A program made the position numbers and the translations under genes. Source: a virus. Taken from it: a DNA stretch of 64,000 bases. The DNA is taken from positions 1 to 64,000 of IMG/VR virus record IMGVR_UViG_3300029922_000007. The stretch is one strand, 5' to 3'. Below, piece by piece: positions 1 through 64,000 of the stretch (positions are counted from its first letter, which is position 1; each line of letters opens with the position of its first letter). A model generated the notes under the pieces. It ran no database searches and was not told the DNA's origin. It was given only the letters and a program-made list of their open reading frames with translations.

Positions 1-392
1 GCGTATGGTTCGAGCCAGGTGACGGCGTGTGATTCGAGCCAGGTGAGGGCGTATGATTCGAGCCAGGTGACGGCGTATGGTTCGAGCCAGGTGACGGCGT
101 GTGGTTCGAGCCAGGTGAGGGCGTATGGTTCGAGCCAGGTGACGGCGTGTGATTCGAGCCAGGTGAGGGCGTATGGTTCGAGCCAGGTGAGGGCGTATGA
201 TTCGAGCCAGGTGACGGCGTGTGATTCGAGCCAGGTGAGGGCGTATGGTTCGAGCCAGGTGAGGGCGTATGGTTCGAGCCAGGTGACGGCGTGTGATTCG
301 AGCCAGGTGAGGGCGTATGATTCGAGCCAGGTGACGGCGTGTGATTCGAGCCAGGTGAGGGCGTATGATTCGAGCCAGGTGAGGGCGTATGG
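1..392 (+). repeat. 24-bp coding tandem repeat, 16 full units plus a partial unit, GCGTRTGRTTCGAGCCAGGTGASG
   Basis: Units read directly from position 1 with no spacers; they encode the 8-aa repeat A[YC][GD]SSQV[TR]. The array likely continues left of the window. Confidence 0.97.
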
Positions 393-870
393 AAATTCAA
401 TGATTGCAGTGCTTTCAGCCTTTGTTATCATGCATAAAATTGCTCAGTACGCTGTCATTGCTTTGGATGGTGTTACTATCAAACTTCCCAAAAAGGCTAA
501 AACAGCTACTGTCATCAAGCGTAAGCTGATCGAGTACGATATCGATTCTTTTGTGGATATCTGGAATCTAACTGTCGAGAAAGATTACGTTATTCTTTAC
601 AAATCTGTTCGAAAGGATACTTTGTGTGATTTTAGAACTGGCAAGATCAAATACGAAGGAACCGTTACTTGTCCTGACTTTGATCCCTCTAGGGAGCGTG
701 AGTGTGGTGGTGGACTGCATCTTTGCGCTACTTCTCAAGGGGCTTTGGCCTTTGCAGGTGGACCGGCTAAACTGCTTAAGTGTAAGGTAAAGTTGAAGGA
801 TATCGTGGTTTATGGAAAGAATATTGAGAAGGTACGGTGTCGTCAAGTTGAAGTTTTAGGCGAAGTTTAA
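1..870 (+). CDS. Octapeptide-repeat protein with C-terminal DUF7666-like domain (5' truncated)
   Basis: The frame is open from the window start; the C-terminus has YKSVR...CPDFD...ECGGGLHLC...KVRC, typical of this phage domain. Confidence 0.7.
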   Translation, partial: AYGSSQVTACDSSQVRAYDSSQVTAYGSSQVTACGSSQVRAYGSSQVTACDSSQVRAYGSSQVRAYDSSQVTACDSSQVRAYGSSQVRAYGSSQVTACDSSQVRAYDSSQVTACDSSQVRAYDSSQVRAYGNSMIAVLSAFVIMHKIAQYAVIALDGVTIKLPKKAKTATVIKRKLIEYDIDSFVDIWNLTVEKDYVILYKSVRKDTLCDFRTGKIKYEGTVTCPDFDPSRERECGGGLHLCATSQGALAFAGGPAKLLKCKVKLKDIVVYGKNIEKVRCRQVEVLGEV

Positions 871-896
871 CCCAAAAGTGAATTCGAGGGAGATTT

Positions 897-1034
897 ATGC
901 TACTCATTGGAAACGCTGTCGTCTTTGGCTTGCTGACTTGCATCTGGACTAAAGAAAACTGGTTTATTTTTGTAATCAAGTGCTTGTTCATGGCCCTCAT
1001 GGTCTTGAATGTAATTCAGTACGCTAAAGGTTGA
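897..1034 (+). CDS. Small membrane protein, 45 aa (not in ORF track)
   Basis: GAGGGAG SD before the ATG; MLLIGNAVVFGLLTCIW...FIFVIKCLFMALMVLNV gives two hydrophobic segments. Confidence 0.6.
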   Translation: MLLIGNAVVFGLLTCIWTKENWFIFVIKCLFMALMVLNVIQYAKG

Positions 1035-1037
1035 GAA

Positions 1038-1289
1038 GTGAACTTTATGTCGAATATGAAAAACCTCAAGATGGCTATGATCCTTAGCTCTGTTCTACCG
1101 CTTGCTATGTTAGGCGGATTTAGTCTCCCTAGCGGTGGTGAAATCAGGGAGTCTACCGTACCAACTAAAGAAGAGTTGGAATGGATGGAAGGGCTTAACC
1201 CATATCGACGCAAGGAATGGCAAGGTAGGTTTAGGCAGGGGTTGACCAAAGAACAAAGGGCTTATGTAACGGAGCAATTGGAGGACTAA
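1038..1289 (+). CDS. Hypothetical protein with N-terminal hydrophobic segment
   Basis: ORF within a co-directional gene run. Confidence 0.55.
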   Translation: MNFMSNMKNLKMAMILSSVLPLAMLGGFSLPSGGEIRESTVPTKEELEWMEGLNPYRRKEWQGRFRQGLTKEQRAYVTEQLED

Positions 1290-1410
1290 ATGCTCACCGA
1301 CGATCTATACGATTGGATCTTTGAGGACGATGACACATGGCTTATCACTGGAGATGGTAGGGCTATGGTTGTGAATGACGGTCAACTTTGGGATTGTTGA
1401 AAGGAATGGT

Positions 1411-1710
1411 ATGAAAAAGAAATATGCAAGGCCTCTGCCAAAAGTAGGAGAGGATATCTATATCGAGGGAGCCATGTATCTTTCCCATGGAATTGATGAC
1501 TATAATGGGGGATTAGCCAAAGTTAGTAAGGTGAAGAAAGGGATTAGTGGGGGCGAGGACACTCACTATGTTAGCGTTGAGGAATTGCCAGGACACAGCT
1601 GGAATTGGGAATACTTAGCCGAAGAACAAGATGACCTAAAGAAAGAGTATAAGAAACAGCGAGCGCATCCAGATCCAGATAATAGTGTAGAATCAAACTG
1701 TTGGAATTGA
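1411..1710 (+). CDS. Hypothetical protein
   Basis: ORF 1375..1710; likely start MKKKY after AAGGA. Confidence 0.6.
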   Translation: MKKKYARPLPKVGEDIYIEGAMYLSHGIDDYNGGLAKVSKVKKGISGGEDTHYVSVEELPGHSWNWEYLAEEQDDLKKEYKKQRAHPDPDNSVESNCWN

Positions 1711-1734
1711 AATCTAAAACTGAAAGGGAACTAT

Positions 1735-2331
1735 ATGATTAAAAACTATGAAACTAAACGAGCAGCAGCTATTTGTATTGGCACTGGTATTGCATGTATT
1801 GCATTGAGTCTTCTCTCTGGGTGTGGGCCGAATCCATTCCAGGGTCCGGCAGGCCCGCAAGGGGCTGAAGGGGTAGCTGGGCAATCCACAGTCGGTGCGG
1901 CTGGATCGCAGGGCGTGCAAGGGCAAGCGGGTGGTACAGGTCCGGCAGGAAGCAGTTGCAGTGTAACCAGTGTGGGTATTAACCAAACCGCGCCAAACGG
2001 CGGCTCTCTTCTTAGCTGTACGGACGGAAGTCAATCGTTGGTACTAAACGGTACGCCGGGAGATACTGGGGCGACCGGCCCTACAGGAAACCAAGGTGCG
2101 ACTGGAACCCCCGGAACTGTGGTTTATGCTGTTCAATTTTGTCCTAATGTTACAACATCTTACCCCAATACCTTTGCGGAAGTGGCTTTTTGTATTAATA
2201 ATAGCCTGTGGGCAGTTTATTCACAGAACGATGGATTTCTAACTGAGGTGGTGCCTGGAACATACTCTAGCGATGGAATCAATGCTAGTTGTACTTTCAC
2301 TGTAGGATCAAATTGCGAAATTAGCTATTGA
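1735..2331 (+). CDS. Collagen-like repeat lipoprotein
   Basis: Signal peptide ending in lipobox LLSG-C; two G-X-Y runs; Cys-containing C-terminal domain. Confidence 0.8.
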   Translation: MIKNYETKRAAAICIGTGIACIALSLLSGCGPNPFQGPAGPQGAEGVAGQSTVGAAGSQGVQGQAGGTGPAGSSCSVTSVGINQTAPNGGSLLSCTDGSQSLVLNGTPGDTGATGPTGNQGATGTPGTVVYAVQFCPNVTTSYPNTFAEVAFCINNSLWAVYSQNDGFLTEVVPGTYSSDGINASCTFTVGSNCEISY

Positions 2332-2339
2332 GGAACTTT

Positions 2340-2714
2340 ATGTCTAAATCTAAAAAAGACTTTACTTTTATTTCAGGCAGAAAATATGATGCTATGATGG
2401 GGAGATGCTATAGAAAAACAGATATTTCATATAAAAATTATGGGGAAAGGGGCATTAAGGTATGCTCTGAATGGATAATCGATATAAACAATTTTAGGAA
2501 GTGGTTGGCTTTGGAGTTGATAAAGAATTCTATCGATACGGAAGATTTTGTTATTCAATCACGTAAATATCAATTAGACAGGATAGACAGTGAAGGACAT
2601 TATACTCCTAACAATTGCCGACTTTCAAGTCCCCAACTTAATTCGCGTAATAAGAAATTTGCTAAAAGAATAATTGAATCTAGCGAAGGGACACTCCACG
2701 AACTTGGCAAGTAG
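2340..2714 (+). CDS. HNH-like endonuclease
   Basis: M..RCY...YGERGIKVCSEW...LDRIDSEGHYTPNNCR motif set. Confidence 0.75.
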   Translation: MSKSKKDFTFISGRKYDAMMGRCYRKTDISYKNYGERGIKVCSEWIIDINNFRKWLALELIKNSIDTEDFVIQSRKYQLDRIDSEGHYTPNNCRLSSPQLNSRNKKFAKRIIESSEGTLHELGK

Positions 2715-2823
2715 TGTCTAACTAGTTCGCAGCTGTATGGACGTATGTTGTCATAATGGGTCCATATCGACTCAAAATGGGTACAAGCTGGCACGAGGGA
2801 TGCAATAGGTATAGGACAGGAGA

Positions 2824-3066
2824 ATGCAGATGAGTAACGAATATACAGCAGTTAAGGTTTGGGTAGGCGGTATAGGAGATGAAGATCATATCCAGGTTCA
2901 AACCGATACCCTAGATGGACAAAGAGGCACGATTCGACTCTCCATTGAAAGATCTAAAGATGGGGATCAGATCATTGGATACTTCGATGCTGATCAATTG
3001 ATCAAGGCTATCCAACTAGTTGCTAATGCCGATCTGCAATATCTTACAGATGGTGATGACAAATGA
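2824..3066 (+). CDS. Hypothetical protein
   Basis: AGGAG SD; overlaps the next ORF. Confidence 0.6.
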   Translation: MQMSNEYTAVKVWVGGIGDEDHIQVQTDTLDGQRGTIRLSIERSKDGDQIIGYFDADQLIKAIQLVANADLQYLTDGDDK

Positions 3067-3257
3067 CCATGAAGGAAGAACGCAGGTTGCCGAGAAACTT
3101 TAATGCCGGATGGGCTCTTACCTATATTCTGCAAGAATGGCCCATCTCAGAAACTATGAGGAATCAGTTTTACGATGAGTTGGTTCATACAGAGCCCTAC
3201 TATAGGGCACAACTAGAACAGGCTTTGAGAGTACATGGAGTAAGATGGATTCGATGA
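3063..3257 (+). CDS. Hypothetical protein
   Basis: ATGA-coupled ORF. Confidence 0.5.
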   Translation: MTMKEERRLPRNFNAGWALTYILQEWPISETMRNQFYDELVHTEPYYRAQLEQALRVHGVRWIR

Positions 3258-3264
3258 TTAAAAA

Positions 3265-3340
3265 TTTCCGGTAGTTCAGTGGTTAGAATGCCGAGCTTAT
3301 ATCTCGGAGGTCGTGGGTTCAATTCCCACCCGGAATACCA
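3265..3340 (+). tRNA. tRNA-Ile, anticodon UAU
   Basis: 76-nt cloverleaf: D-arm GTTC/GAAT, anticodon stem CCGAG/CTCGG with loop CT-TAT-AT, T-arm GTGGG-TTCAATT-CCCAC, A73 and encoded CCA. The first pair is a U:U mismatch. Confidence 0.92.
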
Positions 3341-3354
3341 ATTAGGAGTCAAGA

Positions 3355-3546
3355 GTGAAGGTCAAATTCTGTAATAATAACAACGCAAATATTCATTCAA
3401 AAGTTACGGAAGTGTTCGATACTAAAAAAGACTTTGATCTTAATGACGAAGAATGGAAAGCTCTTAGTGACGAAGAGAAAGACACTTTCCTGAAAGAATG
3501 GGCCTATGAAAACTTCGATATGTGGATAGAGGAAGATGAAGAATGA
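3355..3546 (+). CDS. Hypothetical acidic phage protein
   Basis: AGGAG SD, GTG start; EEWKALSDEEK...EWA motif common in small phage proteins. Confidence 0.65.
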   Translation: MKVKFCNNNNANIHSKVTEVFDTKKDFDLNDEEWKALSDEEKDTFLKEWAYENFDMWIEEDEE

Positions 3547-3728
3547 AAGCCCCCTCTACCAATAAGTTGGCTGTCCTTAAGAAGCAATGGGAGAAGCAAT
3601 TTCTCATTGAAGCCTTGGAGTACCACAACTACTGTGTTACGGATGCAGCTAAAGATATTGGAATAGATAAGGCTAATTTGAATCGATTGCTTAGAAAGCA
3701 TGGGTTAAATAGTAAGGAGAGAAAATGA
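3543..3728 (+). CDS. Fis-family helix-turn-helix protein
   Basis: EKQFLIEALEYHNYCVTDAAKDIGIDKANLNRLLRKHG matches the Fis/NtrC C-terminal HTH. Confidence 0.8.
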   Translation: MKAPSTNKLAVLKKQWEKQFLIEALEYHNYCVTDAAKDIGIDKANLNRLLRKHGLNSKERK

Positions 3729-3943
3729 AGAACGGACTCTATAAAATCAGTTTCGAAGTAAAACTTGTTGGTTGTGAAACCGAAGAAGATGCTCACAAAG
3801 CATTGATAGGACTCTTGGTCGATTCTATCGAAGGGAACGCTGAATTTCCAGAAGTGGATTTCGCCCTGACCGAAGAAATTGAGGAGGAATACGAGATGGA
3901 GGAAGAGGAGATCGAACCTCTTAATTTTGAGGAAACAGCATGA
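3725..3943 (+). CDS. Hypothetical acidic protein
   Basis: AAGGAG SD; coupled ORF. Confidence 0.6.
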   Translation: MKNGLYKISFEVKLVGCETEEDAHKALIGLLVDSIEGNAEFPEVDFALTEEIEEEYEMEEEEIEPLNFEETA

Positions 3944-4107
3944 GCAAAGAAAGAGGCAAGTCTAGGCGCGAGAAGGAAGATAACTCGAATGCCTACAATA
4001 AGTTGCGTAGAGAACTGTTGAGATGTCCTATCTGTCCGCCAAATAGAGGTGAGAATGCTAAGTCCCGCAAAAAATACGTGAGTAAACCTAAAAAGACTCG
4101 GAAGTGA
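3940..4107 (+). CDS. Small basic protein with CPICPPNRGEN motif, 55 aa (not in ORF track)
   Basis: GAGG SD, ATGA overlap with the upstream gene, stop at 4105-4107. Confidence 0.6.
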   Translation: MSKERGKSRREKEDNSNAYNKLRRELLRCPICPPNRGENAKSRKKYVSKPKKTRK

Positions 4108-4307
4108 ATTTTATGAAAAAGATTCTTGGCTACACTATCAAATTCCGTGGCGATTCCTGGGGAGATGCTCTCTATAATCTTTACGATCACGATCTATACA
4201 AGACTAAAAAGCAGGCGCTAGACGATATCGAAGACCTTAAAAGGATTGACTGTATCCCTAAGAGATCTAAATCAAAGGTATTTCGGGTGGTGGTAGAGGA
4301 AGTATGA
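4104..4307 (+). CDS. Hypothetical protein
   Basis: ORF in operon. Confidence 0.5.
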   Translation: MNFMKKILGYTIKFRGDSWGDALYNLYDHDLYKTKKQALDDIEDLKRIDCIPKRSKSKVFRVVVEEV

Positions 4308-4454
4308 AATGCTGTTGGTTCTTTCATGCTTGGTCAAAATGGTCGGCTATTCAAACGGTTCCAGCCTCTAGCTACTTTGCGGGCAATACAACTATGTGTC
4401 TTCAGACTAAAACGTGTTCTAAATGTAATAAAATTACCTGGAGAAGGTGCTAAG

Positions 4455-4658
4455 ATGAGTCTCATCCTTAGATCCGACCTGGAACCATGGGATTGTGACG
4501 ATTGTAAAGCTTTGGTCTATCGTGGAGAAGTCCTAAATCAGAAGTTCTACTGCTTTCGGTGTGCTCCAGCTATTGAGTTAGGGTTAGAGGCCCTGGTAGA
4601 CGAAAGTGAAGAAGTTGAAGATGAAAGTCCAGAAGTGAATTTGGAGGAGGTCGTATGA
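4455..4658 (+). CDS. Small Zn-finger-like protein
   Basis: CDDC...CFRC pair with an acidic tail; start MSLIL after GAAGG. Confidence 0.55.
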   Translation: MSLILRSDLEPWDCDDCKALVYRGEVLNQKFYCFRCAPAIELGLEALVDESEEVEDESPEVNLEEVV

Positions 4659-4864
4659 AAGTATACCAAGTCCTATGGTACGAAAACGACTGTAGCGGAA
4701 CCGTATCTCTACATAGATCGCTAGAAGGCGCTATTAAAGGAATTGAGGATTATAAGGGAAAGCTACCTGATTTTAACTGGAGAAATACTTATCGTCCAAA
4801 TGACTGGACTTTGGCTGGGGCGGTGTTAGGATTGTCGAGAAAGATTTGTTGGACTGAAAAGTGA
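4655..4864 (+). CDS. Hypothetical protein
   Basis: GGAGG SD. Confidence 0.55.
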   Translation: MKVYQVLWYENDCSGTVSLHRSLEGAIKGIEDYKGKLPDFNWRNTYRPNDWTLAGAVLGLSRKICWTEK

Positions 4865-4883
4865 ATTTTAAGGAGAATAGAAT

Positions 4884-5078
4884 ATGACTTTAGATAAGTG
4901 GTTTCAGATCATTAAAGAAGAGAAGACCAAATCTTACGAAAAGACTTTGGGTTGCAATGAACCTCAAAGTTGGCATCTTTGCAGGAGTGCAATGTTAGAA
5001 TATATTGCAGAAATCGATAAGGCCGCAGAAGTATATATGCTCGAAAACTCAAAGGAGAAGCAAAATGGCCGGACGTAA
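4884..5078 (+). CDS. Hypothetical protein
   Basis: AAGGAG SD. Confidence 0.55.
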   Translation: MTLDKWFQIIKEEKTKSYEKTLGCNEPQSWHLCRSAMLEYIAEIDKAAEVYMLENSKEKQNGRT

Positions 5079-5244
5079 AAATTTCCCCAACAGACAAAAA
5101 GAACGATTGGATCGGGCACTTGAAAGGCAAGCGGCGTACAACAAGCTTACAAGCAATCAGAAGCTTGGTAAGAATGCGGTCTCTATGGGAACTAAGGAGC
5201 GCACTCGATTGGCTGTTAAGTTGATGCAGGAGAGCCAGAAATGA
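5065..5244 (+). CDS. Small basic hypothetical protein
   Basis: AAGGAG SD before MAGRKN. Confidence 0.55.
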   Translation: MAGRKNFPNRQKERLDRALERQAAYNKLTSNQKLGKNAVSMGTKERTRLAVKLMQESQK

Positions 5245-5489
5245 AATATCTCATCTTACCCATTCTATTAATGCTGTCGGGGTGTGACTGTAGTGGTCCC
5301 GAACACGATCTTTTCGCTAAAGTAGGGGATTGCATCTATACCATGGAAGGAACTGTTGTTAAAATTATTGCTGAAGGAAAGTACAGTTTTGAAGTTATAG
5401 ATGAAAACGGTACGAAGTATACTACCCATGGCAAGTATCTGCTGCCAACAGATTGTTTTAGTCGAGTTTTTCCGGAGAAAAAGAAATGA
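5241..5489 (+). CDS. Small lipoprotein
   Basis: MKYLILPILLMLSG-C lipobox. Confidence 0.7.
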   Translation: MKYLILPILLMLSGCDCSGPEHDLFAKVGDCIYTMEGTVVKIIAEGKYSFEVIDENGTKYTTHGKYLLPTDCFSRVFPEKKK

Positions 5490-5650
5490 AATACTTGAAG
5501 GTATTGGTTCAACCAATTAAAATTAAGGGTTCCGAGGATGACATTGAAACCTTACAGGCGGATCTTTTTGAACGACTAACGGCACTAATTGAGTCCGAAA
5601 CTCTTACCTTTGAAATCATTGACGAAGACGAAGACTCAGACGAGGATTAA
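5486..5650 (+). CDS. Small acidic protein (not in ORF track)
   Basis: GGAG SD, ATGA overlap; MKYLKVLVQP...EDEDSDED. Confidence 0.55.
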   Translation: MKYLKVLVQPIKIKGSEDDIETLQADLFERLTALIESETLTFEIIDEDEDSDED

Positions 5651-5699
5651 ATGAGCTTACTCTGGATTGTTATTCTAATTCTACTAATCGCAATGTGGC

Positions 5700-6197
5700 T
5701 CAGTCCTTAAATCCGCCCTTATTCCCTTCAGCCGCCTCATCACTCATCTCTAGCGATTCGAATGACATACTTCCCCCTTTGGGGGGTATAGGCTTAACTT
5801 CCTTATCAGAAGTCTTTTTTGCCAGAAGTGGATTTTTCAATTCACCAGTTATAGGATCTTTGGTTTTGGCTAATCGCTTGATCTCTTTGTTCATCACAGC
5901 GTCAACCATATCTTCCAGGTCCTGCTTGTTCATACGAGAATAGGTTGGATCTTGCATAGTATATAACTTATCTAATAGGTCTTCCATCTCATCGTGAATT
6001 TCAGATGGTTGATACTTGTCTTCGTATAGGTTCTTCAAGACGAACATAGGATCTAAATCGTAGACCTCATGCAGAGGCGTTCTAAATCTATCAGAGTACT
6101 CTCTGCATCGTATTGAATAGATCGATTCAGGCGTTGGAGATAAGGCCACCCCAATGGCTAGAAGTTCGGCATGATGGATTAGGTCGTAGAAGTTCAT
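5700..6197 (-). CDS. Putative tail assembly chaperone partner
   Basis: CREYSDRFRTPLHEVYDL segment; lies near the 6606 chaperone-like gene. Confidence 0.4.
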   Translation of the reverse strand: MNFYDLIHHAELLAIGVALSPTPESIYSIRCREYSDRFRTPLHEVYDLDPMFVLKNLYEDKYQPSEIHDEMEDLLDKLYTMQDPTYSRMNKQDLEDMVDAVMNKEIKRLAKTKDPITGELKNPLLAKKTSDKEVKPIPPKGGSMSFESLEMSDEAAEGNKGGFKD

Positions 6198-6613
6198 AGG
6201 CCAGCGTCGTTTTTGTCCATACGAGCAAATCGGGCCTTATCCGATTCGTGAGCATTTAAATTTTCTCCCAAAATATGATCCGTAGTCCATACAGAAGGGC
6301 ACATAGTTGCCGTACCAGTAGTGGTGACTCCTCCATTAAGGGTCACGGTTCCAATTGAAGAGGGCAAATTACTAGTGGTCTCGACACTATAAGGCCACTG
6401 CTGATGGCCTGGGGGAAGAGGGGTTCCAATAAAAGGTTGCATGTTTGGCCAGAGAGGTCCACTTGCACCCCCAGCTCCCTGATTGGGTTGTGGCGGGATA
6501 TAAAAAGTGGCAGTCTTAAGCCGTTCAATCTCGGCCTTCAAATAGTTAAGAAGTTCTTGTTGAGTCTTAATAGTTTGGTTAAGGGCATCAATTACGGCTT
6601 GATCGTTACACAT
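6194..6613 (-). CDS. Hypothetical protein (coiled coil plus Pro/Thr-rich region)
   Basis: Overlaps both neighbours. Confidence 0.5.
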   Translation of the reverse strand: MCNDQAVIDALNQTIKTQQELLNYLKAEIERLKTATFYIPPQPNQGAGGASGPLWPNMQPFIGTPLPPGHQQWPYSVETTSNLPSSIGTVTLNGGVTTTGTATMCPSVWTTDHILGENLNAHESDKARFARMDKNDAGL

Positions 6614-7061
6614 CTTCGTCTCCTTCTTGTTGGATTAAATCTTCAGCACTTTGGATTGTCTTTTTTAGCACGGTATCGCGTTCAGCGGTCATCTTGGCTT
6701 GGAAGGCAGCAGCAGCTCTAGCACTGGCATCCAATACTAACAATAGTACGTTCTTATCGGGGATAGAACCAGGCATCTCTCCGGCCTGTTGGGGGGTATA
6801 CCAGAAAGGTGGGGCAGAGATAACCCTATACTTAAGTTGGGTGAGGGCATATGCGAGATAACTTTCATCTTCCGATGAAAGGGATGCGTGAGGACCAAGA
6901 AGCTCTCTATAGAGGCGACTAGCACCAAGTTCTTCGGTAGGGCTCAGGAAACATCTCAGCTTGAATGTGCCGTTGTAGGTTCCCCCAATGAGACCTTGAA
7001 CGTTACTCATAGTCCAAGTAGCTGTAGAGCCTTCAATAACTAGATCTGTGTCAGTTTGCAT
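6606..7061 (-). CDS. Putative tail assembly chaperone
   Basis: YNGTFKLR...L...VISAPPFW pattern seen in large-myovirus chaperones; GAGG SD. Confidence 0.5.
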   Translation of the reverse strand: MQTDTDLVIEGSTATWTMSNVQGLIGGTYNGTFKLRCFLSPTEELGASRLYRELLGPHASLSSEDESYLAYALTQLKYRVISAPPFWYTPQQAGEMPGSIPDKNVLLLVLDASARAAAAFQAKMTAERDTVLKKTIQSAEDLIQQEGDEDV

Positions 7062-7440
7062 AAAAACCTCAATGAAAGTATATCACAGAACGCCCCACAG
7101 GTTCGTCGGCTTTTTGTTTTATGGTTGCCTGCGGCGCTGGCCAAGAAAAAGAACGAGGGTATAGTTCATCGAACGATACTCGTTCTCCTAGAGTTGGAGA
7201 GGAAGCTAGTCACTGCGTTCCCCGCTTGGATCGAGAGAAAGAGAAAGTAAGTGTTCTTTTCGAACTTATATCATGAAGAAAAGCCGTTACTACAATTATT
7301 TTTCAGAAAAATCATCGAAACCCAATAACTACCCATAATCATTACTAAAAGACCTAATAATAGTTTTACTCCATTTATAATGGCAACTATTATGACCAAA
7401 AACGGCTATTTTGGAAACAATACTTTCCATTACAAACTTC

Positions 7441-7469
7441 TTGCTCTTACCTGTTGGATAGGCTATAGT
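7441..7469 (+). promoter_or_regulatory. Sigma70-type promoter, leaderless to 7477
   Basis: TTGCTC-N17-TATAGT with the ATG 7 nt downstream and no SD. Confidence 0.65.
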
Positions 7470-7476
7470 AGCGTGT

Positions 7477-7707
7477 ATGAGTGATAGTAACATGTTTAAG
7501 GTGGCAAATAGATATAGACACAGGAACTGCCTAGATATGGATATTGTTGTGACCTATATCCATAAAGTTGGGCACTATGGGACAGATCTCGACGTACTCT
7601 ACTGGAATAGGAACTATAACTCCCCCGCTGTAGGTGGAACGGAAGAAGTATTTATCAAAAAAGACGACTATCCAAATTGGACTTTGGTTGAGGAGAACTT
7701 TGTATGA
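7477..7707 (+). CDS. Hypothetical protein
   Basis: ORF directly after the promoter. Confidence 0.6.
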   Translation: MSDSNMFKVANRYRHRNCLDMDIVVTYIHKVGHYGTDLDVLYWNRNYNSPAVGGTEEVFIKKDDYPNWTLVEENFV

Positions 7708-8189
7708 GTGTTAAGGGTGGAGATAAAATCAAGATTTTGAAGAATAACCCGCAAGAAGCAGGCTCAGTCAAAAAAGGCGACGTAGCCACTGTTAAAAACG
7801 TATATTCTAATAGCTTTACTTATTACATTGACGGCGAAGCTACGACTGAATGGCTCTGGCGGGCAGACTACGACCAAGAAGGAAAGACTTGGGAGAAAGT
7901 AGTGGGTAAGACTAAAGCCTCCACCAGTTCTGCACGGGATGAATCCTTTTGGGCAGATCAAGTTAAACAAGCGAAATCAAAAGACAAAACCTTCAAGGTC
8001 GGCGAACGAGTTGTAGTTTATGATTCTCGTCTTAGGCCTATGCGCCAGGTGGCTACCCTTACTCTTCTTCGAGATCCTAATGGGCATCACCCAAAAGCGT
8101 TTTGTGTCATCGGAGTTAAAAGGGTAGACTATCCAAGTACCGATGAGCTGATTCTACATCCAAAACAAGTAAGGAAAATTAAGAAATGA
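7704..8189 (+). CDS. Hypothetical protein with two SH3/KOW-like modules
   Basis: VKGGDKIKI and FKVGERVVV starts. Confidence 0.55.
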   Translation: MSVKGGDKIKILKNNPQEAGSVKKGDVATVKNVYSNSFTYYIDGEATTEWLWRADYDQEGKTWEKVVGKTKASTSSARDESFWADQVKQAKSKDKTFKVGERVVVYDSRLRPMRQVATLTLLRDPNGHHPKAFCVIGVKRVDYPSTDELILHPKQVRKIKK

Positions 8190-8470
8190 CTGAACCAGAA
8201 GTGAATTTTCTCAAGGCAGCTAAGTGGTACGAAGAACTCAAGGAACAGATGGATAAGGCTAAGAAGGAGCTTCAATTGGCTTTGCTGGTTCTTCCTGTCA
8301 ATTCTTATCTCCAGGACCCAGACACTCTCTTGGTCTATAAAATTACAGTTCCTCGTGGAACTTTTGTGGAATATCAAGCACTTGCCTATGAACGAACTAA
8401 GAAGCCAGATGAGAAGAGTGGTAGTTTGAGTTTGAAAGAGGCCCAGTCAAAAGGTTTTAACGTTAGCTGA
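8186..8470 (+). CDS. Hypothetical protein
   Basis: Coupled ORF. Confidence 0.6.
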   Translation: MTEPEVNFLKAAKWYEELKEQMDKAKKELQLALLVLPVNSYLQDPDTLLVYKITVPRGTFVEYQALAYERTKKPDEKSGSLSLKEAQSKGFNVS

Positions 8471-8492
8471 TATAGAATGTAAGAGGTATTTT

Positions 8493-8735
8493 ATGGAAAT
8501 GCAGACTTTGAGAGTTCATTCGTATGGTGAGACGCCTGAAGATGATCGTCGGGTTACTATCGCCCCTAATAATGTGGTAGCTTTGGCTGCATCCACGGAT
8601 GATGTTCAAGTCCAAGGTAGAAGTCTTAGGGCTATTTCGGTGCTGTTTGTCGATGGCGGCGCTATGGATCTTGTCGTAGACCACGCAGATTTGCAACTAT
8701 TAGAAGACACAATAGGAGCCTATTCCTTTGGGTGA
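8493..8735 (+). CDS. Hypothetical protein
   Basis: GAGG SD. Confidence 0.6.
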   Translation: MEMQTLRVHSYGETPEDDRRVTIAPNNVVALAASTDDVQVQGRSLRAISVLFVDGGAMDLVVDHADLQLLEDTIGAYSFG

Positions 8736-8738
8736 AAT

Positions 8739-9035
8739 ATGGTTAAGTCACACTTTATTTGCAGTAGAAAACAAGGGCCAATTTGTTCTCAGACAGGTGG
8801 TCCAGAACAAGGATGGGGAGTGAACGACTGGCACTTCGTCACCTGTAAAAAGTGTCTTCTTATAAAGGGCTCTGAACGTAATAGAGAGCTGCAAGATGCC
8901 AGAAAAGCTCTTGATTGGGATTGGATAGCCGATCTTTTGGTTCCAGCCGAGTCTCGTGATCGGGTAGCGTCGGAACTCCAGATGGCCTATCTTGCGGGTT
9001 GTCCAAAGAACCCTAAACGCTTGAGAAGAAAGTAA
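8739..9035 (+). CDS. Hypothetical protein with His/Cys motif
   Basis: HFIC...PIC...VTCKKC. Confidence 0.5.
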   Translation: MVKSHFICSRKQGPICSQTGGPEQGWGVNDWHFVTCKKCLLIKGSERNRELQDARKALDWDWIADLLVPAESRDRVASELQMAYLAGCPKNPKRLRRK

Positions 9036-9094
9036 AATGATTTTCTTTAGGGATAAAATCACAGAATCCTGTGTGGATGTAAGAGGAGTGCAAG

Positions 9095-9436
9095 ATGGCT
9101 GACAGAGTTTTTATTAAAAATACGGGAGATATGAAGGGCGAGGCGTGGCTTGAGTTTTGGGACACTTCTCAAAATGAATGGGAGATAGGCTGTCGCGCAA
9201 AGCTGATATTCATGGGTAAGAAATGCTTGGTCGATACGCTCGACACGCCCGTCAAATTCAGAAAGCGTGGTTACGCTTCGCAGGTAATAAAAGAGCTTCA
9301 GTCTCATTTCGATGAGGTCGAACCCATCGGTGTAACAGATGCCGCCAAAGGGTTTTGGGCTAAGTTTGGAATGAAGGACGGGCTCGGAGAAGAACAGTCA
9401 GGCGAGGAATTTACCTATGATGAAATTGCTTTTTAA
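9095..9436 (+). CDS. GNAT-like acetyltransferase
   Basis: FRKRGYAS acetyl-CoA loop and AKGFWAKFG motif B. Confidence 0.65.
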   Translation: MADRVFIKNTGDMKGEAWLEFWDTSQNEWEIGCRAKLIFMGKKCLVDTLDTPVKFRKRGYASQVIKELQSHFDEVEPIGVTDAAKGFWAKFGMKDGLGEEQSGEEFTYDEIAF

Positions 9437-9575
9437 GATGTCGGGCCTTTTCTATTGGCTTCTTGGGCTTTACCTGCTTCATAGGGCTGGTTTGAGTGTG
9501 ACCGCTATTGGTGGCGTAACTCTTACTGCATACGGGTATATTGTGGACCACAAACTCAATGGTCATAACTAAGCT

Positions 9576-9947
9576 CTATCTTGCATCAACCAACCTTGTT
9601 AAAAGCCCAACAAGATTAGCATGTTGGGCCTGGAGGTCGATCCTGAGATTTTCAATCTTTTCTCCCAAAACCTTTATTTCTGCATTATAAAGTTCGCCCA
9701 TATGCGCCATCTCTCTTTGGACAGCTTGTTTTTGCGTCTCAAGTTCGACTTCAAGCTTACGGATCTTCTCTTCTAGGAGAAGCTTTACCAGCTCCATCTC
9801 AGCTTTGGCTTCATCTATGATGGCCTGACGATAAGCAGCCTTCCTACGCTTAAGCCCATGGGAAATACCTTGGATTATAGCCCAAACGGTCCCTAGGGCT
9901 GCGATGGCTCCAGTAGCGGCTACAATAGTGTCATTACTTATGGTCAT
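9576..9947 (-). CDS. Membrane-anchored coiled-coil late protein
   Basis: N-terminal TM segment, then a coiled coil; CAATCTTA motif upstream. Confidence 0.6.
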   Translation of the reverse strand: MTISNDTIVAATGAIAALGTVWAIIQGISHGLKRRKAAYRQAIIDEAKAEMELVKLLLEEKIRKLEVELETQKQAVQREMAHMGELYNAEIKVLGEKIENLRIDLQAQHANLVGLLTRLVDAR

Positions 9948-10005
9948 AGAATATATCCCCCTATAAGATTGCAGAGTTGTGATATAACCAGGGTTAGGAG
10001 ACCCT

Positions 10006-10254
10006 ATGACTCAACAGCTTACTGATTTTATTGAAGTTTTTTCTGACGTAAACAAGACCGCCGTGATGGCAATTCTCTTAGGGTTAGGAGCCTTCTTTAG
10101 AATTAAAGGCTATATCTCCGGTGGAGAAATGGTGGACTTGATGAAGACGACCACTGTGAGTTTTTTCGGAACAGCTACTATGGTACATTTGGGCGGTATT
10201 GTTAGGGACCATCTCGCCTCTAAAGTCGAAGCATTGAAAGGGCAATCCAAGTGA
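10006..10254 (+). CDS. Putative holin-like membrane protein
   Basis: 82 aa with two hydrophobic segments; AGGAG SD. Confidence 0.4.
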   Translation: MTQQLTDFIEVFSDVNKTAVMAILLGLGAFFRIKGYISGGEMVDLMKTTTVSFFGTATMVHLGGIVRDHLASKVEALKGQSK

Positions 10255-10556
10255 AAGCTAAACTACTTGCATTCTTTACTGCCTTTAAAACGGATTTGAT
10301 CGATACCTATAAGAGGTCAAAGATATTCTTGCTAGGGATCTTACTTCTAGTTGTAGCCTTTGAATGGACCAAGCTTAAGGAGTTCCTTTTGACCTATATG
10401 GGGCAAAGGGAGATGAAGCAGACTACCGCTAAGGATGATACCCTCAAGGCCCAGGAAGGCGCTTTAAACGCTAGTGCTGACGCCCTGGTGAAGGACGCTA
10501 ATGCTCTGCCAGACAGTCAGAAACCTGTAACCGACCCAAATTGGTACAAAAAATGA
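10251..10556 (+). CDS. Putative spanin-like membrane protein
   Basis: Single TM segment followed by a helical domain. Confidence 0.35.
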   Translation: MKAKLLAFFTAFKTDLIDTYKRSKIFLLGILLLVVAFEWTKLKEFLLTYMGQREMKQTTAKDDTLKAQEGALNASADALVKDANALPDSQKPVTDPNWYKK

Positions 10557-10951
10557 AAAAACTACTTGTTTTTATTCTTCTATTACAGATTATGGTTTGT
10601 AATATTGCTCGTGCCGACACTACCTGTGATTGGCAATTCGTTAAGCCCCTCCCGGATGGAGGCTATGAGTATCCTTTGAACCTACACCTATGCGTTGGAA
10701 ATCTGGTCCAGACAACTGCGACTCAAACTCAGCAAATCGCAGATCTGAACGCCGCTATTCAACTTAAAAATCTGGCTATTACGACCAGCGATCAACGCGT
10801 GGCTTTGTGGCAAAAGACAGCCGACGATAGTCAAGATCGATTGACTAAGATCGATTCTGATTCTAAGCGCAATGATTGGATTATGTTTGGACTTGGCGCT
10901 CTTACAGTTCTCGGAGCTGGCTTTATGACAGCCAAACTTATTGGGCACTAA
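10553..10951 (+). CDS. Secreted coiled-coil protein with C-terminal TM (spanin-like)
   Basis: Signal peptide ending ARA, coiled coil, C-terminal hydrophobic helix. Confidence 0.4.
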   Translation: MKKLLVFILLLQIMVCNIARADTTCDWQFVKPLPDGGYEYPLNLHLCVGNLVQTTATQTQQIADLNAAIQLKNLAITTSDQRVALWQKTADDSQDRLTKIDSDSKRNDWIMFGLGALTVLGAGFMTAKLIGH

Positions 10952-11453
10952 TCTGCTTATACCCTTTAGAGACAAGATAGCTGTAAACGTCCTTAGGGGT
11001 CATAGTCGAACTATCAAGGTTCGTTCCATTTATCTCGTTTAGGATTTGAGCTACCAACTCGCTACACACAAAGCTACTCGTGCTGGCAAATGGGTTTGTT
11101 ACTTTCTTGCCAAATAAGCGCAAGATCATAACATAACAAATGCCGAAGATCGTTTCCATACTATATGGAAGTCCTACCCTGTCAATTCCAAATTGGACAG
11201 TAGTAAGCTTAGTGGCACTCGAAATTGGAAGTTCAAACTCAGCGCAGATATCCTCTTTAGTATCAAAGAGGGTACCTCCCATGTAATTTACTGCTAGGCC
11301 CGATGCTTGTAAGACGGTCCATCTATCTGCGTACGAATTGTAGTAGCGAATATATGCGTGTGAGAATTGGGACCAAGTTACCAAACGGATAAGCCAAGAA
11401 AAAGGGGATAAGATTTTTTTAGGTCGCGAAAAACCAACAATAATACTGTCCAT
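10938..11453 (-). CDS. Permuted papain-like (YiiX/YaeF, NlpC/P60) enzyme
   Basis: N-terminal FSHAYI and C-terminal FVCSELV. Confidence 0.75.
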   Translation of the reverse strand: MDSIIVGFSRPKKILSPFSWLIRLVTWSQFSHAYIRYYNSYADRWTVLQASGLAVNYMGGTLFDTKEDICAEFELPISSATKLTTVQFGIDRVGLPYSMETIFGICYVMILRLFGKKVTNPFASTSSFVCSELVAQILNEINGTNLDSSTMTPKDVYSYLVSKGYKQISAQ

Positions 11454-11462
11454 ATATATGCC

Positions 11463-12260
11463 CTATTCCTTGTTTGAGTCTTTAAGAAATCTGAATTTAC
11501 CGTCTTTTCCTAATTTCTTACCCTTATTAGGACTTGGCTTGCCGAACATAGGATTATTTTCGCCAGAAGCCAATGCTGACATTTTCTTTTTAGATTCCCC
11601 TGAATGAAGTTTTCCTTTTCTAGAAGCAGATTGTTTTGCTCGGGTTTCTTCGGATGCTTTCTTTCCAGTGTTAGCTATCGATATTTTCTTTTTAGATTCC
11701 TCTGAATGGGGAATTCCCCCTATTTTTTTACGAGAAATACTCATTTTAGCTTTAGTTTCTGCGGAAGCCTTCCGACCTGTTGCTGCCAAAGACAACTTTT
11801 TAATAGTTTCTTCAGACGGCTTGTTTCCCATTTTTGCAAGAGAGCATTTGGCCTTAGTTTCTTCTGATAGAACCTTTCCCGTATGGGATTTACTCATCTT
11901 AATTCGTGTTTCGTCGGTGTGTGTTTTACCCGTGTTAGCAATAGAGATTTTAGTTTTACTTTCCTCGTGGAGTTTTCCTCCATTGTTTCCGCCGCTTTTT
12001 AAATTATACCCATTAGGGACTACGGTGTTGTACCAGCTTATGAAGTACTCTTCCGCTAGATTTAAATCTTCTAAATTGCTGTACGTACCAATAATCATTA
12101 CTGAAAAGGATTCCTTGCCATATTTGCTTACGGCATTACTTAAATAGGTACAAGTAGAATACAGTTTAAAATGATCGTAGATTCTATCTTCTAATGGCTG
12201 AATCGTTTGCCCTATATAGATCATTCCGTTAATTTTATTAGTTATTTTATATACAACCAT
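11463..12260 (-). CDS. GIY-YIG homing endonuclease with NUMOD3 repeats
   Basis: VVYKITN...IYIGQT; GYNL; repeated HTDETRIKMS-type motifs. Confidence 0.9.
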   Translation of the reverse strand: MVVYKITNKINGMIYIGQTIQPLEDRIYDHFKLYSTCTYLSNAVSKYGKESFSVMIIGTYSNLEDLNLAEEYFISWYNTVVPNGYNLKSGGNNGGKLHEESKTKISIANTGKTHTDETRIKMSKSHTGKVLSEETKAKCSLAKMGNKPSEETIKKLSLAATGRKASAETKAKMSISRKKIGGIPHSEESKKKISIANTGKKASEETRAKQSASRKGKLHSGESKKKMSALASGENNPMFGKPSPNKGKKLGKDGKFRFLKDSNKE

Positions 12261-12336
12261 ACAATCTCTAAGTTACCACAAATATGGAGAAAAGTCAACA
12301 GTATAAATGAAACACTAAAAATTGAGAGTGAGAATT

Positions 12337-12846
12337 CTAACTCCCAGGATTAGGCGTGATGGGCATCCCTAAATATGTTTGGATTTGGTTAAGGTAAATA
12401 TAAAGTACGGCATTAGTAATGAATGGAGATAGGTTCGTTTTAGCCGAACTAGTATCTGCAATCATAGCTTCAATTTGTGCAATAGCTACATACAGAGAGC
12501 CAGTTGTAATGGCCTGTGATAGATTTGCGGTATAGGCGAGCAGATTAGCACTTTGCCCAGCTTGGGTAATACCGGCTAAGATATTCTGCACCGCAAATTG
12601 TACCATCAACTGCTGACCAAAAGTCATTGCTGCCAAAACTATGTTCGTGTAGGTCTGCGTTGGAGTTAGAGCAGGAGCAGACAGTCCAGTAAAAGTAGTT
12701 CCGCTGTAAGACCACCCAGTACTAGGTTGAGGAACAATAGAGGTGATATTTACCCAGGTATAGTTAGAATCTTGTGGATCTGTAGAATTTGCTAGGACTG
12801 TGTTAACAACGACACCATTTTGGATTAATGCATAAACATTGGACAT
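12337..12846 (-). CDS. Tail fibre-associated protein
   Basis: Directly downstream of the fibre; YALIQNGVVVN...GWSYSGTTF motif. Confidence 0.6.
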   Translation of the reverse strand: MSNVYALIQNGVVVNTVLANSTDPQDSNYTWVNITSIVPQPSTGWSYSGTTFTGLSAPALTPTQTYTNIVLAAMTFGQQLMVQFAVQNILAGITQAGQSANLLAYTANLSQAITTGSLYVAIAQIEAMIADTSSAKTNLSPFITNAVLYIYLNQIQTYLGMPITPNPGS

Positions 12847-12867
12847 ATTGATTATTTCCTAATGAGT

Positions 12868-15800
12868 TTAGTTGGACCACTCAACGACAATACACCCTTG
12901 TGTTCCAGCGCCGCCAGTATTGCCAGAACCATTAGCTCCGCTACCGCCGCCGCCATAACCAGTAGCGGTCAAACCATTACCACCGACACCCAATACTGCC
13001 CCACCAAGACCATAAGCCCAGGCAGAATTACCACCTTGACCACCCGTAGCCGTAGCTACGGTAGAAGAACCTCCACCAGCTTGACCATTAATATTAATAT
13101 TTCCGTTCGTAGCTGTTCCGCCCGTTCCGCCATTTCCGGTCGTTGCTGCAGCTGCTTGTCCACCACCAGCGGTATAAGTTGTAACCCCTATAGCTAGAGT
13201 AGTATTTCCGCCAGCGCCCCCAACGGTAGCATTTGGACCTGCGGTTCCAGCCGCGCCAATAGATATAGTATAGGAAGTACTGGCCGACAATCCTTGAGTA
13301 AATACGCTCACTCCAGCACCACCTCCACCACCCGTACTGTGATTTGCTGCAGCGCTTGAGCCGCTTCCGCCCGCACCACCCCCAATAAGAGTAAACTTAT
13401 ATCGAGTTTGAGGAGTAACGTTAATCGGTGTGGTGTACGTGGTACCTGTAGTCAAAAATAAAAAACCCGATGTTGGGGTCTTTTCCATTACCCAATTGAC
13501 TCCATTAGAACTCAGTGTTGCCCCCCCATAGTTGGTAAGAATCACTACCTGAGACAAACCATTGATAGTTTCAGACGCGTGAGGTTTAATGGTGATATTA
13601 TTAACAGCGGCATTTCCAAATAGGTCTTGAATATTCAGTACTCTACCATTTGTAGGTGCTGGCAGTGTAATAGTAATCGCAGAGCTGGTACTATTTGGAT
13701 AGATAATATAGTCTGTGGTTGTACTGTCTACTGAATAATTCGACGTAACAGTATTGGTTGTATAGTTAACGCCGCCATTAATCTGATGGATTGCGGTGGA
13801 AGACGCTCCCCCTGCAGTGACTACACTTGAAGTACCAGTAGCTAATTTTGTATTTCCAGAAATCGATTCACTTCCATTAACCTGGAGCTTATCTGTTGCG
13901 TTATCTGTAGTAGTTCCAATAAGTAAATTGCCAGTGGAGTTAAGTCTCATCGCTTCCGCACTAGTTACAGAACCAGTAGGGGTTACGAACCAAGTCATAT
14001 ATGTTGCATTAGAAGTATTAGTAAAGGTTTCACCAGCAATAATAGTAAAAGCGCCCGTGCTTGCAAGGGCAAACTGGGACGTTCCGTATCCTCTACCACT
14101 CATCAAATTCAGAGTATTTCCAGCTGTAGCTGCGGTTGGCAAAGATAGGGTTCCGTTTGCATACCTACCACGGAAACCAACCGTGCCGCCATAACCCGTT
14201 GCTTGAACAGTTTTAGTTGTTCCGGAATTATTAACCACATCTATAATAGCTAAAGAAGAAGGAATAGTTCCAATACCCAATGCATGGGCCGTATCATCCC
14301 AATAAAATTGAGAATTATCTTGTGTAATCTGTCCGCTAGCACCAGCAAACAAAACACTACCCTGTGTAAATCCAGTTACCTGAGAACCCGTAACGGTAAG
14401 TGAAGATGCGGTTGTCAATGCTGATAGAGTAGTGATAGTGCTATTACTCGCGGCGGTAATATTGAGCGCAGTTCCGCTAGCGTTACCGGTCAGGTTTGCA
14501 GTAATAGTTCCAGCAGAGAAGTTACCAGAACTATCTCTGGAAATAATAGTACTAGGGGTGTTTAGGTTGGTAGCGGTTGTATTCGCATTTGGCAAAATCC
14601 CCGTTACTGTCGAACCACTGAGAGCAAATGGAACCTCGATCCAAGATGTAGACGTGGTGTCAATGGTAATTGGAGCTGCTGCAGTTTGTGTCCAGGTACT
14701 TCCTTGATAAACAAGGCCTTGTCTCACGAAGCAAGTAATAAATTGGAAGGCCTGGGTGATACCTCCAGTTGGATACCAGCTAGGTCTAGCCCACGACCCA
14801 CTAGCTATAACCCAAGGACCATTCTGAGATGCGGTACCCTGTGAGGCAAGAAGAACCAACATTCCTACTGTGGTAGTTACACCATCGATAGTTGGAAGCC
14901 CGGAAAGAGCCTGATTAGAGGTTGAGACCACCGATACCGATGGCTTATCGGCCAAACTCGCTTTTGCATCGGTAACAGCACCGACAGAGATAATGGTTGC
15001 ACTTTGTGTGCCAGTAACATCTCCCGACAGAGAGCCAGTAAAGTTACCCGAAGTAGTAGCAGTGGTAGCATTACCGGTCAAGTTTGCGGTGATGGTTCCA
15101 GCAGAGAAGTTACCAGAAGAATCTCTTTCGACCAAGGTGGATGGAGTGTCCAAGTTAGTGGCAGCTCCAACAGTAGTGACTGCCGAAGCCACAGCCGCCG
15201 CTGTTTTTCCACCCACAAGAGAAACAACAGTTGCACTTTGTGTGCCAGTAACATCTCCCGACAGAGAGCCAGTAAAGGACGTTGCACTACCAGACAAACT
15301 TGCAGTAATAGTTCCAGCAGAGAAGTTACCAGAACTATCGCGCTTAACGAGAGTCGAAGGGACATTAGAAGCGCTAGCATTATCTACGGTTCCAGTTGCA
15401 GCGGCTACGTCGGAAGCAGTCTTTCCACCAACAAAATTTACCGTTGAACTTGAAGGTCCTGGACCAGCTGCAGTAACGTCACCATTTAAAGACGTAATGG
15501 CCGTCAAATTGCTATCATTAATTTGGCCTTGGACTTTTCCGAAAGCTTGTAAAATAGAATCTGTAGAGAGGATTGGAGAATTTGCGCCAACGGCATAACT
15601 GGTCAAAAGCTTGCTTGTAACGACGTTAGACGAAATTGCAGTTGCACTTTGAGTGCCCGTTACGTCACCAGATAGGGAGCCGCTGAAATTCGTTGTAGAG
15701 GTGGCAGTAGACGCATTACCGGTCAAGTTTGCAGTAATGGTCCCAGCTGAGAAATTACCAGAAGAATCTCTTTCAACTAAAGTAGAGGGGGTGTCAATTG

Positions 15801-16968
15801 AGGTACTGGCCGCAACAGCAACGGCAGCAGCTGCAACAGCCGCAGCAGTTTGACCACCAACATGTCCAACGACCGTAGAACTTTGAGTGCCAGTTACGTC
15901 GCCGGATAGGGAGCCGCTAAAGCTCGGCGAAGAGATAACCGTAAGTTCGTTGCTTCCATTAATGCCAATAGTTGTGCCGTCATAGAGAGTACTGACAACC
16001 TCTTCATTAATACCGATACCGTTACCAGGTTGAACAACATAGCTAATATTAAAAATAACCCAACCAGTTCCATCGTAGTACCAAGTTGTTCCGATACTAT
16101 GAGAAGACGGATTAGCGTCCAAAACGGTCCATCTAAATTGAGGAACTTGATAGGAATAGGAGTAGAATCCAGGTGTGGCGTTCGTTACTGTAACTATATT
16201 ATTTTGTTTACCGACAAAACTTCCACCTATAGGTGCGCCAAGATGATCGAAATTGACACCAAACCTATCACCGATCTCAACCATCCTGTGAAGTTCGTCT
16301 AACCACTGTGAGCCGCTCCAATAGACAAGTCGTCCTGCTCCAAAGGGAGCCCACAAGCCAGTTGGAGACGGCCCAATAATATAGGATTCTCCGATGATGG
16401 GAAATGCGGGAGGTGCGGAGAGACTGTCATCCATTAAATTAGCAGCGAGAATGTTCGCTTGAGGAATAATACCGACAGCGAAATTATCAACATAGCCCTT
16501 ATTACTAACATCTCCAGGATTAACAGGGGTAGGGACGTTAACAATCTCATTACCGTTCATATTGAGAATGCCGGTCATAGCGTCGCCGGATTTCAATAGA
16601 TTAAGAGAAGCTGACCCAATGATATTTGCAGTAATCGTGCCAGCAGAGAAGTTTCCACCGCTATCCCTCTCAACTATAGTCGAGGGAGTATTTGAAGAAG
16701 TAGCACTACCAAAACCGATAGCAGCAGCAGCGATGGCACTTGCAGACTGACCACCAACAAAAGCCACTACAGCAGAGGCAGACCCTGGACCAGTAGCCAA
16801 AACGTCACCGGTCAGGATGGTGATCCCAGCAGAAGGAACTAAGGCAATAGCTGCTTGAAGGGCAGTAAACGTGATGCTTTTATTGACGCCGCCCTGAACC
16901 AAAGTATAGAGGTCACCATTAGTACTTGTAGTAGTTACGGGCAGTTGACTAATTTTTTCGCTCGCCAT
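12868..16968 (-). CDS. Long tail fibre / adhesin
   Basis: 1366 aa, rich in Thr/Gly/Ser; five TPSTxxxRDSxGNFSAGTITA repeats, LSGDVTGTQ repeats, a DUF2793-like insert and a Gly-rich C-terminal domain. Confidence 0.85.
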   Translation of the reverse strand: MASEKISQLPVTTTSTNGDLYTLVQGGVNKSITFTALQAAIALVPSAGITILTGDVLATGPGSASAVVAFVGGQSASAIAAAAIGFGSATSSNTPSTIVERDSGGNFSAGTITANIIGSASLNLLKSGDAMTGILNMNGNEIVNVPTPVNPGDVSNKGYVDNFAVGIIPQANILAANLMDDSLSAPPAFPIIGESYIIGPSPTGLWAPFGAGRLVYWSGSQWLDELHRMVEIGDRFGVNFDHLGAPIGGSFVGKQNNIVTVTNATPGFYSYSYQVPQFRWTVLDANPSSHSIGTTWYYDGTGWVIFNISYVVQPGNGIGINEEVVSTLYDGTTIGINGSNELTVISSPSFSGSLSGDVTGTQSSTVVGHVGGQTAAAVAAAAVAVAASTSIDTPSTLVERDSSGNFSAGTITANLTGNASTATSTTNFSGSLSGDVTGTQSATAISSNVVTSKLLTSYAVGANSPILSTDSILQAFGKVQGQINDSNLTAITSLNGDVTAAGPGPSSSTVNFVGGKTASDVAAATGTVDNASASNVPSTLVKRDSSGNFSAGTITASLSGSATSFTGSLSGDVTGTQSATVVSLVGGKTAAAVASAVTTVGAATNLDTPSTLVERDSSGNFSAGTITANLTGNATTATTSGNFTGSLSGDVTGTQSATIISVGAVTDAKASLADKPSVSVVSTSNQALSGLPTIDGVTTTVGMLVLLASQGTASQNGPWVIASGSWARPSWYPTGGITQAFQFITCFVRQGLVYQGSTWTQTAAAPITIDTTSTSWIEVPFALSGSTVTGILPNANTTATNLNTPSTIISRDSSGNFSAGTITANLTGNASGTALNITAASNSTITTLSALTTASSLTVTGSQVTGFTQGSVLFAGASGQITQDNSQFYWDDTAHALGIGTIPSSLAIIDVVNNSGTTKTVQATGYGGTVGFRGRYANGTLSLPTAATAGNTLNLMSGRGYGTSQFALASTGAFTIIAGETFTNTSNATYMTWFVTPTGSVTSAEAMRLNSTGNLLIGTTTDNATDKLQVNGSESISGNTKLATGTSSVVTAGGASSTAIHQINGGVNYTTNTVTSNYSVDSTTTDYIIYPNSTSSAITITLPAPTNGRVLNIQDLFGNAAVNNITIKPHASETINGLSQVVILTNYGGATLSSNGVNWVMEKTPTSGFLFLTTGTTYTTPINVTPQTRYKFTLIGGGAGGSGSSAAANHSTGGGGGAGVSVFTQGLSASTSYTISIGAAGTAGPNATVGGAGGNTTLAIGVTTYTAGGGQAAAATTGNGGTGGTATNGNININGQAGGGSSTVATATGGQGGNSAWAYGLGGAVLGVGGNGLTATGYGGGGSGANGSGNTGGAGTQGCIVVEWSN

Positions 16969-17026
16969 ATGGATTTATTCCTCTAGGGTGCCTATAAGGC
17001 AGGATAAGGGTAAGATTGCAGTAAAC

Positions 17027-17548
17027 TTAAGGGCTGGATTCGAGCAAAATGCCATCAATACCATTCTCCAACAAGAATAGGTCGCCAGTTTCGAGCAGAA
17101 GGAAGCTTTCCACAACAGCGGTGCCAAAGGCCCAAGAAAGGGTCATCCTAGGGTGATGACGTTGAACATAGACCTGCCAAGAGGCCCATTGAGGGGATGG
17201 GTAAGCTGGAGGTGGAGATGATGGACCCCAGAATTGGAAATTGTTGCCTAGGGCCTGGGAGAAGCCTGCTGGAATGCAGCCATTGTCAAAGCCGAAGAAT
17301 GGAGATGGAGGAAAGGAGATAGAAACGGTATAGCCCAAGGCCGTAAAGTAAGCAGAGATAGCGTTATAGTCCGCATTAGTGGGGATCGGTGGCTGCACCT
17401 GATAGAGGCCAAGAGGGGTAGCAGTATCGATTAGAGCAATAATAGCCTGTATAAACGCAGTATTAGCCGTCGAGACCGCTAAGTCTGAGGCTGCTTGAGA
17501 CGATTCATTGGCTTCGGCCTGGCTTGGGGGGAGTAAGGGGGTGGACAT
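17027..17548 (-). CDS. Putative virion protein
   Basis: C-terminal LLLETGDLFLLE motif typical of fibre-associated proteins; CAATCTTA 5 nt before the ATG. Confidence 0.55.
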   Translation of the reverse strand: MSTPLLPPSQAEANESSQAASDLAVSTANTAFIQAIIALIDTATPLGLYQVQPPIPTNADYNAISAYFTALGYTVSISFPPSPFFGFDNGCIPAGFSQALGNNFQFWGPSSPPPAYPSPQWASWQVYVQRHHPRMTLSWAFGTAVVESFLLLETGDLFLLENGIDGILLESSP

Positions 17549-17569
17549 GAGGTTAAGATTGGAAAGGGA

Positions 17570-18397
17570 TTAGGGGGCTTCTCGCAGATACTTAAACCTG
17601 TACCCATTTGTACCGCGTTGTTTTCCCCGTAAGGTCCTACTTATTCCAGTTATGTTTATATCCAATTCGTCTCCAGCGCTTTGCAGGGTATAGTAGGTTT
17701 TACCATTGTTTAAACAAATAAAGGGTTCTCCTCTATTCGCTTCCGATATTTTTTCGCGACTCTGCTTTGACATCCTATTCCCAAAATTGGGATTGTTTTC
17801 ACCCTTTGTAGCTTTAGAGATTTTTTGTTTTACTTCTTCTGAAACCGTCTTTCCTGTGCTAGAAACAGATATGTTACGCCTTACCTCTTCTGAGCGCGGA
17901 ACTCCTTTCTTTGATTCACCTATTTTTATTTTAGATGTCTCTGCGTGCTTTCTACCCGTCCCAGCCTTGGATATCTTATCTCTCGTTTCATTCGTAGCGG
18001 TTTTTCCAAAATTTGGGTGCTTTTCTCCGCTTATAGATTCGGAGTGTTTTTTCTTCCGTTCTTCTGTCCAAGTTTTTCCTTTACCCGCCTCAGACATTTT
18101 TTTACGAGTTTCATCCGAAACCATATGATTGTTTCCACCCGTATGGAGGTTGTATCCATTTGGACTCATCGTATTATAATATTCTATAAAGTATTCTTCG
18201 GCCAAATTCAAATCTTCTATGTTATCACATGTATGGATAATACTTTGAGTGAAATTTTCTTTTCCGTATTTCTTTATAGCCTTATAAAGGATAGACCCGG
18301 CGCAGCAATGTTCGGTCCACCTTCTTTTTAAGGTTTTTATGGTCTGACCTATATATTCCTTACCGTTAATTTTATTAATAATTCTATAAACGATCAT
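17570..18397 (-). CDS. GIY-YIG homing endonuclease (NUMOD3 + NUMOD1)
   Basis: IVYRIIN...EYIGQT; NUMOD3 repeats; C-terminal HTH. Confidence 0.9.
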   Translation of the reverse strand: MIVYRIINKINGKEYIGQTIKTLKRRWTEHCCAGSILYKAIKKYGKENFTQSIIHTCDNIEDLNLAEEYFIEYYNTMSPNGYNLHTGGNNHMVSDETRKKMSEAGKGKTWTEERKKKHSESISGEKHPNFGKTATNETRDKISKAGTGRKHAETSKIKIGESKKGVPRSEEVRRNISVSSTGKTVSEEVKQKISKATKGENNPNFGNRMSKQSREKISEANRGEPFICLNNGKTYYTLQSAGDELDINITGISRTLRGKQRGTNGYRFKYLREAP

Positions 18398-18452
18398 AAC
18401 AGATAATCAGCTCCCATATTTAACCATAGCAAAGAACATATTGCCGTGTCAA

Positions 18453-18488
18453 TAAAAAAACCCACATATAGTTAAATATGTGGGTTTT
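18453..18488 (-). terminator. Intrinsic terminator after the tail tube gene
   Basis: CCCACATAT/ATATGTGGG hairpin followed by a T-run on the minus strand. Confidence 0.8.
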
Positions 18489-18511
18489 AATAATTAGTTG
18501 ACTTTTACGAA

Positions 18512-19036
18512 TCAAGGGAGAGTGGTTGCTCCGCTCTCTCCGTCCCCTACAGAACTCTCATCACTCACGGAAGTGCCCTTATAGGTCAAATTTATCTTAC
18601 TCGTTGCACGACTCGTAAAGCTGTTGCTGTTGGTATCCGGCAAACAGTTTACTATGGTTGCCATAGGAGGGCCAGTCGGTGACTCCCTATCTCCTACAGT
18701 AATGACTACCGGTCCGAGCGACAACAAATTGTTCAGCGTCGGAAAAGCTCCGAGTAGTTTTACGCCGTGACCATATACGCGAAATCCACTACAAGAAACT
18801 GAAACACTGTTGTAGCTCACAAGCGTAATTTCTTGAGCCGCGTAGGCTCCGAGAATATGAATATCTTCCGAAGAGATACTTTCGCTAATAGTACAAGAAT
18901 CGAAGATGCCAATAACTACAGGCCCGTTCCCAGAGTTGATAGACACCACTGAACGACCACCAGTGATAACTTTAGACGATGCTGCAATTTGAGTTGGAGT
19001 GTTAGGCCCAACATTACCCGGACTACCTGCTGCCAT
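18512..19036 (-). CDS. Tail tube protein
   Basis: Follows the sheath; EDIHILG...EI motif of large-myovirus tubes. Confidence 0.75.
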   Translation of the reverse strand: MAAGSPGNVGPNTPTQIAASSKVITGGRSVVSINSGNGPVVIGIFDSCTISESISSEDIHILGAYAAQEITLVSYNSVSVSCSGFRVYGHGVKLLGAFPTLNNLLSLGPVVITVGDRESPTGPPMATIVNCLPDTNSNSFTSRATSKINLTYKGTSVSDESSVGDGESGATTLP

Positions 19037-19059
19037 AAAATTCTCCTAGTATTTCTTTA

Positions 19060-21993
19060 TTATGATGCCGACTGTTGAACTGCCGATAAGGCGAGATCAA
19101 TGGCCACAAAATATAAGCTTGTGGTAAGTTTCGCCTCAACAGCAACGAACATAGAAGGTGCTGCGATTTGGATGGATGCATTGCGATACCCGAGCGGCGC
19201 GTCGTTGCTTGCCGTGGTCATTTTGAGCTTGCGGTAGTAGTCAAATCTCTGTTGCAAAAAACTCAAAGCGCTTGCTGCTGAAAGATCCGCAAGAGATTTT
19301 CCAACCATTGATTGCTGAAAACTCTGTGCAAGATCTAATGAGAGCAAATCCGATAAGTATACACTTTGAATACTGTTATATACGAAGTTAGCATCTAAAC
19401 CATAAGTTGTTTGGTCACTGACCCACTTGATTCCATTCACATCTTGCGAAAGAACCAAAAGCCCCGCAGTCAACGCATCCGACACATCGAATGGATCTCC
19501 ATTGTCGTATCCGGAAGGATCAGTGATAGAAACAATGTTTGCGTAGTGATTGCAAATAGACTTATAGAATCCACCAGCTTGCATACCAGCAGCTATAACT
19601 GCAGCATACCAAGGCTGAAACAAAGTGTTAACGCCGAAGCTGTTGACCTGAGTCACTTGCTGATCGGTCATGTAGCAACGATACGTTCCAATTCCCTGTG
19701 CCTGAGCTTTGGCCTGAGCATAGGTACCATTGAACGAGAGTCCAGCCATACGATTCTTTTTAAGAACAGGAGTAGAGAACTGCAAACAATGGGTTTTGAG
19801 GAGTTCATTGATGGCATCGATCGTATACGTGGATGCAGGATCGGTATTCCCTGCAAGAATGTCCGCAGTGGCATCCTGAGAGAACAAAGGAACAATGATG
19901 TTACATTGAATCCCAGCAAGCTGAGAAATTGCATTTACAATGTCGATTGCCAACGTTGGGCCGAGAGTTCCGCCAGATAGGAACACACCACTTGAAGGGA
20001 ATGGAATACCAGCGAACATGATAGGAGTAAACGAGAGAGCTGTATTTGCAGCCATCTGTGTTTGGAATTCATAGGCTGAATCCTTAATACGACCTGGCTG
20101 AGCACCAGGAGTACTGGTTGCGATCCCAATAGCACTCACTTGATCCAAGCTAGAAGGTGGAAGCGAGATAGCCGAAGGGGTAGCAGTTGCTGAGTAACCA
20201 GGCTGAGCATTAATGAATGCCGCAAGTTGTCCAACCGTAGAATACTGCGAAAGAGTAGCCGACAGATTACCGCCAGTTCCGCCCGTAACCGAAGTAGTCA
20301 GGGTAGTCGCATTAACACTAACAGTACCAGTCGTACCCAAGTATCCGATAGTCAAGGCCACCGCAGGGGTAATATCGATCGTGCTATTAAAGCCCGTAGC
20401 AGTATTCGTGGTTTGAACTTCGATAGCTGGTTCTTGTGCAGCAGCAAAGTTTCCAGCAGGCAAGCCCAATGCAGCCAAATCACCAGGAGTAGAATCGATC
20501 AATTCGAAGCTTTGGCTATAACCTGCAGCGTACGATGCAGGGTTTGCCGCCATGGTCAAAACCACGGTATTCAAAGCAACGCCAGCGGAAGCAGTAATAC
20601 CGGCTGGAAGTAGACTATTCAGTTCCACAATCAATTCTGCAATATTAGCATGAGAATTGGTGATGACCATACCAGGTGGGAAACCCGTAATGGAATTCGT
20701 AGGATAGGACCCAACGTCTCCATGGACAACCGTAGCGCCAGTGTTCGTTACGCCGGTAGCGCCCAAAAGGCCAAATTCTCCAGCAACACCGAGCGGTGCA
20801 GATGCCTGAGCATTAATGTTAGTTGCTACGCTGACCGTAACCGCACCATTAAGTGCGATCACGCTACCATTGACTGTGCCACCACCCAAGGTAACACTCG
20901 TATTGGCGATAATGTTTCCGTTGAAGGTATTGGTTGCGCCGAGGGTTGCCGAACTACCAACTTGGAAAAACACATTAGCTGCAGTAGCTCCGCCAGTCAA
21001 AGCGATTGTCGCTCCAGCGCCAGTGACGAGAGTGCTAGAACACTGAAACACATAGGTTCCAGCACCATTCAGGGTAAGTGTCCCCGAAGCGGCGATAGCA
21101 AAGGTTCCACTAGATTCTGAATAGGTTCCAGGAACTAAGGTTTGGCCACCAAGAGTGCTCGATATTGGGGTCGGCGTCAAGGCTTCCAAGGTATTGTATT
21201 CTGCTAGAGCATCGGATTGCCCGGTCATAGCAGACGCACCACCACCACTAGAACTCAACGTGATAACATCCGTAGCGCCACCATTCTGACGAATAGTAAA
21301 GGTATCGCCATTCAGAGCAGCTCCAAAAGCAGGAACGGTAGTCCCAGTAACCTGAGGAGGAGTTTCAGTATCCAAGGAAGTGATGGTGTAGCTAAAGCCG
21401 TTTCCTCCAACACCATAATTCTGTGAAAAGAACACGCCGTAAGTACTGCCAGAGAAGGCCGAGTAGGCAATCGTCGAATCACCAGTTCCGGAAGTTTTAG
21501 TTAAAGTCCCAGAAGCTGTAGGAGCGCCGGTTCCGGAAGCGACCAGAGTAGTCCCAGCCGCAATCGTGCTTTCGACCACAAAAGTTTGGTCATTATTACT
21601 ATACGTAGCGCCAACCGTAGCATTTGCAGCGGTAACAGTAAAGGTATAGGCCCCAACAGGAGAGTGAGCCTCAGTACCTTTATTGGTTTTAAGGATGTAA
21701 ACGCTAGAAGCCGTACCGGAAATGTCAGGATCGTTCGAAGGAGCAGCGAGGGCATTAAAGGCATCCACGATAGGACCTGAGCCATAAATACTACGAACCA
21801 AATTACCCTGTTGAGGGCCGAAGAAGTTCGTCTTCAAATTCGTAACGCTATAGTCTGGACCAGCAGCAGCTTCACCCATCAGGACGATGACGCCAGAAGT
21901 GGCAAGGCCGGAAGCCGTTGAAATTACAGTGGTATTTACGTAGGCACCTGGGACGTTGGTCCGAACGAAAGGTGTAATAAGTTGTTGTGACAT
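19060..21993 (-). CDS. Contractile tail sheath protein with inserted domains
   Basis: N-terminal VPGAY...GEAAAGP; C-terminal sheath core (DQTTY...NSIQ); DUF3494-like insert at about 20655-21250. Confidence 0.88.
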   Translation of the reverse strand: MSQQLITPFVRTNVPGAYVNTTVISTASGLATSGVIVLMGEAAAGPDYSVTNLKTNFFGPQQGNLVRSIYGSGPIVDAFNALAAPSNDPDISGTASSVYILKTNKGTEAHSPVGAYTFTVTAANATVGATYSNNDQTFVVESTIAAGTTLVASGTGAPTASGTLTKTSGTGDSTIAYSAFSGSTYGVFFSQNYGVGGNGFSYTITSLDTETPPQVTGTTVPAFGAALNGDTFTIRQNGGATDVITLSSSGGGASAMTGQSDALAEYNTLEALTPTPISSTLGGQTLVPGTYSESSGTFAIAASGTLTLNGAGTYVFQCSSTLVTGAGATIALTGGATAANVFFQVGSSATLGATNTFNGNIIANTSVTLGGGTVNGSVIALNGAVTVSVATNINAQASAPLGVAGEFGLLGATGVTNTGATVVHGDVGSYPTNSITGFPPGMVITNSHANIAELIVELNSLLPAGITASAGVALNTVVLTMAANPASYAAGYSQSFELIDSTPGDLAALGLPAGNFAAAQEPAIEVQTTNTATGFNSTIDITPAVALTIGYLGTTGTVSVNATTLTTSVTGGTGGNLSATLSQYSTVGQLAAFINAQPGYSATATPSAISLPPSSLDQVSAIGIATSTPGAQPGRIKDSAYEFQTQMAANTALSFTPIMFAGIPFPSSGVFLSGGTLGPTLAIDIVNAISQLAGIQCNIIVPLFSQDATADILAGNTDPASTYTIDAINELLKTHCLQFSTPVLKKNRMAGLSFNGTYAQAKAQAQGIGTYRCYMTDQQVTQVNSFGVNTLFQPWYAAVIAAGMQAGGFYKSICNHYANIVSITDPSGYDNGDPFDVSDALTAGLLVLSQDVNGIKWVSDQTTYGLDANFVYNSIQSVYLSDLLSLDLAQSFQQSMVGKSLADLSAASALSFLQQRFDYYRKLKMTTASNDAPLGYRNASIQIAAPSMFVAVEAKLTTSLYFVAIDLALSAVQQSAS

Positions 21994-22003
21994 AAATTTC
22001 CCC

Positions 22004-22915
22004 TTAAATCATTTCAGCAAAATGTAATTTGCCGTGTTCTTTTGTACGGCACGCGTAGTTCTTGTTTACAGAATCGTCTACAGCTCTCATACTTACATTA
22101 AAGATTGCAGCGACGGCCCTACGCGAATCAAAAATCTCTTTAGTTTCTAAGCAGATAACTCTCTTATGAGATCCAGGCTTAGATTTTCTCTCAAGTCTAT
22201 TCTTTTCACACAGAGCTTGAATTGCAGGATCCTTAGAGCGGATTGAAAATCCCTTGATAGTGTCGGCCTTACCACGAATAACGTTAGTAATATTTGGAGC
22301 CTTTGCTCCAATGGCTTGAGCTAGATCTTCAGTTCCCGCAAATTCAACCCATACGCCGTTCATCAACGCCTCTACAGGCTTTTTATTCTTGATGGCAGCC
22401 GCCAAAGCCTGTTCGACGACCTTCGCCATATGGTCTGGATTGTCAGCGAGCCTCTTCTTCATACCCTCAGAAACCTTGTCGGCCCAAGTAATTTCTCGGC
22501 CAGTCATTTTTTGGCTCATTAGGGCTTTAGTTTCTGCGGTGTGGGTTTTTCCGGTGCATGATAGGACTCGTTTTTTCTTCTCTTCTTCAGATTGAATACG
22601 CCCCCTTACACCGTGACCACCCGTAGTCATGTTATATCCAAGGCCGCCGCCAAAACACAGACTGTTAAGCTCTTTAATCCAAAAGATTTCCCTATTGTCT
22701 AGTTCGGTTTCAAAAGTTACTTCAATGGTCTCGATCTTAAAGTTTTCTGCGCCATATTTACGAATAGCCCTACAGAGCGCTAATTCACTTCCAAGATTCG
22801 CAGTCCTAACATGCTTAGAAAACCTCAACTCCACCGTATAAACAGTCTGACCAACGTACAATTTGCCGTTGATGAGGTTAGTAATGAGGTAGATGGAGCC
22901 TAGAGAAGCTTTCAT
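22004..22915 (-). CDS. GIY-YIG homing endonuclease
   Basis: SIYLITN...LYVGQT; GYNMT; two NUMOD1-like HTH domains. Confidence 0.9.
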   Translation of the reverse strand: MKASLGSIYLITNLINGKLYVGQTVYTVELRFSKHVRTANLGSELALCRAIRKYGAENFKIETIEVTFETELDNREIFWIKELNSLCFGGGLGYNMTTGGHGVRGRIQSEEEKKKRVLSCTGKTHTAETKALMSQKMTGREITWADKVSEGMKKRLADNPDHMAKVVEQALAAAIKNKKPVEALMNGVWVEFAGTEDLAQAIGAKAPNITNVIRGKADTIKGFSIRSKDPAIQALCEKNRLERKSKPGSHKRVICLETKEIFDSRRAVAAIFNVSMRAVDDSVNKNYACRTKEHGKLHFAEMI

Positions 22916-23211
22916 TTAACCTTCAATCCGAAATGGTCGCAACCCCTCTTAAAGTCTTCTGGCGAATCCATTTTGATAGTCTTGAGATGCAACCAAAGAG
23001 CTTTTTCAAGATTCTTAGCTTCGCCATATTTCTTTTTATTGCTGGCCCAAAACTTGCGAAACTCTTCACGTTTCTGTTCTTCAGTAAGCGACGGGGCTTG
23101 AGGCCTATGAAGAGAAGCCCTATAGGCACGAGATTCAGCCAAGGTCATCTCCTTGGGCTTAGACTCCACCATGGGCTGTTCAAGTTGTCTGAGTTTCGTC
23201 GGCTTTGCCAT
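22912..23211 (-). CDS. Hypothetical protein upstream of the sheath
   Basis: ORF in the late operon. Confidence 0.6.
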   Translation of the reverse strand: MAKPTKLRQLEQPMVESKPKEMTLAESRAYRASLHRPQAPSLTEEQKREEFRKFWASNKKKYGEAKNLEKALWLHLKTIKMDSPEDFKRGCDHFGLKVK

Positions 23212-23214
23212 TGG

Positions 23215-23832
23215 TTATCCTGGTAGCTTTGGTTTGGACATTTGGTGGATTTGATCGAGGGTTTGCTGGTGGGAAGACTTAGCTTGCGCCGTTCCAACTT
23301 GAACTCCGTGAGGAGTAGCCCCGCGAGCACTGGCAGTTGCACCAACACCGGCAGCGCTAGTAGACGTGGGGGCATCGGCTCTACCGTGTTGTACTGCGGT
23401 ATTAACGCCTTTTTCATATCCAGTCTCAGCCTTATCCATTTCGGGAGCAGCTTTTTGGCTCTTCTTCATTTCCATTTTACCCATAAACTTAGCGAGCTTA
23501 TAGGAACCCTTTTCACGATGTTCTTGCTTTTCAGCTTCAGGATTCTCAGATTCATGGGCTTCAACTTCATGTTCAACTTTTTCGCCAAGTTCAGCATCCT
23601 GCTTCTCATCAGGGTTCTTTTCGGACATTTCCATATCTTCGGACTTGCCCATTTTGGCTTTAATCGAACCATTGATCTTGTCGGCAGTTTTCTTGGAATA
23701 GCCTTCGCCTTCCAACTTATGCTCAATTTTATCCCATTCCCCTTTAGCCAATGGAGAAAGTTTAAAAAGTTCCTGGGCTTTCGCCAGAACCATCATAGCT
23801 GCCTGTTGTGGGGTATAAACTTTGTCTGCCAT
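23215..23832 (-). CDS. Putative internal head protein
   Basis: Start MADKVY after AGGAG; highly charged, with several [LM]xK[SAG] motifs. Confidence 0.55.
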   Translation of the reverse strand: MADKVYTPQQAAMMVLAKAQELFKLSPLAKGEWDKIEHKLEGEGYSKKTADKINGSIKAKMGKSEDMEMSEKNPDEKQDAELGEKVEHEVEAHESENPEAEKQEHREKGSYKLAKFMGKMEMKKSQKAAPEMDKAETGYEKGVNTAVQHGRADAPTSTSAAGVGATASARGATPHGVQVGTAQAKSSHQQTLDQIHQMSKPKLPG

Positions 23833-23863
23833 GGGAACTCCTAATAACAATAAGATTGGACGA

Positions 23864-24133
23864 TCACTTTCGTTTGGATCTAGCGTTGCTCAAAAACTCG
23901 TGAAGTGCTTGAATACTTTTCTTCTTAAATGATTGATTTTGTTCACTTTTATAAAATTGAGAAGGCTTATCCATCGCCTGTCCAGGTTTTTTAGCCTTAG
24001 CTTGCTTCACTACGGCCTGAGAGCCGACCTTATTTGGACTAGCGGTATTTGATTGTGTAGGAGAAACAACACCCGGAACTGGAGTAATCTGAGTTGATTG
24101 AAGACCGCCCATGCTGACTTTTTTGATGTTCAT
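23864..24133 (-). CDS. Hypothetical late protein
   Basis: CAATCTTA 6 nt before the ATG. Confidence 0.55.
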   Translation of the reverse strand: MNIKKVSMGGLQSTQITPVPGVVSPTQSNTASPNKVGSQAVVKQAKAKKPGQAMDKPSQFYKSEQNQSFKKKSIQALHEFLSNARSKRK

Positions 24134-24211
24134 CTAGGGTAAGATTGGGGATGATTTTAACAAAATATGGTACTTATAGTTAGAGGCCGAAATCTTTTAG
24201 TCAGCTTTTAG

Positions 24212-24712
24212 CTAAAGATAGGAGGCATCTATTCTATTCCCCTTAGCGCTATTCGCAGATTTAGTTAATATCTGCAAGTTCCAGGGTACGTGTAAACCTC
24301 TTACATTTTTGCCCAATAAGGGCAAGATATGATCAACTTCATGGGGAATGCCAGTTTCCTTAGTCTTTCTAGCAGCTTCTATATAGAATTCGTCTATTTT
24401 ATTGTAGTCTGATTCGGTAAGCCAGGAAGGGGTAGCTTGGATTTTGGCTGCGTTTCTTCTGGCTGTAGCAGAGTTCACCAGCGCAGCATTTTCCTTTTTA
24501 TAGAGAGAAGACCTCGTATTTTCTTTTTTCTTATTTTCTACATAATACTGAGCATTATACGCGCTTCTAGTTTCTTTGTTCTTAGCTCTAGATATTTCAT
24601 CGTATGCCTTAGCACACAGCTTACATTTATGCTGAAAACCGTCTTTGGCCCCCTTATCCTTACTAAAATAGCTAATCTCTTTATTTTCCTTACACTTAGA
24701 ACATACCTTCAT
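24212..24712 (-). CDS. HNH homing endonuclease
   Basis: CxxC/CxxC N-terminus; HEVDHILPL...GLHVPWNLQIL...N..K. Confidence 0.9.
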   Translation of the reverse strand: MKVCSKCKENKEISYFSKDKGAKDGFQHKCKLCAKAYDEISRAKNKETRSAYNAQYYVENKKKENTRSSLYKKENAALVNSATARRNAAKIQATPSWLTESDYNKIDEFYIEAARKTKETGIPHEVDHILPLLGKNVRGLHVPWNLQILTKSANSAKGNRIDASYL

Positions 24713-24730
24713 ATATAGGATATATCACAA

Positions 24731-25699
24731 CTACTCATTTTCATAGGCAATATCTTGAAGAGTTTGCCAATTAACGGTGTCGGGATTCTCAAACGTGTCT
24801 GTTAAGTTACTAAGGATCTTCAAACCACCAGGAAAGACAATGTCTTCCACATAGCGATGGGGCTGTTCAATCCATCTATTTTCAACTTGACCTTCAAGAG
24901 TGATATCGCGAGCCCAAATTACTTGACCTGCATCTGAATAATCTGGGTCTGGATACATTTTACCAGACTTAACGACGCTTTCAGCAAACCCATCTGCCTC
25001 TAACAGGCTTTGACGATATCTCAATAGAGAATACGTAGCTATAGCATGCAACCATAGAAGGGTGTTCTGGTCCATGGCCTTGCAGCTGACTTTATAGCTC
25101 TCCTGAAAGAATGTACCACCAATCCTAGCCTCAAAATATCTATACTCTGGAATAACACCATAAAGTGTCGCATTTAGAGATAGTCCCGTTAAAAGTTGGA
25201 CTTGAGTAGAGCTAACGACGGATTGGACCACATACGCACTGCCGGTAGTTGGATCCACCAAAGCCATCCCAGGAGAAACGAGGTTAAGGGTTTGAGCGGA
25301 AGTGAAGGTAAATACACCAAGAGTTGGATCATACGAACCAGAAGTTGGTTTGATGACATACGGGATAGGTTTATTTACTTCCGAAGGAGATAGGTGGATC
25401 TTTTCGGTAGTTAAATCGGCTAATCTCTTCATGTCCGGCTTTTCGTTACTCGTACCAATGTCAATTACGATTGCAGGAAATTCAAGTTTATCATCTCGTT
25501 CGGACATAACGATATTAATGCGATTATTGGCTAACCACTGAGAGCATGATTCGATTTGTGAACCATAGAGTTTTCTGAGATAGGGATTAGCTACCGTATC
25601 CCCAAGAATATCGTTAAGAAGCCAGGGATTCTTTGTGATGTCTTCTAGGCCAAGAGTTAAGGCCGCTTTTATTCTAAGATCTCCAAAAAATAAGCTCAT
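24731..25699 (-). CDS. Putative tail terminator/neck protein
   Basis: FPAIVI motif; positioned between head and sheath genes. Confidence 0.5.
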   Translation of the reverse strand: MSLFFGDLRIKAALTLGLEDITKNPWLLNDILGDTVANPYLRKLYGSQIESCSQWLANNRINIVMSERDDKLEFPAIVIDIGTSNEKPDMKRLADLTTEKIHLSPSEVNKPIPYVIKPTSGSYDPTLGVFTFTSAQTLNLVSPGMALVDPTTGSAYVVQSVVSSTQVQLLTGLSLNATLYGVIPEYRYFEARIGGTFFQESYKVSCKAMDQNTLLWLHAIATYSLLRYRQSLLEADGFAESVVKSGKMYPDPDYSDAGQVIWARDITLEGQVENRWIEQPHRYVEDIVFPGGLKILSNLTDTFENPDTVNWQTLQDIAYENE

Positions 25700-25702
25700 A
25701 GA

Positions 25703-26482
25703 TTACCTATACTTTTCTAGAATTTTGGGAAGCCAAGTATTTTCCCATTCTTGAATTGCGAACTGTTCGGCCTTATTGAATGCATCCAAAGGCTCTACTG
25801 GAGGATGTATCCACTTTCCATTTTGGTCTTCTGTAACGGTTCTAAAAGTAGTAATAGTCCTTTTGGTAGACCCATCTTTTTGTTTGGTCTGGTAGATGTT
25901 TAGCCCATGAAGTTGGGGGGTATTACCCTTTCCAGGAGTAAAACTGTCGATATTCATGCTATGAAGTTTACCAAGCCTAGGACTTCCATTTTTATCGAGT
26001 TCCAACTTCTTATATGGAATTCCTTTTTTTGCTAGCTCTGCTTTGACTTTATTCACCATACCTTGCTCGTATCCAGCAGTATTCGGAGACATTTCGCTAG
26101 GAGTCTTACCTTGATTCATAGGAACGATACGATATTTCTTGCCATCCTTAGAAGTCTCGATTTCACCCTTACCGTCTCTTTGTGTATTGAGCAGTCCAGG
26201 TTTCATGTCGTAGGGGGCGGAGATTCCATCTTCAATCCAAACTGCAGACTCCTTCAAAGTAATAACCCAAAGATTCTCGTCTATTTGTTCGGGTTCGCCG
26301 AGAGCCTCTAAGTAGTCTTTACGAAATGAATGGAGCGTTTGGGCATCTTCCTTAATATGGGCATGAGTAGCTATAGCCAACCCTTGGATACCCTTTTTTA
26401 GGTCCCTGGTTATGTCTTTACTGAATTCTTCCATGTATTCAGTCAGGCTATCAATATTGAGATTAACTTTGATATCGCCCAT
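25703..26482 (-). CDS. Putative neck/tail-completion protein
   Basis: IEDG...YDMKPGLL and TFRTV...WIHP motifs of large-myovirus neck proteins. Confidence 0.6.
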   Translation of the reverse strand: MGDIKVNLNIDSLTEYMEEFSKDITRDLKKGIQGLAIATHAHIKEDAQTLHSFRKDYLEALGEPEQIDENLWVITLKESAVWIEDGISAPYDMKPGLLNTQRDGKGEIETSKDGKKYRIVPMNQGKTPSEMSPNTAGYEQGMVNKVKAELAKKGIPYKKLELDKNGSPRLGKLHSMNIDSFTPGKGNTPQLHGLNIYQTKQKDGSTKRTITTFRTVTEDQNGKWIHPPVEPLDAFNKAEQFAIQEWENTWLPKILEKYR

Positions 26483-26483
26483 A

Positions 26484-26684
26484 TTAAACCTTCGGAGGCT
26501 TAATTGGAACGCCAGAAGGGCCTTGCACTCGACCTTGTTTCATATCAATGAAGCGTACCACTCCATTGTTGTCCGTGACTTTCATTTGTCCCTTACCATT
26601 AATTCCTTTTTCGGGAATAGGGTCTTTAGCGAGATGGGGAGTAGAGTGTTTTGCCGAGAGCTTTGAGGCCGGGGTAATTCCCAT
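26484..26684 (-). CDS. Small hypothetical protein
   Basis: TAATG-coupled ORF. Confidence 0.55.
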   Translation of the reverse strand: MGITPASKLSAKHSTPHLAKDPIPEKGINGKGQMKVTDNNGVVRFIDMKQGRVQGPSGVPIKPPKV

Positions 26685-28051
26685 TACCCCGCCGCTTTTG
26701 GGTCGGGCTGACCCTCCGCTGGGCTAGCTCCGCCACCAGGAGGGGCTGGCGGTGGTGCTGCAGGCGCGGCCTGTTCCGGTGGCATTTCTTGTCCTGGCTG
26801 TCCAGCTTGCATCTGAGGTTTCAAGCCAAGTAATTCGCAAAGAGAGATCATACTCTTAAGCATCTGAATGCAAGACTGATAAAGTGGCATATTTTGCTCT
26901 TTAGTAGCTTCCAAGGACGCCTTGTTGGCTTTGAATCCAGCCAGAGTCTGGCCGACCATATCTAGAACTTGCTGACGCTTCTGTTCATTGGCATGGTCGT
27001 CGAGTCCACCTTGCATAACGGACGCCATATCTGGTTGATCTTGCTGTCCACCAAAAGCAGCTTCTTCATCCGAAATATCGCCCTTTTGTGCATCGCCAAA
27101 GTTTTCTGGAACCGAAGTTCCTTCTTCCATAGCATCGCCTTGCGGTAGTTCCGTATTGTCAATTTTCTGAGCTTCTTCAGCAGGAGGAGTTCCCTGTCCT
27201 GGCTGTTGATCAAGCATATCCAAAACTTCTTCAGCAGTCTCATGGCCTTGAGTCTTAGGGGGCTCTTGTCCACTTTGTGCCGGAGTATTTTCCGAAGCTT
27301 CCCCATACATTTTTTGGCATTCAGGGCAGTTATCTGGACCATCGCTATCGGGGAGAACATCATCCGAAGACAATCCTGGATTGGCCTGTTCTACGGTTTC
27401 ATCTTCGCAATAAGGACAGTCTTCTTCTTCTCCACCGGCCTGCTCTGCATTCACGTCCTGACAATATGGACAGGTATCTTCCATACCAGCAGTACCATTG
27501 GCATTCTCTACAGCATCAAGGTCCTGACAATATTGACAGTTATCCGTACGATTATCTTCGTTTTCAGCACAATAGGGACAATCATCATGATCTTCAGGAT
27601 CATGCATTCCTTCGCGTTCGTTAGTTTCAGGAACCGACTCCTCTTCAGACTTATGGAGATAGCAAGCGTGTTTTGCGAATTCGGCCTTATGAAAATCGCA
27701 GGACTTGCCGAGATTGGGTTTAGGCATAGCTTTCATTTCGCCTAAGACTTTGCTAGCTCTCCCATGCGCCATTTCCTTAAAGGTTTTACTGCCAGGCATT
27801 TTATTTGACATTCTAGCTGCAGATCCGGCTTCACTCCAACTCATTCCTGGATGGGCGGTGCGGTTAATGCCTTTTTGGCCCTCTTCTTTGTGGCCTAATT
27901 TTTCATCCATAAATTTCGTGCGCTCTGTAGATCTAGAACCTCTAGCCGCACGTTTATCTTCGGGGCTTTTTCCTTCATCAACCCTAGCCTTATGCAAATC
28001 GCAGGTCTTATGGTCTCGTTCGTGCTTATGAAGCTTACAAATCTTTTTCAT
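26684..28051 (-). CDS. Putative internal head protein with CxxC repeats
   Basis: Four Cx[LF]HK-type motifs, five CxxC motifs and an acidic low-complexity region. Confidence 0.55.
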   Translation of the reverse strand: MKKICKLHKHERDHKTCDLHKARVDEGKSPEDKRAARGSRSTERTKFMDEKLGHKEEGQKGINRTAHPGMSWSEAGSAARMSNKMPGSKTFKEMAHGRASKVLGEMKAMPKPNLGKSCDFHKAEFAKHACYLHKSEEESVPETNEREGMHDPEDHDDCPYCAENEDNRTDNCQYCQDLDAVENANGTAGMEDTCPYCQDVNAEQAGGEEEDCPYCEDETVEQANPGLSSDDVLPDSDGPDNCPECQKMYGEASENTPAQSGQEPPKTQGHETAEEVLDMLDQQPGQGTPPAEEAQKIDNTELPQGDAMEEGTSVPENFGDAQKGDISDEEAAFGGQQDQPDMASVMQGGLDDHANEQKRQQVLDMVGQTLAGFKANKASLEATKEQNMPLYQSCIQMLKSMISLCELLGLKPQMQAGQPGQEMPPEQAAPAAPPPAPPGGGASPAEGQPDPKAAG

Positions 28052-28968
28052 TTTTTGGCCCTCAGGGTCTCAAGCAACATTTCTGCGTTTTCTGGATCCC
28101 AGCCTCTGGAAAACTTAATTTGGATACCGTCTTCAGATTTTTTAATCCAAATTTTACGGTTTTGATCCTGACCCATACAAATGCAGCCTGCATAGGTTAG
28201 GTTGCCAAAAATTTCCTGCCCACAATCCAAGCAATCTCTGGTCTCGCTTTTCGCAATCTCAACATGGTATTCTTGCGTCTTAGGCTTCTTCTTACGATCT
28301 AAAAATTCTTTGAGAGGCGAGCCCTTCTTTGCAGGGGCTTCTTTTTTCATTACGTCTTTAGCCTCAAGATTAATAGGTCCTACTGGAGCCGAAATATGCG
28401 GTACCGGAAGAGGTCGCGACATTTTGTCGTGATTAGTGTCGGGATGAACTATAGCTTCGGCCAATTTGCCCATCATAAGCTTGTGGATGGCTTCACGTTC
28501 GGCCATCTTATTCTCTACAACCCTAGACACCAAACAATGAAGTTCCATTCGGTCATCGATCAGTTTTTGGACTTCACGCTTCGTATCTTCAGAAAGACCC
28601 GATTCGTTCTTGCTAAGACTGTCGAGATCGAACAGCTCAAATTTAGATAAAAGGGCAGCACCGATACTAGGAATAGACCTACCGTGGAAGAAGTCTCTAC
28701 CGTTACCCCTAGAAAGGCTGAAAGAAAATTGATCGTCGCCAGTTTTCTTAATACCTAAAAATTCTTTTTCTCCAAAGGGTAAGTCTATCTGCTTAGTTTC
28801 ACCCTTAGCCATAGGTTGAAGTTCGCTAATCAATAGGGACATAACAGCCCTAGGAACGACCTTCAAATCAGCCATGACCCTATCGGAAGTCACGCCTGTA
28901 CTCTTAGCTAGAGTTCCCAAAAACTCTTTGTCTAGGATCCGATTAAGGAGGTCGTCATTCTTAGCCAT
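28048..28968 (-). CDS. Hypothetical head-module protein with C-terminal Zn ribbon
   Basis: Likely start MAKNDD; CLDC...CIC. Confidence 0.55.
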   Translation of the reverse strand: MAKNDDLLNRILDKEFLGTLAKSTGVTSDRVMADLKVVPRAVMSLLISELQPMAKGETKQIDLPFGEKEFLGIKKTGDDQFSFSLSRGNGRDFFHGRSIPSIGAALLSKFELFDLDSLSKNESGLSEDTKREVQKLIDDRMELHCLVSRVVENKMAEREAIHKLMMGKLAEAIVHPDTNHDKMSRPLPVPHISAPVGPINLEAKDVMKKEAPAKKGSPLKEFLDRKKKPKTQEYHVEIAKSETRDCLDCGQEIFGNLTYAGCICMGQDQNRKIWIKKSEDGIQIKFSRGWDPENAEMLLETLRAKK

Positions 28969-28973
28969 TTTTT

Positions 28974-29411
28974 TTATGAAGAGCTTTGAGCAGCAATCCA
29001 GGTAGAATCTTCGACAAGGTAAACAAACATAGTGGCTGCCGAAGTGATAATCCAAGTATTGTTACCCATGGAGAGATAGGTCCAAGAATTAGGAGGGCAA
29101 GGAACGCCAGCGTTACCGTTAGCGTCCACAGCGCCGAGTGCCTGAGAAGTAACAGATGGGGTGTTACCAATAGTGACAGTCCCAACAGCTCCGGCATTGT
29201 TATAAATTGCAACATTCATGCCAGCCTTAGGAAGGCCAGTTGCAGCCGTTGCTTGAGTGGTCCAGCTAGTACTCGTAGGAATTGGGATCAGGTGTGGACC
29301 GACGTTAAGGGTCTTTTTGGCCCCAGAATGGTAGTTATTCTCAATAACATCAGCATCATATGGAGAACCATCCCCAGCAATACTCGTAACGCGCCTGTAT
29401 TTAATACCCAT
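28974..29411 (-). CDS. Putative virion structural protein
   Basis: AAGGAG SD and CAATCTTA upstream; beta-rich sequence. Confidence 0.55.
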   Translation of the reverse strand: MGIKYRRVTSIAGDGSPYDADVIENNYHSGAKKTLNVGPHLIPIPTSTSWTTQATAATGLPKAGMNVAIYNNAGAVGTVTIGNTPSVTSQALGAVDANGNAGVPCPPNSWTYLSMGNNTWIITSAATMFVYLVEDSTWIAAQSSS

Positions 29412-29456
29412 AAAATTAATTCTCCTTAGAGACTATATCAGTTAAGATTGGAGAGG

Positions 29457-30413
29457 TTAGCTCTCCGACCCATCTTCTTTAAAAAGCGTCATATCTACTA
29501 TAATTGAACTGGGATTAGGAGTGACAGTCCCCAAAGGCTCCTGGACCGCCCGATCTGGGGTTTTGGATAGAGTGGTGTTCTTAGGATCGCCCTTGTTCTG
29601 GTTATGGTATAGGTACTCTCTTTGTATGGTAGCATTATATGCCATACGTTCAGCCTGACGTACTCCACCTTCGGTAACTACAGCCATACGAACTTCCTTA
29701 GGAAGGGCCACAACATAGAAGAAAGCCTTGTAGGTATATCTAATGCTGTATACGCGACCTAATCCCGTAGAAGGGTTATGGCCCGGATTTTTACCTGTAG
29801 CGAGCCAAGAAATATTCCCTTGAGGGGTGATCACGTAGTCTAGGCCCTCAACATACTGGACATTGTTAGAGTCATAGATAGGAAGGTCCATGCAAATTAT
29901 TGGGAACATCGGAGTATTAATTCCAGATTCGTAGACCATCTTCTGATAATTGATCACCCTAACATCACAATTGGGGTCAGAAACATAAACTCTATCTCCC
30001 GGCGCAAGAAGGATTCTGCATTGGTTGTCCTGAGGGTTAGTGTTAATTTGGCCAGGAGTGTCCCTACCCATATCGTAGAACCTGGGAAGAATTAGATTTG
30101 ATACGCTAGGATCGTCCGTACCGCCATCGGTCCTGCGTTTATCTCTAGTATTGGAAACTTCTGCGGCAGTGAAATGCCCCTTAAAGATGTATATGGAACC
30201 GTTTGAAGTTATAGTGTCAACTCCTCCTTCTCTGCGGTAATCACCCCTATCGTTCAATCCAATAGGAGAAGGCATGCAGGCATAGTGAGCATACGAAATT
30301 CCCTGGCTCAGAACGAAACTATCGTCTTGATTTAAATTAAAAGAGGTCTGCACAATGGGGCAATATCCGTTGATGGACTGCAACTGTTCTCCTTTAGGCG
30401 GCCTTATACTCAC
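29457..30413 (-). CDS. Putative head closure/neck protein
   Basis: GDRVYV and YSIRY motifs; located in the neck region. Confidence 0.5.
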   Translation of the reverse strand: MSIRPPKGEQLQSINGYCPIVQTSFNLNQDDSFVLSQGISYAHYACMPSPIGLNDRGDYRREGGVDTITSNGSIYIFKGHFTAAEVSNTRDKRRTDGGTDDPSVSNLILPRFYDMGRDTPGQINTNPQDNQCRILLAPGDRVYVSDPNCDVRVINYQKMVYESGINTPMFPIICMDLPIYDSNNVQYVEGLDYVITPQGNISWLATGKNPGHNPSTGLGRVYSIRYTYKAFFYVVALPKEVRMAVVTEGGVRQAERMAYNATIQREYLYHNQNKGDPKNTTLSKTPDRAVQEPLGTVTPNPSSIIVDMTLFKEDGSES

Positions 30414-31230
30414 TGGAACCCCCTAAAAAATCTAGACAGCGTTTAATGCAGCCTTCTTTGTCTGCATTCCACTCCTCTTCCGTAATGTGAATAATATTAA
30501 TACCTATAGATAAAAAATGAGTGTCTTTGATCTCATGGTACCGACGGACATCGTCGTCGGTCCACAATCCCTTATTTTTATTTCTTCTCATGTATTCAAA
30601 AGAGTGATAGTAGGTCCCATCAAATTCAATTCCTCGATTAAGTTCTGGGACATAAATGTCCAGATCGAACCTTTTTATATAATCCTTATCGGGAATAGTA
30701 ACCTTAGAACCCCTAATTTTCTTAGCGGTAGGGTATCTCTTAGAGATCTCGCACATCAACCCCAATTCTGCCACCGATACTGTACCCAATATAACCATAT
30801 GCGAGCATACTCTATCTAAGATCTTTCTCCTTCTAGCTAAGATATATGCTGAGTTACTGCCGTACTTGAATTCCGCTCGTGTTTTATACTTGAGAGCCTC
30901 TTTAAAAATCATATCGTCTGTCCAATAAGTATACGCATCTTCCATATGAGCACAAATTTGCTCTAAGACACTCCTTCTAATGGCCGTCCTGTATGCAGGA
31001 TGGTTTCCTTCTCTAAATTCCGCTCGTGTTTTATACTTCAACGCCTCTACACGGAGCATATCGTCGGTCCACCATACATAAACACAGTCCATGTGAGAGC
31101 AAATTTTATCTAAAAGACCTCTTTTGCTGGCAACCTTATAGGCGGACTTACTGTTTTTGGCAAAATCTCGCCTACTCTTATATTTAAGAGCTTCTAGAGC
31201 AAGTTCCGTATCAGTCCACACATTTTTCAT
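30394..31230 (-). CDS. Repeat-containing EDxHD/Vsr-like endonuclease (3 repeats)
   Basis: Three 49-aa WT...EALKY...AY...CSHM repeats, then DLDIYVPELNRGIEFDGTYYH...KD. Confidence 0.8.
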   Translation of the reverse strand: MKNVWTDTELALEALKYKSRRDFAKNSKSAYKVASKRGLLDKICSHMDCVYVWWTDDMLRVEALKYKTRAEFREGNHPAYRTAIRRSVLEQICAHMEDAYTYWTDDMIFKEALKYKTRAEFKYGSNSAYILARRRKILDRVCSHMVILGTVSVAELGLMCEISKRYPTAKKIRGSKVTIPDKDYIKRFDLDIYVPELNRGIEFDGTYYHSFEYMRRNKNKGLWTDDDVRRYHEIKDTHFLSIGINIIHITEEEWNADKEGCIKRCLDFLGGSSEYKAA

Positions 31231-31583
31231 TCAATACTCTTCAAACATAATTGTGTCATGTTTTCAAGGCGTTTGTCAACATCTTTATGGTTTCGAACCA
31301 ACATAGAGATCGCTTCATTCACTTCAAGGTTTCTGGAGGCTTCCGCAACTTGTCTTTCGAACTGGTAACTCTTTAGAGAATTGTTGGAGTTAACCTTAAT
31401 GTTCATTTGACATCCAACGCCATTTTTTACGATCCTGTCCATTTGATCGATGAAGGATTGGATTCTGGAATCATCAGGGCTATAGTCGATGACTACTTCC
31501 CTGGCACCCTTAACTTGGTACTCCAGAGGTTCCGATGGATCGAATTCAAACTGGTCGTGGCTAGTTACGATCTTGATACACAT
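31227..31583 (-). CDS. Hypothetical protein
   Basis: ORF in operon. Confidence 0.55.
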   Translation of the reverse strand: MCIKIVTSHDQFEFDPSEPLEYQVKGAREVVIDYSPDDSRIQSFIDQMDRIVKNGVGCQMNIKVNSNNSLKSYQFERQVAEASRNLEVNEAISMLVRNHKDVDKRLENMTQLCLKSIE

Positions 31584-31584
31584 A

Positions 31585-32079
31585 TTATTTCATCCTCACG
31601 ATTTTCATACCAGAGGACAAAGCTTTTTCTGAAACAGCGCCAGATAAACAAGCTACGAACTCTTTAGAGGCGTCCATGGATTTAATCAAAAGGGCGCTAT
31701 TCTCAAAAGTAGCCTTCACAAGACCGACCTTGATGTTCTGTTTGGTCACAAAGAAGTCCACAGAGGCACCATTTTGTACAGAATAAATGTCATGACCGGA
31801 TTTACGAAGATCGTCTGTAAGGAAATGGGAATGGCTTTCAGCATGCACGCTTTCATGCTCCGATTTCATCAGCATTGGCTGAAATTCAGGATGGCGCTGT
31901 TCGATAGTGTAACAAAGGATAGCCTGATGACTAGCAGCACCTAAAACATCTTCTCCGCCATTTTTACCAACGGTAGTTGCAAGATTTAGTCCACCACGAA
32001 GTTTCACTAGATTTACTTGCTTACCATTAAGCATTCCGAAAGGTTCAACCGATGCTACTTCATTTTCTGAGATTTTCAT
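31585..32079 (-). CDS. Hypothetical head-module protein
   Basis: ORF in operon; LMKSE motif. Confidence 0.55.
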   Translation of the reverse strand: MKISENEVASVEPFGMLNGKQVNLVKLRGGLNLATTVGKNGGEDVLGAASHQAILCYTIEQRHPEFQPMLMKSEHESVHAESHSHFLTDDLRKSGHDIYSVQNGASVDFFVTKQNIKVGLVKATFENSALLIKSMDASKEFVACLSGAVSEKALSSGMKIVRMK

Positions 32080-32081
32080 AT

Positions 32082-33836
32082 TTATTTTTCCTTATCGTAG
32101 GCTTCGCGAATCTTTTTCACATGGAAGTGATTTTTAATATCTTGCTTATTCTTTTTAGCTTTTAAAGCGCCAGAAATTCCATTAAACCAAGCATATCCAG
32201 CCTGTTCTGGATCGTTGCCTAGGCGATGTTCAATATGGGTAAGATGCCTATCGGCGATAGTATCTTCAAGTCCCTTATTGTCTCTCATATAGTTGCTAAG
32301 ATTTTGACCAGTGAGAGCTAAAGCTTTGCCATGTTTGGTCTTGAGGTCTTTGTGTCCCTTGATAGTATCGTGGATAGTATTAGGCATTAAGGCATATTTT
32401 CCATACGCTACCTCGCCATTAGCAGCAGGCTTATGGTTTGTATCTGCACCATTTCTACTCTCAACTTGAGCCATTGCTCGCAGCATTCTTCCATGGTCAT
32501 AAGCTTGGGCTTGCGGCTTTGGTTGCTGAATACTAGCTGGAGCCCTATTTCCCGCATCTGAAGTATTAGTTCCGCCAGCTAATGCACCGGCCATACCAAG
32601 AGCAATACCTGCGTTTTTGAGAGCGCCTTTTTCCAAAGAAATAAGGATAGATTCGCCTTTCTCTAAAAGTTCATTTCCTGTAGTATTGAGCTTATCTCTT
32701 AAAAATAGCGCTTTCTTTTCATCTTGCAAGTCTTGCGAGGTTGGTTTTTTAGGGCCATCCATCCCTATCTTATGGTTGTATCCGGCACCATTAGAATTGT
32801 GGGTGCCATGGATAGTATAGTTACCAACATTGATCTTATATCGGCCTTCACCGTGCATATTTTTAGGATTTTTACCGGCTGGATTAAACGAAGACTGAGA
32901 CTTAATGCCATGCATTCCATTTAGACCGGAAATAAATTGGTGAAGATGACCAGACGCAGCATTGGCATGAGAGCTTAATAGCGCCGCCGCACCAATAGCG
33001 GCCGTCCTTAAAGCACCCTTCTCAAGAGGTACTTCTTTTTTGCTGACTTTTTCAGGCAGCTTCTTCCCCTTAGTCGCTTCATCCCATTCATGAACACCAG
33101 CTTTACCGCCAAGAGCTTTTTCGCCCTCTGCCGTGTGGCCCCAACGTCTCTGGGCGTCCGATACGAATGGTTTCATGAGAGGGTTAAGCTTCTCAGCTTT
33201 GTGCATTGGGCAAAGACTATCTTTTTCAGATGCGGCAAGCTTACCCATTTGAGGTTCGTAATTAAGTTTTGCTGTAAGGTCTCCTTCATCAGGAACCCTA
33301 GGTTCAGCGGAATCTGGCTCGTGATGGTAAGTCTTGATAGTTTGCGGCCCACGCTTAAGCTCAGCATTACCAAATTCAATACCGGCCTCAAATGCGGTTT
33401 TTGCGCCAGAAGCCTTGATTTCGTCATGCAAGTCTTTACTGACAGTAATGTGAGCCTGGAATGCATAAGGAACTGGATCGCCCATACCAGCGAACTTTCC
33501 ATTTAGCTCTTTCATTTTCTCAGCAGAATTCCCGTGGAGCTTGATTACATAAATATCGTCGCCGTTTTTACCTTGGAACTTTCCAGGTTCAATCTGGGTA
33601 TTTTTAGCATCCGGAGGATTAAGGGGAAGATGTTGGGCTAATTGGTGGATAGCGTGCCCATGGTCCTTCTCCTTGTTGAATACTTTGATAGTTGCATGAT
33701 AGCCAACATTATTTACTGGATTATGAGACTGCCCATCAATTTTTACAGGGAATGCGAGCATCATACCGGAATTAGCTCTAGAAGCATAACCCTCGGAATC
33801 CTCGTTCTTGTATAGATTTGATAGATAGCAAGTCAT
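32082..33836 (-). CDS. Multidomain protein: 2H phosphoesterase-like N-terminus and lysozyme/SLT-like C-terminus
   Basis: YHATI (H47) and AHITV (H129); C-terminal AMAQVES...AYGKYALMP. Confidence 0.7.
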   Translation of the reverse strand: MTCYLSNLYKNEDSEGYASRANSGMMLAFPVKIDGQSHNPVNNVGYHATIKVFNKEKDHGHAIHQLAQHLPLNPPDAKNTQIEPGKFQGKNGDDIYVIKLHGNSAEKMKELNGKFAGMGDPVPYAFQAHITVSKDLHDEIKASGAKTAFEAGIEFGNAELKRGPQTIKTYHHEPDSAEPRVPDEGDLTAKLNYEPQMGKLAASEKDSLCPMHKAEKLNPLMKPFVSDAQRRWGHTAEGEKALGGKAGVHEWDEATKGKKLPEKVSKKEVPLEKGALRTAAIGAAALLSSHANAASGHLHQFISGLNGMHGIKSQSSFNPAGKNPKNMHGEGRYKINVGNYTIHGTHNSNGAGYNHKIGMDGPKKPTSQDLQDEKKALFLRDKLNTTGNELLEKGESILISLEKGALKNAGIALGMAGALAGGTNTSDAGNRAPASIQQPKPQAQAYDHGRMLRAMAQVESRNGADTNHKPAANGEVAYGKYALMPNTIHDTIKGHKDLKTKHGKALALTGQNLSNYMRDNKGLEDTIADRHLTHIEHRLGNDPEQAGYAWFNGISGALKAKKNKQDIKNHFHVKKIREAYDKEK

Positions 33837-33852
33837 ATCTTATTATATCACT

Positions 33853-34788
33853 TTAAATGTTAGAAATCAAGAACTTCTGCGAGAAAGTGGCTTTGATCTT
33901 TCCAAGTAGTTCTTTTTTCTTCAATTCCAGCTCTTCAATTCGAAGCTGGTAGATTCTTGGACCAGGCCCTGAAGATGACTGAGAAATTCCATCGCGGGAA
34001 AGGGATTGAGATGTATTAATAAACATAGTAGCAATATTGCCCAACATATTGATGGCAGCAATCGTACCTATTGCATCATTGACAACAGTAGGAAACTGAC
34101 CCTCCACCTTAGAAACTGAACAAGTATAAACAATTTGCCAAAATCCGGGCACAAATGTTAATTGTGAAAAAACATTAATATATGGTATACCGCCATAAGC
34201 TCCCACCCCACCGCCAGTCGCGACCGAATAGGCTCCAAGAATTGGTACCACATTCACTATACCCTTTGAGAAGTTACTACTCTCAAGCCAAGAACTGGGG
34301 ATCTGAAAGACCTTGTAGCCATCCGAACTTACGATCGAAACATCCTGCACACTCAGTACAGGGCCCTGCTCAGTCTTAAGATAAATGAACGATTTATAAA
34401 GGTTGATATCGAATGGAACCTTATCGGTAAACTGTTCTCTGGTCAAGGTGATCTTGCAAAGCAGTTCAACCTCGTTCATCGCTAAACGGATTTGATCCTT
34501 GATGTCCTCAGCACTATAGGAATCTCCATTAGGGAATGCCAGTGGGATACCCTTCAAATACCTAGAAACCAAAAGTTGTGGAGTAAGAACGGGTTCCGAC
34601 CTACTCATCAATCCAGAGGTACGAGTACAATGGACTGGGTATCCTGCTGCGTAAAATTGCTTATTAGTAGCAAAATCAGGTGCTACTGGAGTACCACTCA
34701 AAGCATCCAAAACTGGAGGAAAGGGCTCATATGGGGCCTGTGGTTGGTCAAAAGGAGGACCTACTGGTGGAATTGGAGGATTAGCCAT
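33853..34788 (-). CDS. Putative head-to-tail adaptor
   Basis: Start MANPP coupled by TAATG; SQSLSRDGISQS motif of adaptor proteins. Confidence 0.65.
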   Translation of the reverse strand: MANPPIPPVGPPFDQPQAPYEPFPPVLDALSGTPVAPDFATNKQFYAAGYPVHCTRTSGLMSRSEPVLTPQLLVSRYLKGIPLAFPNGDSYSAEDIKDQIRLAMNEVELLCKITLTREQFTDKVPFDINLYKSFIYLKTEQGPVLSVQDVSIVSSDGYKVFQIPSSWLESSNFSKGIVNVVPILGAYSVATGGGVGAYGGIPYINVFSQLTFVPGFWQIVYTCSVSKVEGQFPTVVNDAIGTIAAINMLGNIATMFINTSQSLSRDGISQSSSGPGPRIYQLRIEELELKKKELLGKIKATFSQKFLISNI

Positions 34789-35264
34789 TAGCAGCACCCA
34801 CTGTTGAAGGATTCGACTGCGATCATATTTTGAACAGTCCAATTCCAAGTCAAGATGCCCATAGTCAAGCTAAACATCACATTCCCACTGGCAGGAGCCC
34901 TACCAGCTGAATTATAGCCGGGCAAGGTGATAGAGAACACGGAGCCATCGTTTGGATCCTGGGTGGCCGTATAGGTGAAGGTGAGGCTAGGATCAAGGCT
35001 AGGAAAGGTTACGGTCATAACTACGGGCTGATTACTAGAGCCAACACCAGCAATGAATCTTTGTGGTGCAGTTTGTATGGCAGCATTGAAGAAGCCCCCA
35101 TTAAGAGGGAAAAATGATGCTGGAGACGCCGTATTTTGATTGTCTAAGTCAAATAGTTGAAAATACAAGATATTTGGGTCTGTAGCCCTGATTGTCCATT
35201 GACTTGATGTCTGGAAATCGTTAATATCGGCGAAATTGATGATTGGTACTGAGGTTAGACGCAT
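34788..35264 (-). CDS. Putative virion protein
   Basis: First gene after the CAATCTTA at 35295. Confidence 0.55.
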   Translation of the reverse strand: MRLTSVPIINFADINDFQTSSQWTIRATDPNILYFQLFDLDNQNTASPASFFPLNGGFFNAAIQTAPQRFIAGVGSSNQPVVMTVTFPSLDPSLTFTYTATQDPNDGSVFSITLPGYNSAGRAPASGNVMFSLTMGILTWNWTVQNMIAVESFNSGCC

Positions 35265-35355
35265 TTTATACCCCTAAAGAGAATTCTATAGAGTTAAGAT
35301 TGGCAATTGAGGATTTTGGTTGCAAAAGGAGGTATTTGAGGGTAGGATCGTGGGT

Positions 35356-36039
35356 ATGAGTGATATAGTTAAAGACATTTTGGCCGTACAGGATCGCCTA
35401 GCAAGGACGACATTTGGCCATCTTTCTCCAGAAGACGTTAATTTCATTAGGAGTGTAAATACCTTGAAAACTGTGCCAACTGAGACCGTGGGAACCACCG
35501 AACCCCTACAAACGGAAAGAGTGGAGTATGTCGTAGCACTTAAGGAACTAGCCAAGTCCTATGTCGGTCCAGAACAGGTCCTTAATTCATTCAAAGAACA
35601 CAAGGATGTAGAATTTCCATGGATCGACAAGCCACTTCAGACGGTAGAGGAATGGACTCAGACCATGAAAGACCATGTAGGGAAAGAACTTAAGAAAGAG
35701 CTGGAATCATCGCATGTAGGACAGGATAAGGCTATTCGATACGACCAAAACAAACCCCAAATGGACCTTTTGTCGCCCATCGCTATGTTTGGCCTAGCTC
35801 AGGTCATGACCCATGGTCTCAAGAAGTATCCCGGAAGTCAATGGAAGAAGGGGATGGCTTGGAGTAAAGTTACGGCTAGCCTTTTGAGGCATTTATTCAA
35901 GTTTATGGCTGGAGAGGACATCGACCCAGAGTCGCTTTGCCCACATATTGATCATGTGGCTGCTAATGCGATGTTTCTTCAAGAATACTTCAGGAAACAC
36001 AAGGATTTGGACGATCGGATGAAGACTGGGTTGGAATAG
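35356..36039 (+). CDS. dATP/dGTP diphosphohydrolase domain protein (DUF5664-like)
   Basis: YDQNKPQMDLL...GLKKY...W.KG...LLRH...GEDIDPES..PH. Start set by TTGCAA-N17-TAGGAT 7 nt upstream. Confidence 0.8.
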   Translation: MSDIVKDILAVQDRLARTTFGHLSPEDVNFIRSVNTLKTVPTETVGTTEPLQTERVEYVVALKELAKSYVGPEQVLNSFKEHKDVEFPWIDKPLQTVEEWTQTMKDHVGKELKKELESSHVGQDKAIRYDQNKPQMDLLSPIAMFGLAQVMTHGLKKYPGSQWKKGMAWSKVTASLLRHLFKFMAGEDIDPESLCPHIDHVAANAMFLQEYFRKHKDLDDRMKTGLE

Positions 36040-36042
36040 AGC

Positions 36043-36579
36043 TTAAGAAATCATCTTGTTGTTTTTATGACGATTTTCTTCCTGCGTAATAACCCTCAGA
36101 TTCCAAGGTACGTGTAGACCTCTTACGTTTTTACCTTGAAGCGGTACTATGTGATCAACTTCATGCGGAATTCCAGTTAAAAGAGACCACAAGGACGCAA
36201 AGATATAAAAATTCTGCATTTCTTGAAGCTGAATTTTGGTCAACCATTTGGGAACGGCCTTACGCCTCGCAGCCCTACGTTTAGCCGTCTTAGCATTGAT
36301 CTTCCCAGGATTGGCCTTTCTGTACTCTTCAGCGTATAGGGTTAAAGATTCCTTATTTTGAGCCGTATGAATGGCCCGACTTGCTGAAATCTGTTCTCGT
36401 TTTTCTTCACGATATTTTCGACCATACGCGGTTGCTTTTTCAGGATTGTCTCTATTGCGCTGAGTAGTCTCGGTGTTGTGGCATTTTTTACAAATAGCTC
36501 TTAAGCCATCTTTGCCCAATTTAGCCTTACCGAAAAACTTAATTTCTTTGCTTTCTTTGCATTTAGTACAGGTCTTCAT
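36043..36579 (-). CDS. HNH homing endonuclease (paralog of 24212)
   Basis: HEVDHIVPLQGKNVRGLHVPWNL. Confidence 0.9.
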   Translation of the reverse strand: MKTCTKCKESKEIKFFGKAKLGKDGLRAICKKCHNTETTQRNRDNPEKATAYGRKYREEKREQISASRAIHTAQNKESLTLYAEEYRKANPGKINAKTAKRRAARRKAVPKWLTKIQLQEMQNFYIFASLWSLLTGIPHEVDHIVPLQGKNVRGLHVPWNLRVITQEENRHKNNKMIS

Positions 36580-36616
36580 ATAGATAAGATTATCTCACCT
36601 ATGTGCATCGGTCAAC

Positions 36617-36657
36617 AAAAATAAAAATCCCCCGGTAAGCATTGCCTACCGAGGGAC
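36617..36657 (-). terminator. Intrinsic terminator after the major capsid gene
   Basis: TCCCTCGGTA/TACCGGGGGA stem followed by a T-run on the minus strand. Confidence 0.8.
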
Positions 36658-36683
36658 TTAAGATATCTAACTATTCGGAAAGA

Positions 36684-38081
36684 TTAGGTATAGACCTGTC
36701 CTTGCAGATTACCGACGATTGCGTTTTTACGAGGACTTTCAACAGCAAGCGTAGTCCAACGATAGAACGCGTTGTTGATAGAGAGCTGCGAGATGCCGAG
36801 CTGGAGTTTCTTGAATCCCGAAAGCTCGCCCATATGGGCTGAGTCACGCTGAATCAAGAATCCAGTGAGACCGCCTGGGCTAAGGTTACCGAGATCGGTG
36901 AACGAAGCGCCCGATGGGGTGGCCGCGATGTTACCAATGAACAGTTCCGAACCAGGGCTACCAGCATTACCAGTACGGTAAACGCGGTAGTAGAGAGCAC
37001 CGGCAACTGCACCGATCGTCAAAGTCACCTTGTCGCCCGTAGCTGCCACAACGACAGCCGTAGGAGGATTCGACGTAGGGCCTTCACCGACCTGGTTCAC
37101 AGCAGCGACAACGTAGCTATACGTGCCAGCGGAGATCAAGGAACCAGCCGCGCCAGTGTCAGCACCGGAGAGCGTTGGAGCTACAGGAGCGCCAAAGATC
37201 TGCTGATTGACAGGGCTGATCTGCTTACGAAGATATTGACTCATCTCCAACGTAATCGCACCGCTCGAAGTCCATTGGGTACGCAGATGCGAACCGGTAG
37301 CTTCCTGAGGAGAACCAGCGAGAACGATACGTTCTTTAGCCTGGCTGATCTTGTTGTAGGACGAGAGGGACGAAGGGTCCAGCATCAGCTTGTCCGCACG
37401 ACCCATGTTAAGGGCAGAACGAACCGAGATGTCTTCAATGAGGGATTGCGTCAGAGTGCCGCCACCAGCAGAGAACACAACCGTTGCGCTCGAACCGTAC
37501 GAAGCGAACATGAGATCTTGTCCGTTACGTTCATAATCCGAAGCGCGAACCTGAAGGTCAAACCCGCGCATGTTGGCAAGAGCAGGAACTAGGGCAGGAT
37601 TGCCATCGAAGACTCCGTTGTTTGAGAAGTCAGAGTTACCTGCGAACAGGTCGAACTCGATATCTTGAGCGAGGTTGAGGGCCGCATCCTGGGCCTGGCG
37701 CTCTTCAGCGGTAACCTTGTCAAACGTCTCAACGGCATTCGCAACCAGCGAATGTTCGCGCGTATCAACGTAGTAAGCCATAGGCACGACCAAGCGAGCA
37801 GCTTGACCGGTTTTCTTGGCTCCCAGCATACCTTCGTAAGCAGCTGAACCGCCGAAACGGCCAACCGACAATTTACGGTTATACTGGTAGAGGTTGCTCT
37901 TCGTATTACGAACGTCGAGCATTTTCTGCAGTTTGATAGTTTCTTCGGCAGCGGTCACGTTCACCATCACAGGAGCGAGATCCTCGATCTGGTAAGCGGC
38001 ACCTTGCACCAACGTGCTTGGTGCGGCATTGTAACTGCCCGCCTCAAGCGCTTTCATAAGGGACTGAAGTTGTTCAAGCAT
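36684..38081 (-). CDS. Major capsid protein (Herelleviridae-like)
   Basis: 465 aa after the scaffold; AQDIEFDLFAG motif and a YSYVVAAVN..GE insertion domain; strong SD and a terminator. Confidence 0.85.
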   Translation of the reverse strand: MLEQLQSLMKALEAGSYNAAPSTLVQGAAYQIEDLAPVMVNVTAAEETIKLQKMLDVRNTKSNLYQYNRKLSVGRFGGSAAYEGMLGAKKTGQAARLVVPMAYYVDTREHSLVANAVETFDKVTAEERQAQDAALNLAQDIEFDLFAGNSDFSNNGVFDGNPALVPALANMRGFDLQVRASDYERNGQDLMFASYGSSATVVFSAGGGTLTQSLIEDISVRSALNMGRADKLMLDPSSLSSYNKISQAKERIVLAGSPQEATGSHLRTQWTSSGAITLEMSQYLRKQISPVNQQIFGAPVAPTLSGADTGAAGSLISAGTYSYVVAAVNQVGEGPTSNPPTAVVVAATGDKVTLTIGAVAGALYYRVYRTGNAGSPGSELFIGNIAATPSGASFTDLGNLSPGGLTGFLIQRDSAHMGELSGFKKLQLGISQLSINNAFYRWTTLAVESPRKNAIVGNLQGQVYT

Positions 38082-38114
38082 TTTAATTCTCCTGTTTCTT
38101 AAATTTTGTCACGC

Positions 38115-38993
38115 TTACTTAAGCAGATGACGAACTGTTTCGACGTTTTTACTGAAGTAGTAACTGTTAATGGCATCTCTGTCCGACTTAGAAAGAGAGA
38201 TATCTTTCGCTTTAGCCAGAAGCTTAGCGTCGATCTCACTCTTTTGGAGAGGCTTTTCGCTACCTTCGTTACCGCTTTTAGCGATAATGTCCAGTGACGT
38301 GATTGCCTTACCTGCAGGAGCCGTTTTTTCGACGAATTTCGTCAAGAAAGCAGAGACTGCATCCAAGTTTTTCTTGTACTCATCGCGTTCCGATTTGAGC
38401 AAACTAACTTCAGAACTAGAGTCCTTTTCAGACTTAGCCATAGCTTGCATATCGCTAGATGCTGGAGTTTTGCTACTCGCAGCTTCGCCATCTTTAGCAC
38501 CACCGTTTGGACGATAGCCCTGAGCATCTTTAGCGCCATCTTCCATTTCAGATTTAGCCATAGCACCATCCATGCACTTACGGACTGCATCGTGATGAGC
38601 TTTCAGTTCAGGTCCAGACATTGAAGAGTACATACTGTGCATATGTTGCATATCTTCGTCATCATAGCCATGATCCTGGGCTTCGCCATGAGGGTCATCA
38701 GAAGGCTTTGCGTTTTCTTTGCCATCGGCAGCAGAACGCTCTTCTTTGGATTCTTCCTTGCTTTCTTCTTTAGCGGGTTCCTTAGAAGTGTCCTGTTGAT
38801 GCTGGTCTTTAACACCTTTATCTTCAGGCTTTTCGTGTTCCATCGGCTTCTTTTCTTCTTTAGATTCTTCCTTCTTAGGAGGGAATTCTTCAGATTTGGC
38901 AAGACTGAAAGATTTTTCAGCCTTGGCAAGATGAGCCGTGAACTCGTTCGTCACGTCGGCTATCAATTTGTTGAGGTCTGTTTCGGTATACAT
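38115..38993 (-). CDS. Capsid scaffolding protein
   Basis: Charged low-complexity protein immediately upstream of the capsid gene; many xxKSE motifs. Confidence 0.7.
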   Translation of the reverse strand: MYTETDLNKLIADVTNEFTAHLAKAEKSFSLAKSEEFPPKKEESKEEKKPMEHEKPEDKGVKDQHQQDTSKEPAKEESKEESKEERSAADGKENAKPSDDPHGEAQDHGYDDEDMQHMHSMYSSMSGPELKAHHDAVRKCMDGAMAKSEMEDGAKDAQGYRPNGGAKDGEAASSKTPASSDMQAMAKSEKDSSSEVSLLKSERDEYKKNLDAVSAFLTKFVEKTAPAGKAITSLDIIAKSGNEGSEKPLQKSEIDAKLLAKAKDISLSKSDRDAINSYYFSKNVETVRHLLK

Positions 38994-39022
38994 AATTTGG
39001 TCTCCTCTTATGATTCCAATTA

Positions 39023-39490
39023 TTACGTGTTACCTTGGAAGCCCCAATCAATACTTTTGAGCGTCTGAACAGGAGTAGCAGCATTCACTGAAGCTTCAGT
39101 AACAGCCGTACCATTTGCAATAGCAATTTCCTGAAAAACAGTGCCAGTGCGAGTAATTTCAAAGGCAGCGGTCGTATAATCAGCAGTCGTAGGGAATGGA
39201 GCGCCAGCGCTGTTCAGCTCATAAGCGAGTTGCGTCTGAGTAGGCGTGAAAGGGTAAGTCGTATTGCCAAAAATATCAGTCGTAGGATTGATATTCATCA
39301 AACGGATGAAGAGAACGGGCTGACCTTCAGCTTCGTTACCGCCATGGCTACCGAACAACTCGGGCCAGCCCATCGCGTCTTGCGCAGCACGCCAGGTGTT
39401 GATTCCGGCGCTATTCGCCATACGAAGAGAGAGACGGTCTTGAAGGTCGCGAGCGACGCCAATGGCATGATCAAGTGAGTAAAGGGCCAT
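39023..39490 (-). CDS. Putative capsid-associated protein
   Basis: First gene of the capsid operon; AAGGAG SD. Confidence 0.55.
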   Translation of the reverse strand: MALYSLDHAIGVARDLQDRLSLRMANSAGINTWRAAQDAMGWPELFGSHGGNEAEGQPVLFIRLMNINPTTDIFGNTTYPFTPTQTQLAYELNSAGAPFPTTADYTTAAFEITRTGTVFQEIAIANGTAVTEASVNAATPVQTLKSIDWGFQGNT

Positions 39491-39692
39491 GATAAATTCT
39501 CCTTAAAAATCTTATATTTAGTACTAAGTTGCCGCTTCTATCGATAAATGCGGCTTAACCAATTGGTTTCAAAGGTAAGATTCGTATTACGAAAAAATAG
39601 TGTATGAAAACATATAGTTATTAGAAACAGTTTTAGTAATCAAAAAACAATCCCATGATATAGAACATTTGAATCGAGACAATCTTATCTAT

Positions 39693-40451
39693 ATGAAGAC
39701 CTGTACTAAATGTAAAGAAAACAAAGACTTAATCAAGTTCTCTAAACGCAAAAAGGCTATGGATGGCCGTAGAGAACATTGCAAGGAGTGCGAAAAGAAA
39801 ATTAAGCAAGAAAAAAGAGACGAAAAATGGAAACTCATGCTTATCGCGGATGAAGCCCGTTTAATTCGTGAGGAAAAACGTAAAAGCGATACCAAAAAGA
39901 AAATTGAAGAAAAAAGAAAACATGCCGAACTGGGAATAAGAATTTGTACGAAATGTAAGGAAATCAAGGACCTAAAAAGTTTTAAGAAAAGAAAGTTACG
40001 CCTGGTAGAAGGCCCTAAGCCTGGATTTGCCGCAATTTGTAAAAAATGCTATAGTAAAGAGCAAGTCCGTTATGCGAAGGAAAGAAAGAGGGTAGATCCC
40101 GCATTTAAACTTAAATGCAGCCTGAGAACTCGCATAACTAATATGATGGCCCAGTACGTAAAAACGGGAATAAAAGAGCCTAAATCCGGTTCCGCTGTGA
40201 GAGATTTAGGCTGCAGTATAGAAGATTTTTGTAAATATATCGAATCCCTATGGCAATCAGGTATGTCCTGGGATAACTACGGAAATAAGGAGGGGCAATG
40301 GAGTCTAGATCACATATTCCCACTTTCCAGGATCGATCTGACAGATAGAGAACAATTCTTAAGGGCAAATCACTATACTAACCTGCAGCCTATGTGGCAT
40401 ATTGAGAACATCATTAAAAGCGACAAACTCCTCTCCAATCTTATCTATTAG
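39693..40451 (+). CDS. HNH homing endonuclease with two Zn-finger modules
   Basis: CTKCKE twice; LGCS...MSWDNYG...WSLDHIFP...NHYTNLQPMW..EN..K. Confidence 0.85.
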   Translation: MKTCTKCKENKDLIKFSKRKKAMDGRREHCKECEKKIKQEKRDEKWKLMLIADEARLIREEKRKSDTKKKIEEKRKHAELGIRICTKCKEIKDLKSFKKRKLRLVEGPKPGFAAICKKCYSKEQVRYAKERKRVDPAFKLKCSLRTRITNMMAQYVKTGIKEPKSGSAVRDLGCSIEDFCKYIESLWQSGMSWDNYGNKEGQWSLDHIFPLSRIDLTDREQFLRANHYTNLQPMWHIENIIKSDKLLSNLIY

Positions 40452-40461
40452 AGGTATTTTT

Positions 40462-41886
40462 ATGTCGACGTTTATTCATGGTTGCGCTTCAGTCCAATCT
40501 ATTGATACTGCTAGTGAAATCGTAGATATTCGTGGGCTAGACATAACCTCTCTTGCTCGCAGTGGAATTTTGAACTTTGAGCACGATCAAGGCAAAGACG
40601 CTGAGGGTAAGCTTATTACCATTAAGCTTCCGGCCCAAATTGTCGGAAAAATCCTTAAGGCTAAGAAGCTCTTTAGTTCCAGCGACTGCACCACCCCCAG
40701 CGAAACATACTTCTGGAACAAAACTAAAATCCCATTTGTTTATATTTTGGCCGAACTCCTAGATGATTATTGCGATAGCGCCAGGGAATGTGCCGGTAAG
40801 TTTAAATACAGCAAAGACCGTCCAGACCTACAGGCCATTTTAGGTTTCTCAGTTGAGGGCTCAGAGCTACCAGGATCCAGGGTCAATAAGATTTTGATTG
40901 GCAGGTCTATTGCTCGTAAGGTCACGTTGACTTCTACCCCAGCAAACCATATGTGTATAGCCGAAATATACGATGAGGCCATGGATTCTGCGGTAAAAGA
41001 TGAGTTTGAATCCCTATTTCGATCCGAACAAGAAGCGGTTACATTATTTAAATCGGACGAAGGCTCTAGACTTTACGATCAGTTCTTGCTTAAAAAAGAA
41101 ATCGATTTCAAACATACTCCAAAATTCGGCCCCATTAGTTCAGTAGCTAAGATGCCGGGCATTCCTATTGGGCAGACTAAAAGCGGCAAAGATGTAATGA
41201 GCCATCTCAAGCCTAACGACTATAAGGGTTGGTCTACTCAAGACCACAGAGACGCTGGGAATATTCACTATTCTAACGCTGAAGCTGGTAAGGGGGTTCC
41301 AGGTGCTACCCATTTTGATAGCGCTAAAAGGCACTTAGCTTTTGCTAACAAAAGTGAACCCATGGCTAAGGGAGAAGATCTTAAAAAAGACGCTAACATG
41401 GCCGCTCCTCCAGCTGAACCAAATGCTGCTAATGCTCAATCTATGCAAAATGGAGGTACATCTGGCGGGACATCTTTTAGTCAAGCTATGTCCAATCTCT
41501 CAAGCGGACTCGGGCTTAGCAAAAAAGATAAATCGAAACAAAAACCTCTTCAGAAGGCCGTAGAGGCTGGAAGTTATAATGCAGCTCCTTCCTCATTAGT
41601 TAATGGCGCAGCTTATCAGGTTGAAGGGCTTTCTTCAAAGCAAGCAAAGACTGGAGCTGAAGATCACAATTTTCAGGGCACCAAGAAAAAGACTGATTGG
41701 AATAAGCGCTCTAAGGACGAGTACGAGCGTTGGCCTCAAAGAGAAGCTTTTGAGAAGTTTATGTCTGCTAGGATGCCTCATCTTGCTCTTGGAGAGATCA
41801 AGGCTGTTGGCCGCGCTCTGGCCCTAAGTAAGTCTTTAGATCTAGAGAGATCCTTAATTCTACTTGTTGACAAAAAACGTAAATAG
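40462..41886 (+). CDS. Prohead protease with C-terminal extension
   Basis: G.AS....D...EIV, NFEH, LGFSVEG and VTLTSTPAN motifs; GAGG SD. Confidence 0.8.
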   Translation: MSTFIHGCASVQSIDTASEIVDIRGLDITSLARSGILNFEHDQGKDAEGKLITIKLPAQIVGKILKAKKLFSSSDCTTPSETYFWNKTKIPFVYILAELLDDYCDSARECAGKFKYSKDRPDLQAILGFSVEGSELPGSRVNKILIGRSIARKVTLTSTPANHMCIAEIYDEAMDSAVKDEFESLFRSEQEAVTLFKSDEGSRLYDQFLLKKEIDFKHTPKFGPISSVAKMPGIPIGQTKSGKDVMSHLKPNDYKGWSTQDHRDAGNIHYSNAEAGKGVPGATHFDSAKRHLAFANKSEPMAKGEDLKKDANMAAPPAEPNAANAQSMQNGGTSGGTSFSQAMSNLSSGLGLSKKDKSKQKPLQKAVEAGSYNAAPSSLVNGAAYQVEGLSSKQAKTGAEDHNFQGTKKKTDWNKRSKDEYERWPQREAFEKFMSARMPHLALGEIKAVGRALALSKSLDLERSLILLVDKKRK

Positions 41887-41906
41887 TTCTATGATATAAC
41901 CATATT

Positions 41907-42599
41907 ATGTTGATTTACATGATAACCAATAAAATAAGCGGAAATCGATATATCGGACAAACAGTCCAAAGGTTGGAGAAGCGATGGTGCCAACATTGCA
42001 ATCTGACTCCCAACTCTAAACACAGAAATATGCCTATTGTGAGAGCCATCCAAAAGTATGGCAGGGAGAACTTTGAAATCAAAGTATTGGCTAGATGCGC
42101 CTCTATTGAAGAAATGAATCACAGAGAAGAATACTACATCAAGATATTCAACACGTTATCTCCCAATGGGTATAATTTGGACAGCGGTGGTAAAAATAGA
42201 AGGACCCATCAATCAACCAAAGACAAGCTGTCTAAGATACACAAGGGAAGGCCGGGGAAAGCACCCTCTCAAGAAACCAGAGATAAAATAGCCAAGGCTA
42301 ATTTTGGTAAAAAGTGCTCGAAGAAAACTCGAAATAAAATGTCTGAGTCTAGATCTGGGTCGAACAATCCTAATTTTGGCGGCAAATCCGTTACGGAAAA
42401 ACAAAGGCAGGCATTAAGAGAGTATAGTACGGGAAGACCCTCTCCTAGACGTAAGAAAGTACTTTGCGTTACAACTGGAACAGTTTATCCATTTCTTATG
42501 GAAGCCGCTAAAGTATTGGGAATAAATTTTCAGGCAATTGCTAGAGTTTGTAGCGGCGAAAGACCTCACACGCACGGACTAATTTTTAAGTATATTTAG
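41907..42599 (+). CDS. GIY-YIG homing endonuclease
   Basis: LIYMITN...RYIGQT; NUMOD3 and NUMOD1 motifs. Confidence 0.9.
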   Translation: MLIYMITNKISGNRYIGQTVQRLEKRWCQHCNLTPNSKHRNMPIVRAIQKYGRENFEIKVLARCASIEEMNHREEYYIKIFNTLSPNGYNLDSGGKNRRTHQSTKDKLSKIHKGRPGKAPSQETRDKIAKANFGKKCSKKTRNKMSESRSGSNNPNFGGKSVTEKQRQALREYSTGRPSPRRKKVLCVTTGTVYPFLMEAAKVLGINFQAIARVCSGERPHTHGLIFKYI

Positions 42600-42636
42600 T
42601 TCTTTACTTCCTAGCCGTCTTACCATATAGTCTTAG

Positions 42637-42754
42637 ATGTAGCGGGTGTACTACAGGGTAACACCCCATCCAAGGATAGGGTTCGAAACCGATTCCAGAG
42701 CGCTATTACTGCCAAGGATTCTTGGCGGGTAAGTGTTTTAGCGGCCCGCTACAT
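42637..42754 (+). ncRNA. Structured RNA of unknown class
   Basis: 11-bp closing stem ATGTAGCGGGT/GCCCGCTACAT enclosing GGG-TAACA-CCC, GG-TTCGAAA-CC and a long hairpin; begins just after TATAGT. Confidence 0.6.
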
Positions 42755-42769
42755 TTTAAAAGGAATCTT

Positions 42770-42988
42770 ATGCCTAAAGCTATCTTGGAATTCAATCTCC
42801 CCGAAGAACGCCATGAATTCGAAACAGCCTCAAATGGCCAAAACTACCTATCCGCCCTCCATGATCTCGATAACTACTTGCGTTCTAAGCTCAAGTATGA
42901 AGAATTGCCAGATCAAGTTAGGGAAGCTTTGCAATCCACTAGGGATGAGCTTCACGCTATTTTGCTTGATAATGGTGTAGAGATTTAA
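42770..42988 (+). CDS. Hypothetical phage protein
   Basis: MPKAILEFNLPEE motif; AAGGA SD. Confidence 0.65.
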   Translation: MPKAILEFNLPEERHEFETASNGQNYLSALHDLDNYLRSKLKYEELPDQVREALQSTRDELHAILLDNGVEI

Positions 42989-43097
42989 TTTGTTCTTGCT
43001 ATTCTATTCGACATGATATAATCTTAGTTGTAAGGCAGGTTTGAGTTAGTATCCTTGATTGACGTGGATACGGCTTAGACCTAGATAAGGAGCCCCC

Positions 43098-43865
43098 ATG
43101 CTATACTTAAACGGTCTTCCCGTTCCCACCACTATGTTTTCAGACAATACCTCTCAGGTCTGGAAGCTCCCCGAAGAAATCCTCACTACAACCAATTTTG
43201 CTCATGTAACTTGGGAGTTTAGCAATGAAGGTGAATTCCTTCAACTTGCTCAACTTAAGTTGCTCCTAGATCATTACGATTTTAGGACAGTACTCAGACT
43301 TCCCTATCTTCCTTATGGTCGCCAAGATAAGGAGCCTAGCAATACCGCTACATTTGCTCTTTATGCCTTCGCTGAACTTCTCAACCATCTTGGGTTCGAG
43401 GAAGTTATCTGCATGGACCCACATAGTTCTGTGGCCGAGGAGCTTATCTATAATTTTAAAGCTATTTACCCTGTAGATAAGATCTATGAGGTCGCAAAGC
43501 TTGTAGAAGCAAACCTTTTCTGTTATCCAGATGCTGGCGCTTTCGAGAAATATATCAATCTGCTTAAGGGTGGCCATATCTATGGTGAGAAGGTTCGAGA
43601 TCAGCTCACCGGCAACATTACAAGCTATAAACTGATTGGAACGCCTATCGGAACTGTTCTCATAGTGGACGATATTTGTGATGGCGGTATGACATTTAAA
43701 CTTTTGGCCAAAGACCTACTGGCTGCGGGTGCAAAGAGCGTGGTGCTCTTCGTGACTCATGGGATCTTTTCGAAGGGAACTAGAACTCTCTTCGAATCGG
43801 GTATCCAACGGATTTTCACTCACGCTGGTGAAGTAAGTGAACGTCAAGGCACAATTCAAATATAG
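43098..43865 (+). CDS. PRPP-synthetase-like protein, probable NARP1 ADPR-PP synthetase (Adps)
   Basis: LPYLPYGRQD, MDPHS, PDAGA and IVDDICDGGMT motifs; adjacent to a Nampt homolog. Confidence 0.85.
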   Translation: MLYLNGLPVPTTMFSDNTSQVWKLPEEILTTTNFAHVTWEFSNEGEFLQLAQLKLLLDHYDFRTVLRLPYLPYGRQDKEPSNTATFALYAFAELLNHLGFEEVICMDPHSSVAEELIYNFKAIYPVDKIYEVAKLVEANLFCYPDAGAFEKYINLLKGGHIYGEKVRDQLTGNITSYKLIGTPIGTVLIVDDICDGGMTFKLLAKDLLAAGAKSVVLFVTHGIFSKGTRTLFESGIQRIFTHAGEVSERQGTIQI

Positions 43866-43875
43866 GATATTATAT

Positions 43876-45348
43876 ATGAAAAATCTGAACGCAATGTTGT
43901 TGGCCGATTTCTATAAGGTTAGTCATAAAAATATGTACCCGGTTGGTACCGAAGTGGTGTTTTCAACTTGGACCCCTCGTGCTAGCCGTATGAAAGGCGT
44001 TGACGAAGTGGTAGCCTTTGGTCAGCAAGCTTTCATCAAGGAATTTTTGATCGATTTCTTCAATCTGAATTTTTTCCACCAAGCTAAGGCCGACGTAGTT
44101 AAAGAATATTCCAGAATTATCAAGAATACTCTAGGGGTTGCTAATCCAGAGACAAAGCATATCGAAGAGCTGCATGATCTTGGGTACCTTCCTCTTTTGA
44201 TTAAATCTGTCCCAGAAGGGACTTTGGTACCTTTGCGGGTTCCAATGATGACCATTCAAAACACCGATAAGCGCTTCTTTTGGCTTACCAATTTTGTTGA
44301 GAGCTTGGCTTCCTGCCAGCTTTGGCAGCCTTCGACTTCAGCAACTATTGCTGGAGAATATCGGAAGATCTTGGATGAAGCTTCTCTGAAAACGGTTGGA
44401 AATACTGATTTCGTTCCCTTCCAAGGGCATGATTTTAGCTTTCGCGGTATGTCTTCCCTTCAGTCTGCAATGTCGAGTGGGATGGGGCACCTCCTCTCCT
44501 TCGTTGGTACGGACACGATTCCCGCCATTCAGGCCGCAGAATACTACTATGGAGCCAATGTTGAAAAAGAGTTGGTTGGGACATCGATTCCAGCCACCGA
44601 GCACTCTATCCAATGTAGCTACGGTAATGACTTGGAATACCTGACTCAAATGATGTCCGTAGTACATCCTTCGGGCTTCGTGTCCATTGTTTCCGATGGG
44701 TATGATTTCTGGGATGTTATCGGTAGGGTTATTCCAGCCCTTAAAGACAAAATCATGGCTCGTGATGGCCGTGTTGTCATTCGACCTGATTCCGGTGACC
44801 CAGTTAAGATCGTTTGTGGTGATCCAGATGCACCTAAGGGTAGTTTGGAGTATAAGGGCGCAGTCGAAGCCCTTTGGGATATCTTCGGAGGCACTGAAAC
44901 CGGAAAAGGATATAAAGTCCTCGATTCTCACATTGGCCTGATCTATGGAGACGCCATCACCCTTTTTAGGGCTAAAGATATTGTAACTAAGTTGGCTGAA
45001 AAAGGATTCGCTTCCATTAACGTGGTTTTTGGGATTGGGTCGTATACCTATCAGTACAATACTCGTGATACCTTCGGATTTGCTCTCAAGAGCACTTTAT
45101 GTGTCATAAATGGCGTTGAAAAGCAGATCTTCAAAGACCCAAAGACTGATGATGGAATCAAAAAATCTCAAAAAGGTAAGGTTCATGTCTACAAAAGTGG
45201 CGGAAAGATTACCTTTAGCGATGGCCACGACCTAAATTCGGAGCTTTCAACGGATCTCTTGCAACCCATCTTCAAAGATGGTAAGCTGGTCCGAGAAGAA
45301 AGTTTCGCTCAAGTCAGGGCAAAACTTAAGGAGAACGCAAATGGGTGA
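43876..45348 (+). CDS. Nampt-like protein, probable NARP1 Namat
   Basis: LADFYKVSH, HDFSFRG, PATEHS, VIRPDSGDP, IYGD and KKSQKG motifs. Confidence 0.9.
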   Translation: MKNLNAMLLADFYKVSHKNMYPVGTEVVFSTWTPRASRMKGVDEVVAFGQQAFIKEFLIDFFNLNFFHQAKADVVKEYSRIIKNTLGVANPETKHIEELHDLGYLPLLIKSVPEGTLVPLRVPMMTIQNTDKRFFWLTNFVESLASCQLWQPSTSATIAGEYRKILDEASLKTVGNTDFVPFQGHDFSFRGMSSLQSAMSSGMGHLLSFVGTDTIPAIQAAEYYYGANVEKELVGTSIPATEHSIQCSYGNDLEYLTQMMSVVHPSGFVSIVSDGYDFWDVIGRVIPALKDKIMARDGRVVIRPDSGDPVKIVCGDPDAPKGSLEYKGAVEALWDIFGGTETGKGYKVLDSHIGLIYGDAITLFRAKDIVTKLAEKGFASINVVFGIGSYTYQYNTRDTFGFALKSTLCVINGVEKQIFKDPKTDDGIKKSQKGKVHVYKSGGKITFSDGHDLNSELSTDLLQPIFKDGKLVREESFAQVRAKLKENANG

Positions 45349-45823
45349 TGAAAAGTTTCATTTTTTCTACGGTGGACCCTTTAGCCAATGGTATAGGAGC
45401 GTATTTGAGATCGATGGAGTAAAGTATAACTGTGCAGAACAGTATATGATGGCTATGAAGGCCACTTATTTCAATGATACGGACGCCTTAGCCAAGATCA
45501 TGAAAGCTCATGACCCTTCTACCCAAAAAGCAACCGGTAGGATGGTTAAGAACTTTGACGCAGAGTCTTGGGATGCTGTGTCTAGAGGGTTCGTTTATAA
45601 GGCCAATATGGCTAAGTTCGCAACTCCTTATTTGAAGGAATTTATTCTTTCTACCCATAATGAGGAAATTGTTGAAGCCAGCCCTGTAGACCGTATTTGG
45701 GGTATCGGGCTGTCTGAAAGAGATCCTGACCGATTCGATAAATCAAAGTGGCGTGGCAAAAATTGGCTTGGTGAAGTTTTGATGAAAGTCAGGGAAGACT
45801 TGAGATCTGGAGCTAAAAGCTAA
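45341..45823 (+). CDS. NADAR (YbiA/DUF1768) family protein
   Basis: FSQWY, AEQYMM..KA..F.D, VEASPVDRIWGIG and GKNWLG motifs. Confidence 0.9.
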   Translation: MGDEKFHFFYGGPFSQWYRSVFEIDGVKYNCAEQYMMAMKATYFNDTDALAKIMKAHDPSTQKATGRMVKNFDAESWDAVSRGFVYKANMAKFATPYLKEFILSTHNEEIVEASPVDRIWGIGLSERDPDRFDKSKWRGKNWLGEVLMKVREDLRSGAKS

Positions 45824-45824
45824 C

Positions 45825-46298
45825 ATGAAGGTCATTAAGTCTCCACAGGCATTCCCTAAAAAAGTCTTTAAGGCCTATCGAACTCCATCTGTATTTCTAG
45901 CCGGAAGCATTGAAATGGGTAAAGCCGTTGATTGGCAGACTCGTGTAACTAACGAACTATCCGAAGAGAACGTCCTCATTTTGAATCCCCGAAGGGACGA
46001 TTGGGATTCTTCGTGGGAGCAAAAAATAGAGAATGCTCAATTCAAGCAACAGGTGGAATGGGAACTTGACGCGCTAGAGTATGCCGATTGGATCCTGATG
46101 TATTTTGATCCTAGTACTAAGTCCCCTATTTCGCTGCTGGAACTCGGCCTATTTGCTGAAACTGGAAAATTAATTGTATGCTGTCCAGAAGGCTTTTGGC
46201 GTAAAGGTAACGTTGACATAGTTTGCGAAAAATATGGAGTGCCTCAAGTTGACAGTATTGAAGAGCTAATTGAAAATCTTATAGGAGAACTAGAGTAA
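45825..46298 (+). CDS. Nucleoside 2-deoxyribosyltransferase-like protein
   Basis: VFLAGSIEMG..DWQ, NPRR, QVEWE and SPISLLELG motifs. Confidence 0.85.
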   Translation: MKVIKSPQAFPKKVFKAYRTPSVFLAGSIEMGKAVDWQTRVTNELSEENVLILNPRRDDWDSSWEQKIENAQFKQQVEWELDALEYADWILMYFDPSTKSPISLLELGLFAETGKLIVCCPEGFWRKGNVDIVCEKYGVPQVDSIEELIENLIGELE

Positions 46299-46741
46299 TG
46301 AGCAACGTAACTATCGTCAAGGGTTCCCTTTTTGATGCCCCTAAGGGTTCCATTATCTGTCATGCCTGTAACTGCCAAGGAGTCTGGGGTTCAGGTATTG
46401 CCAAACAATTTGCCCAAAAATACCCATACGCATACAAGTTCTACAATAGAATTTGTAACGAAGGTGGGGACATTCTTGGGTCATGCCTTCTTTTGGATAC
46501 CGGAGATCATACTATTGGATGTCTTTTTACCTCGACTAACTTTGGTAGTAAGGTAGATTCAGTCCCAGAAATCTTGGATGCCACAGCCGACGCTATTGGA
46601 GATTTGATCTGGCAAAATACGGATAATAAGCCAATCCATATGTGCAAAATCAACAGTGGCTTATTTGGCGTGGACTGGAATTTGACACTTGAGGTTCTGG
46701 AGTCATATCCAGAACAAGAATTTACCGTGTGGGAGTTCTAG
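46298..46741 (+). CDS. Macrodomain protein (Poa1p/TARG1/DarG-like)
   Basis: KGSLF, HACNCQGVWGSGIAKQF and KINSGLFGVDW motifs. Confidence 0.88.
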   Translation: MSNVTIVKGSLFDAPKGSIICHACNCQGVWGSGIAKQFAQKYPYAYKFYNRICNEGGDILGSCLLLDTGDHTIGCLFTSTNFGSKVDSVPEILDATADAIGDLIWQNTDNKPIHMCKINSGLFGVDWNLTLEVLESYPEQEFTVWEF

Positions 46742-46923
46742 TTGAATAAAAAGCCTGAAAGAACAATCCTAAACATGTCGCAAATGACTGCCTGGCTAAA
46801 CGCCTACAGTTGCTGCCCTTACTGTAAGGGAAATGAGTTTTCAGACAAGACGGACACCTGCGTAAACTGTGGTGCCCCTAGAGCTAAAGTTGAAGATTTT
46901 GGTCGAGATGCGAGGGAAGACGA

Positions 46924-47247
46924 ATGAGCCTTTATAGTATGGGAGATTGTGGTCATTCTGTTGAGTTTGGCTCTAATTGCCAACAATGCGAATGGAACGA
47001 ATTATCTAAGAACATAGAGGACCTAAAAACGGAACTTGAGGAAGAGAAGAGAATTAACCGTATCCTACACTCAGACCGTAACGAAGTCTTTAAACTGTGG
47101 GATATGCATAAGTATAGGCTTTATTTGGCACTTGAAGTATTAGAGAAAATATATAGTGGACTGCCAAGCTACGGCCTTCTTGATGGTAGCGGAATTGATG
47201 CTCGTCTGGAAGTAGATAAAGCCCTTGAGAAAATTAAGGAAGAATGA
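46924..47247 (+). CDS. Hypothetical coiled-coil protein
   Basis: GAGGG SD; N-terminal Cys cluster. Confidence 0.55.
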   Translation: MSLYSMGDCGHSVEFGSNCQQCEWNELSKNIEDLKTELEEEKRINRILHSDRNEVFKLWDMHKYRLYLALEVLEKIYSGLPSYGLLDGSGIDARLEVDKALEKIKEE

Positions 47248-47248
47248 G

Positions 47249-47827
47249 TTAAGGAATAAAAAATCTGTGCCCATCCGGCTTAAGCTCTCGATAATCTAAA
47301 TGAACCCAGTTACTAGCAGGCTTATCCTCACATCGCATAGCCCAAGTATCCAATAGTTTTTCTTTGACCAAGATATCCCTTACTTCATCACAGGTCATCC
47401 CCATAAGGTCCCAGTCCATTGCCTTCCCCTCAGAATGAGCTGAGTGAAGTGCTCCCCCAATAGCCTTATTGTACTCAAGTGGTCGATAGGTAACATGTGT
47501 ATTTATCGGCTTGTCAAAATATTCCCTAACCGTATCCATCTTTTTACCAAGCTCGATGAGATTAGCTTTAACTTCCTCATTTAGTCCGTCAGCTTCATTG
47601 GCCATACGTTTCCAGGTTGGAAGATAAATCATATCGTGGACCGTAAAATACTTTGAAACTTTTTGAGTACCATCTGTCCAGTCAATGGTCGCTGGTTTGG
47701 CTTCTTCGGGTTTCGCTTCCTCAGGCTTAGGCTGCTCTTTTGGCTCTCCAATAGGAATACTGACCACTGCCTCTTTTTTGGTCAAAAGCCCCAATACCAA
47801 CTCAAGCAAGCTCTTCCACAAGTCCAT
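47249..47827 (-). CDS. Peptidase M15-type endolysin
   Basis: YR...YN..IGG...SAH..G.AMD and WVHLD; GAGG SD and CAATCTTA upstream. Confidence 0.8.
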   Translation of the reverse strand: MDLWKSLLELVLGLLTKKEAVVSIPIGEPKEQPKPEEAKPEEAKPATIDWTDGTQKVSKYFTVHDMIYLPTWKRMANEADGLNEEVKANLIELGKKMDTVREYFDKPINTHVTYRPLEYNKAIGGALHSAHSEGKAMDWDLMGMTCDEVRDILVKEKLLDTWAMRCEDKPASNWVHLDYRELKPDGHRFFIP

Positions 47828-47871
47828 AAATACCTCTTTACTTCTAATAGATTCTATCATAAGATTGGAGA

Positions 47872-48189
47872 ATGAAGTTGAGGATTCAATTTGGTCTTCT
47901 AGACTCAAAAGAAGTTTTTTGGTGGCAGGAAGTCCTTGATTTTCCTAAGCTTATTAAGTTTTGCGGCAAGAACTTCGAATGGGTATTTTATGGATCAGAC
48001 GATAGCAATGTTGTTGACTATATCTTAACATTTTCGGACCTTCCAAGCTATCATTCGGAGTACCATACGGACTGCGTTCGATGGACCGATCTATTCCCTG
48101 AGCATGTTGGCGGCTGTGAATGCGGATCTAAATATGATCGAAATGGTCCAACGCATATGTTTTATTGTAAAATGTGGAGAAAGAATTGA
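47872..48189 (+). CDS. Hypothetical protein with C-terminal CECG...H..YC motif
   Basis: GGAG SD. Confidence 0.55.
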   Translation: MKLRIQFGLLDSKEVFWWQEVLDFPKLIKFCGKNFEWVFYGSDDSNVVDYILTFSDLPSYHSEYHTDCVRWTDLFPEHVGGCECGSKYDRNGPTHMFYCKMWRKN

Positions 48190-48191
48190 AT

Positions 48192-49406
48192 ATGGTACTG
48201 CCTACTTTGTATAAAAAGGGATCTACCGGAGCCATCCAATTTTGGACTATTGTTGTGGCTCAGGCTTGTGAATGCGAGTTTGACAATAACGATAAGGAAA
48301 TACCAAAATATTATGACATAGCGGGTCATTCAGATGCAGACAATATAGGTTATGCGGGTAGAATAAAAACTTTTTATGGACAAGTAGGAACCGAAAGCCC
48401 ACAAACTACCGTTGACACTATCTTCGAAGGTAAAAATACAGGAAAATCAAATCAAACTACACCGTATGAACAAGCTCAAGCAGAGGCTAAAGCCCGTTGG
48501 GAAAAGAAAAAGAAGTACGGCTATGTAAACTCTCTGGAAGCTGCCGAAAAGGGAGAACTTGACGCTTTGATTGAAGGAGGAATTGTTCCTATGCTTGCCC
48601 ACACCTTCGAAAAACAGGGGAAGAAAATCAAGTATCCTTGCTATGTCCAGCCTAAACTTGATGGCCTGCGCTGCATCGCCATCTTGGAAAATGGCATCTG
48701 CACTTTGTGGTCAAGAACCCGTAAGCCAATTACTAGCTGTCCCCATATTATTGCTGAAATTGAGAAAAACTTTAAAGAAGATATCGTGCTTGATGGTGAG
48801 TTGTATAACCATGATCTTAAAAAGGATTTTGAGAAGATCGTATCTGCGGTACGTAAAGAAACGCCAGAAGAAGGGTACTTGAATGTCCAGTACCATATCT
48901 ACGACCTGGTAAATAACAGCTCTTTCGACAACAGGACTCTTTGGTTAGCTAAAAAGTTCGCTTCTATGAAAACACCAAATTTTAAATACCTTAAGCTCGT
49001 AGAAACCCATATGGTTGAAGACGAAACTCAGGTTCCAGATTGGTTTTTGGAGTTCAGCGAACTTGGGTACGAAGGTGCAATGCTCCGCAACGCCGCAAGT
49101 CCATACGTGAACAAAAGGTCCTCAGACCTGATCAAGGTGAAGGAAATGCAGGACGATGAGTTCGAGATCGTCTCTATCGAAGAGGGGCGCGGAAAACTTC
49201 AAGGTCACGTTGGAGCCTTTGTGTGCGTGAACGACGATGGACAAGAATTTAAGGCTAAGCTGAAAGGTGACACGGAAAAGCTTAAGACTTACTTTGAAAA
49301 CCACTCTCTCTGGAAAGGTAAAAAGTTAACCGTACAATTCCAGGATTTGACTTCGTATGGAATTCCTAGGTTTCCGGTGGGATTGAGAATTAGGGAGAGC
49401 GAATAG
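48192..49406 (+). CDS. ATP-dependent DNA ligase
   Basis: QPKLDGLRC, LDGELY, EGAMLR, KRS..L.KVK and PRFPV motifs. Confidence 0.93.
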   Translation: MVLPTLYKKGSTGAIQFWTIVVAQACECEFDNNDKEIPKYYDIAGHSDADNIGYAGRIKTFYGQVGTESPQTTVDTIFEGKNTGKSNQTTPYEQAQAEAKARWEKKKKYGYVNSLEAAEKGELDALIEGGIVPMLAHTFEKQGKKIKYPCYVQPKLDGLRCIAILENGICTLWSRTRKPITSCPHIIAEIEKNFKEDIVLDGELYNHDLKKDFEKIVSAVRKETPEEGYLNVQYHIYDLVNNSSFDNRTLWLAKKFASMKTPNFKYLKLVETHMVEDETQVPDWFLEFSELGYEGAMLRNAASPYVNKRSSDLIKVKEMQDDEFEIVSIEEGRGKLQGHVGAFVCVNDDGQEFKAKLKGDTEKLKTYFENHSLWKGKKLTVQFQDLTSYGIPRFPVGLRIRESE

Positions 49407-49407
49407 T

Positions 49408-49644
49408 ATGGGCGGCGGAGGATGGGATCATTGGGACTGGGAAGACGATGCGCAAGACAAAAATTCTAGCAGGTACGAACGTAAATTAACTGATTTTAGC
49501 GCAGAAGAACTCAAAGAAGCCCTAGAGAAAGTAGAAAAACAGGAAATTTTACGCAAAGAAGTAGAGCTGGAAAGCAAGCGTCGAATGAAAGAAAATAGGA
49601 TTTTGCAGCTTAAGCAAGAGTTGGCAGAACTGGAAAAGGAATGA
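49408..49644 (+). CDS. Hypothetical coiled-coil protein
   Basis: ORF in operon. Confidence 0.55.
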   Translation: MGGGGWDHWDWEDDAQDKNSSRYERKLTDFSAEELKEALEKVEKQEILRKEVELESKRRMKENRILQLKQELAELEKE

Positions 49645-50082
49645 ATGTCAAAAACTAAGCTTCCTCAACTCTCTATCAAACAGCTTGAACTTCTAATCTC
49701 CATCTCCCTCAGGAACAGCCTTGATGTTCTTGGCAGAGAAGTCGAAGATGGCTACCAATTCCTCATTGTCCTGGACTGTCTAGCTCCCGAAGACTGTATT
49801 CCACATGACGAGGTGCCGGATGGAGAAGAAGAGACTCAAGAAATCCTTGAATGTCATGGCGTTACTGAGCTTACCGATTTTCTAGCCAACATTCTTGGGA
49901 TGCGCAAAGACGATGTACCAGTTAGGGCCGTAGATACGGTATCCATCAATAGTAAGAACGTTGGAGAATTCCTTGAAATTTTGGACGGAATGTGTCGCTA
50001 TTGGGATGACATTTTAGAAGATTCTGAAGAAGTGAATGTTGAGGGTAAGAATGTGGTTCCTGGAAACGAGACAGTAAACTAA
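49645..50082 (+). CDS. Hypothetical acidic protein
   Basis: ORF in operon. Confidence 0.6.
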   Translation: MSKTKLPQLSIKQLELLISISLRNSLDVLGREVEDGYQFLIVLDCLAPEDCIPHDEVPDGEEETQEILECHGVTELTDFLANILGMRKDDVPVRAVDTVSINSKNVGEFLEILDGMCRYWDDILEDSEEVNVEGKNVVPGNETVN

Positions 50083-50271
50083 TGGCGATAAAATTTAATT
50101 ACAGGTCATTTCATTGTGTTTGCTTTAGTTGCTATAGAAAACTAAATATAATAGGGGAATGTAAGTGTCCAATCGAAAGAATTCCGGACATTAGATCTTT
50201 TTGGAACGGCAAGTACTATAAAAATCTTTTTATGGATGAATACGGCAATGTTTTCCCAGGAGAGGATTAAT

Positions 50272-50442
50272 ATGGTAACTCTAAAACAATTGATGGAAAT
50301 GCTTATCACCCTACCCGAATCTGTTCAAAATAAGCGCATAGGCTACCTAGACATTGGCCATATGACCCAAGAAGATCTTGCCGACCTTAAAGATAGGCTT
50401 ATCAAATCCAACGAAGACTGGATTGAGGCTTGTGCTAATTAA
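50272..50442 (+). CDS. Hypothetical protein
   Basis: GAGG SD. Confidence 0.5.
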   Translation: MVTLKQLMEMLITLPESVQNKRIGYLDIGHMTQEDLADLKDRLIKSNEDWIEACAN

Positions 50443-51203
50443 CCCTCCCCACGCTGATCTTTCCAAGCATCATAGTCCAAAGAAATGAACGAAATATATC
50501 CATTCTTAAAGCCCCATCCTGGAGGAAGCTGCGTCAAAGAACACCTACAGAATGGATGTTCTCCACAGCTGGATGGTCTGTCATCTCCACGTTTGTGCCA
50601 CGAATGAGATAATTCGCTAAGCTTCCATATTTTAGGTGTATTCCCGTCCGGCAACATGTGCAGTCGCAAGCATTCCTTACAAAGGCTAGCATCTCTAACT
50701 ACCACAAAGAATACGTTGGGATCAGAAACCCCCATATCTTTGGCCTTACTAGCGATCTCCATAGTATGACCGACATTCCTAGTCTTAGTCGTTTCTGCTT
50801 CAGCTATGAGCTTCATATGTCCCTTAGCCTTAGTCATTTCACCTGAGAAAATCTCATTGACTTGCTCTTTAGTAACGTGGGTGCCTTTAGCTTTAGCTTC
50901 CTTGACTAGAGCATCAATACCTTCGACCACATTAGAGCTAGTCTTGTTCTTGAGGGATTCAATATAGCCGTGCGAAGACGTAAGGATTGACCGAAGAGCG
51001 TCACGTTCAAATTGGTTAGGATCGCGATTGTTTAAAGCTTGAACAAAGATAGACGCAAGGGTAATTCCACCAAAAATATCGAAAAGGTGAGGCTTATTTT
51101 GGAGTTTAGGGATTCTACCGAGGAGCTTATAGGCAAGAATATCGAACATTTTGTCGATGTGACTAGAAATGCTTTCTTTGCCGGAAGAGCTTATTCCGTA
51201 CAT
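50439..51203 (-). CDS. MuF-like head morphogenesis protein
   Basis: IAEAET...N, CKECLRLH and HPFCRC motifs; downstream of the portal. Confidence 0.75.
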   Translation of the reverse strand: MYGISSSGKESISSHIDKMFDILAYKLLGRIPKLQNKPHLFDIFGGITLASIFVQALNNRDPNQFERDALRSILTSSHGYIESLKNKTSSNVVEGIDALVKEAKAKGTHVTKEQVNEIFSGEMTKAKGHMKLIAEAETTKTRNVGHTMEIASKAKDMGVSDPNVFFVVVRDASLCKECLRLHMLPDGNTPKIWKLSELSHSWHKRGDDRPSSCGEHPFCRCSLTQLPPGWGFKNGYISFISLDYDAWKDQRGEG

Positions 51204-51204
51204 T

Positions 51205-51819
51205 TTAGCCCTTCAGGAGCTGTTCGATACTCAGAGTTTTAGTAACAGCTTCCGAAGCCTTGGCCTGCTCATCATCCATGGACTTCATCAAATCCGCTAC
51301 GATCTGTTCCTGCATTGAGAGAGCTTTTTGCGCAGGTTGGCTCATATTCTTAGTGGCTTGCTTTCCAAGAGTGAAGGGAGACTTCATAGCCATAGATTTA
51401 GAAATAGCTTTAATCGCCCTTTCTGATTTTTTGAGTTCGTAGGTCTGCTTCAAATTAGACTGGAAGGCTTTGATACCATCGAGAGATTTTTGGAGGGCCT
51501 GTTGTTCTGGGGATCCTGGCTTAGCTGAACCCAGCATTCCTTCAAGTTGACCAATGTGTTGGTCGAGTTCTGAGCCGTCTTGCCCCATTTCTTGTCCTGG
51601 TTGCGCATTGGGATCGTTCGGGTCTTGTCCTGGTTGACCGGGCTGTTGGCCCATAGCTGCCTGCTGTGCTGCTTGAGCGTCGGCCTGCTGTTGTTGGGCC
51701 TGTTGAACTTGAGCTTGTTGAGCCCCAGCCTCAAATCCTAATCTGAAACTGACATCCACAGCGTCCATGAATTTGAGCTTGAGATCGTTATATTTTAGTT
51801 TATAGTCCTGATTTTTCAT
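51205..51819 (-). CDS. Gln-rich head-module protein
   Basis: Lies between portal and MuF; several xxKS motifs. Confidence 0.55.
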   Translation of the reverse strand: MKNQDYKLKYNDLKLKFMDAVDVSFRLGFEAGAQQAQVQQAQQQQADAQAAQQAAMGQQPGQPGQDPNDPNAQPGQEMGQDGSELDQHIGQLEGMLGSAKPGSPEQQALQKSLDGIKAFQSNLKQTYELKKSERAIKAISKSMAMKSPFTLGKQATKNMSQPAQKALSMQEQIVADLMKSMDDEQAKASEAVTKTLSIEQLLKG

Positions 51820-51821
51820 AA

Positions 51822-52838
51822 TTAAGCAACCTTTTGTCCTGGTTCGGACATAAAATTAGTAATACCTAAAAACTTTTCGATTTGATCTATACACTCAAGA
51901 CGGTTATTGAGCCAATTTTCTTCTTTGATGTGAAGAATTTCGATCCCTTTAACGGTAAGAAAATAATTGTCTTTCAGATCATGGTAGCTACGAAGATCTT
52001 CGTTGGGCCAATGGGGTCTGGACCGTTTAAGCCCCTCAAGGGAGTGGTAGTAAGTACCGTCGAATTCAATTCCCTTATTTAGACTAGGAATCAGAATATC
52101 TATTTCGAATCCTTTGATATGGGGCTTTCCCTCGATTCTTACTTTGTTCGTTTTATGTCTTTTAGCGTCAGGAAAGAAGGGTTTAATACTAGACAAAATA
52201 GAGAATTCATGGGAACTAACATTCCCAGACCTAAACATATGGGAACAAGCTATATCTAATACCTTACGGTCTACACATAGAAAGTATGCGCTTCTACTTT
52301 TCTCTTTAAATTCGCCATGGGTAGTAAAATTTTTAGCTTCTAAGAATAAATCTTCATCAGACCAATAAAATCTTTTTCTGCTTAGGTGGCTAGTCAATTC
52401 TACTAAGAGATCCAGTCGGAGAATGGCGGCGTAAGCGTCTGGATCCATACTTCTGAGGTCTCCTACGCTATCGTATTTGGAAACCACCGTCTTCAGGTTC
52501 TCTTTATTGTATGGCTCATGACAAAGCCTCTTCATATGAGAACATGCTTCCTTAAGGATGCCCATACTCTTTGCGGCCTGGTATGCGTTTCTAGACCCCA
52601 GCTGAAAAGCGTAGGGCGTTCCGTATTTAATGGATTCGGCCAAAATTTTATCTTTAGTCCATTTGATGCGACCATCTCGCATATTTGCGCAAACTATGTC
52701 TAATATTTCAAGCTTCCGAGCGGCATTGTATGCGCTCTGACTTTTTGTTTTGAATTCCATGATAGTGTCGCAAGTCATAGCAATCGCATTAATGCTTTCG
52801 AAAGTATGTTTTCTAATGGAAGCTTTTTTCTTTTTCAT
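51822..52838 (-). CDS. Repeat-containing EDxHD/Vsr-like endonuclease (4 repeats)
   Basis: Four ~49-aa repeats, then FEIDILIPSLNKGIEFDGTYYH. Confidence 0.8.
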   Translation of the reverse strand: MKKKKASIRKHTFESINAIAMTCDTIMEFKTKSQSAYNAARKLEILDIVCANMRDGRIKWTKDKILAESIKYGTPYAFQLGSRNAYQAAKSMGILKEACSHMKRLCHEPYNKENLKTVVSKYDSVGDLRSMDPDAYAAILRLDLLVELTSHLSRKRFYWSDEDLFLEAKNFTTHGEFKEKSRSAYFLCVDRKVLDIACSHMFRSGNVSSHEFSILSSIKPFFPDAKRHKTNKVRIEGKPHIKGFEIDILIPSLNKGIEFDGTYYHSLEGLKRSRPHWPNEDLRSYHDLKDNYFLTVKGIEILHIKEENWLNNRLECIDQIEKFLGITNFMSEPGQKVA

Positions 52839-52839
52839 G

Positions 52840-54681
52840 CTATTCCTCATCCTCTTCTAACATATCAGAGATATTGAGTTTAAGCAAGTCCATAGCGTTA
52901 GGGCGTGGAGCGAACATGGCCATAAGAGCGTTTGGGGCTACTTGCGCCATAAGTTGCCAGGTTTGGAGAGTAAATGGATCGCGTTTAAATCTTAACATCG
53001 GATCAACAAAAGAAGCGGGACTGTCGTAAAATCTCCCCTTGACTTGTCCGACATCTAGGTATTTGTCCATTAGGAGCTGAATGCGCTCGTTCAGAGGGAA
53101 ATCTCCCCCCATACCTACCCCTATAGGGTCTTTATCTACATGACGAAGCACATCGTCGAAGGTCATGTGAGTAGGTTGGTCTTGCTGGAGGCGCGTCGAT
53201 TCTTGTTCCTTAGATTCAGCGTCAAGTCCAGCGAACTTGAGAACGACCATCTTAGCAAGAATAGGATCAATGATTGGAATCAGACGTTGATTGAAAAATG
53301 TTTCAAAATGCAAAAGAAGAGGAGTGAGCCCAGAATCGCGAGCCGCTTCCATCTTAAATTCGTTGTTAGATTCTGATAAAGTCTGTGAATTCGAGCCCTT
53401 AGAGAGATGTCCATATCCTGGCAACTCATCGGGAGACATCTGGAATGTCGCTAAAATATTCCTAGCAATTTGATCATAGATGAACTCGAATGAATCGTCT
53501 GCCTTGTCTCCGGCGAAAGAAAGCCACTCAACCTTATCTTCTGGGCTCAATCCCATCAGGGGGGTCCTGAAAGAATTTTGAACGCCATTGATCGATGCTT
53601 GGAATTCTTGCCTAAACTTCTCAAGCGTAGGAGAGTCAACATCATTGGAAGTGATAACTAAAGCTCCACGGGTAGCGCGTCCATTTTGGAAGTACAAGCG
53701 CTTCCATGTGTCTATTGAAATGTGCGTTGTAATCGAGGAAATGACGGTCTCAACTGGACTTACGGGATATCCATTGCGCTCGACGTCCGTCGATGGAAAG
53801 AAATCATGAACCAAAAGCTCTTCGTGAGTAAAATATTGCTTAGCAATCCCCTCTACTTGCTGGGCAAAAGCGTACACGTCACTTCTTAGTTTATCGTAAT
53901 CAACTTTGATTTTATCTCCGGTGATCCTTTCAAGCTCTTTAATGGCTAGAATACGTGTGTTTACTCCGGCACTTTCACCATTTCGTACCGTCTTGTAAAT
54001 AGTACCCGCATCTACTGGACGAAATCTATTAAAGGGGAACCTACCGTCTTTATCGGGCTCACTTTCGCGATCATAAATAACTTCGGTAGTCATCCAACCA
54101 AAAGTACAAGCGTTCTGGACCGAAGTACTTAGAAATTGACTCATCGTCATCTTCTGTTGATTTTCAAGTCCTTCAGTGTGACCACAATTCAAAAGAATTG
54201 TTTCTAGGCGCTTAACCCTCTCCGTAACTTTTTCAAACTGTTCAGTGCTAAGCAACTTAAGGAATTCAGGCTTAATGCTAATATCCATGCCCTTATCAAA
54301 GCGATCGGCACGTTTTTTACCAAACTGGCTGAGTTGGCCACCACGAGTACGAAGGATAGCTGCAACCAAGTGATCCTGAACACGGACCATCTTAAGAATA
54401 GAATCTGGAATCTCATTACGCTTACTCTTAACAACGCCAGCATAGGCATCGTTGTAGTTTGGGGATTCCATGAAGGCCAAGGCTGGAGCGCGTTCGGTAG
54501 CCTTACCCGTGGCGTCCGAGATGGCTTTCATCAAAGGAAACATTTCAGGATTGCTCTTCTGCATTTCCTTCAAGACACTCAACTGCTGGAGTTCCTGCAG
54601 TGGTGTCATATGTGACGATTCAGAGAAATTTAGTTTCATTTCTTTCTTAATGGCAGATTTTGGTTTATCGTCTTTTGTCAT
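52840..54681 (-). CDS. Portal protein
   Basis: PVDAGTI, GYPVSPVE, YFQNG..TRG, F.MSPDEL and GL.PLL motifs of Herelleviridae-like portals. Confidence 0.88.
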   Translation of the reverse strand: MTKDDKPKSAIKKEMKLNFSESSHMTPLQELQQLSVLKEMQKSNPEMFPLMKAISDATGKATERAPALAFMESPNYNDAYAGVVKSKRNEIPDSILKMVRVQDHLVAAILRTRGGQLSQFGKKRADRFDKGMDISIKPEFLKLLSTEQFEKVTERVKRLETILLNCGHTEGLENQQKMTMSQFLSTSVQNACTFGWMTTEVIYDRESEPDKDGRFPFNRFRPVDAGTIYKTVRNGESAGVNTRILAIKELERITGDKIKVDYDKLRSDVYAFAQQVEGIAKQYFTHEELLVHDFFPSTDVERNGYPVSPVETVISSITTHISIDTWKRLYFQNGRATRGALVITSNDVDSPTLEKFRQEFQASINGVQNSFRTPLMGLSPEDKVEWLSFAGDKADDSFEFIYDQIARNILATFQMSPDELPGYGHLSKGSNSQTLSESNNEFKMEAARDSGLTPLLLHFETFFNQRLIPIIDPILAKMVVLKFAGLDAESKEQESTRLQQDQPTHMTFDDVLRHVDKDPIGVGMGGDFPLNERIQLLMDKYLDVGQVKGRFYDSPASFVDPMLRFKRDPFTLQTWQLMAQVAPNALMAMFAPRPNAMDLLKLNISDMLEEDEE

Positions 54682-54684
54682 CCA

Positions 54685-55281
54685 TTATCCCATCGAAGCG
54701 AAAAAGATATTTGCGGTGGCAGTTCCAGCATTCGTAACCGTCAGACTGGTACTTGGGCCTGCCATGAAAAATACTGCGGGCTTAGTAATCCCATTGATCT
54801 GGAAAGGGGTCAAAGTCATGGGGCTACCACTGTTATATATCACGCTAACAATTTGATCTGATTCCAAGTAGATGAAAGTAGCGGGGAGGTAGAAATTACC
54901 TGTCACCCCAACCGTAGTGGCCGTAGCGAGGTTAGACATCGTAACCAAAGATCCTACGATGGAGATGACGGTAGTATTTGCTGGGATACCCGCTCCGACG
55001 ATAAGTTGACCCGCAAAGATGCCGGTGGTAGCGCCTGTTACGGTGAAGACGTTGGTTCCGGTAGAGATGTTCCCGGTGGTGTTAGCTAGTACGTTAGAAA
55101 AGGTGAAAGGAAGGATATTAGACGTAGTAGTTGAAATAGGTACTTGAATTTGTTGACTATTTTCGACAGTGTACGGAACACCATCGATTTGCCTGGACCA
55201 TTGGAAGTTGGAGAGAGCCGGGGTTGAGGTTTGGCACTGATCAGAATAGGCTTGAATGAAGAACAAAAAATTTGTGCGCAT
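54685..55281 (-). CDS. Putative virion protein
   Basis: Beta-rich and Thr-rich; AAGGAG SD and CAATCTTA upstream. Confidence 0.55.
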   Translation of the reverse strand: MRTNFLFFIQAYSDQCQTSTPALSNFQWSRQIDGVPYTVENSQQIQVPISTTTSNILPFTFSNVLANTTGNISTGTNVFTVTGATTGIFAGQLIVGAGIPANTTVISIVGSLVTMSNLATATTVGVTGNFYLPATFIYLESDQIVSVIYNSGSPMTLTPFQINGITKPAVFFMAGPSTSLTVTNAGTATANIFFASMG

Positions 55282-55338
55282 AAAAGAATATGCTCCTTAT
55301 AGCTTAAGATTGGCAAGTGCAGATACGGGCATAACCTA

Positions 55339-57204
55339 TTAGAATGTAAAGCGAAAGCCGCCTCGGCCACCAGGAGTACCCTTCCAGTCCTTCTTTCCCG
55401 TGATCTTTTCCAGCTCTTTGGCCATTAGATCATTCTGTTCTGGGGTATGCTGTAGTTCTGGAGGAAGCTCGCCATTTGAGGGTAGCACGGCAGTGATGTT
55501 TGGCTTCTGAGGTCCACTTACCGGAAACATATTTTGGCCCAAATAACGAAGAGCATCGCAGATGTCGGCAGTTCCAGCATCGTCGTCGGGAGTGGCAGTA
55601 ACCTGTCCCTGTCCATCCAAAAGGAAGCGATGCTTTCTTATGGCCGTTCTAACTATTTTTGTACTATCGGTTTCAAGAATTTTCAGAAGTCTTTGCCCGG
55701 TAGCCGTCATGATCTTAGACCTGATTGCCCCAATGCCACCACCCACGTCCTTAGTGAACTTAACGCTCGTGCAACCGTTACGATTAAAAGCCTTGATATA
55801 CGCCGGTTGATTTTGGTCAGGGTACCATTTCATAGGGCGATATTTTTCTTTGAAATTAATGGCGACCGGAAGTAAATCTTGGATTTCCAATCTAGGACTA
55901 GCAAAACAATCGATGATCCACAATTCCCCATTAGGGATCTTAGCCATCACTAAGATCACGGAATCATGGGTGAATCCCCAATCGACACCGCAATAGATAG
56001 GAATTTCTAGAGTCCTCAATATTCCGTAAATAGACTGGACCCCGATATTAGATGGAGCTATGTTTCCCGTTAAGACCTCGAAAGCCTTCTTCACAGAAAC
56101 TACGTTCCCAACATCAATTATATCTGAGTACCTGGGATATACGAGGCCCTCAGATCCTGGACGCCAACATAACAGCTCTGCAGACGCAACATCGCTGTCA
56201 TTATCGGCAAATTTTTGAATAACGCTAGAAATAGGTTTATAGAATCCGCCAGTAGCCGTCTGAGGTTTTTGGGAAAGCCTAGTTCTACAAACAGGAAGCA
56301 ATTTACATCCAACGCAACCCCCATGAACATTTGGGAGCAAGTCATATTTTTGTTTTTCCGTATCTGGTAGGCCGTTAAATTCATCTCCGCCCATCTGTTT
56401 CAACGGAAGTTCCTTGGCAACAAAAACATCCTGTTTTGGCAAGTCCGGCTTGTGTCTATCGGGACTACATGCGGACGTCACATCCAATATATTCCAAGAA
56501 AGTATTGTCGAATTAGTTTCTTGTGCTTTATCGATAGCTTCCTGCATATTACCGAAAGCGTATTTTCTTGTTGATAAATACACTTTAATACCGTGAAACC
56601 CTCTACTAAAACCAGTAATGTTTTTTCCCTGTTTGATAGCTTGAGGATCTGCTAAGTCAAGCTCGTCCAGAAAAAGAAAATTTGCGTGAAGACTATTCAT
56701 ACCCTTAGCAGTACAGATCAAGATCTTAATAAAGGGAGTTTTCCCTTGGGGAGTTTTATATTGAATTGTTCTTTTGTTCTGTGTCATGCTTTCCCAGCCC
56801 ATTATTTCTAGCAAAGGGGAAATACACATTACAAAATCATTAATATAGCCAATACTAACGGCGGACTGTGATTCTGTAGCCGCAGCGTGGGCTACCGTTC
56901 TAGAAAAATGTAACATTATAAGCAGCTCTAGGATAGAAACACTGACAGTTTTCATTCCCTCTCTGCAAGACATTAGGATAAAATTTGGAGTGACATCTCC
57001 AGAGTTATTTTTAGCTGCCTTATATATCTGCCAGATTGCATCAAGAGGAGAGCTGGTGCTTCCCGGATCTGTAATTTCTAATGGAAGTTCTAGATCCAAA
57101 AAAGAACGAGCCCAATCTTTTACTTCTTCCGCAGATTCAAGCGGAGTAAACATTAACTCGGCGTACTCTCTTTTTTGATCGTCCGTTAAAACTTTAAAAT
57201 CCAT
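55339..57204 (-). CDS. terL: Terminase large subunit
   Basis: Walker A-like SCREGMKT, Walker B LFLDE, LST motif; nuclease GVDWG and DICDALRY. Confidence 0.88.
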   Translation of the reverse strand: MDFKVLTDDQKREYAELMFTPLESAEEVKDWARSFLDLELPLEITDPGSTSSPLDAIWQIYKAAKNNSGDVTPNFILMSCREGMKTVSVSILELLIMLHFSRTVAHAAATESQSAVSIGYINDFVMCISPLLEIMGWESMTQNKRTIQYKTPQGKTPFIKILICTAKGMNSLHANFLFLDELDLADPQAIKQGKNITGFSRGFHGIKVYLSTRKYAFGNMQEAIDKAQETNSTILSWNILDVTSACSPDRHKPDLPKQDVFVAKELPLKQMGGDEFNGLPDTEKQKYDLLPNVHGGCVGCKLLPVCRTRLSQKPQTATGGFYKPISSVIQKFADNDSDVASAELLCWRPGSEGLVYPRYSDIIDVGNVVSVKKAFEVLTGNIAPSNIGVQSIYGILRTLEIPIYCGVDWGFTHDSVILVMAKIPNGELWIIDCFASPRLEIQDLLPVAINFKEKYRPMKWYPDQNQPAYIKAFNRNGCTSVKFTKDVGGGIGAIRSKIMTATGQRLLKILETDSTKIVRTAIRKHRFLLDGQGQVTATPDDDAGTADICDALRYLGQNMFPVSGPQKPNITAVLPSNGELPPELQHTPEQNDLMAKELEKITGKKDWKGTPGGRGGFRFTF

Positions 57205-58162
57205 TTAACACCAGAAAGTCGAGGCAGAGTTGAATGCAGGCCTGTTTGTCTTTGTTCCAATCCTCTTCTTTAGCGTGATGGATTTTGATTCCCTTAGATT
57301 CAAACCAATCATCCTTAAGCTTATGGTAGTTGCGAATGTCTTCGTCAGACCACTTAGCTTTATCTGGATCGGCTCGCATGTATTCGTAGGAATGATAGTA
57401 TTCCCCATCATATTCTATGCCTAGTTTTAACTCTGGAACAAAAACGTCAATCTCAAAACCTTTAATATAGGGCTTTCCTTCTATTTTTACACGCATGTCT
57501 CTAGTCTTCTTAGTACTCGGGTAAATATCTTTTATGAGCCCAAACAGTTCCTTTTCCGCTATGGACGTGCTCCCCATAACGATCATGTGCCCACATATTT
57601 GTTCTAGAACCCCCCTTCTAAGGGCAACCAAATAGGAGGACCCACTTTTTTGAAATTCAGTTCTAGTATTGTGTTTTAGGGCTTCTAGGTGAAGCTCCTC
57701 AAGGGTCCAATTCCTATGTAGCTCCTCCATATGGGAGCATATTTTGTTTAGAATCCCCCTACCAAAGGCTGTTTGGTAGGCCGACTCGCTCTCTTGTTTG
57801 AATTCTGAACGAGTGGAGAACTTACGAGCTTCCTTCTCTAAAGAAACATCTGTCCATCTAACATAGATAGTTTCCATATGAGAGCATACCTGGTCCACTA
57901 TCCCTCTTTTTTTTGCGATAGAGTAAGCTTTAGAGCTTTCGTTCCTAAATTCTGTTTTGGTCTTATACTTGATGGCTTCAGCACTTACCATTTCATATGT
58001 CCAATACGTAAGCGCAGGACGCATATGGGAACACACTGCATCAAAAATGCCTCTCATCCTGGCGAGACGGTGAATTGTAGGATTTCCACGACCAAAATCG
58101 GCCTTGGTTTCGTACTTCCTAGCTTCTTCATGAATTTGATCATTTGTTAATGTGCTGGCCAT
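57194..58162 (-). CDS. Repeat-containing EDxHD/Vsr-like endonuclease (4 repeats)
   Basis: Four 49-aa repeats, then FEIDVFVPELKLGIEYDGEYYH. Confidence 0.8.
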   Translation of the reverse strand: MASTLTNDQIHEEARKYETKADFGRGNPTIHRLARMRGIFDAVCSHMRPALTYWTYEMVSAEAIKYKTKTEFRNESSKAYSIAKKRGIVDQVCSHMETIYVRWTDVSLEKEARKFSTRSEFKQESESAYQTAFGRGILNKICSHMEELHRNWTLEELHLEALKHNTRTEFQKSGSSYLVALRRGVLEQICGHMIVMGSTSIAEKELFGLIKDIYPSTKKTRDMRVKIEGKPYIKGFEIDVFVPELKLGIEYDGEYYHSYEYMRADPDKAKWSDEDIRNYHKLKDDWFESKGIKIHHAKEEDWNKDKQACIQLCLDFLVLNGF

Positions 58163-58211
58163 ACTATTAAGATTGCCTCAATAACCATTAAAAGTCAAGT
58201 ATTTCTTTAAC

Positions 58212-59981
58212 TTACCGCCCTCTCAAGGCTGGATTCTGGAATGCGTCCGGGTTCTCGACAGCACGCATGTACTCATTATCTGCCTTGGCTTCACTACGCT
58301 CGAATTCGTTATCTCTAGGGAAAGCCACGATTCCGCCTAAGGTTCCCAAAATACCGCCCAAGGCCAGAGCATTGGATAGACTTTCAGAAACAGCCTTAGT
58401 TGCATCGAAAACGCCTAATTCCATGAATTTACCATATTCTTGAGCTTCAATATCGTAAATCAGTTCTGGATCTCGAATGAGCTTTACAAGGACTTCTTGA
58501 TTTTCTTCTTCATTATATCCAGCATTTTCAAGTAGCCTATGAGTCAGACTTAAAAGAGATGGCATCATGATTTCTCTAGCGGCATCACCTTCTGGAAGAT
58601 CAGAGGCAAGTAGGAGAGCCATATCCAAAGCAATACGAGTTCCGCCAGGCACAACACCGGCACTGATCGCCGCACGCACAGCACAAACTGCATCTTCAGC
58701 TCTATCAGAACGCTCTTTGATCTCAGACGCATTCCCGCCGCTAATAGTCAGCTTTGCGATACCAGAACTGATGGTAGCACTACGTTCTTCAAACCAAGTA
58801 CGTTCAGCTTGAGACTCTGCCCTGGTTGCCATTTTTTTGATGTCATCACAGCGAACTTCAATATTCACAGGATCAGACGAACCAACAACAGTACTGCGGA
58901 ATCGATAACATTCAAAGGATTCCATGCCTGAACCAAGGTCGTCTACGGTGGCGTCCATAATTTGATTCTTGAGACCGAAAATCTTTGCCGAAGTAACACT
59001 AGCTAGATCACCTAAGAAGTGGGTTTGGCAATTTAGGAATTGGCTCATAGGGCTTCGAATGGGGATGATCTTGAGAGTTCCTTGCTGTTCGAAGTTGAAG
59101 GCAAGAGTGCTAATGACGGTCTCACTAAAGCCATTCGCTACGAGGACAACGTTGTGAAACCCTTTCTCGCCTTTCGCATGCCGCTCATCGATAGCATTAA
59201 AAACAGGGGCAAACTGGACCAAATCATTAATAGCGCCATCAAAGAGAATAAACTTAGGCTTTTCTAGAAAGCATCTTTGGTTACCCTGATCGTTAATGAA
59301 ACTGGTATGGTATTTTCCCGAAGTCTCTTCGTAGCCCATAGGAATTGGGAATCCTTCGATCCTAGTTACGTTATAGGAAAAGGGGCCAGGAACTTCACGA
59401 ATAGTAACGTGGCTAGATTCACCAAATCCAACCTCTTCAAAGCACTGAATAACAGCATTCGCAAGCTCTTTTTCTCCATTGGCTGAAATGGTAGCCACTG
59501 CTGTCAAAAGAGCCTTGTTATCTTCAGTGATCTTAATGGATCTTTCCGCAATATAGGGAAGGAGGGTCTTTTGGACCACTTCTTTCATTCTACGGACAAC
59601 TTTTTGAGGAGATTCCTTAGGATTCTTTTCACAAAAATCGAAGATATTTTTAATAAACTCATATCCAAGGACGCAAGTCGTAGTAGTTCCATCGCCCGCT
59701 TCTGTAGCGGTACGCATGGAGCTAGAAACAGCCGTTTCAATAATTAAGTGTTCATAGCTGTCCGTACTACCAAGATTTTTCAGGATAGTAACCCCGTCCT
59801 TAGTTACCTTATTCGGAAAACCAGGCTGGGATGCCTCCAAAAGAGAAACTCTTCCGCCTGGACCCATGGACGATCCCACTGCCGAAGCAATACGCTCCAT
59901 AGTATGAATCACAAGTTCCTGAATTTTATGACTTTTAGTGATAAACATTTTCGGGGCGGTCTTACTTACTCGGATGGACAT
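58212..59981 (-). CDS. groEL: GroEL-like chaperonin
   Basis: SMGPGG, VTKDGVTI, EAGDGTTT and GVVPGG motifs; start MSIRV after AAGGAG. Confidence 0.9.
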   Translation of the reverse strand: MSIRVSKTAPKMFITKSHKIQELVIHTMERIASAVGSSMGPGGRVSLLEASQPGFPNKVTKDGVTILKNLGSTDSYEHLIIETAVSSSMRTATEAGDGTTTTCVLGYEFIKNIFDFCEKNPKESPQKVVRRMKEVVQKTLLPYIAERSIKITEDNKALLTAVATISANGEKELANAVIQCFEEVGFGESSHVTIREVPGPFSYNVTRIEGFPIPMGYEETSGKYHTSFINDQGNQRCFLEKPKFILFDGAINDLVQFAPVFNAIDERHAKGEKGFHNVVLVANGFSETVISTLAFNFEQQGTLKIIPIRSPMSQFLNCQTHFLGDLASVTSAKIFGLKNQIMDATVDDLGSGMESFECYRFRSTVVGSSDPVNIEVRCDDIKKMATRAESQAERTWFEERSATISSGIAKLTISGGNASEIKERSDRAEDAVCAVRAAISAGVVPGGTRIALDMALLLASDLPEGDAAREIMMPSLLSLTHRLLENAGYNEEENQEVLVKLIRDPELIYDIEAQEYGKFMELGVFDATKAVSESLSNALALGGILGTLGGIVAFPRDNEFERSEAKADNEYMRAVENPDAFQNPALRGR

Positions 59982-60025
59982 GGATACTCCTTTGGCTGGT
60001 GTTCTAATACGATATATCATAGAAG

Positions 60026-60053
60026 TTGACTTAACCCCTAAATATGCTAACCT
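60026..60053 (+). promoter_or_regulatory. Sigma70-type promoter, leaderless to 60060
   Basis: TTGACT-N16-TAACCT with TG extension; ATG 6 nt downstream. Confidence 0.6.
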
Positions 60054-60059
60054 CATCCA

Positions 60060-60539
60060 ATGAACATCTTCGTTTCATCCTTTGACGCTAAAGAATCCGC
60101 CAAAGCCCTTGATGACAAACGTCTTGTTAAGATGGTCCTAGAAACAGCCCAGATTCTATCCACCAACATTTCCTTAGCTGGTTTTAGCGAAGGTCCATAT
60201 AAGCCAACTCATAGGAACCACCCTTCTACCGTCTGGGCTAGAACTTCCCACCAAAACTATCTTTGGCTATGTGGACATTTTGTACATCTTTGCAACGAAT
60301 ATACCAAAAGATTTCATAAAATCCACAAGTGCGAGCAATACCTGGATACCTTCTACAACAGATCCACAGATACGGCCTATGAAAAAGAAGGCTTGACTAC
60401 ATTCCCAAATTGTACTATCTTTAAGGAAACGAAAGAAATTACCGAAGCTTATAAGCTTTACTTAAACTATAAGTGGAAAAACGATAAGCGACCTCCGAAA
60501 TGGACAGGCTCTAGTCCTCCAGAATGGATATCCGTTTGA
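60060..60539 (+). CDS. Pyrimidine-dimer DNA glycosylase/endonuclease V-like protein
   Basis: MNIF, DKRLVKM.LE.AQILS and TH.NHP...WAR motifs. Confidence 0.8.
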   Translation: MNIFVSSFDAKESAKALDDKRLVKMVLETAQILSTNISLAGFSEGPYKPTHRNHPSTVWARTSHQNYLWLCGHFVHLCNEYTKRFHKIHKCEQYLDTFYNRSTDTAYEKEGLTTFPNCTIFKETKEITEAYKLYLNYKWKNDKRPPKWTGSSPPEWISV

Positions 60540-62047
60540 TCCTTAACATCTCTTCCCCTACTCATGCCTATCTTGACCAATCCTCCCCCGAAGAACTGGA
60601 TATTCTTCGTCGTCAATTGACCTATACCCTTACATCTGTTCAGCATCTCATTAAGAGACACCACCAGAACCATTTCTGGAAACAAAGGAACAAAGAGTCA
60701 TGGGATAGCCACCTGGAAGGTCTCAAGGCTGACCTAAAGAAATGTCTCGTTTTTGAGGATGAACAAGGCCTCTATATTAGGCCAGGATCTATCCCTTATT
60801 TGACCGGGCTTAATATTGAAGTGAAAAATTCGATTGTGTACCCTAAACCTAAGAAGATGCCCTGGTTTAGAGAGCCTAAATTCACTCTATACCCCTACCA
60901 GGAGGAATCTTGGAAAAGCCTTCTGGCCGAGAAACATGGCCATGTTAGCCTGTGTACAGGTGCCGGAAAAACTAAGACCATCGTAAAACTCTGTAGAGAG
61001 ACCGGTTTTAGAACAGCTATTGTTGCTCCATCTAAGTCTATTTTCTATGAGCTTATCGAAGAGTTCTCACACTATTTTGGTAAAAGTAGGATTGGAACCT
61101 TTGGCGACTCTAAGAAGAAGCTGGATAAGCAATTCACGATATGCATAAGCGATAGTCTCTGTAATGTGAAAGAGGGCACTCCCGAATGGGACTTCTTCTC
61201 AAGTCTTGAGTCAATTCACATAGATGAGTCCCATCAATGGGCCGCTGATTCCATGGAAAAGGTCTGCCATGGACTTTTTGCGAATGTTGGATATAGGTGG
61301 TTCTACAGCGGAACACAGGTGAGAGGAGACGGTGGCCAAACATTGCTGGACTCCATAATCGGAAAGCAAGTTCATGAGCTTACCACAGAGGATGCAGTAA
61401 AAGGCGGGTTCATATGTCCTCATAGGTTCAATATTGTGGAAATGGAATCAACGGATCCAAATTTTCAATCCCAAAACGCTCTGGACCTTAAAAGAGCCCA
61501 CGTTCTTAGGAATGGCAATATCTGTGCCTTTATTGCGAAATTATGCAATGGCGTCGTTTCGATGAAAAACGAACAGGTTTTGGTCTTAGTAGAAGAACTT
61601 CTACAGATATCGGACCTAGTTAAGCTCTTGAAGGTTCCATACGTTATAGCTCATTCTGAAACTAACAAAGAAAGACTATTAAGCTTGGGATTAGAAAAGG
61701 TGGACGTTTCGGAATCTATAGAGAAGTTCAATAAAGGGGAAGCCAAGGTTCTCGTGGGGACTTCCACGGTCAGAACTGGATGTAACCTGTTTCCCGTAAA
61801 CCACTGTGTAAATTGGGTTGCAGGGGCCAGCGAGGTCGCTACACGTCAAGGAGCTGTAGGCAGGTCCGTTAGGCATGCCCACCAAAACCCTTGGGCTAGC
61901 AAGTGTGGACCTAAGCCTTTCGCGACCATTTGGGATTTTGACGTTTTGGATCAATACGTGATGGGGTCACACCTGGAGAGCAGACTGGAATACTACAAAG
62001 AGTCTGGGGAAGGCCTTATTCGTTACGTCCGTTTGAAAAAGAGTTGA
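60524..62047 (+). CDS. SF2 DNA helicase (UvsW-like)
   Basis: LYPYQ, CTGAGKT, IDESH, SGT and GRSVR motifs. Confidence 0.85.
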   Translation: MDIRLILNISSPTHAYLDQSSPEELDILRRQLTYTLTSVQHLIKRHHQNHFWKQRNKESWDSHLEGLKADLKKCLVFEDEQGLYIRPGSIPYLTGLNIEVKNSIVYPKPKKMPWFREPKFTLYPYQEESWKSLLAEKHGHVSLCTGAGKTKTIVKLCRETGFRTAIVAPSKSIFYELIEEFSHYFGKSRIGTFGDSKKKLDKQFTICISDSLCNVKEGTPEWDFFSSLESIHIDESHQWAADSMEKVCHGLFANVGYRWFYSGTQVRGDGGQTLLDSIIGKQVHELTTEDAVKGGFICPHRFNIVEMESTDPNFQSQNALDLKRAHVLRNGNICAFIAKLCNGVVSMKNEQVLVLVEELLQISDLVKLLKVPYVIAHSETNKERLLSLGLEKVDVSESIEKFNKGEAKVLVGTSTVRTGCNLFPVNHCVNWVAGASEVATRQGAVGRSVRHAHQNPWASKCGPKPFATIWDFDVLDQYVMGSHLESRLEYYKESGEGLIRYVRLKKS

Positions 62048-62077
62048 CTCCTTTTGATCTCAATGGTATTCTATTTT

Positions 62078-62179
62078 TGTGGTGGACGAGTTGGTCAAGC
62101 GTTTAGCGGCGCACGTAGGTTCGATTCCTACAATTAGGCGGGTAGCCTTAAAGGGGTTCGATTCCCATGGTCCACCACA
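62078..62179 (+). ncRNA. tRNA-like RNA with two T-arms
   Basis: 10-bp closing stem TGTGGTGGAC/GTCCACCACA; GTAGG-TTCGATT-CCTAC and GGG-TTCGATT-CCC; D-loop-like AGTTGGT; upstream TTGACT-N17-TATTCT. Confidence 0.7.
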
Positions 62180-62195
62180 TTTTTAAGGAGAATCT

Positions 62196-62993
62196 ATGGA
62201 ATTTCAGGAATTTGCAAGTATCGAGATCTTAGAGTCGTTAGTAACTATCAGTGAAAAAATTCATGGCACCAATGCGCAAATTGCGATCAACGATTCTGGT
62301 ACAGAAATGTACGTAGGATCTCGTACTCGATGGATTACTCCAGAAGACGACAACTATGGATTCGCTTCTTGGGCCTATGCAAATAAAGACACCCTGATCG
62401 CGCTTCTTGGGCCAGGCAGGCATTTTGGAGAATGGTATGGGGCAGGTATTGGCCCTGGATATGGACTTAAGGAAAAACGTTTTGCTCTATTCAACACCCA
62501 TCGTTGGACTAAGCCTAAACAGGATGGATTGCTTCTCCCTCGAATGGATGTAGTTCCAGTTCTGTATAGCGGCATTTTTACCCCAACGGTCGTTAAAGAA
62601 ACCCAAGATAAGCTCAAAAAGGAAGGATCTTCCTTGGTTCCTGGTTTTATGCGCCCAGAAGGTATTGTAATGTACTTCTCACGCACTCAGACATATTTCA
62701 AGCAGGTCTTCGATAAAGAAGAAACCGGATGGGATAGGAAAGACAAGAAAGAAAAAGTGGCCACAGATCCAGCTCTAGAAGCAAAAGTGCTGTCTTATCT
62801 TCAACCTGTGCGTCTAGAAAAGCTTATTATGAGGGACGATCGCTATCTCCGAGAGTATCCAAAAACACTGCCAGATATCGCTCGCGACTATGTGGCAGAC
62901 CTAGTTAAAGAATCAGAGCCTATCGATCCAGTAATCTTGGCGGAAGTGAAGAAAAAAGCATTTGTATTTATTAGGGAGACATACGGAAAATGA
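62196..62993 (+). CDS. RNA ligase (Rnl2-like)
   Basis: SEKIHGTNA (motif I), GSRTR, FGEWYG, FALF and PEGIV motifs. Confidence 0.85.
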   Translation: MEFQEFASIEILESLVTISEKIHGTNAQIAINDSGTEMYVGSRTRWITPEDDNYGFASWAYANKDTLIALLGPGRHFGEWYGAGIGPGYGLKEKRFALFNTHRWTKPKQDGLLLPRMDVVPVLYSGIFTPTVVKETQDKLKKEGSSLVPGFMRPEGIVMYFSRTQTYFKQVFDKEETGWDRKDKKEKVATDPALEAKVLSYLQPVRLEKLIMRDDRYLREYPKTLPDIARDYVADLVKESEPIDPVILAEVKKKAFVFIRETYGK

Positions 62994-63427
62994 CCGATCT
63001 ACTACTCAAGGCTGTCTTTCAAAAGCAACTTACTCCTGACACTGTTGAGATCCAGTTTTGTTCGGATTGGCTTAAGGATCAAATTACGGATCTCTTCACC
63101 AAGATCTCCCTTATGGAAGAAGAGCTTAAGTGGCGTCGTGGGGTCCATATTGTTACTGGTGTCGATAAGCTTAATGAGCAGCTCAATGCTTATAAGCTCC
63201 TACTGGAAGAAAGTTCCACAGGAAGGATCATCTTATTTGAACAGCTCCAAGAAGCTAAAGACGATGCCCTTAAGTTCGGGAGGGCCATGGAAGAAGAGCG
63301 CAATTTACGACTAGCCTTTCAGGAAGCTTTAGAGAAACTGTCCGTAGTAGACGATACCGGAACTGGCGGCTATATGGAAGACGTTATTGGAACTGCACTT
63401 TCCCTGTTGGAGAAGAGAAATGTCTAG
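62990..63427 (+). CDS. Hypothetical coiled-coil protein
   Basis: Coupled ORF. Confidence 0.55.
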   Translation: MTDLLLKAVFQKQLTPDTVEIQFCSDWLKDQITDLFTKISLMEEELKWRRGVHIVTGVDKLNEQLNAYKLLLEESSTGRIILFEQLQEAKDDALKFGRAMEEERNLRLAFQEALEKLSVVDDTGTGGYMEDVIGTALSLLEKRNV

Positions 63428-63734
63428 AGAATTTGGATCTTATAGTTCCGGCTATTTTCACCAACAAATCCAAACTTGCGCCCAGGACTGTGCCGGAAGT
63501 AACGATGTTCTTGTTCAGCTTTGGGGTGAATTCCTAGAAGAGTTTTACGATGTAGCTTATTCTATTTCTTCTAGCGAGGCTTGTGATTCCGCCCCATACG
63601 ACCCTATTATGAAGACCATTGAAAAGATGGACGTTCTTCGTACTAAGTTAGACAAAATTAGTATCCACGTAGGGCCATATAGGCGAGTTGCTGAAGAGGC
63701 GGTTCGTGCTCATACTGATAAAAAGAAGAAATGA
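63420..63734 (+). CDS. Hypothetical protein
   Basis: Start MSREFG after GGAG. Confidence 0.55.
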   Translation: MSREFGSYSSGYFHQQIQTCAQDCAGSNDVLVQLWGEFLEEFYDVAYSISSSEACDSAPYDPIMKTIEKMDVLRTKLDKISIHVGPYRRVAEEAVRAHTDKKKK

Positions 63735-63735
63735 G

Positions 63736-64000
63736 TTAGGAATTCTGTCCAGATAAAAATTCAAGGCAACGCCTAATACAACCCTCTTGGTCTGCAATCC
63801 AGTCTTCCTCTTTAATATGGAGGATTTGGATACCAATAGAGGCGAAGTAAGAATCTTTTATTTCGTGGTAGTTGTGAATGTCCTCATCGGGCCAATGAGG
63901 CCTAGAGCGTTTTAATCCTTTGAACGAATGCCAATAAATTCCATCAAACTCTATCCCCCTATTAAGTTCTGGAACAAATATGTCGATCTCAAAACCCTTG
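63736..64000 (-). CDS. C-terminal part of a fourth EDxHD/Vsr-like endonuclease paralog (truncated by window; not in ORF track)
   Basis: Manual translation gives KGFEIDIFVPELNRGIEFDGIYWHS...YHEIKD...GIQILHIKEEDW...CLEFLSGQNS*. Confidence 0.85.
   Translation of the reverse strand, partial: KGFEIDIFVPELNRGIEFDGIYWHSFKGLKRSRPHWPDEDIHNYHEIKDSYFASIGIQILHIKEEDWIADQEGCIRRCLEFLSGQNS

What the first reader, a model, noticed from the sequence alone, without database searches (positions are those of the whole stretch)
20655..21250. Circularly permuted DUF3494 ice-binding domain inserted in the tail sheath
Seen: inside the sheath, GQSDALAEYN...LGGQTLVPGTY...TLTLNG...YVFQ...AANVFFQVGSSATLG...FNGNIIANTSVTL...GSVIALNGAVT (the helix and C-terminal coils of DUF3494) is followed by PLGVAGEFGLLGATGVTNTGATVVHGDVGSYPTNSITGFPPG, which is normally the domain's N-terminus. 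Established: DUF3494 is a discontinuous beta-solenoid whose first coil stacks next to the last, so joining the termini is structurally feasible. Inference: the permutation creates new termini that allow insertion into a sheath surface loop. The tail would then display many copies as a multivalent ice- or surface-binding coat. I know of no described permuted DUF3494 or sheath fusion.
Basis: partly seen in the sequence, partly recalled or inferred. Interest (0 to 1): 0.88.

Follow-up and report, generated by a model that had tools for sequence, protein, structure and literature searches.

The report
Rearranged ice-binding fold on phage tail
A large uncultured soil-type phage carries, in an outer part of its tail sheath protein, a complete but re-ordered copy of the fold that cold-adapted microbes use to grip ice; it is a swappable add-on that relatives gain, lose and trade, and whether it binds ice or some other surface is untested.

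Summary
Confirmed. ORF 19060-21993 (-) is a phi812-like contractile sheath (977 aa). It carries a 200-residue insert (20653-21252) that hits PF11999 in swapped order: profile 63-203, then 2-38. AlphaFold folds it confidently, and structural alignments suggest one continuous solenoid. The flat b-face that binds ice in AnpIBP is intact.

The insert is an accessory cassette. It is present in 23 of the 120 closest sheath clusters, scattered on the tree (one clade rejected, p 3e-11). It evolves under purifying selection and lies in a 1.8-kb tract nearly identical between otherwise diverged phages. The same permutant recurs in other phage proteins, and a second permutation probably arose independently.

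So permutation is not needed for insertion.

Best reading: a multivalent surface-adhesion decoration, like Ig-like sheath domains. I put ice as its main natural target at about 35%. I found no paper on it. This scan noted the same thing on other genomes (unchecked notes).

The parts
19060..21993 (-). Contractile tail sheath gene, 977 aa, phi812/Mx1-like
   Evidence: Foldseek phage 812 E 3.7e-18; PHROG 279; 40-45% identity to Myxococcus phage Mx1 sheath
20653..21252 (-). Whole permuted DUF3494 insert, aa ~248-447, absent from most relatives
   Evidence: alignments with insert-free sheaths
20806..21231 (-). Long helix plus coils beta2-beta6 (normally the C-terminal part), aa 255-396
   Evidence: PF11999 63-203, E 1.9e-31; VIA Z 19.0, rmsd 2.0 to 7BWY 47-203
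20797..20805 (-). Three-residue linker joining the old C-terminus to the old N-terminus; same length in all 46 permutants of this lineage
20650..20796 (-). Coil beta1 and cap loop (normally the N-terminal part), aa 400-448
   Evidence: PF11999 2-38, E 3.6e-7; 7BWX 9-59; pLDDT about 93 over the coil
21454..21648 (-). Second, unrelated 65-aa all-beta accessory module (aa 116-180), also mobile among sheaths and baseplate proteins
19657..21475 (.). Tract with one mismatch in about 1.8 kb against a related phage (L001) whose flanks differ much more; recent exchange covering the insert
18512..19036 (-). Probable tail tube gene (context)
   Evidence: position; 28% identity to the Mx1 gene after its sheath; PF26461 in relative L024

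Best explanation
The insert is a folded, circularly permuted DUF3494 beta-solenoid that works as an optional surface decoration of the tail. It hangs from a loop of a small sub-domain that is itself nested in the sheath's outer beta domain, so each sheath subunit (six per ring, probably over a hundred per tail) would present one flat, uncharged T/S/A/G face. Together with the normal-order copies on the baseplate protein, this gives weak multivalent adhesion to ordered hydrated surfaces: ice in frozen soil, or host or matrix polysaccharide and minerals. That would keep virions near hosts or protect them, much as proposed for Ig-like sheath domains. The permutant arose once from a phage-borne normal-order copy, most simply by tandem duplication and trimming. 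It now moves between phages by homologous recombination of the outer-sheath segment. SHOWN: order, fold, host identity, intact face, patchy spread, recombination tract, purifying selection. INFERRED: outward position, copy number, the duplication route, any binding.
For: Fold: pTM 0.86, pLDDT 92-98 over residues 21-190 of the model including the moved coil. Sequential alignments to continuous beta-helices run through the moved coil (1RWR model 33-191, rmsd 3.0; 4YZA 32-205, rmsd 3.3; Z about 9). Face: mapped on the AnpIBP ice-binding site (PMC7277481), outward b-face positions in 22 sheaths are 92% T/S/A/G and under 1% large or charged, against 54% T/S/A/G in this insert as a whole; T350, T368, T386 and T416 are T in 21-22 of 22. 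Accessory: 23 of 120 homologues carry it; at least 8 changes forced on the backbone tree; one clade rejected, p-AU 3e-11; P0014 and P0027 (without) are 99% and 95% identical in the flanks. Selection: dN/dS 0.17 and 0.085 in two pairs, like the sheath core (0.12, 0.07). Exchange: 1.8-kb near-identical tract. Extra sheath domains generally point away from the tube and are proposed to aid adhesion (PMC9230969). Three more DUF3494 copies lie in this genome.
Against: No binding data exist. I could not inspect model coordinates, so exposure of the b-face in the assembled tail is inferred from nested topology (whole-protein pTM only 0.61). Purifying selection could reflect only the need to fold without disturbing the sheath. 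Phages with and without the insert occur in the same metagenome (L002 with, L010 without, both 3300029908). The cultured relative Mx1 has none.
Confidence: 0.7

Rival explanations
1. Ice is the specific, selected ligand. The decorated tail adsorbs to ice or inhibits recrystallisation around the virion, so the phage survives freeze-thaw or concentrates with its host at the ice-water boundary. This is a narrower form of the best explanation.
For: Closest solved relatives are active IBPs. S153 and T156 of AnpIBP, whose replacement by Tyr cuts activity to 17% (PMC7277481), align with S347 and T350 here. The family is found in a bog MAG and a soil metagenome. The genome has four copies.
Against: The Thr column is dominant in DUF3494 from all habitats. 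The second column here is rich in S/T/G, the pattern of sediment, rock and subsurface sequences that PMC12337378 links to possibly lower ice-binding efficiency (the match of column numbering is my inference). DUF3494 also occurs in warm or ice-free settings (PMC11645318). The habitat of this window could not be established.
Confidence: 0.35
2. The domain serves as a structural brace or shield: neighbouring solenoids pack on each other or on the sheath, stabilising the tail or masking it from proteases and acid.
For: Inter-subunit stabilisation by extra sheath domains has been proposed for phage 812 (PMC9230969). Flat IBP faces pack face to face in crystals (PMC7277481).
Against: Near-identical sheaths assemble without it. 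The same module sits in unrelated proteins and at different sites, where the contacts would differ.
Confidence: 0.15
3. The insert is a near-neutral passenger spread by gene conversion, perhaps started by the GIY-YIG endonucleases on either side of the sheath-tube pair, and kept only because a misfolded insert would break the sheath.
For: GIY-YIG genes at 22004-22915 and 17570-18397; the first is missing at the same place in L001; presence is patchy and losses are likely.
Against: Outward b-face residues, which folding does not need, are strongly conserved. DUF3494 entered sheaths at three sites in two orders. It adds 200 residues to every subunit.
Confidence: 0.12

Closest known systems
AnpIBP of Antarctomyces psychrotrophicus (PDB 7BWX/7BWY; PMC7277481) and EfcIBP (PDB 6EIO), DUF3494/PF11999 ice-binding proteins
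   Same: Same coils and long helix (39% identity, Z 19.0, rmsd 2.0 over 145 residues); b-face residues conserved, including the counterparts of S153 and T156
   Different: First coil follows the last, so chain order equals stacking order; no signal peptide; inserted in a viral structural protein instead of secreted or cell-anchored; activity untested
IBPv, tandem two-domain DUF3494 protein (PDB 5UYT)
   Same: The insert aligns in one colinear stretch across the junction of its two domains (query 11-213 to chain 52-267), as a duplication-derived permutant would
   Different: In 5UYT those residues belong to two solenoids (Foldseek rmsd about 19 A); here they are modelled as one domain with a three-residue linker
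Non-canonical DUF3494 proteins (Raymond 2024, PMC11645318)
   Same: Natural departures from the standard six-coil layout
   Different: Those add coils and all keep the discontinuous order; they are bacterial; the paper has no mention of permutation, phage or virus
Multi-domain ('type 3') phage sheaths with extra Ig-like domains (Evseev 2022, PMC9230969); phage 812 sheath; Myxococcus phage Mx1 (OR576727)
   Same: Conserved sheath core with additional domains placed away from the tube and proposed to aid adhesion; Mx1 is syntenic, with capsid 47% and sheath 40-45% identical
   Different: The extra domain here is a DUF3494 solenoid, not Ig-like or helical; no cultured phage gave a DUF3494 match

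Membership tests
DUF3494 / PF11999 domain | Profile score over the curated cut-off | tested here: met
   109.9 bits for the protein, cut-off 28.7; each part passes alone
DUF3494 / PF11999 domain | Triangular beta-solenoid braced by a long helix | tested here: met
   AF2 pTM 0.86; Foldseek probability 1.0, rmsd 1.6 to 6EIO; Z 16-19 to all solved IBPs
DUF3494 / PF11999 domain | Discontinuous order: first coil, helix, remaining coils | tested here: not met
   Order is helix, beta2-beta6, beta1: a permuted variant, not the canonical layout
DUF3494 / PF11999 domain | All six coils in one solenoid | tested here: met
   High pLDDT over the moved coil and sequential alignment to continuous beta-helices through it; indirect, as coordinates were not inspected
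Ice-binding proteins (functional class) | Flat b-face of small residues with a Thr/Ser row | tested here: met
   92% T/S/A/G, under 1% large or charged over 22 sequences; by sequence mapping to AnpIBP
Ice-binding proteins (functional class) | Measured thermal hysteresis, ice shaping or recrystallisation inhibition | not testable with these tools
   needs purified protein
Ice-binding proteins (functional class) | Icy habitat of the source | tested here: inconclusive
Contractile tail sheath proteins | Conserved sheath core fold | tested here: met
   Foldseek phage 812 E 3.7e-18; PHROG 279 E 1.8e-12; PF04984 weak, E 0.00096, under cut-off
Contractile tail sheath proteins | Gene followed by the tail tube gene | tested here: met
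   174-aa gene follows; PF26461 in relative L024; homologous to the Mx1 gene in that place
Accessory outward sheath domains | Dispensable for assembly | tested here: met
   near-identical sheaths lack it; by comparison, not by experiment
Accessory outward sheath domains | Points away from the tube in the assembled tail | tested here: inconclusive
   lies outside the core, inside a nested sub-domain; no lattice model could be built

The most novel reading that the evidence does not exclude
A widespread family of ~165-kb peat and soil myophages coats its tails with a hundred or more working ice-binding faces, so that virions bind ice directly. The family also shuffles small surface modules among virion proteins by a route that repeatedly yields circular permutants (DUF3494 in at least three registers, and a 65-aa module in both orders), possibly through circular DNA intermediates.
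Probability: 0.3. Interest if true: 0.85.

Novelty: new variant of a known kind. Interest (0 to 1): 0.62.

Why it matters
DUF3494 is described as a fold with little variation and a fixed discontinuous coil order (PMC11645318). Here are natural permutants, from probably two separate origins, in which chain order equals stacking order. They give a ready test of whether the odd topology matters for folding or ice binding. I found no report of an ice-binding-type domain in a phage virion protein. If the domain is active, virions could interact with ice directly, which bears on how phages persist through freeze-thaw in peat and permafrost soils. If it is inactive on ice, it offers a handle on the open question of what DUF3494 binds in ice-free settings. 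Near-identical sheaths with and without the insert (P0014, P0027) make both tests clean.

Tried and rejected
1. Permutation needed for insertion: rejected, as normal-order DUF3494 sits in two related sheaths.
2. Two half-domains left from a broken tandem: rejected, as exactly one full set of coils is present, the linker is fixed at three residues, and the model is one confident domain.
3. Assembly artefact: rejected.
4. Recent copy from this genome's own normal-order genes: not supported; DNA likeness is only 69-84% over 30-90 bases.
5. One inherited clade of insert-bearing sheaths: rejected.
6. All permutants from one event: 46 rows can form one clade (p-AU 0.70, which does not prove it); adding the five 'register 3' rows is rejected at p-AU 0.012 (quick LG+G4 tree, so moderate evidence).
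Paper look-ups of sample ids gave only 'Soil' for one.
8. Tail length: the 790-aa tape-measure candidate had no family hit, so copy number is not computed.
9. Cultured phages gave no DUF3494 match. BFVD gave only Hyperionvirus DUF3494 proteins.
10. Paper searches found no permuted or phage-borne DUF3494; most subscription papers are not searched.
11. The Atlas search left the 65-aa module unexplained.
12. No complex prediction was sent.

Full report
OBSERVATION. The finding lies in ORF 19060-21993 on the minus strand, 977 aa, kept as P0001. Pfam finds only PF11999, in two stretches. Scanned apart, aa 246-396 match profile 63-203 (E 1.9e-31) and the downstream aa 397-452 match profile 2-38 (E 3.6e-7). 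Solved IBPs show the same swap: 7BWX 83-210 against aa 272-399, then 7BWX 9-59 against aa 399-450.

THE HOST PROTEIN. Neither Pfam nor PHROGs names the whole protein, so I tested it. The AlphaFold model (mean pLDDT 84.7, pTM 0.61) matches phage 812 tail structures at E 3.7e-18 and then other sheaths. The C-terminal 298 aa hit PHROG 279, tail sheath. The only cultured match is the sheath of Myxococcus phage Mx1, whose head-tail region is syntenic with the window (capsid 47%). The genome is a 166-kb virus record, 100% complete by CheckV. The host is unknown. Mx1, and two family sheaths binned in a bog Deltaproteobacteria MAG, are hints only.

FOLD. The insert alone folds at pTM 0.86, with pLDDT 92-98 from the helix through the moved coil. 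Sequential aligners match only the helix and coils beta2-beta6 to single-domain IBPs (Z 19.0, rmsd 2.0, model 10-159 to 7BWY 47-203), as expected for a permutant. In DUF3494 the first and last coils are adjacent (PMC11645318), so moving beta1 behind beta6 makes chain order equal stacking order. In line with that, the model aligns sequentially to ordinary continuous beta-helices right through the moved coil (1RWR, model 33-191, rmsd 3.0; 4YZA, 32-205, rmsd 3.3; Z about 9). This supports one solenoid, indirectly; I could not open the coordinates. In the full model the insert sits between a strand and a helix of a small sub-domain (aa ~210-520) that is itself nested in a beta-rich domain outside the core. 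Extra sheath domains generally lie away from the tube (PMC9230969), so an outward position is likely but inferred.

BINDING FACE. PMC7277481 lists the ice-binding residues of AnpIBP coil by coil. Mapped through the alignment, the outward positions in 22 sheaths are 92% T/S/A/G, 65% T/S and under 1% large or charged. My rough c-face set is 56% T/S/A/G and this insert as a whole 54%. T350, T368, T386 and T416 are T in 21-22 of 22 sequences, and S347 and T350 correspond to the two residues needed for AnpIBP activity. This is not proof of ice binding. PMC12337378 finds the Thr column in DUF3494 from all habitats and links an S/T/G-rich second column, as here, to sediment, rock and subsurface sequences with possibly lower efficiency.

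AN ACCESSORY, MOBILE CASSETTE. Of the 120 closest sheath clusters, 23 carry PF11999, all in the permuted order with a three-residue linker. On a tree of the C-terminal 480 residues the insert needs 14 changes, at least 8 forced by well-supported branches. A single clade is rejected at p-AU 3e-11. P0014 (with insert) and P0027 (without) are 99% and 95% identical in their flanks; the shortened loop of P0027 looks like a loss (inference). The insert is under purifying selection, dN/dS 0.17 and 0.085 in two pairs, like the core. Between the window and L001, bases 21475-19657 differ at one position, while the upstream flank differs by up to about 10% and the downstream flank by 25-45% per 150-base bin; L002 shows the same downstream break. 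The outer-sheath segment with the insert was therefore exchanged recently by homologous recombination.

WIDER THAN ONE SHEATH. This genome has three more DUF3494 domains, all in normal order: two in a 2746-aa baseplate-like protein and one in a 441-aa protein. Searching with the permuted profile showed the same permutant, with the same linker length, in several other places. It occurs in 17 distant sheaths at a loop about 15-20 residues upstream, with a slightly earlier break ('register 2'). It occurs in four homologues of the 441-aa protein whose other relatives have the normal order, in a baseplate protein (L048), twice in a protein of a phage with a P22-like portal (P0128), and in a protein beside a terminase gene (P0316). 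These permutants (46 rows tested) fall among phage-borne normal copies and can be one clade. Five ~1780-aa baseplate-region proteins carry another permutant, broken after the helix, with a longer linker ('register 3'); joining it to the first clade is rejected at p-AU 0.012. Among 138 new 50%-identity representatives, 129 were normal-order and 3 permuted, those 3 in phage-like proteins.

Permutation is not needed for insertion. Sheath P0322 has a normal-order DUF3494 at aa 158-358, in the loop that register-2 sheaths fill with the permutant. P0319/L087 has one next to the core, between proline-rich linkers. The simplest origin is duplication and trimming. Tandem normal-order pairs exist in related phage proteins with linkers of 7-11 residues. 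The insert aligns colinearly across the junction of tandem IBPv, and some register-2 inserts seem to repeat a few residues at both ends (by eye). Integration of a circular DNA piece would give the same product and is not excluded. Permutation probably changes only how the solenoid is anchored: through the cap end, with short linkers (inference).

FUNCTION. The best reading (0.7) is an optional multivalent adhesion coat, comparable to Ig-like sheath domains. Ice as the main natural ligand I put at 0.35, a structural brace at 0.15 and a near-neutral passenger at 0.12; the ice reading is a subset of the first. Habitat evidence is thin: a bog MAG title and 'Soil' for one sample. From memory, and unverified here, many of the JGI sample numbers are northern peat. 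Phages with and without the insert share a metagenome.

NOVELTY. Ten paper searches found no permuted DUF3494 and none in a phage protein; the paper devoted to DUF3494 variants mentions neither. Coverage is limited to open papers. This scan's own unchecked notes record permuted DUF3494 in sheaths and fibres of other genomes. I class it as a new variant of two known kinds, the DUF3494 fold and accessory sheath domains. Interest 0.62: the structural and evolutionary facts are solid and appear undescribed, while the striking function is untested.

Noticed in passing
window 21454-21648 (-); G000 ORF 115094-123334 aa ~1204-1272 and 1489-1557; P0017, P0025, P0093, P0145: A 65-aa all-beta module is inserted at three different sites among sheaths and appears in both orders in baseplate-region proteins. 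No family found.
   Followed up: partly
G000 149914-151239 (-) and 115094-123334 (-); P0093; P0142-P0148: A third mobile module with a Tyr/Trp-rich strand and a Pro-rich loop is shared by the 441-aa protein, the baseplate protein and one sheath; in four relatives the permuted DUF3494 is inserted in its loop.
   Followed up: partly
window 22004-22915, 17570-18397, 11463-12260 (all -): Three free-standing GIY-YIG endonuclease genes around the sheath-tube region; the upstream one is absent at the same place in L001.
   Followed up: partly
P0322 (L103:517-3372) and P0319 (L087): Sheaths of the same wider family with normal-order DUF3494 inserts at two sites.
   Followed up: yes
L029:20001-22862 (Myxococcus phage Mx1 sheath): The cultured relative's 953-aa sheath has about 240 extra residues in the same outer region, with no Pfam match.
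   Followed up: partly
L030, L031 (PLEQ01000059.1, PLEQ01000016.1): Two different sheath-bearing phage contigs of this family are binned in one bog Deltaproteobacteria MAG: a host hint or mis-binning.
   Followed up: no
window 36684-38081 (-): The major capsid ORF hits PHROG 752 only over aa 3-160 and other families over aa ~300-403, though it aligns end to end with the Mx1 capsid.
   Followed up: no
L022 and L024, upstream of the sheath: Relatives carry a gene with an mCpol (PF18182) hit in the head-tail cluster.
   Followed up: no
window 26684-28051 (-): A 455-aa very acidic protein with several CPxC motifs and no Pfam hit.
   Followed up: no
BFVD A0A3G5A745, A0A3G5AEI1, A0A3G5ACG7: The only DUF3494 matches in the viral structure library are from Hyperionvirus.
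   Followed up: no

What the first reader, a model, noticed from the sequence alone, without database searches (positions are those of the whole stretch)
32560..33026. Cryptic signal-peptide-like segments right after putative maturation sites
Seen: LEK-GALRTAAIGAAALLSSHANA-AS (basic residue, hydrophobic core, AxA) at about 33026-32958. A second copy, LEK-GALKNAGIALGMAGALAGG, at about 32636-32570 precedes the lysozyme-like domain. Inference: protease cleavage unmasks new N-termini that target the fragments to the membrane, Sec pathway or ejection channel, amounting to an internal sorting code for ejected proteins. The hydrophobic cores are short and Ala/Gly-rich.
Basis: inference. Interest (0 to 1): 0.7.

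Follow-up and report, generated by a model that had tools for sequence, protein, structure and literature searches.

The report
Hydrophobic leader before phage wall-cutting domain
A large uncultured soil phage carries a multi-enzyme protein in which the cell-wall-cutting part, and only that kind of part, is preceded by a conserved "cut-here lysine plus short greasy peptide" module, which probably steers that piece to the bacterial envelope after the protein is cut up, although neither cutting nor targeting has been shown.

Summary
Both segments are real: LEK|GALRTAAIGAAALLSSHANA (aa 271-293) and LEK|GALKNAGIALGMAGALAGG (aa 401-422) of the 584-aa ORF 32082-33836(-). The domain order is 2H phosphoesterase, small helical domain, mid domain, SLT transglycosylase.

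They are two copies of one module: hydrophobic-x-K, small residue, basic "GALKN", a 13-15-residue uncharged Ala/Gly core, usually a Pro, then a P/S/T/Q linker. 191 of 193 SLT-bearing relatives have it, including cultured Myxococcus phage Mx1. The Lys is the only invariant column among 106 aligned sequences.

The module sits only before the SLT or a small mid domain. It never precedes the 2H, NUDIX, VTC, GNAT or ART payloads.

The same hydrophobic-x-K-[SAG] motif marks the capsid N-terminus and the protease tail. It occurs nine times in the scaffold (about 1 expected). That fits a head-protease site, but cleavage is unproven.

The segments are far too short and weak for a transmembrane or SAR helix. 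Their layout is signal-peptide-like, yet weaker than this phage's own export signals.

Verdict: observation confirmed, interpretation partly supported. It is a new variant of phage polyvalent virion proteins. The scan noted the same feature on another Mx1-like genome (e1-5734692, e1-5734704).

The parts
32082..33836 (-). 584-aa polyvalent protein gene (P0002)
   Evidence: Open frame. 165 and 603 homologues. Its position after the capsid gene is conserved in L002, L004 and Mx1.
33309..33815 (-). 2H phosphoesterase domain (aa 8-176; HxT motifs at H47 and H129)
   Evidence: AF2 pLDDT above 90. Foldseek matches LigT, CPDase, Acb1 and phage BCSR5 phosphodiesterase at probability 0.87-1.0. H47 and H129 are nearly invariant. 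No hydrophobic module lies before it.
33033..33194 (-). Conserved 'AQRRW' helical mini-domain (aa 215-268), function unknown
   Evidence: Local HMM finds it in 78 relatives. Three short helices with pLDDT about 90.
32952..33026 (-). Module copy A: L271-E-K273|G274 ALRT AAIGAAALLSS H-A-N-A|AS (aa 271-295)
   Evidence: Across the 15 rows of alignment A2, 14 of them mid-domain relatives, K273, H290 and A293 are invariant and A291 is kept in at least 90%. AF2 gives a helix at 273-287 with pLDDT below 50 over residues 281-292. KD19 1.04, uncharged run 12 aa.
32652..32951 (-). Mid domain (aa 296-395): helix, four strands, long helix; no clear known fold
   Evidence: AF2 pLDDT mostly 73-95 per block of 10 residues. 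Best PDB Z is 7.0, a generic alpha+beta arrangement. Found in only 16 relatives. Not homologous to SLT by hhalign.
32655..32666 (-). Extra LEK|G site (aa 391-394) without a hydrophobic tail, at the end of the mid domain
32571..32636 (-). Module copy B: L401-E-K403|G404 ALKN AGIALGMAGALAGG (aa 401-422)
   Evidence: K403 is the only invariant column of 106 sequences. AF2 gives coil with pLDDT below 50, not packed on any domain. KD19 1.01, summed dG19 +7.3, uncharged run 15 aa.
32523..32570 (-). Low-complexity S/T/P/Q linker between core and SLT (aa 423-438)
   Evidence: The family median from core to SLT is 17 aa. The C-flank composition is P 17%, A 14%, Q 10%, S 9%, T 8%.
32091..32522 (-). SLT-type lytic transglycosylase domain (aa 439-582; catalytic E459-S460 at nt 32457-32462)
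   Evidence: AF2 pLDDT about 97. Foldseek matches P. aeruginosa Slt and C. jejuni Cj0843 at probability 1.0. Atlas neighbours carry PF01464. E459 and S460 are kept in at least 90% of sequences.
38049..38060 (-). Putative maturation site of the major capsid protein, L-M-K|A (aa 8-11)
   Evidence: The same L-x-K|A-x-E-A-G is present in L002, L004 and Mx1 capsid proteins. Cleavage is inferred, not shown.
41545..41634 (+). Copy of the capsid site and arm in the protease tail (PLQK|AVEAGSYNAAPS...)
   Evidence: The protein matches phrog_1028, head maturation protease, at E 2.5e-9.
38115..38993 (-). Putative scaffold protein with nine [LMIV]-x-K-[SAG] motifs
   Evidence: 9 observed against 1.0 expected (Poisson p 1.4e-6). 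8 against 0.28 when followed by D/E (p 7e-10).
47249..47908 (-). Separate endolysin (Peptidase_M15_3), so the SLT protein is not the phage's only wall enzyme
   Evidence: PF08291 at E 6.5e-12 and phrog_894 endolysin at E 1.8e-22.

Best explanation
The two segments are copies of a conserved leader module that belongs to the envelope-acting parts of a phage polyvalent virion protein. Each module has two halves. The first is a hydrophobic-x-Lys|Gly site of the type this phage's head-maturation protease is predicted to cut. The second is a short, weakly hydrophobic Ala/Gly-rich peptide with the n-h-c layout of a signal peptide.

The proposed course is this. The whole protein is built into the prohead, and the protease cuts it at the Lys sites into separate units. 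The transglycosylase and the mid domain thereby gain a free N-terminal hydrophobic leader, while the 2H phosphoesterase (and NUDIX, VTC, GNAT or ART payloads in relatives) gain none. On infection the leader keeps or brings the wall-cutting fragment to the membrane/periplasm side of the envelope, and the leaderless payloads act in the cytoplasm. I think direct, peripheral membrane association as the fragment leaves the tail channel is more likely than re-export through Sec.

Shown: the module, its conservation, its exclusive placement, its physico-chemical character, and the genome-wide pattern of the Lys motif. Inferred: packaging, cleavage, ejection and targeting.
For: Module conservation and the single invariant Lys. 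The core keeps its length (13-15 aa in 176 of 193) and composition but not its sequence in distant members, as expected for a lipid- or translocon-facing peptide rather than a specific protein interface. It is placed only before SLT or the mid domain. In Mx1's protein, which has GNAT, ART-PolyVal, NUDIX, SLT and ParB-like domains, the only such stretch lies before the SLT, while other junctions carry hydrophobic-x-K|[SA] without a hydrophobic tail. Charge asymmetry (K+R N>C in 172 against 4) and Pro after the core in 113 of 193. Conserved A-x-A in copy A (A293 invariant, A291 at least 90%). Distant stand-alone SLT relatives carry an N-terminal hydrophobic leader at the same distance from the domain (P0245, P0254, P0192, P0158, P0178). 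The hydrophobic-x-K|[SAG] motif occurs at the capsid N-terminus and in the protease tail and is enriched in the scaffold and other head-module proteins. The gene's place in the head/neck gene block is conserved. The phage has a separate M15 endolysin. The modules are disordered and exposed in AF2 models. Topology argument (inference): two spanning segments in one uncut chain would leave the SLT on the same side as the N-terminal domain, so two leaders make sense only if the chain is cut or the segments do not span. The host is diderm, because the phage encodes PagL.
Against: There is no experimental evidence of packaging, cleavage or ejection for any member, and I found no virion proteomics for Mx1. 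Protease specificity is inferred only from motif statistics. The h-region is weak: KD10 is 2.0 against 2.5-3.75 for the phage's own lipoprotein and PagL signals, and summed dG19 is about +7 against +0.5 for the P1 Lyz SAR domain. So neither stable insertion nor efficient Sec recognition is assured. In contractile-tailed phages the known wall enzymes sit on the tail tip, and head-packaged proteins are thought to enter the cytoplasm with the DNA (own knowledge), so how a head-packaged SLT would reach the murein is unclear. Copy B has no conserved signal-peptidase-type site.
Confidence: 0.45

Rival explanations
1. The chain is not cut. The Ala/Gly stretch is a flexible, weakly hydrophobic tether inside an intact virion protein that dips into the membrane or into the tail-channel wall. 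The Lys is conserved for charge (positive-inside or snorkelling) or for binding, not as a cleavage site.
For: No direct evidence of cleavage. AF2 shows the module as a disordered linker. Virion lysins and tape-measure-type proteins with hydrophobic segments are known, for example Bc431v3 gp218, a virion tail lysin with three predicted TM domains (PMC3601020).
Against: It does not explain why Lys is the only invariant residue, with Leu/Met two residues before and Gly/Ser/Ala after, nor why the same tripeptide type marks the capsid N-terminus, protease tail and scaffold. Short proteins with about 20-aa leaders ending in LEK|G (P0137, P0140) look like cleavable propeptides. Two tethers in one chain give an awkward topology.
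Confidence: 0.2
2. The module is an assembly element rather than a membrane element. It would be a capsid-targeting or channel-docking peptide, or a small-xxx-small (glycine-zipper-like) helix that bundles copies inside the portal or tail lumen, removed or exposed by the protease.
For: GxxxG is enriched and GG/GxG depleted in the cores relative to shuffles (z +5.7, -6.8, -5.4; inflated by relatedness). T4 internal proteins use short cleavable N-terminal capsid-targeting sequences (own knowledge). The head-module context is conserved.
Against: A packaging signal should serve the whole polyprotein or every unit, yet the module tracks only the SLT and mid domains. Core sequence drifts freely while composition is kept. 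The charge asymmetry and the Pro after the core match export-type leaders.
Confidence: 0.15
3. The protein is not delivered by the virion. It is made late and inserted into the inner membrane by the internal hydrophobic segment as a signal anchor or SAR-like tether, with the SLT in the periplasm acting in lysis or wall remodelling.
For: Composition is SAR-like (73-75% G/A/S/T against 55% in the P1 Lyz SAR domain). Orientation by charge would be N-in/C-out. Stand-alone short forms resemble SAR or secreted lysins.
Against: The uncharged run is 12-15 aa against 20 in P1 Lyz, KD19 is 1.0 against 2.07, and summed dG19 is +7.3 against +0.46. In the family none of 194 has dG19 of 1.5 or less and 1 of 194 has KD19 of 1.6 or more. 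The segment lies 200-2300 aa from the N-terminus in most members. In two-module proteins such as this one the SLT would end up cytoplasmic. The phage has its own endolysin. Relatives carry ART-PolyVal and other payloads typical of injected polyvalent proteins. The gene sits in the head/neck block.
Confidence: 0.1
4. The segments are fossils: the signal peptide of a once free-standing secreted SLT gene, carried along when it was fused behind other domains, with no present function.
For: Distant SLT relatives have true N-terminal signals at the same position (P0245, P0254).
Against: It is retained in 191 of 193 diverged proteins, with an invariant Lys and a tightly kept core length. It has been duplicated in front of a second, unrelated domain.
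Confidence: 0.05

Closest known systems
Phage-type polyvalent proteins (Iyer, Burroughs, Anand, de Souza, Aravind 2017, PMC5512222)
   Same: Several unrelated enzyme domains in one polypeptide, encoded among late or virion genes, predicted to be injected and processed into units with different subcellular targets. 2H and lysozyme domains are listed as phage-specific components. The Mx1 homologue carries the ART-PolyVal Pfam domain.
   Different: That paper proposes processing by built-in MPTase-type peptidase domains and does not mention transmembrane or signal-peptide elements (0 occurrences). Here there is no peptidase domain. The junctions instead carry the putative head-protease motif, and one class of unit carries a hydrophobic leader.
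SAR (signal-arrest-release) endolysins, e.g. phage P1 Lyz
   Same: A muralytic domain preceded by a Gly/Ala/Ser/Thr-rich, weakly hydrophobic segment with a positive N-flank.
   Different: SAR domains are N-terminal in the primary translation product and about 20 residues long. P1 Lyz has a 20-aa uncharged run, KD19 2.07 and summed dG19 +0.46. The present cores are internal, 12-15 aa long, with KD19 about 1.0 and dG19 above +7. The phage has another endolysin.
Head-protease-processed internal or ejection proteins: T4 internal proteins and Alt with capsid-targeting sequences, phiKZ/SPN3US ejection proteins, P1 DarA/DdrB (PMC10052503, PMC5694885, PMC5512222; T4 details from own knowledge)
   Same: Proteins packaged in the head, cut by the prohead protease at a short consensus shared with the capsid and scaffold proteins, then ejected into the host.
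   Different: Those sites follow Glu (T4 L/I-x-E; phiKZ-type S/A/G-x-E), whereas here the candidate follows Lys. None is described as exposing a hydrophobic leader selectively on an envelope-acting fragment.
Virion-associated wall hydrolases with hydrophobic segments: T5 Pb2, T7 gp16 with gp14/gp15 (own knowledge); Bc431v3 gp218 tail lysin with three TM domains (PMC3601020)
   Same: A wall-degrading domain delivered by the virion and combined with membrane-interacting segments used during genome entry.
   Different: Those are tail or core proteins with real TM-length segments. Here the segment is sub-TM in length, follows an invariant Lys, and lies in a head-module polyvalent protein.
Protease-primed membrane-active N-termini of animal viruses (class I fusion peptides after cleavage at a basic residue; adenovirus protein VI) and bacterial effectors whose cleavage exposes an N-terminal lipidation signal (own knowledge, analogy only)
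   Same: Cleavage after a basic residue creates a Gly-initiated, Ala/Gly-rich N-terminal peptide that acts on membranes. Proteolysis unmasks a targeting signal after delivery.
   Different: No homology, and the core here is shorter. This is purely a mechanistic analogy and was not tested.

Membership tests
Sec-type cleavable signal peptide | Located at the N-terminus of the exported chain | tested here: not met
   The segments start at aa 274 and 404 of 584. The feature would be met only after the proposed cleavage, which cannot be tested here.
Sec-type cleavable signal peptide | Positively charged n-region before the core | tested here: met
   Conserved K/R at P4' (GAL-K/R-N). K+R are richer on the N-flank than the C-flank in 172 of 193 proteins against 4.
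Sec-type cleavable signal peptide | Hydrophobic h-region of about 7-15 residues, hydrophobic enough for SecA/SRP recognition | tested here: inconclusive
   Length fits (13-15 aa in 176 of 193). KD10 is 2.0, against 2.53 and 3.75 for the phage's own lipoprotein and PagL signals. No SignalP-type tool was available.
Sec-type cleavable signal peptide | c-region with small residues at -3/-1 (A-x-A) after a helix breaker | tested here: inconclusive
   Copy A: A293 is invariant and A291 is kept in at least 90% of the 15 rows (H-A-x-A|A-S). Copy B: Pro follows the core in 113 of 193 proteins, but the linker is so rich in small residues that the rule is uninformative.
Transmembrane helix | About 18-20 or more predominantly hydrophobic residues (KD19 of about 1.6 or more; negative or near-zero insertion free energy) | tested here: not met
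   Uncharged runs of 12 and 15 aa, KD19 1.04 and 1.01, summed biological-scale dG19 +7.8 and +7.3. In the family, 1 of 194 has KD19 of 1.6 or more and none has dG19 of 1.5 or less. TM-like ORFs of the same genome score -2 to +1.3. The scale values came from memory and carry no position correction.
SAR domain of SAR endolysins | N-terminal, TM-length, G/A/S/T-rich weakly hydrophobic segment directly before a muralytic domain | tested here: not met
   Composition and the neighbouring muralytic domain are met (73-75% AGST). N-terminal position and TM length are not met. P1 Lyz control: 20-aa run, KD19 2.07, dG19 +0.46.
Phage-type polyvalent protein (Iyer et al. 2017) | Two or more unrelated effector or enzyme domains in one polypeptide | tested here: met
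   2H fold plus SLT fold plus two further folded units. Relatives add NUDIX, VTC and GNAT. Mx1 adds ART-PolyVal PF18760.
Phage-type polyvalent protein (Iyer et al. 2017) | Encoded among late or virion structural genes | tested here: met
   Lies between the capsid gene (36684-38081) and other structural genes. Synteny is conserved in L002, L004 and Mx1.
Phage-type polyvalent protein (Iyer et al. 2017) | Packaged in the virion and delivered into the host | not testable with these tools
Phage-type polyvalent protein (Iyer et al. 2017) | Own processing peptidase (MPTase) domain; frequent but not obligatory | tested here: not met
   No Pfam or PHROG peptidase match in P0002, and none in Mx1's protein.
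Substrate of the phage's head-maturation protease | Carries the same short motif as the capsid protein's maturation site, in exposed regions | tested here: met
   L-E-K|G compared with capsid L-M-K|A and protease-tail L-Q-K|A. The motif is enriched in the scaffold. The modules have pLDDT below 50.
Substrate of the phage's head-maturation protease | Actually cleaved there | not testable with these tools
   Needs MS or N-terminal sequencing. I found no held paper giving the experimentally mapped site for this protease type.
SLT / family-1 lytic transglycosylase | Goose-type lysozyme-like fold with catalytic Glu in an E-S motif | tested here: met
   Foldseek probability 1.0 to Slt 6fbt, 5ohu and Cj0843. 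E459-S460 are kept in at least 90% of sequences. P0002 itself has no Pfam hit at E of 0.01 or better, but relatives and Atlas neighbours carry PF01464.

The most novel reading that the evidence does not exclude
Head-protease cleavage after an invariant Lys turns an internal peptide into a free N-terminal, signal-like leader on the wall-acting fragments only. One packaged polyprotein is thereby sorted after ejection into cytoplasmic payloads (leaderless) and envelope-directed units (leader-bearing). This would be a proteolytically unmasked sorting code for phage-ejected proteins, possibly using the host Sec system or spontaneous membrane insertion.
Probability: 0.3. Interest if true: 0.8.

Novelty: new variant of a known kind. 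Interest (0 to 1): 0.5.

Why it matters
Phage polyvalent proteins are thought to deliver several anti-defence and entry enzymes at once. How units with different destinations (cytoplasm or cell wall) are separated and routed is an open point that the founding paper raised only in general terms.

A leader module that tracks only the wall-acting unit, welded to a candidate head-protease site, gives a concrete hypothesis. It can be tested in a cultured, harmless system (Myxococcus phage Mx1).

It also gives a simple sequence rule: hydrophobic-x-K, a small residue, a basic residue, then a 13-15-aa Ala/Gly core. The rule can help annotate virion-delivered wall hydrolases in metagenomic phages and predict maturation sites in this large, mostly uncultured phage group.

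If the peptide proves inert or is only an assembly aid, the finding reduces to a family-specific linker.

Tried and rejected
1. Internal duplication of the whole "leader + SLT" cassette. I suspected the mid domain was a decayed SLT copy, because of the shared NGA-x-x-NHK and a 24-nt imperfect repeat. hhalign gives probability 0.06, and the AF2 folds differ (alpha+beta against all-alpha). Only the leader is duplicated.

2. Pfam and PHROGs on P0002 gave no hits. tblastn of the full protein against 50,697 phage records gave nothing at 1e-5. Only the SLT cassette at relaxed E found Mx1.

3. A region-only search with aa 388-430 found only proteins of the same SLT-bearing family, so the module was not seen with other domain families within 321-1022 aa.

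4. The search for related loci with alignments A1 and A3 failed because no conserved stretch was found. Some may be fragments.

5. Fold search of the mid domain gave a best Z of 7.0 and no convincing match.

6. Literature: I found no held paper with an experimentally mapped capsid cleavage site for SPO1/Twort/Mx1-type proteases, and no Mx1 virion proteome.

7. Glycine-zipper periodicity: GxxxG is enriched against shuffles. The sequences are related, so I give this little weight.

8. AF2 gave no docking of either leader onto a domain, so an autoinhibitory-propeptide reading has no support.
Full report
**What is there.** The finding lies in one ORF, window 32082-33836 on the minus strand, 584 aa. 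The two stated peptides are present at the stated coordinates:
- PLEK-GALRTAAIGAAALLSSHANA-AS, aa 271-295, nt 33026-32952.
- SLEK-GALKNAGIALGMAGALAGG, aa 401-422, nt 32636-32571.

A third LEKG (aa 391-394) has no hydrophobic tail. LEKG occurs nowhere else in ORFs of more than 100 aa in the window. The two copies share 12/29 residues and no DNA repeat.

**The protein.** An AlphaFold2 model built on 106 homologues (mean pLDDT 81.6) shows four confident units:
- an N-terminal domain, aa 10-175;
- a small helical unit, aa 220-260, containing a conserved "AQRRW" motif;
- an alpha+beta mid domain, aa 294-398;
- a C-terminal all-helical domain, aa 445-584.

Foldseek places the first with 2H phosphoesterases (LigT, CPDase, Acb1, a phage phosphodiesterase). 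It places the last with lytic transglycosylases (Slt, Cj0843) at probability 1.0. The H-x-T histidines and the E459-S460 motif are nearly invariant. The mid domain has no convincing structural relative (best Z 7.0) and is not homologous to SLT (hhalign). Both hydrophobic segments fall in low-confidence linkers (pLDDT below 50) and are not docked on any domain.

**Genome context.** The window belongs to a 166,169-bp phage genome. The gene lies downstream of the major capsid gene (phrog_752) in the structural block. That position is conserved in two IMG/VR contigs (L002, L004) and in cultured Myxococcus phage Mx1. The phage has a separate M15-type endolysin at 47249-47908. It also encodes a PagL-type lipid A deacylase, so the host is diderm.

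**The module in relatives.** Searches returned 165 and 603 homologues. Payload domains are swapped freely: 2H, NUDIX, VTC, GNAT, and in Mx1 also ART-PolyVal and a ParB-like tail. The element in front of the SLT domain is kept. Across 193 SLT-bearing proteins:
- 191 have hydrophobic-x-K at most 16 aa before the core.
- P3 is L in 139, M in 26 and I in 16.
- P1' is G in 135, S in 23, N in 11 and A in 9.
- The core is uncharged and 13-15 aa long in 176 of the 193 (A 36%, G 18%, L 13%).
- A median 17-aa linker leads to the SLT domain.

The residues after the Lys are typically G-A-L-K-N. Pro follows the core in 113 of 193 proteins. K+R are richer on the N side in 172 proteins against 4. In the 106-sequence alignment, K403 is the only invariant column.

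Copy A has its own conserved pattern, K...S-H-A-x-A|A-S-G-H-L-H. Across the 15 rows, K273, H290 and A293 are invariant and A291 is kept in at least 90%.

**Where the module sits.** A composition-based detector that ignores sequence similarity found 189 module-like segments:
- 166 lie just upstream of SLT.
- 15 lie upstream of the mid domain.
- The other 8 are four truncated SLT cases, three false positives and one protein with an unknown tail.
- None precedes a cytoplasm-acting domain.

In Mx1's 1479-aa protein the only Ala/Gly hydrophobic stretch is ELSK|SWKSAFAGALAAAGMSTASMAA, directly before the SLT. Other junctions there carry hydrophobic-x-K|[SA] without a hydrophobic tail. A search with the module region alone recovered only this family. 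More distant stand-alone SLT proteins carry a hydrophobic leader near their own N-terminus at the same distance from the domain.

**Is LEK|G a maturation site?** There is no direct evidence. The indirect evidence is as follows.
- The capsid protein begins MLEQLQSLMK|ALEAGSYNAAPS, and the protease tail repeats PLQK|AVEAGSYNAAPS. The protein matches phrog_1028, head maturation protease.
- Relatives and Mx1 keep L-x-K|A-x-E-A-G in the capsid protein.
- Over 204 predicted genes, [LMIV]-x-K-[SAG] is most enriched in the putative scaffold (9 against 1.0 expected, p 1.4e-6; 8 against 0.28 when followed by D/E, p 7e-10).
- It is also raised in other head-module proteins, including the gene next to the focal one.
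- The family linkers often carry two such sites in tandem (...V-x-K|S-E-x-x-L-E-K|G...).

This fits a protease that cuts after Lys. It remains an inference. I found no held paper that maps the site experimentally.

**What the hydrophobic part is not.** The table uses Kyte-Doolittle averages over the best 10- or 19-residue window (KD10, KD19). It also uses a plain sum of the Hessa biological scale over 19 residues (dG19, kcal/mol; values from memory, no position term).

| Segment | Uncharged run (aa) | KD10 | KD19 | dG19 |
|---|---|---|---|---|
| Focal copy A | 12 | 2.0 | 1.04 | +7.8 |
| Focal copy B | 15 | 2.04 | 1.01 | +7.3 |
| P1 Lyz SAR domain (from the public record) | 20 | 2.95 | 2.07 | +0.46 |
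| Own lipoprotein signal | 22 | 2.53 | 2.12 | -0.08 |
| Own PagL signal | 13 | 3.75 | 1.99 | +1.98 |

Across the family the median dG19 is +7.2, none of 194 reaches 1.5 or less, and 1 of 194 has KD19 of 1.6 or more. So these are not transmembrane or SAR helices. As Sec signals they would be weak. Their n-h-c layout, charge asymmetry, the Pro after the core and (in copy A) the A-x-A are nevertheless those of export leaders.

**Most likely mechanism (confidence 0.45).** The module is a two-part device, a head-protease site fused to a weak hydrophobic leader, attached only to the envelope-acting units of a polyvalent virion protein. After cleavage in the head these units carry the leader at a free N-terminus. 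On ejection it holds or brings them to the membrane/periplasm side, while leaderless payloads act in the cytoplasm. Four points favour cleavage:
- the invariant Lys;
- the shared motif in capsid, protease and scaffold;
- short proteins whose 20-aa leader ends in LEK|G;
- topology, since two spanning segments in one uncut chain would leave the SLT on the wrong side.

The main weaknesses are the complete lack of experimental data, the weak hydrophobicity, and the unclear route from a myovirus head to the murein layer. Rivals are an uncut tether (0.2), an assembly or oligomerisation element (0.15), a late-made signal-anchored enzyme (0.1) and a fossil signal peptide (0.05).

**Comparison with what is known.** The protein fits the phage-type polyvalent proteins of Iyer et al. 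2017 (PMC5512222). That paper lists 2H and lysozyme domains and argues that such proteins must be processed because their domains have different targets. It mentions neither transmembrane segments nor signal peptides and invokes built-in peptidases. The module resembles SAR domains in composition only. It parallels T4 and phiKZ-type protease-processed ejected proteins in logic, but with a Lys site. By analogy only, it recalls protease-primed Gly-initiated membrane peptides of animal viruses.

**Earlier scan notes.** The scan has already noted the same feature in another Mx1-like genome (e1-5734692, e1-5734704). The follow-up there also filed the protein as a new variant of polyvalent proteins. 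My analysis adds the family-wide statistics, the exclusive placement, the Mx1 case and the hydropathy controls.

**Verdict.** Observation confirmed. Interpretation partly supported: conservation, placement and the link to a cleavage motif hold, a TM helix is rejected, and signal function and cleavage are untested. Novelty: a new variant of a known kind. Interest 0.5.

Noticed in passing
L005:5743-10182 (Myxococcus phage Mx1, OR576727.2, WNM70333.1): The protein is annotated only as 'NUDIX hydrolase'. It is a 1479-aa polyvalent protein with GNAT (156-271), ART-PolyVal (649-896), NUDIX (923-1033), a hydrophobic leader (about 1058-1086), SLT (about 1100-1230) and a ParB-like tail with a DGNHR motif.
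   Followed up: partly
window 33033-33194 (-), aa 215-268 of the focal protein: A conserved 'KP[YF]VSEAQRRW...GGK..V.EWD..TKGKKLP' mini-domain forms three short helices with pLDDT about 90. It is present in 78 relatives and at the start of short proteins beginning MKP[YF]VSEAQRRW (P0126, P0224). It has no Pfam family and its function is unknown.
   Followed up: partly
window 32652-32951 (-), aa 296-395: The mid domain (helix, four-strand sheet, long helix) has a conserved His-rich start (SH-AHAASGHLH). It has no convincing PDB match (best Z 7.0). Several weak hits are lipid-binding helix-grip or TULIP-type folds.
   Followed up: partly
window 32430-32453 and 32769-32792: A 24-nt imperfect direct repeat (75% identity) encodes NGADTNHK in the SLT domain and NGAGYNHK in the mid domain. 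Profile comparison sees no homology between the two domains, so this is probably coincidence.
   Followed up: partly
window 38115-38993 (-), 51205-51819 (-), 23215-23850 (-), 31585-32079 (-): [LMIV]-x-K-[SAG] motifs are strongly enriched in the putative scaffold (9 against 1.0 expected). They are also raised in three other acidic or low-complexity head-module proteins, which are candidate further protease substrates.
   Followed up: partly
window 17570-18397, 22004-22915, 24212-24712, 36043-36579, 39669-40451, 41907-42599, 51822-52850, and the C-terminal part of 30394-31230: The structural gene block is interrupted by at least eight homing-endonuclease-type genes (GIY-YIG, HNH and endonuclease VII PHROG matches).
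   Followed up: no
window 1735-2331 (+): A 198-aa ORF has a lipoprotein-type signal (lipobox LSGC) followed by collagen-like repeats (PF01391). Its PHROG matches are to tail fibre proteins.
   Followed up: no
window 58212-60056 (-): Phage-encoded Cpn60/GroEL-family chaperonin (PF00118, E 4e-34).
   Followed up: no
window 33200-33320 (-), aa about 176-212, and relatives: Further conserved linker motifs lie between domains: 'VPDxxDxTAK', 'KLAASE' and 'xKSE' just before LEKG. Some relatives have 'ALWSQPNRPFGKSE'. Their role is unknown.
   Followed up: no

Follow-up and report, generated by a model that had tools for sequence, protein, structure and literature searches.

The window, a stretch of 64,000 nucleotides from an uncultured phage (positions 1 to 64,000 of IMG/VR record IMGVR_UViG_3300029922_000007), probably carries a NARP1-type phage operon for NAD+ reconstitution, extended by three accessory enzymes. 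In the proposed pathway, a host defence would cleave NAD+, giving ADP-ribose (ADPR) plus nicotinamide, Adps would convert ADPR with ATP to ADPR-pyrophosphate, and Namat would join the latter with nicotinamide to NAD+, as established for close homologues of both enzymes. Going by homology, a Poa1p-like macrodomain protein (macro) would strip the 1''-phosphate off ADPR-1''-phosphate and so yield ADPR for Adps, while a NADAR and an NDT-like protein of family PF15891 would act as N-glycosidases of the same ADP-ribose/NAD+ economy on putative substrates. PF15891 is a so far unstudied family whose genes recur near NAD-rebuilding genes in phages and bacteria; this linkage to Adps, Namat or Nampt in viral and bacterial loci, including NrtR-headed Bacteroidota operons, is new here.

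Gene layout and the Adps–Namat pair

The complete record of this large phage comprises 166,169 bp (CheckV, 100% complete). Five co-directional ORFs on the + strand span 43098-46741 in the order Adps, Namat, NADAR, NDT-like and macro (Table 1), with gaps of 10 nt (Adps–Namat) and 1 nt (NADAR–NDT-like) and overlaps of 8 nt (Namat–NADAR) and 1 nt (NDT-like–macro), which bears out the tight coupling of five genes described in an earlier note on this DNA. For Namat, the listed ORF start GTG 43837 was rejected, as it has no SD. The leader is regarded as a putative promoter region only, because a consensus scan for promoters and terminators gave nothing above shuffled sequence and no site above chance in the leader itself. 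The two small ORFs that follow macro encode 61 aa with CxxC...CxxC and 107 aa; they had no Pfam, PHROG or NCBIfam match, their homologues were absent from 80 related NARP1 loci, and they are probably unrelated cargo. GIY-YIG homing endonucleases were also seen near the operon.

Table 1 Features of the operon and its flanks, in positions of the window
Feature	Position	Strand	Description
Leader before Adps	42989..43097	+	Intergenic; AAGGAG RBS and a stretch containing TATAAT, read from the sequence; putative promoter region
Adps	43098..43865	+	255 aa; ATG 43098 with AAGGAG upstream; stop 43865
Namat	43876..45348	+	490 aa; likely ATG 43876, 10 nt past Adps; stop 45348
NADAR	45341..45823	+	160 aa; ATG 45341, overlapping Namat stop 45348 by 8 nt
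NDT-like	45825..46298	+	157 aa; ATG 45825, 1 nt past NADAR stop 45823
Macro	46298..46741	+	147 aa; ATG 46298 shares one base with NDT-like stop (TAATG)
Two small coupled ORFs	46742-46927 and 46924-47247	+	Extend the tight array; junctions read from the sequence

The first protein gave PRPS-like domain calls below cut-off (PF00156/PF14572), matched phrog_619 at 4e-59 and is 36% identical to Adps of Bacillus phage SPbetaL1 (E 1e-28). It scored below cut-off on every PRPS model, the best being TIGR01251 with 81 bits vs a cut-off of 113, and far below on all equivalog models. Alignments with solved PRPS chains stopped around residues 255-280 of the PRPS (total length about 318), which is ∼30 residues short of the Adps C-terminus, while the PRPS chains continue for ∼60. 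Adps proteins are described as PRPS-like, neighbouring Namat and without the C-terminal module (PMC13586617 section 21; 10.1101/2024.02.11.579819 section 8), the missing alpha11-alpha12 module being their signature (PMC13586617 section 21); their catalytic and ligand residues are Lys185, Arg87, His121, Asp161 and Asp212/213/216 (UniProt F1D1Q1 numbering). The protein in the window falls outside true PRPS, has a short C-terminus consistent with the absence of alpha11-alpha12, and is encoded 10 nt from Namat.

The second protein returned NAPRTase at 8e-42 plus NAMPT_N and is 62% identical over 484 residues to the characterised, crystallised SPbetaL1 Namat. Its best solved chains were 9W5X/9W5W with 673 bits, which we take to be structures of SPbetaL1 Namat going by their chain length of 491 aa, followed by 9KE8 with 518 bits, vs at most 235 bits for all true Nampts. 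The sequence GSYTYQYNTRD exactly fits the published adenine-clamp helix motif found only in Namat, GS-X-phi-X-phi-X-phi-TRD with X aromatic (PMC12774641 section 23); GGALLQ..DRD stands at this place in the true Nampt-type neighbours of NDT genes. Searched with PF01467 for NMN adenylyltransferases, the 166,169-bp record yielded 0 candidates, whereas 14 of 14 control genomes gave matches, and when all 228 of its ORFs of at least 50 aa were scanned with Pfam, there was no cytidylyltransferase-like domain, Nudix, ART, SIR2, KptA or second Macro or NADAR domain. Genes 1 and 2 are thus a predicted NARP1 pair, and the earlier reading of them as such, together with the claimed lack of an NMN adenylyltransferase, stands.

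Ordinary nicotinamide salvage, in which a true PRPP synthetase and Nampt would produce NMN for a host NMN adenylyltransferase to turn into NAD+, is highly improbable. The PHROG names 'ribose-phosphate pyrophosphokinase' and 'nicotinamide phosphoribosyl transferase', the NCBIfam model NF006629 above its cut-off and the partial PRPP activity that Namat retains in vitro (PMC12774641) would suit it, but they are set against the Namat-only clamp motif, the gap in bit scores between the best chains and true Nampts, and a truncated PRPS-like protein below all PRPS cut-offs; moreover, the loci with a true Nampt, with their different sequence at the motif position, carry NadM.

Macrodomain and NADAR proteins

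Macro matched PF01661 at 1.5e-9 and phrog_335, named 'phosphatase', at 4e-26. Among solved chains, yeast Poa1p (6LFQ/6LFT) was matched over both halves at E 3.5e-25 and 92 bits, with 5M3I (36 bits) and 5M31 (31 bits), presumably DarG macrodomains, as runners-up. At the Poa1p positions H23 and F152, which are altered in 6LFS and 6LFU, macro keeps His and Phe, and at the S30 position it has Val; 5M3I has Asn in place of the His replaced in 6LFS. A DarG-type assignment, as made in the earlier note, was rejected, since NF048014 reached 35.8 bits vs a cut-off of 250 (macro residues 5-71 on model positions 2-67 of 338) and the protein consists of the macro domain only, without the DarT-binding C-terminal part. 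By its sequence, macro is instead Poa1p-like and a candidate Adpp (ADPR-1''-phosphate phosphatase), and this likeness points to ADPR-1''-phosphate rather than ADP-ribosylated thymidine as substrate. ADPR-1''-phosphate is produced by RES-type defences such as aRES, or arises in Tpt1/KptA RNA repair. NARP1-AP has been delimited operationally by a macrodomain gene within two genes of NARP1 (10.64898/2026.01.28.702374 Methods); macro, the third gene after Namat, lies one gene beyond this distance, yet in the same tight array, and homologues directly follow Namat in five relatives. The record of Vibrio phage Gary, the source of a NARP1-AP system, was absent from the best 60 of 571 tblastn matches and from all 39 of a second search.

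NADAR matched PF08719 at 1e-48 and the YbiA-type model TIGR02464 with 157.8 bits vs a cut-off of 73.7; a weak NCBIfam match to a NADAR anti-phage model was also obtained. The best solved chains were the orphan NADAR of P. nicotianae with ADPr (8BAU; 3e-12) and YbiA of E. coli (2B3W; 1.6e-5), with both of which the Glu of 'IVEAS' aligns, so that it would be the family-defining residue. In the last strand, DarT1-linked NADARs have Asp and phage gp30.3 has His (PMC11125620), and DarT1-linked NADARs bear an N-terminal DNA-binding extension; the protein in the window has only ∼11 residues ahead of the YbiA core. Assignments to the DarT1-linked (BC4488) or T4 AdfN type were rejected on these grounds, Glu, missing extension and TIGR02464 score, and the DarT1-linked reading of the earlier note gives way to that of a bare YbiA-type predicted N-glycosidase, which would most likely act on N-linked conjugates, for instance guanine-ADPr or adducts of small molecules, and release ADP-ribose. 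Enzymes of the YbiA type are also described, as in the name of the model, as riboflavin-intermediate N-glycosidases, an observation that counts against an ADPR role.

That NADAR and macro remove the ADPr which DarT1 (on guanine) and DarT2 (on thymidine) attach to DNA, thereby defeating DarTG and feeding NARP1, is considered unlikely. The runner-up chains of macro and the weak anti-phage match of NADAR could be read in this way; furthermore, all NADAR classes assayed in vitro cleave guanine-ADPr, including YbiA and the P. nicotianae orphan (PMC11125620, PMC11543638), and members of several phage NADAR clades reverse the DarTG1 defence (PMC11257639). In one study, however, neither E. coli YbiA nor T4 NADAR rescued cells from DarT1 toxicity, the NADAR studied here has Glu in place of the DarT1-linked Asp and no DNA-binding extension, and macro scores far below the DarG cut-off, with the rest of DarG absent, and keeps the His that is Asn in 5M3I. 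DNA adducts would also be far too scarce to refill the NAD+ pool, making a large flux from them into NAD+ unlikely on stoichiometry.

The PF15891 protein and its gene neighbourhoods

The NDT-like protein matched PF15891 (Nuc_deoxyri_tr2) at 4e-40 with 136.8 bits vs a cut-off of 30, and PF05014 with 20 bits vs 28.8. The uncharacterised 4MCJ (E 4e-30) was the best solved chain and the sole solved match of a profile search. An AF2 model (pLDDT 94.6) retrieved, in Foldseek order, 4MCJ (TM 0.84), YtoQ, MilB, DNPH1 and NDTs, with TM values of 0.61-0.67 for YtoQ and MilB and 0.55 for DNPH1; the closest characterised folds are thus the NMP N-glycosidases MilB and DNPH1. Among the residues that are invariant across 50 homologues are R56, R57, E80 and E106, the last within SPISLLELG and a candidate counterpart of the catalytic Glu. 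Based on the model, the protein is a predicted N-glycosidase. AMP is a by-product of Adps and inhibits it (PMC13586617 section 21), and together with the fold likeness to MilB and DNPH1 this leads to the guess that the NDT-like protein is a nucleotide 5'-phosphate N-glycosidase that may remove AMP; alternatively, it may cleave an N-glycosidic NAD+-derived product.

The co-occurrence count proposed in the earlier note covered 80 IMG/VR and 80 bacterial loci with PF15891. A gene for Adps, Namat or a true Nampt lay no further than 6 kb away in 34 of the viral loci (27 of 66 after dereplication at 90%) and in 30 of the bacterial ones (27 of 73 once dereplicated). The order Adps-NDT-Namat recurs in 8 viral loci; the linked bacterial loci show direct Adps-NDT adjacency in 13 and NDT-Namat adjacency in 10 cases, and start-stop overlaps with Adps or Namat are frequent. 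NrtR, an ADPR-sensing repressor type, heads 26 of the 30 linked Bacteroidota operons, which hold NADAR (21), KptA (16), calcineurin-like phosphoesterase (16), ARH (13) and macro genes, and which also join Adps/Namat to PARG, an oxygenase and DUF4291. Such NrtR-headed chromosomal operons with NADAR, macro, NDT-like, Adps and Namat are flanked by housekeeping genes. Mapped onto the NDT tree, the label linked or unlinked has to change 20 times, and well-supported branches force at least 4 of these changes. PF15891 genes also accompany operons of true Nampt and NadM (10 loci), so a function confined to supplying Adps with ADPR is excluded for the family.

Of 160 viral loci examined, 0 had the exact five-gene array; as a whole, the array is not conserved in phages, while its pairwise links recur. 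Macro genes of this kind were present in 12, NADAR in 3 and NDT in 3 of the 80 nearest IMG/VR NARP1 loci. Syntenic relatives share the order protease ... Adps-Namat-[slot]-endolysin-ligase, in which the slot after Namat is empty or holds macro, NADAR, or NADAR plus macro. With somewhat low probability, this slot is an accessory hot-spot and its genes are independent cargo devoid of metabolic coupling; the NDT-like protein could then, for instance, cleave dNMP/NMP as an N-glycosidase that serves RNA repair or the control of nucleotide pools, and NADAR could be a counter-defence on its own. The differing slot content of close relatives would agree with this, as would the small ORFs in the same array and the homing endonucleases nearby. 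In three sister phage loci, the NDT-like gene lies in an RNA-repair region beside HAD_SAK_2 genes, and in the one case with both on the same contig it is ∼115 kb away from NARP1. The majority of PF15891 loci (46 of 80 viral, 50 of 80 bacterial) have no NARP gene nearby, other viral contexts being those of nucleotide metabolism (ThyX, dCMP deaminase, Dam). Against independent cargo stand the linkage in both dereplicated sets, in several orders and with frequent start-stop overlaps, at a published NARP1 base rate of 4.3% of phage genomes, and the NrtR-headed operons, where NADAR, macro and NDT-like genes accompany Adps and Namat. An extended NARP1 operon is the probable reading.

Comparison with known systems

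NARP1 of SPbetaL1 (10.1101/2024.02.11.579819; PMC12774641) likewise consists of an adjoining Adps-Namat pair, with the identities given above, the same type of clamp motif and no need of an NMN adenylyltransferase. It comprises two genes alone in its annotated region, whereas in the window NADAR, NDT-like and macro follow directly downstream. In NARP1-AP of Vibrio phage Gary (10.64898/2026.01.28.702374), a Poa1p-like macro gene is also part of the operon, as in 15% of 859 NARP1 operons of that preprint, and the Gary protein was shown to have ADPR-1P phosphatase activity; a shared role, conversion of ADPR-1''-phosphate to ADPR to counter aRES, is predicted. The Gary order is Adps-Adpp-Namat, whereas macro comes last in the window, and the likeness is drawn via Poa1p rather than the Gary sequence. 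Neither NADAR nor the NDT-like gene is mentioned in the available parts of the preprint. RyDEP of mycobacteriophage DyoEdafos (10.64898/2026.05.28.727677) is a glycosidase accessory in a NARP1 operon that converts 2'/3'cADPR to ADPR for Adps and Namat; it has an RyR R12 domain fold (PF02026) and an O-glycosidic substrate, whereas NADAR and the PF15891 protein are predicted N-glycosidases. With Adpp, RyDEP and the Bacteroidota operons as precedents, the closed loop suggested earlier keeps the idea of neighbours that feed ADPR to NARP1 and loses its erasers of DarG and DarT1 type.

Iyer, Burroughs, Anand, de Souza and Aravind 2022 (PMC9503650) found phage NADAR genes adjoining the NAD+ salvage genes NadV/NadM, and co-occurrence of Macro, NADAR and SLOG in viruses, probably for the processing of soluble ADPr derivatives. 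Their work predates NARP1 and takes NadV as Nampt; in the sections available, PF15891 is not described as a NadV partner, and only ADP-ribosyl-cyclase-like versions of DrHyd are placed in viruses. The nrtR-prs-nadV operons of Rodionov et al. 2008 (PMC2330246) resemble the Bacteroidota operons in having Adps/Namat-like pairs under ADPR-sensing NrtR, and the same holds for the NARP1 of the bacterium Paenibacillus foliorum (PMC12774641 section 24). Both sources, in their available parts, list two genes only, to which the Bacteroidota operons add PF15891, NADAR, ARH, macro, KptA, phosphoesterase, oxygenase and DUF4291. Judged by sequence, the operon in the window would combine known parts, a NARP1 core and a helper phosphatase of the NARP1-AP type, with two predicted sugar-base-cleaving enzymes as additions.

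The NARP1 array and its genome

The record is 166,169 bp long and 100% complete according to CheckV, and the window comprises its first 64 kb. Seven tightly packed genes on the plus strand (see table) are flanked on one side by a prohead-protease-like gene and a GIY-YIG homing endonuclease gene, and on the other side by a convergent M15 endolysin gene and an ATP-dependent DNA ligase gene. The first five, described in an earlier note as closely coupled, were recovered as real ORFs with the junctions listed in the table. For the two small ORFs that follow, no family match and, in 80 related NARP1 loci, no homologue was found. Scanning for promoter and terminator consensus sequences yielded nothing exceeding shuffled sequence, and a megablast search of cultured phages with the locus gave no match. 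The lack of an NMN adenylyltransferase, also stated in that note, held for the complete record: PF01467 gave 0 candidates in 166,169 bp, with the same search positive in 14/14 control genomes. Among the genome's 228 ORFs of at least 50 aa, all scanned, Pfam detected no Nudix, ART, SIR2 or KptA domain and no second Macro or NADAR domain.

Features of the window, its genome and related loci (L-numbers denote loci retrieved in homologue searches)
Feature	Position	Strand	Remark
Adps	window 43098-43865	+	first gene of array, 255 aa
Namat	window 43876-45348	+	10-nt gap after Adps
NADAR	window 45341-45823	+	8-nt overlap with Namat
NDT-like (PF15891)	window 45825-46298	+	1-nt gap after NADAR
macro	window 46298-46741	+	TAATG overlap with NDT-like
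two small ORFs	window 46742-46927 and 46924-47247	+	gapless after macro, translationally coupled; one with CxxC...CxxC
GIY-YIG homing endonuclease	window 41907-42599	+	about 500 nt upstream of Adps
three more GIY-YIG genes	window 11463-12260, 17570-18397, 22004-22915	-	
PF18909 protein	window 35320-36039	+	dATP/dGTP diphosphohydrolase N-terminal domain, 1e-27
three PF11999 proteins	window 19060-21993; genome 115094-123334, 149914-151239	-	ice-binding-like domains; one of 2746 aa
RNA-repair genes	genome 152785-157525; window 62196-62993		HAD_SAK_2, RlaP, T4 Rnl1-like ligase, PNKP, second RNA ligase
HNH endonuclease ORF	genome 152785-154243		range of the place equivalent to that of NDT-like in sister phages, which holds this ORF
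YspA/cpYpsA SLOG protein	genome 151510-151902		
NDT-like in RNA-repair region, sister phages	L012:2499-6269; L013:5571-8993; L021:4216-6486		
macro-NDT-like-true Nampt, jumbo-phage contigs	L055, L058, L059, L068, L070, L073, about 5500-8000		
NadM-like NMNAT+Nudix gene	L083:4561-5580		representative of jumbo-phage Nampt set
131-aa gene, Staphylococcus phage Maine	L253:4656-5051		between PRPS-like and Nampt-like genes
bacterial operon	L114:5183-12015		
second, divergent PF15891-like gene	L108:2154-2780		2e-8

The 64 kb hold four GIY-YIG homing endonuclease genes, three of them with NUMOD3. The PF18909 protein may point to a change in nucleotide pools or to modified DNA, and the PF11999 proteins are probably fibres or receptor-binding proteins.

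Namat of the window shares 62% identity, across 484 residues, with that of Bacillus phage SPbetaL1, given as the source of the characterised NARP1 in the available text of two reports (preprint 10.1101/2024.02.11.579819; PMC12774641). It contains GSYTYQYNTRD, fitting the Namat signature GSX-phi-X-phi-X-phi-TRD, which, as excerpted from PMC12774641, tells Namat from Nampt and stacks on the adenine of ADPR-PP. Against solved chains it scored 673 bits with 9W5X/9W5W (491-aa chains) and 518 bits with 9KE8, true Nampts all remaining at or below 235 bits. The PRPS-like protein shares 36% identity with SPbetaL1 Adps, falls under every curated PRPP-synthetase cut-off (TIGR01251: 81 vs 113 bits), and at 255 aa has no room for the C-terminal alpha11-alpha12 module, whose loss is an Adps signature in the accessible part of PMC13586617. 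The assignment of the first two genes to NARP1 is thereby borne out and, as shown for homologues, their products would rebuild NAD+ from ADP-ribose (ADPR), nicotinamide and ATP. In a separate Kayvirus NARP1 locus (L253, see table), an unannotated 131-aa gene is possibly another NARP1 accessory.

Predicted activities of the accessory proteins

The closest solved relatives of the macrodomain protein were four entries of yeast Poa1p, an ADP-ribose 1''-phosphate phosphatase (E 3.5e-25, alignment across both halves). H23, S30 and F152 vary among these entries; the window protein retains His and Phe and carries Val at the Ser position. The next-best solved chains, 5M3I and 5M31, which we take to be DarG macrodomains, reached 36 and 31 bits, with Asn at the His position in 5M3I, and the NCBIfam DarG model matched with 35.8 bits at a cut-off of 250, over its first 67 positions only. 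With Poa1p far closer, the original designation as DarG-type was dropped. According to the available text of Osterman 2026 (10.64898/2026.01.28.702374), a macro protein closest to Poa1p occurs in 15% of 859 phage NARP1 operons, that of Vibrio phage Gary converts ADPR-1''-P to ADPR, the RES-domain defence aRES makes ADPR-1P, unusable by plain NARP1, and the combination Adps-Adpp-Namat (NARP1-AP) defeats aRES. Owing to its likeness to Poa1p and to these findings, the window macro protein is best read as a candidate Adpp, which by homology would supply ADPR from ADPR-1''-P.

The NADAR protein meets the YbiA-type model TIGR02464 (157.8 vs 73.7 bits), and its best solved relatives were the orphan P. 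nicotianae NADAR with ADPr (8BAU) and E. coli YbiA, with whose Glu its own Glu aligns. The available text of PMC11125620 separates NADARs by a residue of the last strand, with Glu marking the YbiA family, Asp the DarT1-linked enzymes and His the phage proteins of the T4 gp30.3 type. The N-terminal extension, proposed to bind ssDNA (PMC11543638), is absent, so that by its sequence the protein is a bare YbiA-type enzyme. Guanine-ADPr is cleaved in vitro by every tested NADAR class; in one study, as excerpted, neither YbiA nor T4 NADAR rescued DarT1 toxicity (PMC11125620), yet several phage NADAR clades reversed DarTG1 (PMC11257639). Since the cleavage is general and the rescue studies are split, the anti-DarT1 role initially ascribed to this gene is possible but not indicated. 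From its context, NADAR would serve the same ADPR/NAD+ economy as NARP1.

The NDT-like protein belongs to PF15891 (4e-40), fails the classical NDT model PF05014 and matched no NCBIfam model. Across 50 homologues of 52-71% identity, R56, R57, E80, E106 and the stretch CCPEGFWRKGN are invariant. Its AlphaFold2 model (pLDDT 94.6) superimposed best on 4MCJ, a structural-genomics protein without assigned function (TM 0.84), followed by YtoQ, the CMP N-glycosidase MilB, the dNMP N-glycosidase DNPH1 and NDTs. 4MCJ was also the sole match of the NDT-family profile to PDB sequences, and a search of the ESM Atlas returned PF15891 clusters only. Literature searches found no paper on PF15891 or 4MCJ, nothing useful on YtoQ, and none pairing 'deoxyribosyltransferase' with 'NARP1'. 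We predict an N-glycosidase with a phosphorylated nucleotide as its substrate. Our guess, and the favoured reading, is an NMP-type enzyme, because, among characterised folds, MilB and DNPH1 come nearest, because two arginines are invariant, because AMP is a by-product common to Adps and the NadM Nudix domain, and because AMP inhibits Adps (about 35% activity left at 500 μM in the available section 21 of PMC13586617). Equally possible is an enzyme that cleaves an N-glycosidic derivative of NAD+ or exchanges its base. As judged from gene context, the NDT-like enzyme would likewise contribute to the ADPR/NAD+ economy.

Recurrence in phages and Bacteroidota

Among the 80 IMG/VR loci nearest on the Namat side, Adps and Namat stood alone in 61; a Poa1p-like macro gene was present in 12, NADAR in 3 and NDT-like in 3, and one jumbo contig (L248) carries NADAR-macro-NDT 2.7 kb upstream of Namat. 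Within the lineage of the window, the frame protease ... Adps-Namat-[slot]-endolysin-orf105-ligase is kept and the content of the slot after Namat varies: it is empty in six loci (L174, L176-L179, L222), holds macro only in five (L173, L175, L180, L190, L212), NADAR only in L183 and NADAR plus macro in L192, while no accessory gene was detected in L181 and L182, where the downstream frame is cut off.

On the NDT side, again in 80 IMG/VR loci, a Namat- or Nampt-family gene was located within 6 kb in 29, and one of these or Adps in 34; merging NDT proteins at ≥90% identity left 27 of 66 viral groups linked. The linkage recurs for the pairing of NDT-like with NARP genes and not for the full five-gene array, which was absent from every other phage locus examined, the window's own record perhaps lying outside the search. 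Sixteen of the 29 Namat/Nampt-linked loci have the Namat motif, 10 are of true Nampt type (GGALLQ..DRD) and 3 are fragments; NDT-like thus accompanies both NARP1-type and NARP2-type operons. The Nampt-type loci have the order macro-NDT-Nampt, with a NadM-like NMNAT+Nudix gene present in the set, and on the jumbo-phage contigs this arrangement makes up an operon of NARP2 type that carries these two accessories as well.

The remaining 46 viral NDT loci have no Adps, Namat or Nampt gene, and ThyX, Dam, dCMP deaminase, Nudix and DUF4326 genes are among those nearby. Given these other contexts, it is equally possible that NDT-like takes no part in NAD+ rebuilding and is unrelated cargo for the nucleotide pool, placed in a hot-spot of accessory genes. 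In three sister phage loci (L012, L013, L021) the gene is part of the RNA-repair region, where it is flanked by homologues of two genes of the window genome, HAD_SAK_2 and COQ7-like; the window genome has an HNH endonuclease ORF at this place and carries NDT-like in the NARP1 cluster instead. L012 and L179 both come from one 170.6-kb contig, on which about 115 kb separate NDT-like from NARP1. In a FastTree phylogeny of 164 NDT proteins, weakly supported with 26 of 150 inner branches starred, the window copy was closest to these unlinked sister-phage copies, and the linked/unlinked label had to change 20 times, with well-supported branches forcing at least 4 of these changes. The RNA-repair set of the window genome contains no KptA/Tpt1 gene; a SLOG protein is also encoded (see table).

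PF15891 is common in bacteria, with at least 566 confirmed matches in species-representative genomes. Thirty of the best 80 bacterial loci were linked to NARP genes (27 of 73 groups after dereplication), nearly all from Bacteroidota where titles name a taxon (Aquimarina, Spongiivirga, Fluviicola, Saprospiraceae, Chitinophaga, other Flavobacteriales), with one (L148) bearing a proteobacterial name. NDT-like is part of one co-directional operon with the NARP genes, namely Adps (27/30) and Namat (22/30), together with NADAR (21/30, phmmer) and Poa1p-like macro (5/30); Adps immediately precedes NDT in 13/30, NDT immediately precedes Namat in 10/30, and stop/start overlaps are frequent. By clustering and Pfam scans, the remaining genes were identified as an NrtR-type Nudix-wHTH regulator at the operon head (26/30), KptA/Tpt1 and a calcineurin-like phosphoesterase (16/30 each), ADP-ribosylglycohydrolase and 2OG-Fe(II) oxygenase (13/30 each), canonical macro and DUF4291 (11/30 each), microbial PARG (6/30) and LOG/SLOG (4/30). 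The operons are not obvious prophages, since their flanking genes are housekeeping genes (aconitase, MoxR-type AAA, TonB receptor).

L114 has the order NrtR-Adps-NDT-like-(ARH)-NADAR-DUF4291-macro-KptA-2OG oxygenase-calcineurin-like phosphoesterase-Namat, a type also seen in 29 other loci (e.g. L122, L128, L148, L171). L108 and two other Saprospiraceae-type loci hold a second, divergent PF15891-like gene in the same operon as the canonical one. The Bacteroidota operon looks like an ADPR-sensing regulon that would return ADP-ribose derivatives to NAD+. In one possible route, a phosphodiesterase and a Poa1p-like macro protein would convert ADPR>p, made by KptA, to ADPR, from which Adps and Namat would form NAD+. 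The phage may have acquired a subset of this toolkit. Direct descent of the module from a Bacteroidota host is unproven, the window Namat being 55% identical to Bacteroidota copies vs 62% to the Bacillus phage protein.

NAD+ rebuilding and known systems

NAD+ depletion is among the commonest bacterial anti-phage strategies. We tentatively propose, at somewhat less than an even chance, that PF15891 proteins and YbiA-type NADARs are dedicated, so far unrecognised NAD+-rebuilding parts, repeatedly recruited to phage NARP1 and Nampt/NadM operons and to NrtR-controlled ADP-ribose-recycling operons of Bacteroidota, PF15891 either clearing away the AMP that Adps releases and is inhibited by, or yielding ADP-ribose or nicotinamide from an N-glycosidic product or immune signal derived from NAD+. 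If true, either role would mean that NAD+ reconstitution can beat a wider set of defences and that NARP1 in bacteria serves a physiological function. Each of the NARP1 accessories Adpp and RyDEP brought to light a host chemistry that was new (aRES, cADPR signalling); NADAR and PF15891 would be two further conserved accessories, through which new molecules derived from NAD+, or a bottleneck of the pathway, could be approached. With a solved structure (4MCJ) and hundreds of close homologues, a substrate assignment for PF15891 would annotate many genes.

For bacterial NARP1, the available texts report an active Adps/Namat pair whose role is called open (PMC12774641, section 24), an open question also in the 2024 preprint discussion (10.1101/2024.02.11.579819), and nrtR-prs-nadV operons, one of them in Cytophaga (Rodionov et al. 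2008, PMC2330246). The Bacteroidota operons supply a concrete hypothesis, the return of ADP-ribose derivatives, the KptA by-product included, to NAD+. Neither the extended NrtR operon nor the repeated occurrence of PF15891 in Adps/Namat and Nampt operons was found in the literature searched, which did not take in bioRxiv supplements or two papers that might describe the operon (de Souza and Aravind 2012; Aravind et al. 2015). NADAR beside phage NAD+ salvage genes and Macro/NADAR/SLOG neighbourhoods are described in the available text of Iyer et al. 2022 (PMC9503650). NARP1 and NARP1-AP are already known; compared with the NARP1-AP of Osterman 2026, the window array has its macro gene third after Namat, one gene past the search radius of that paper.
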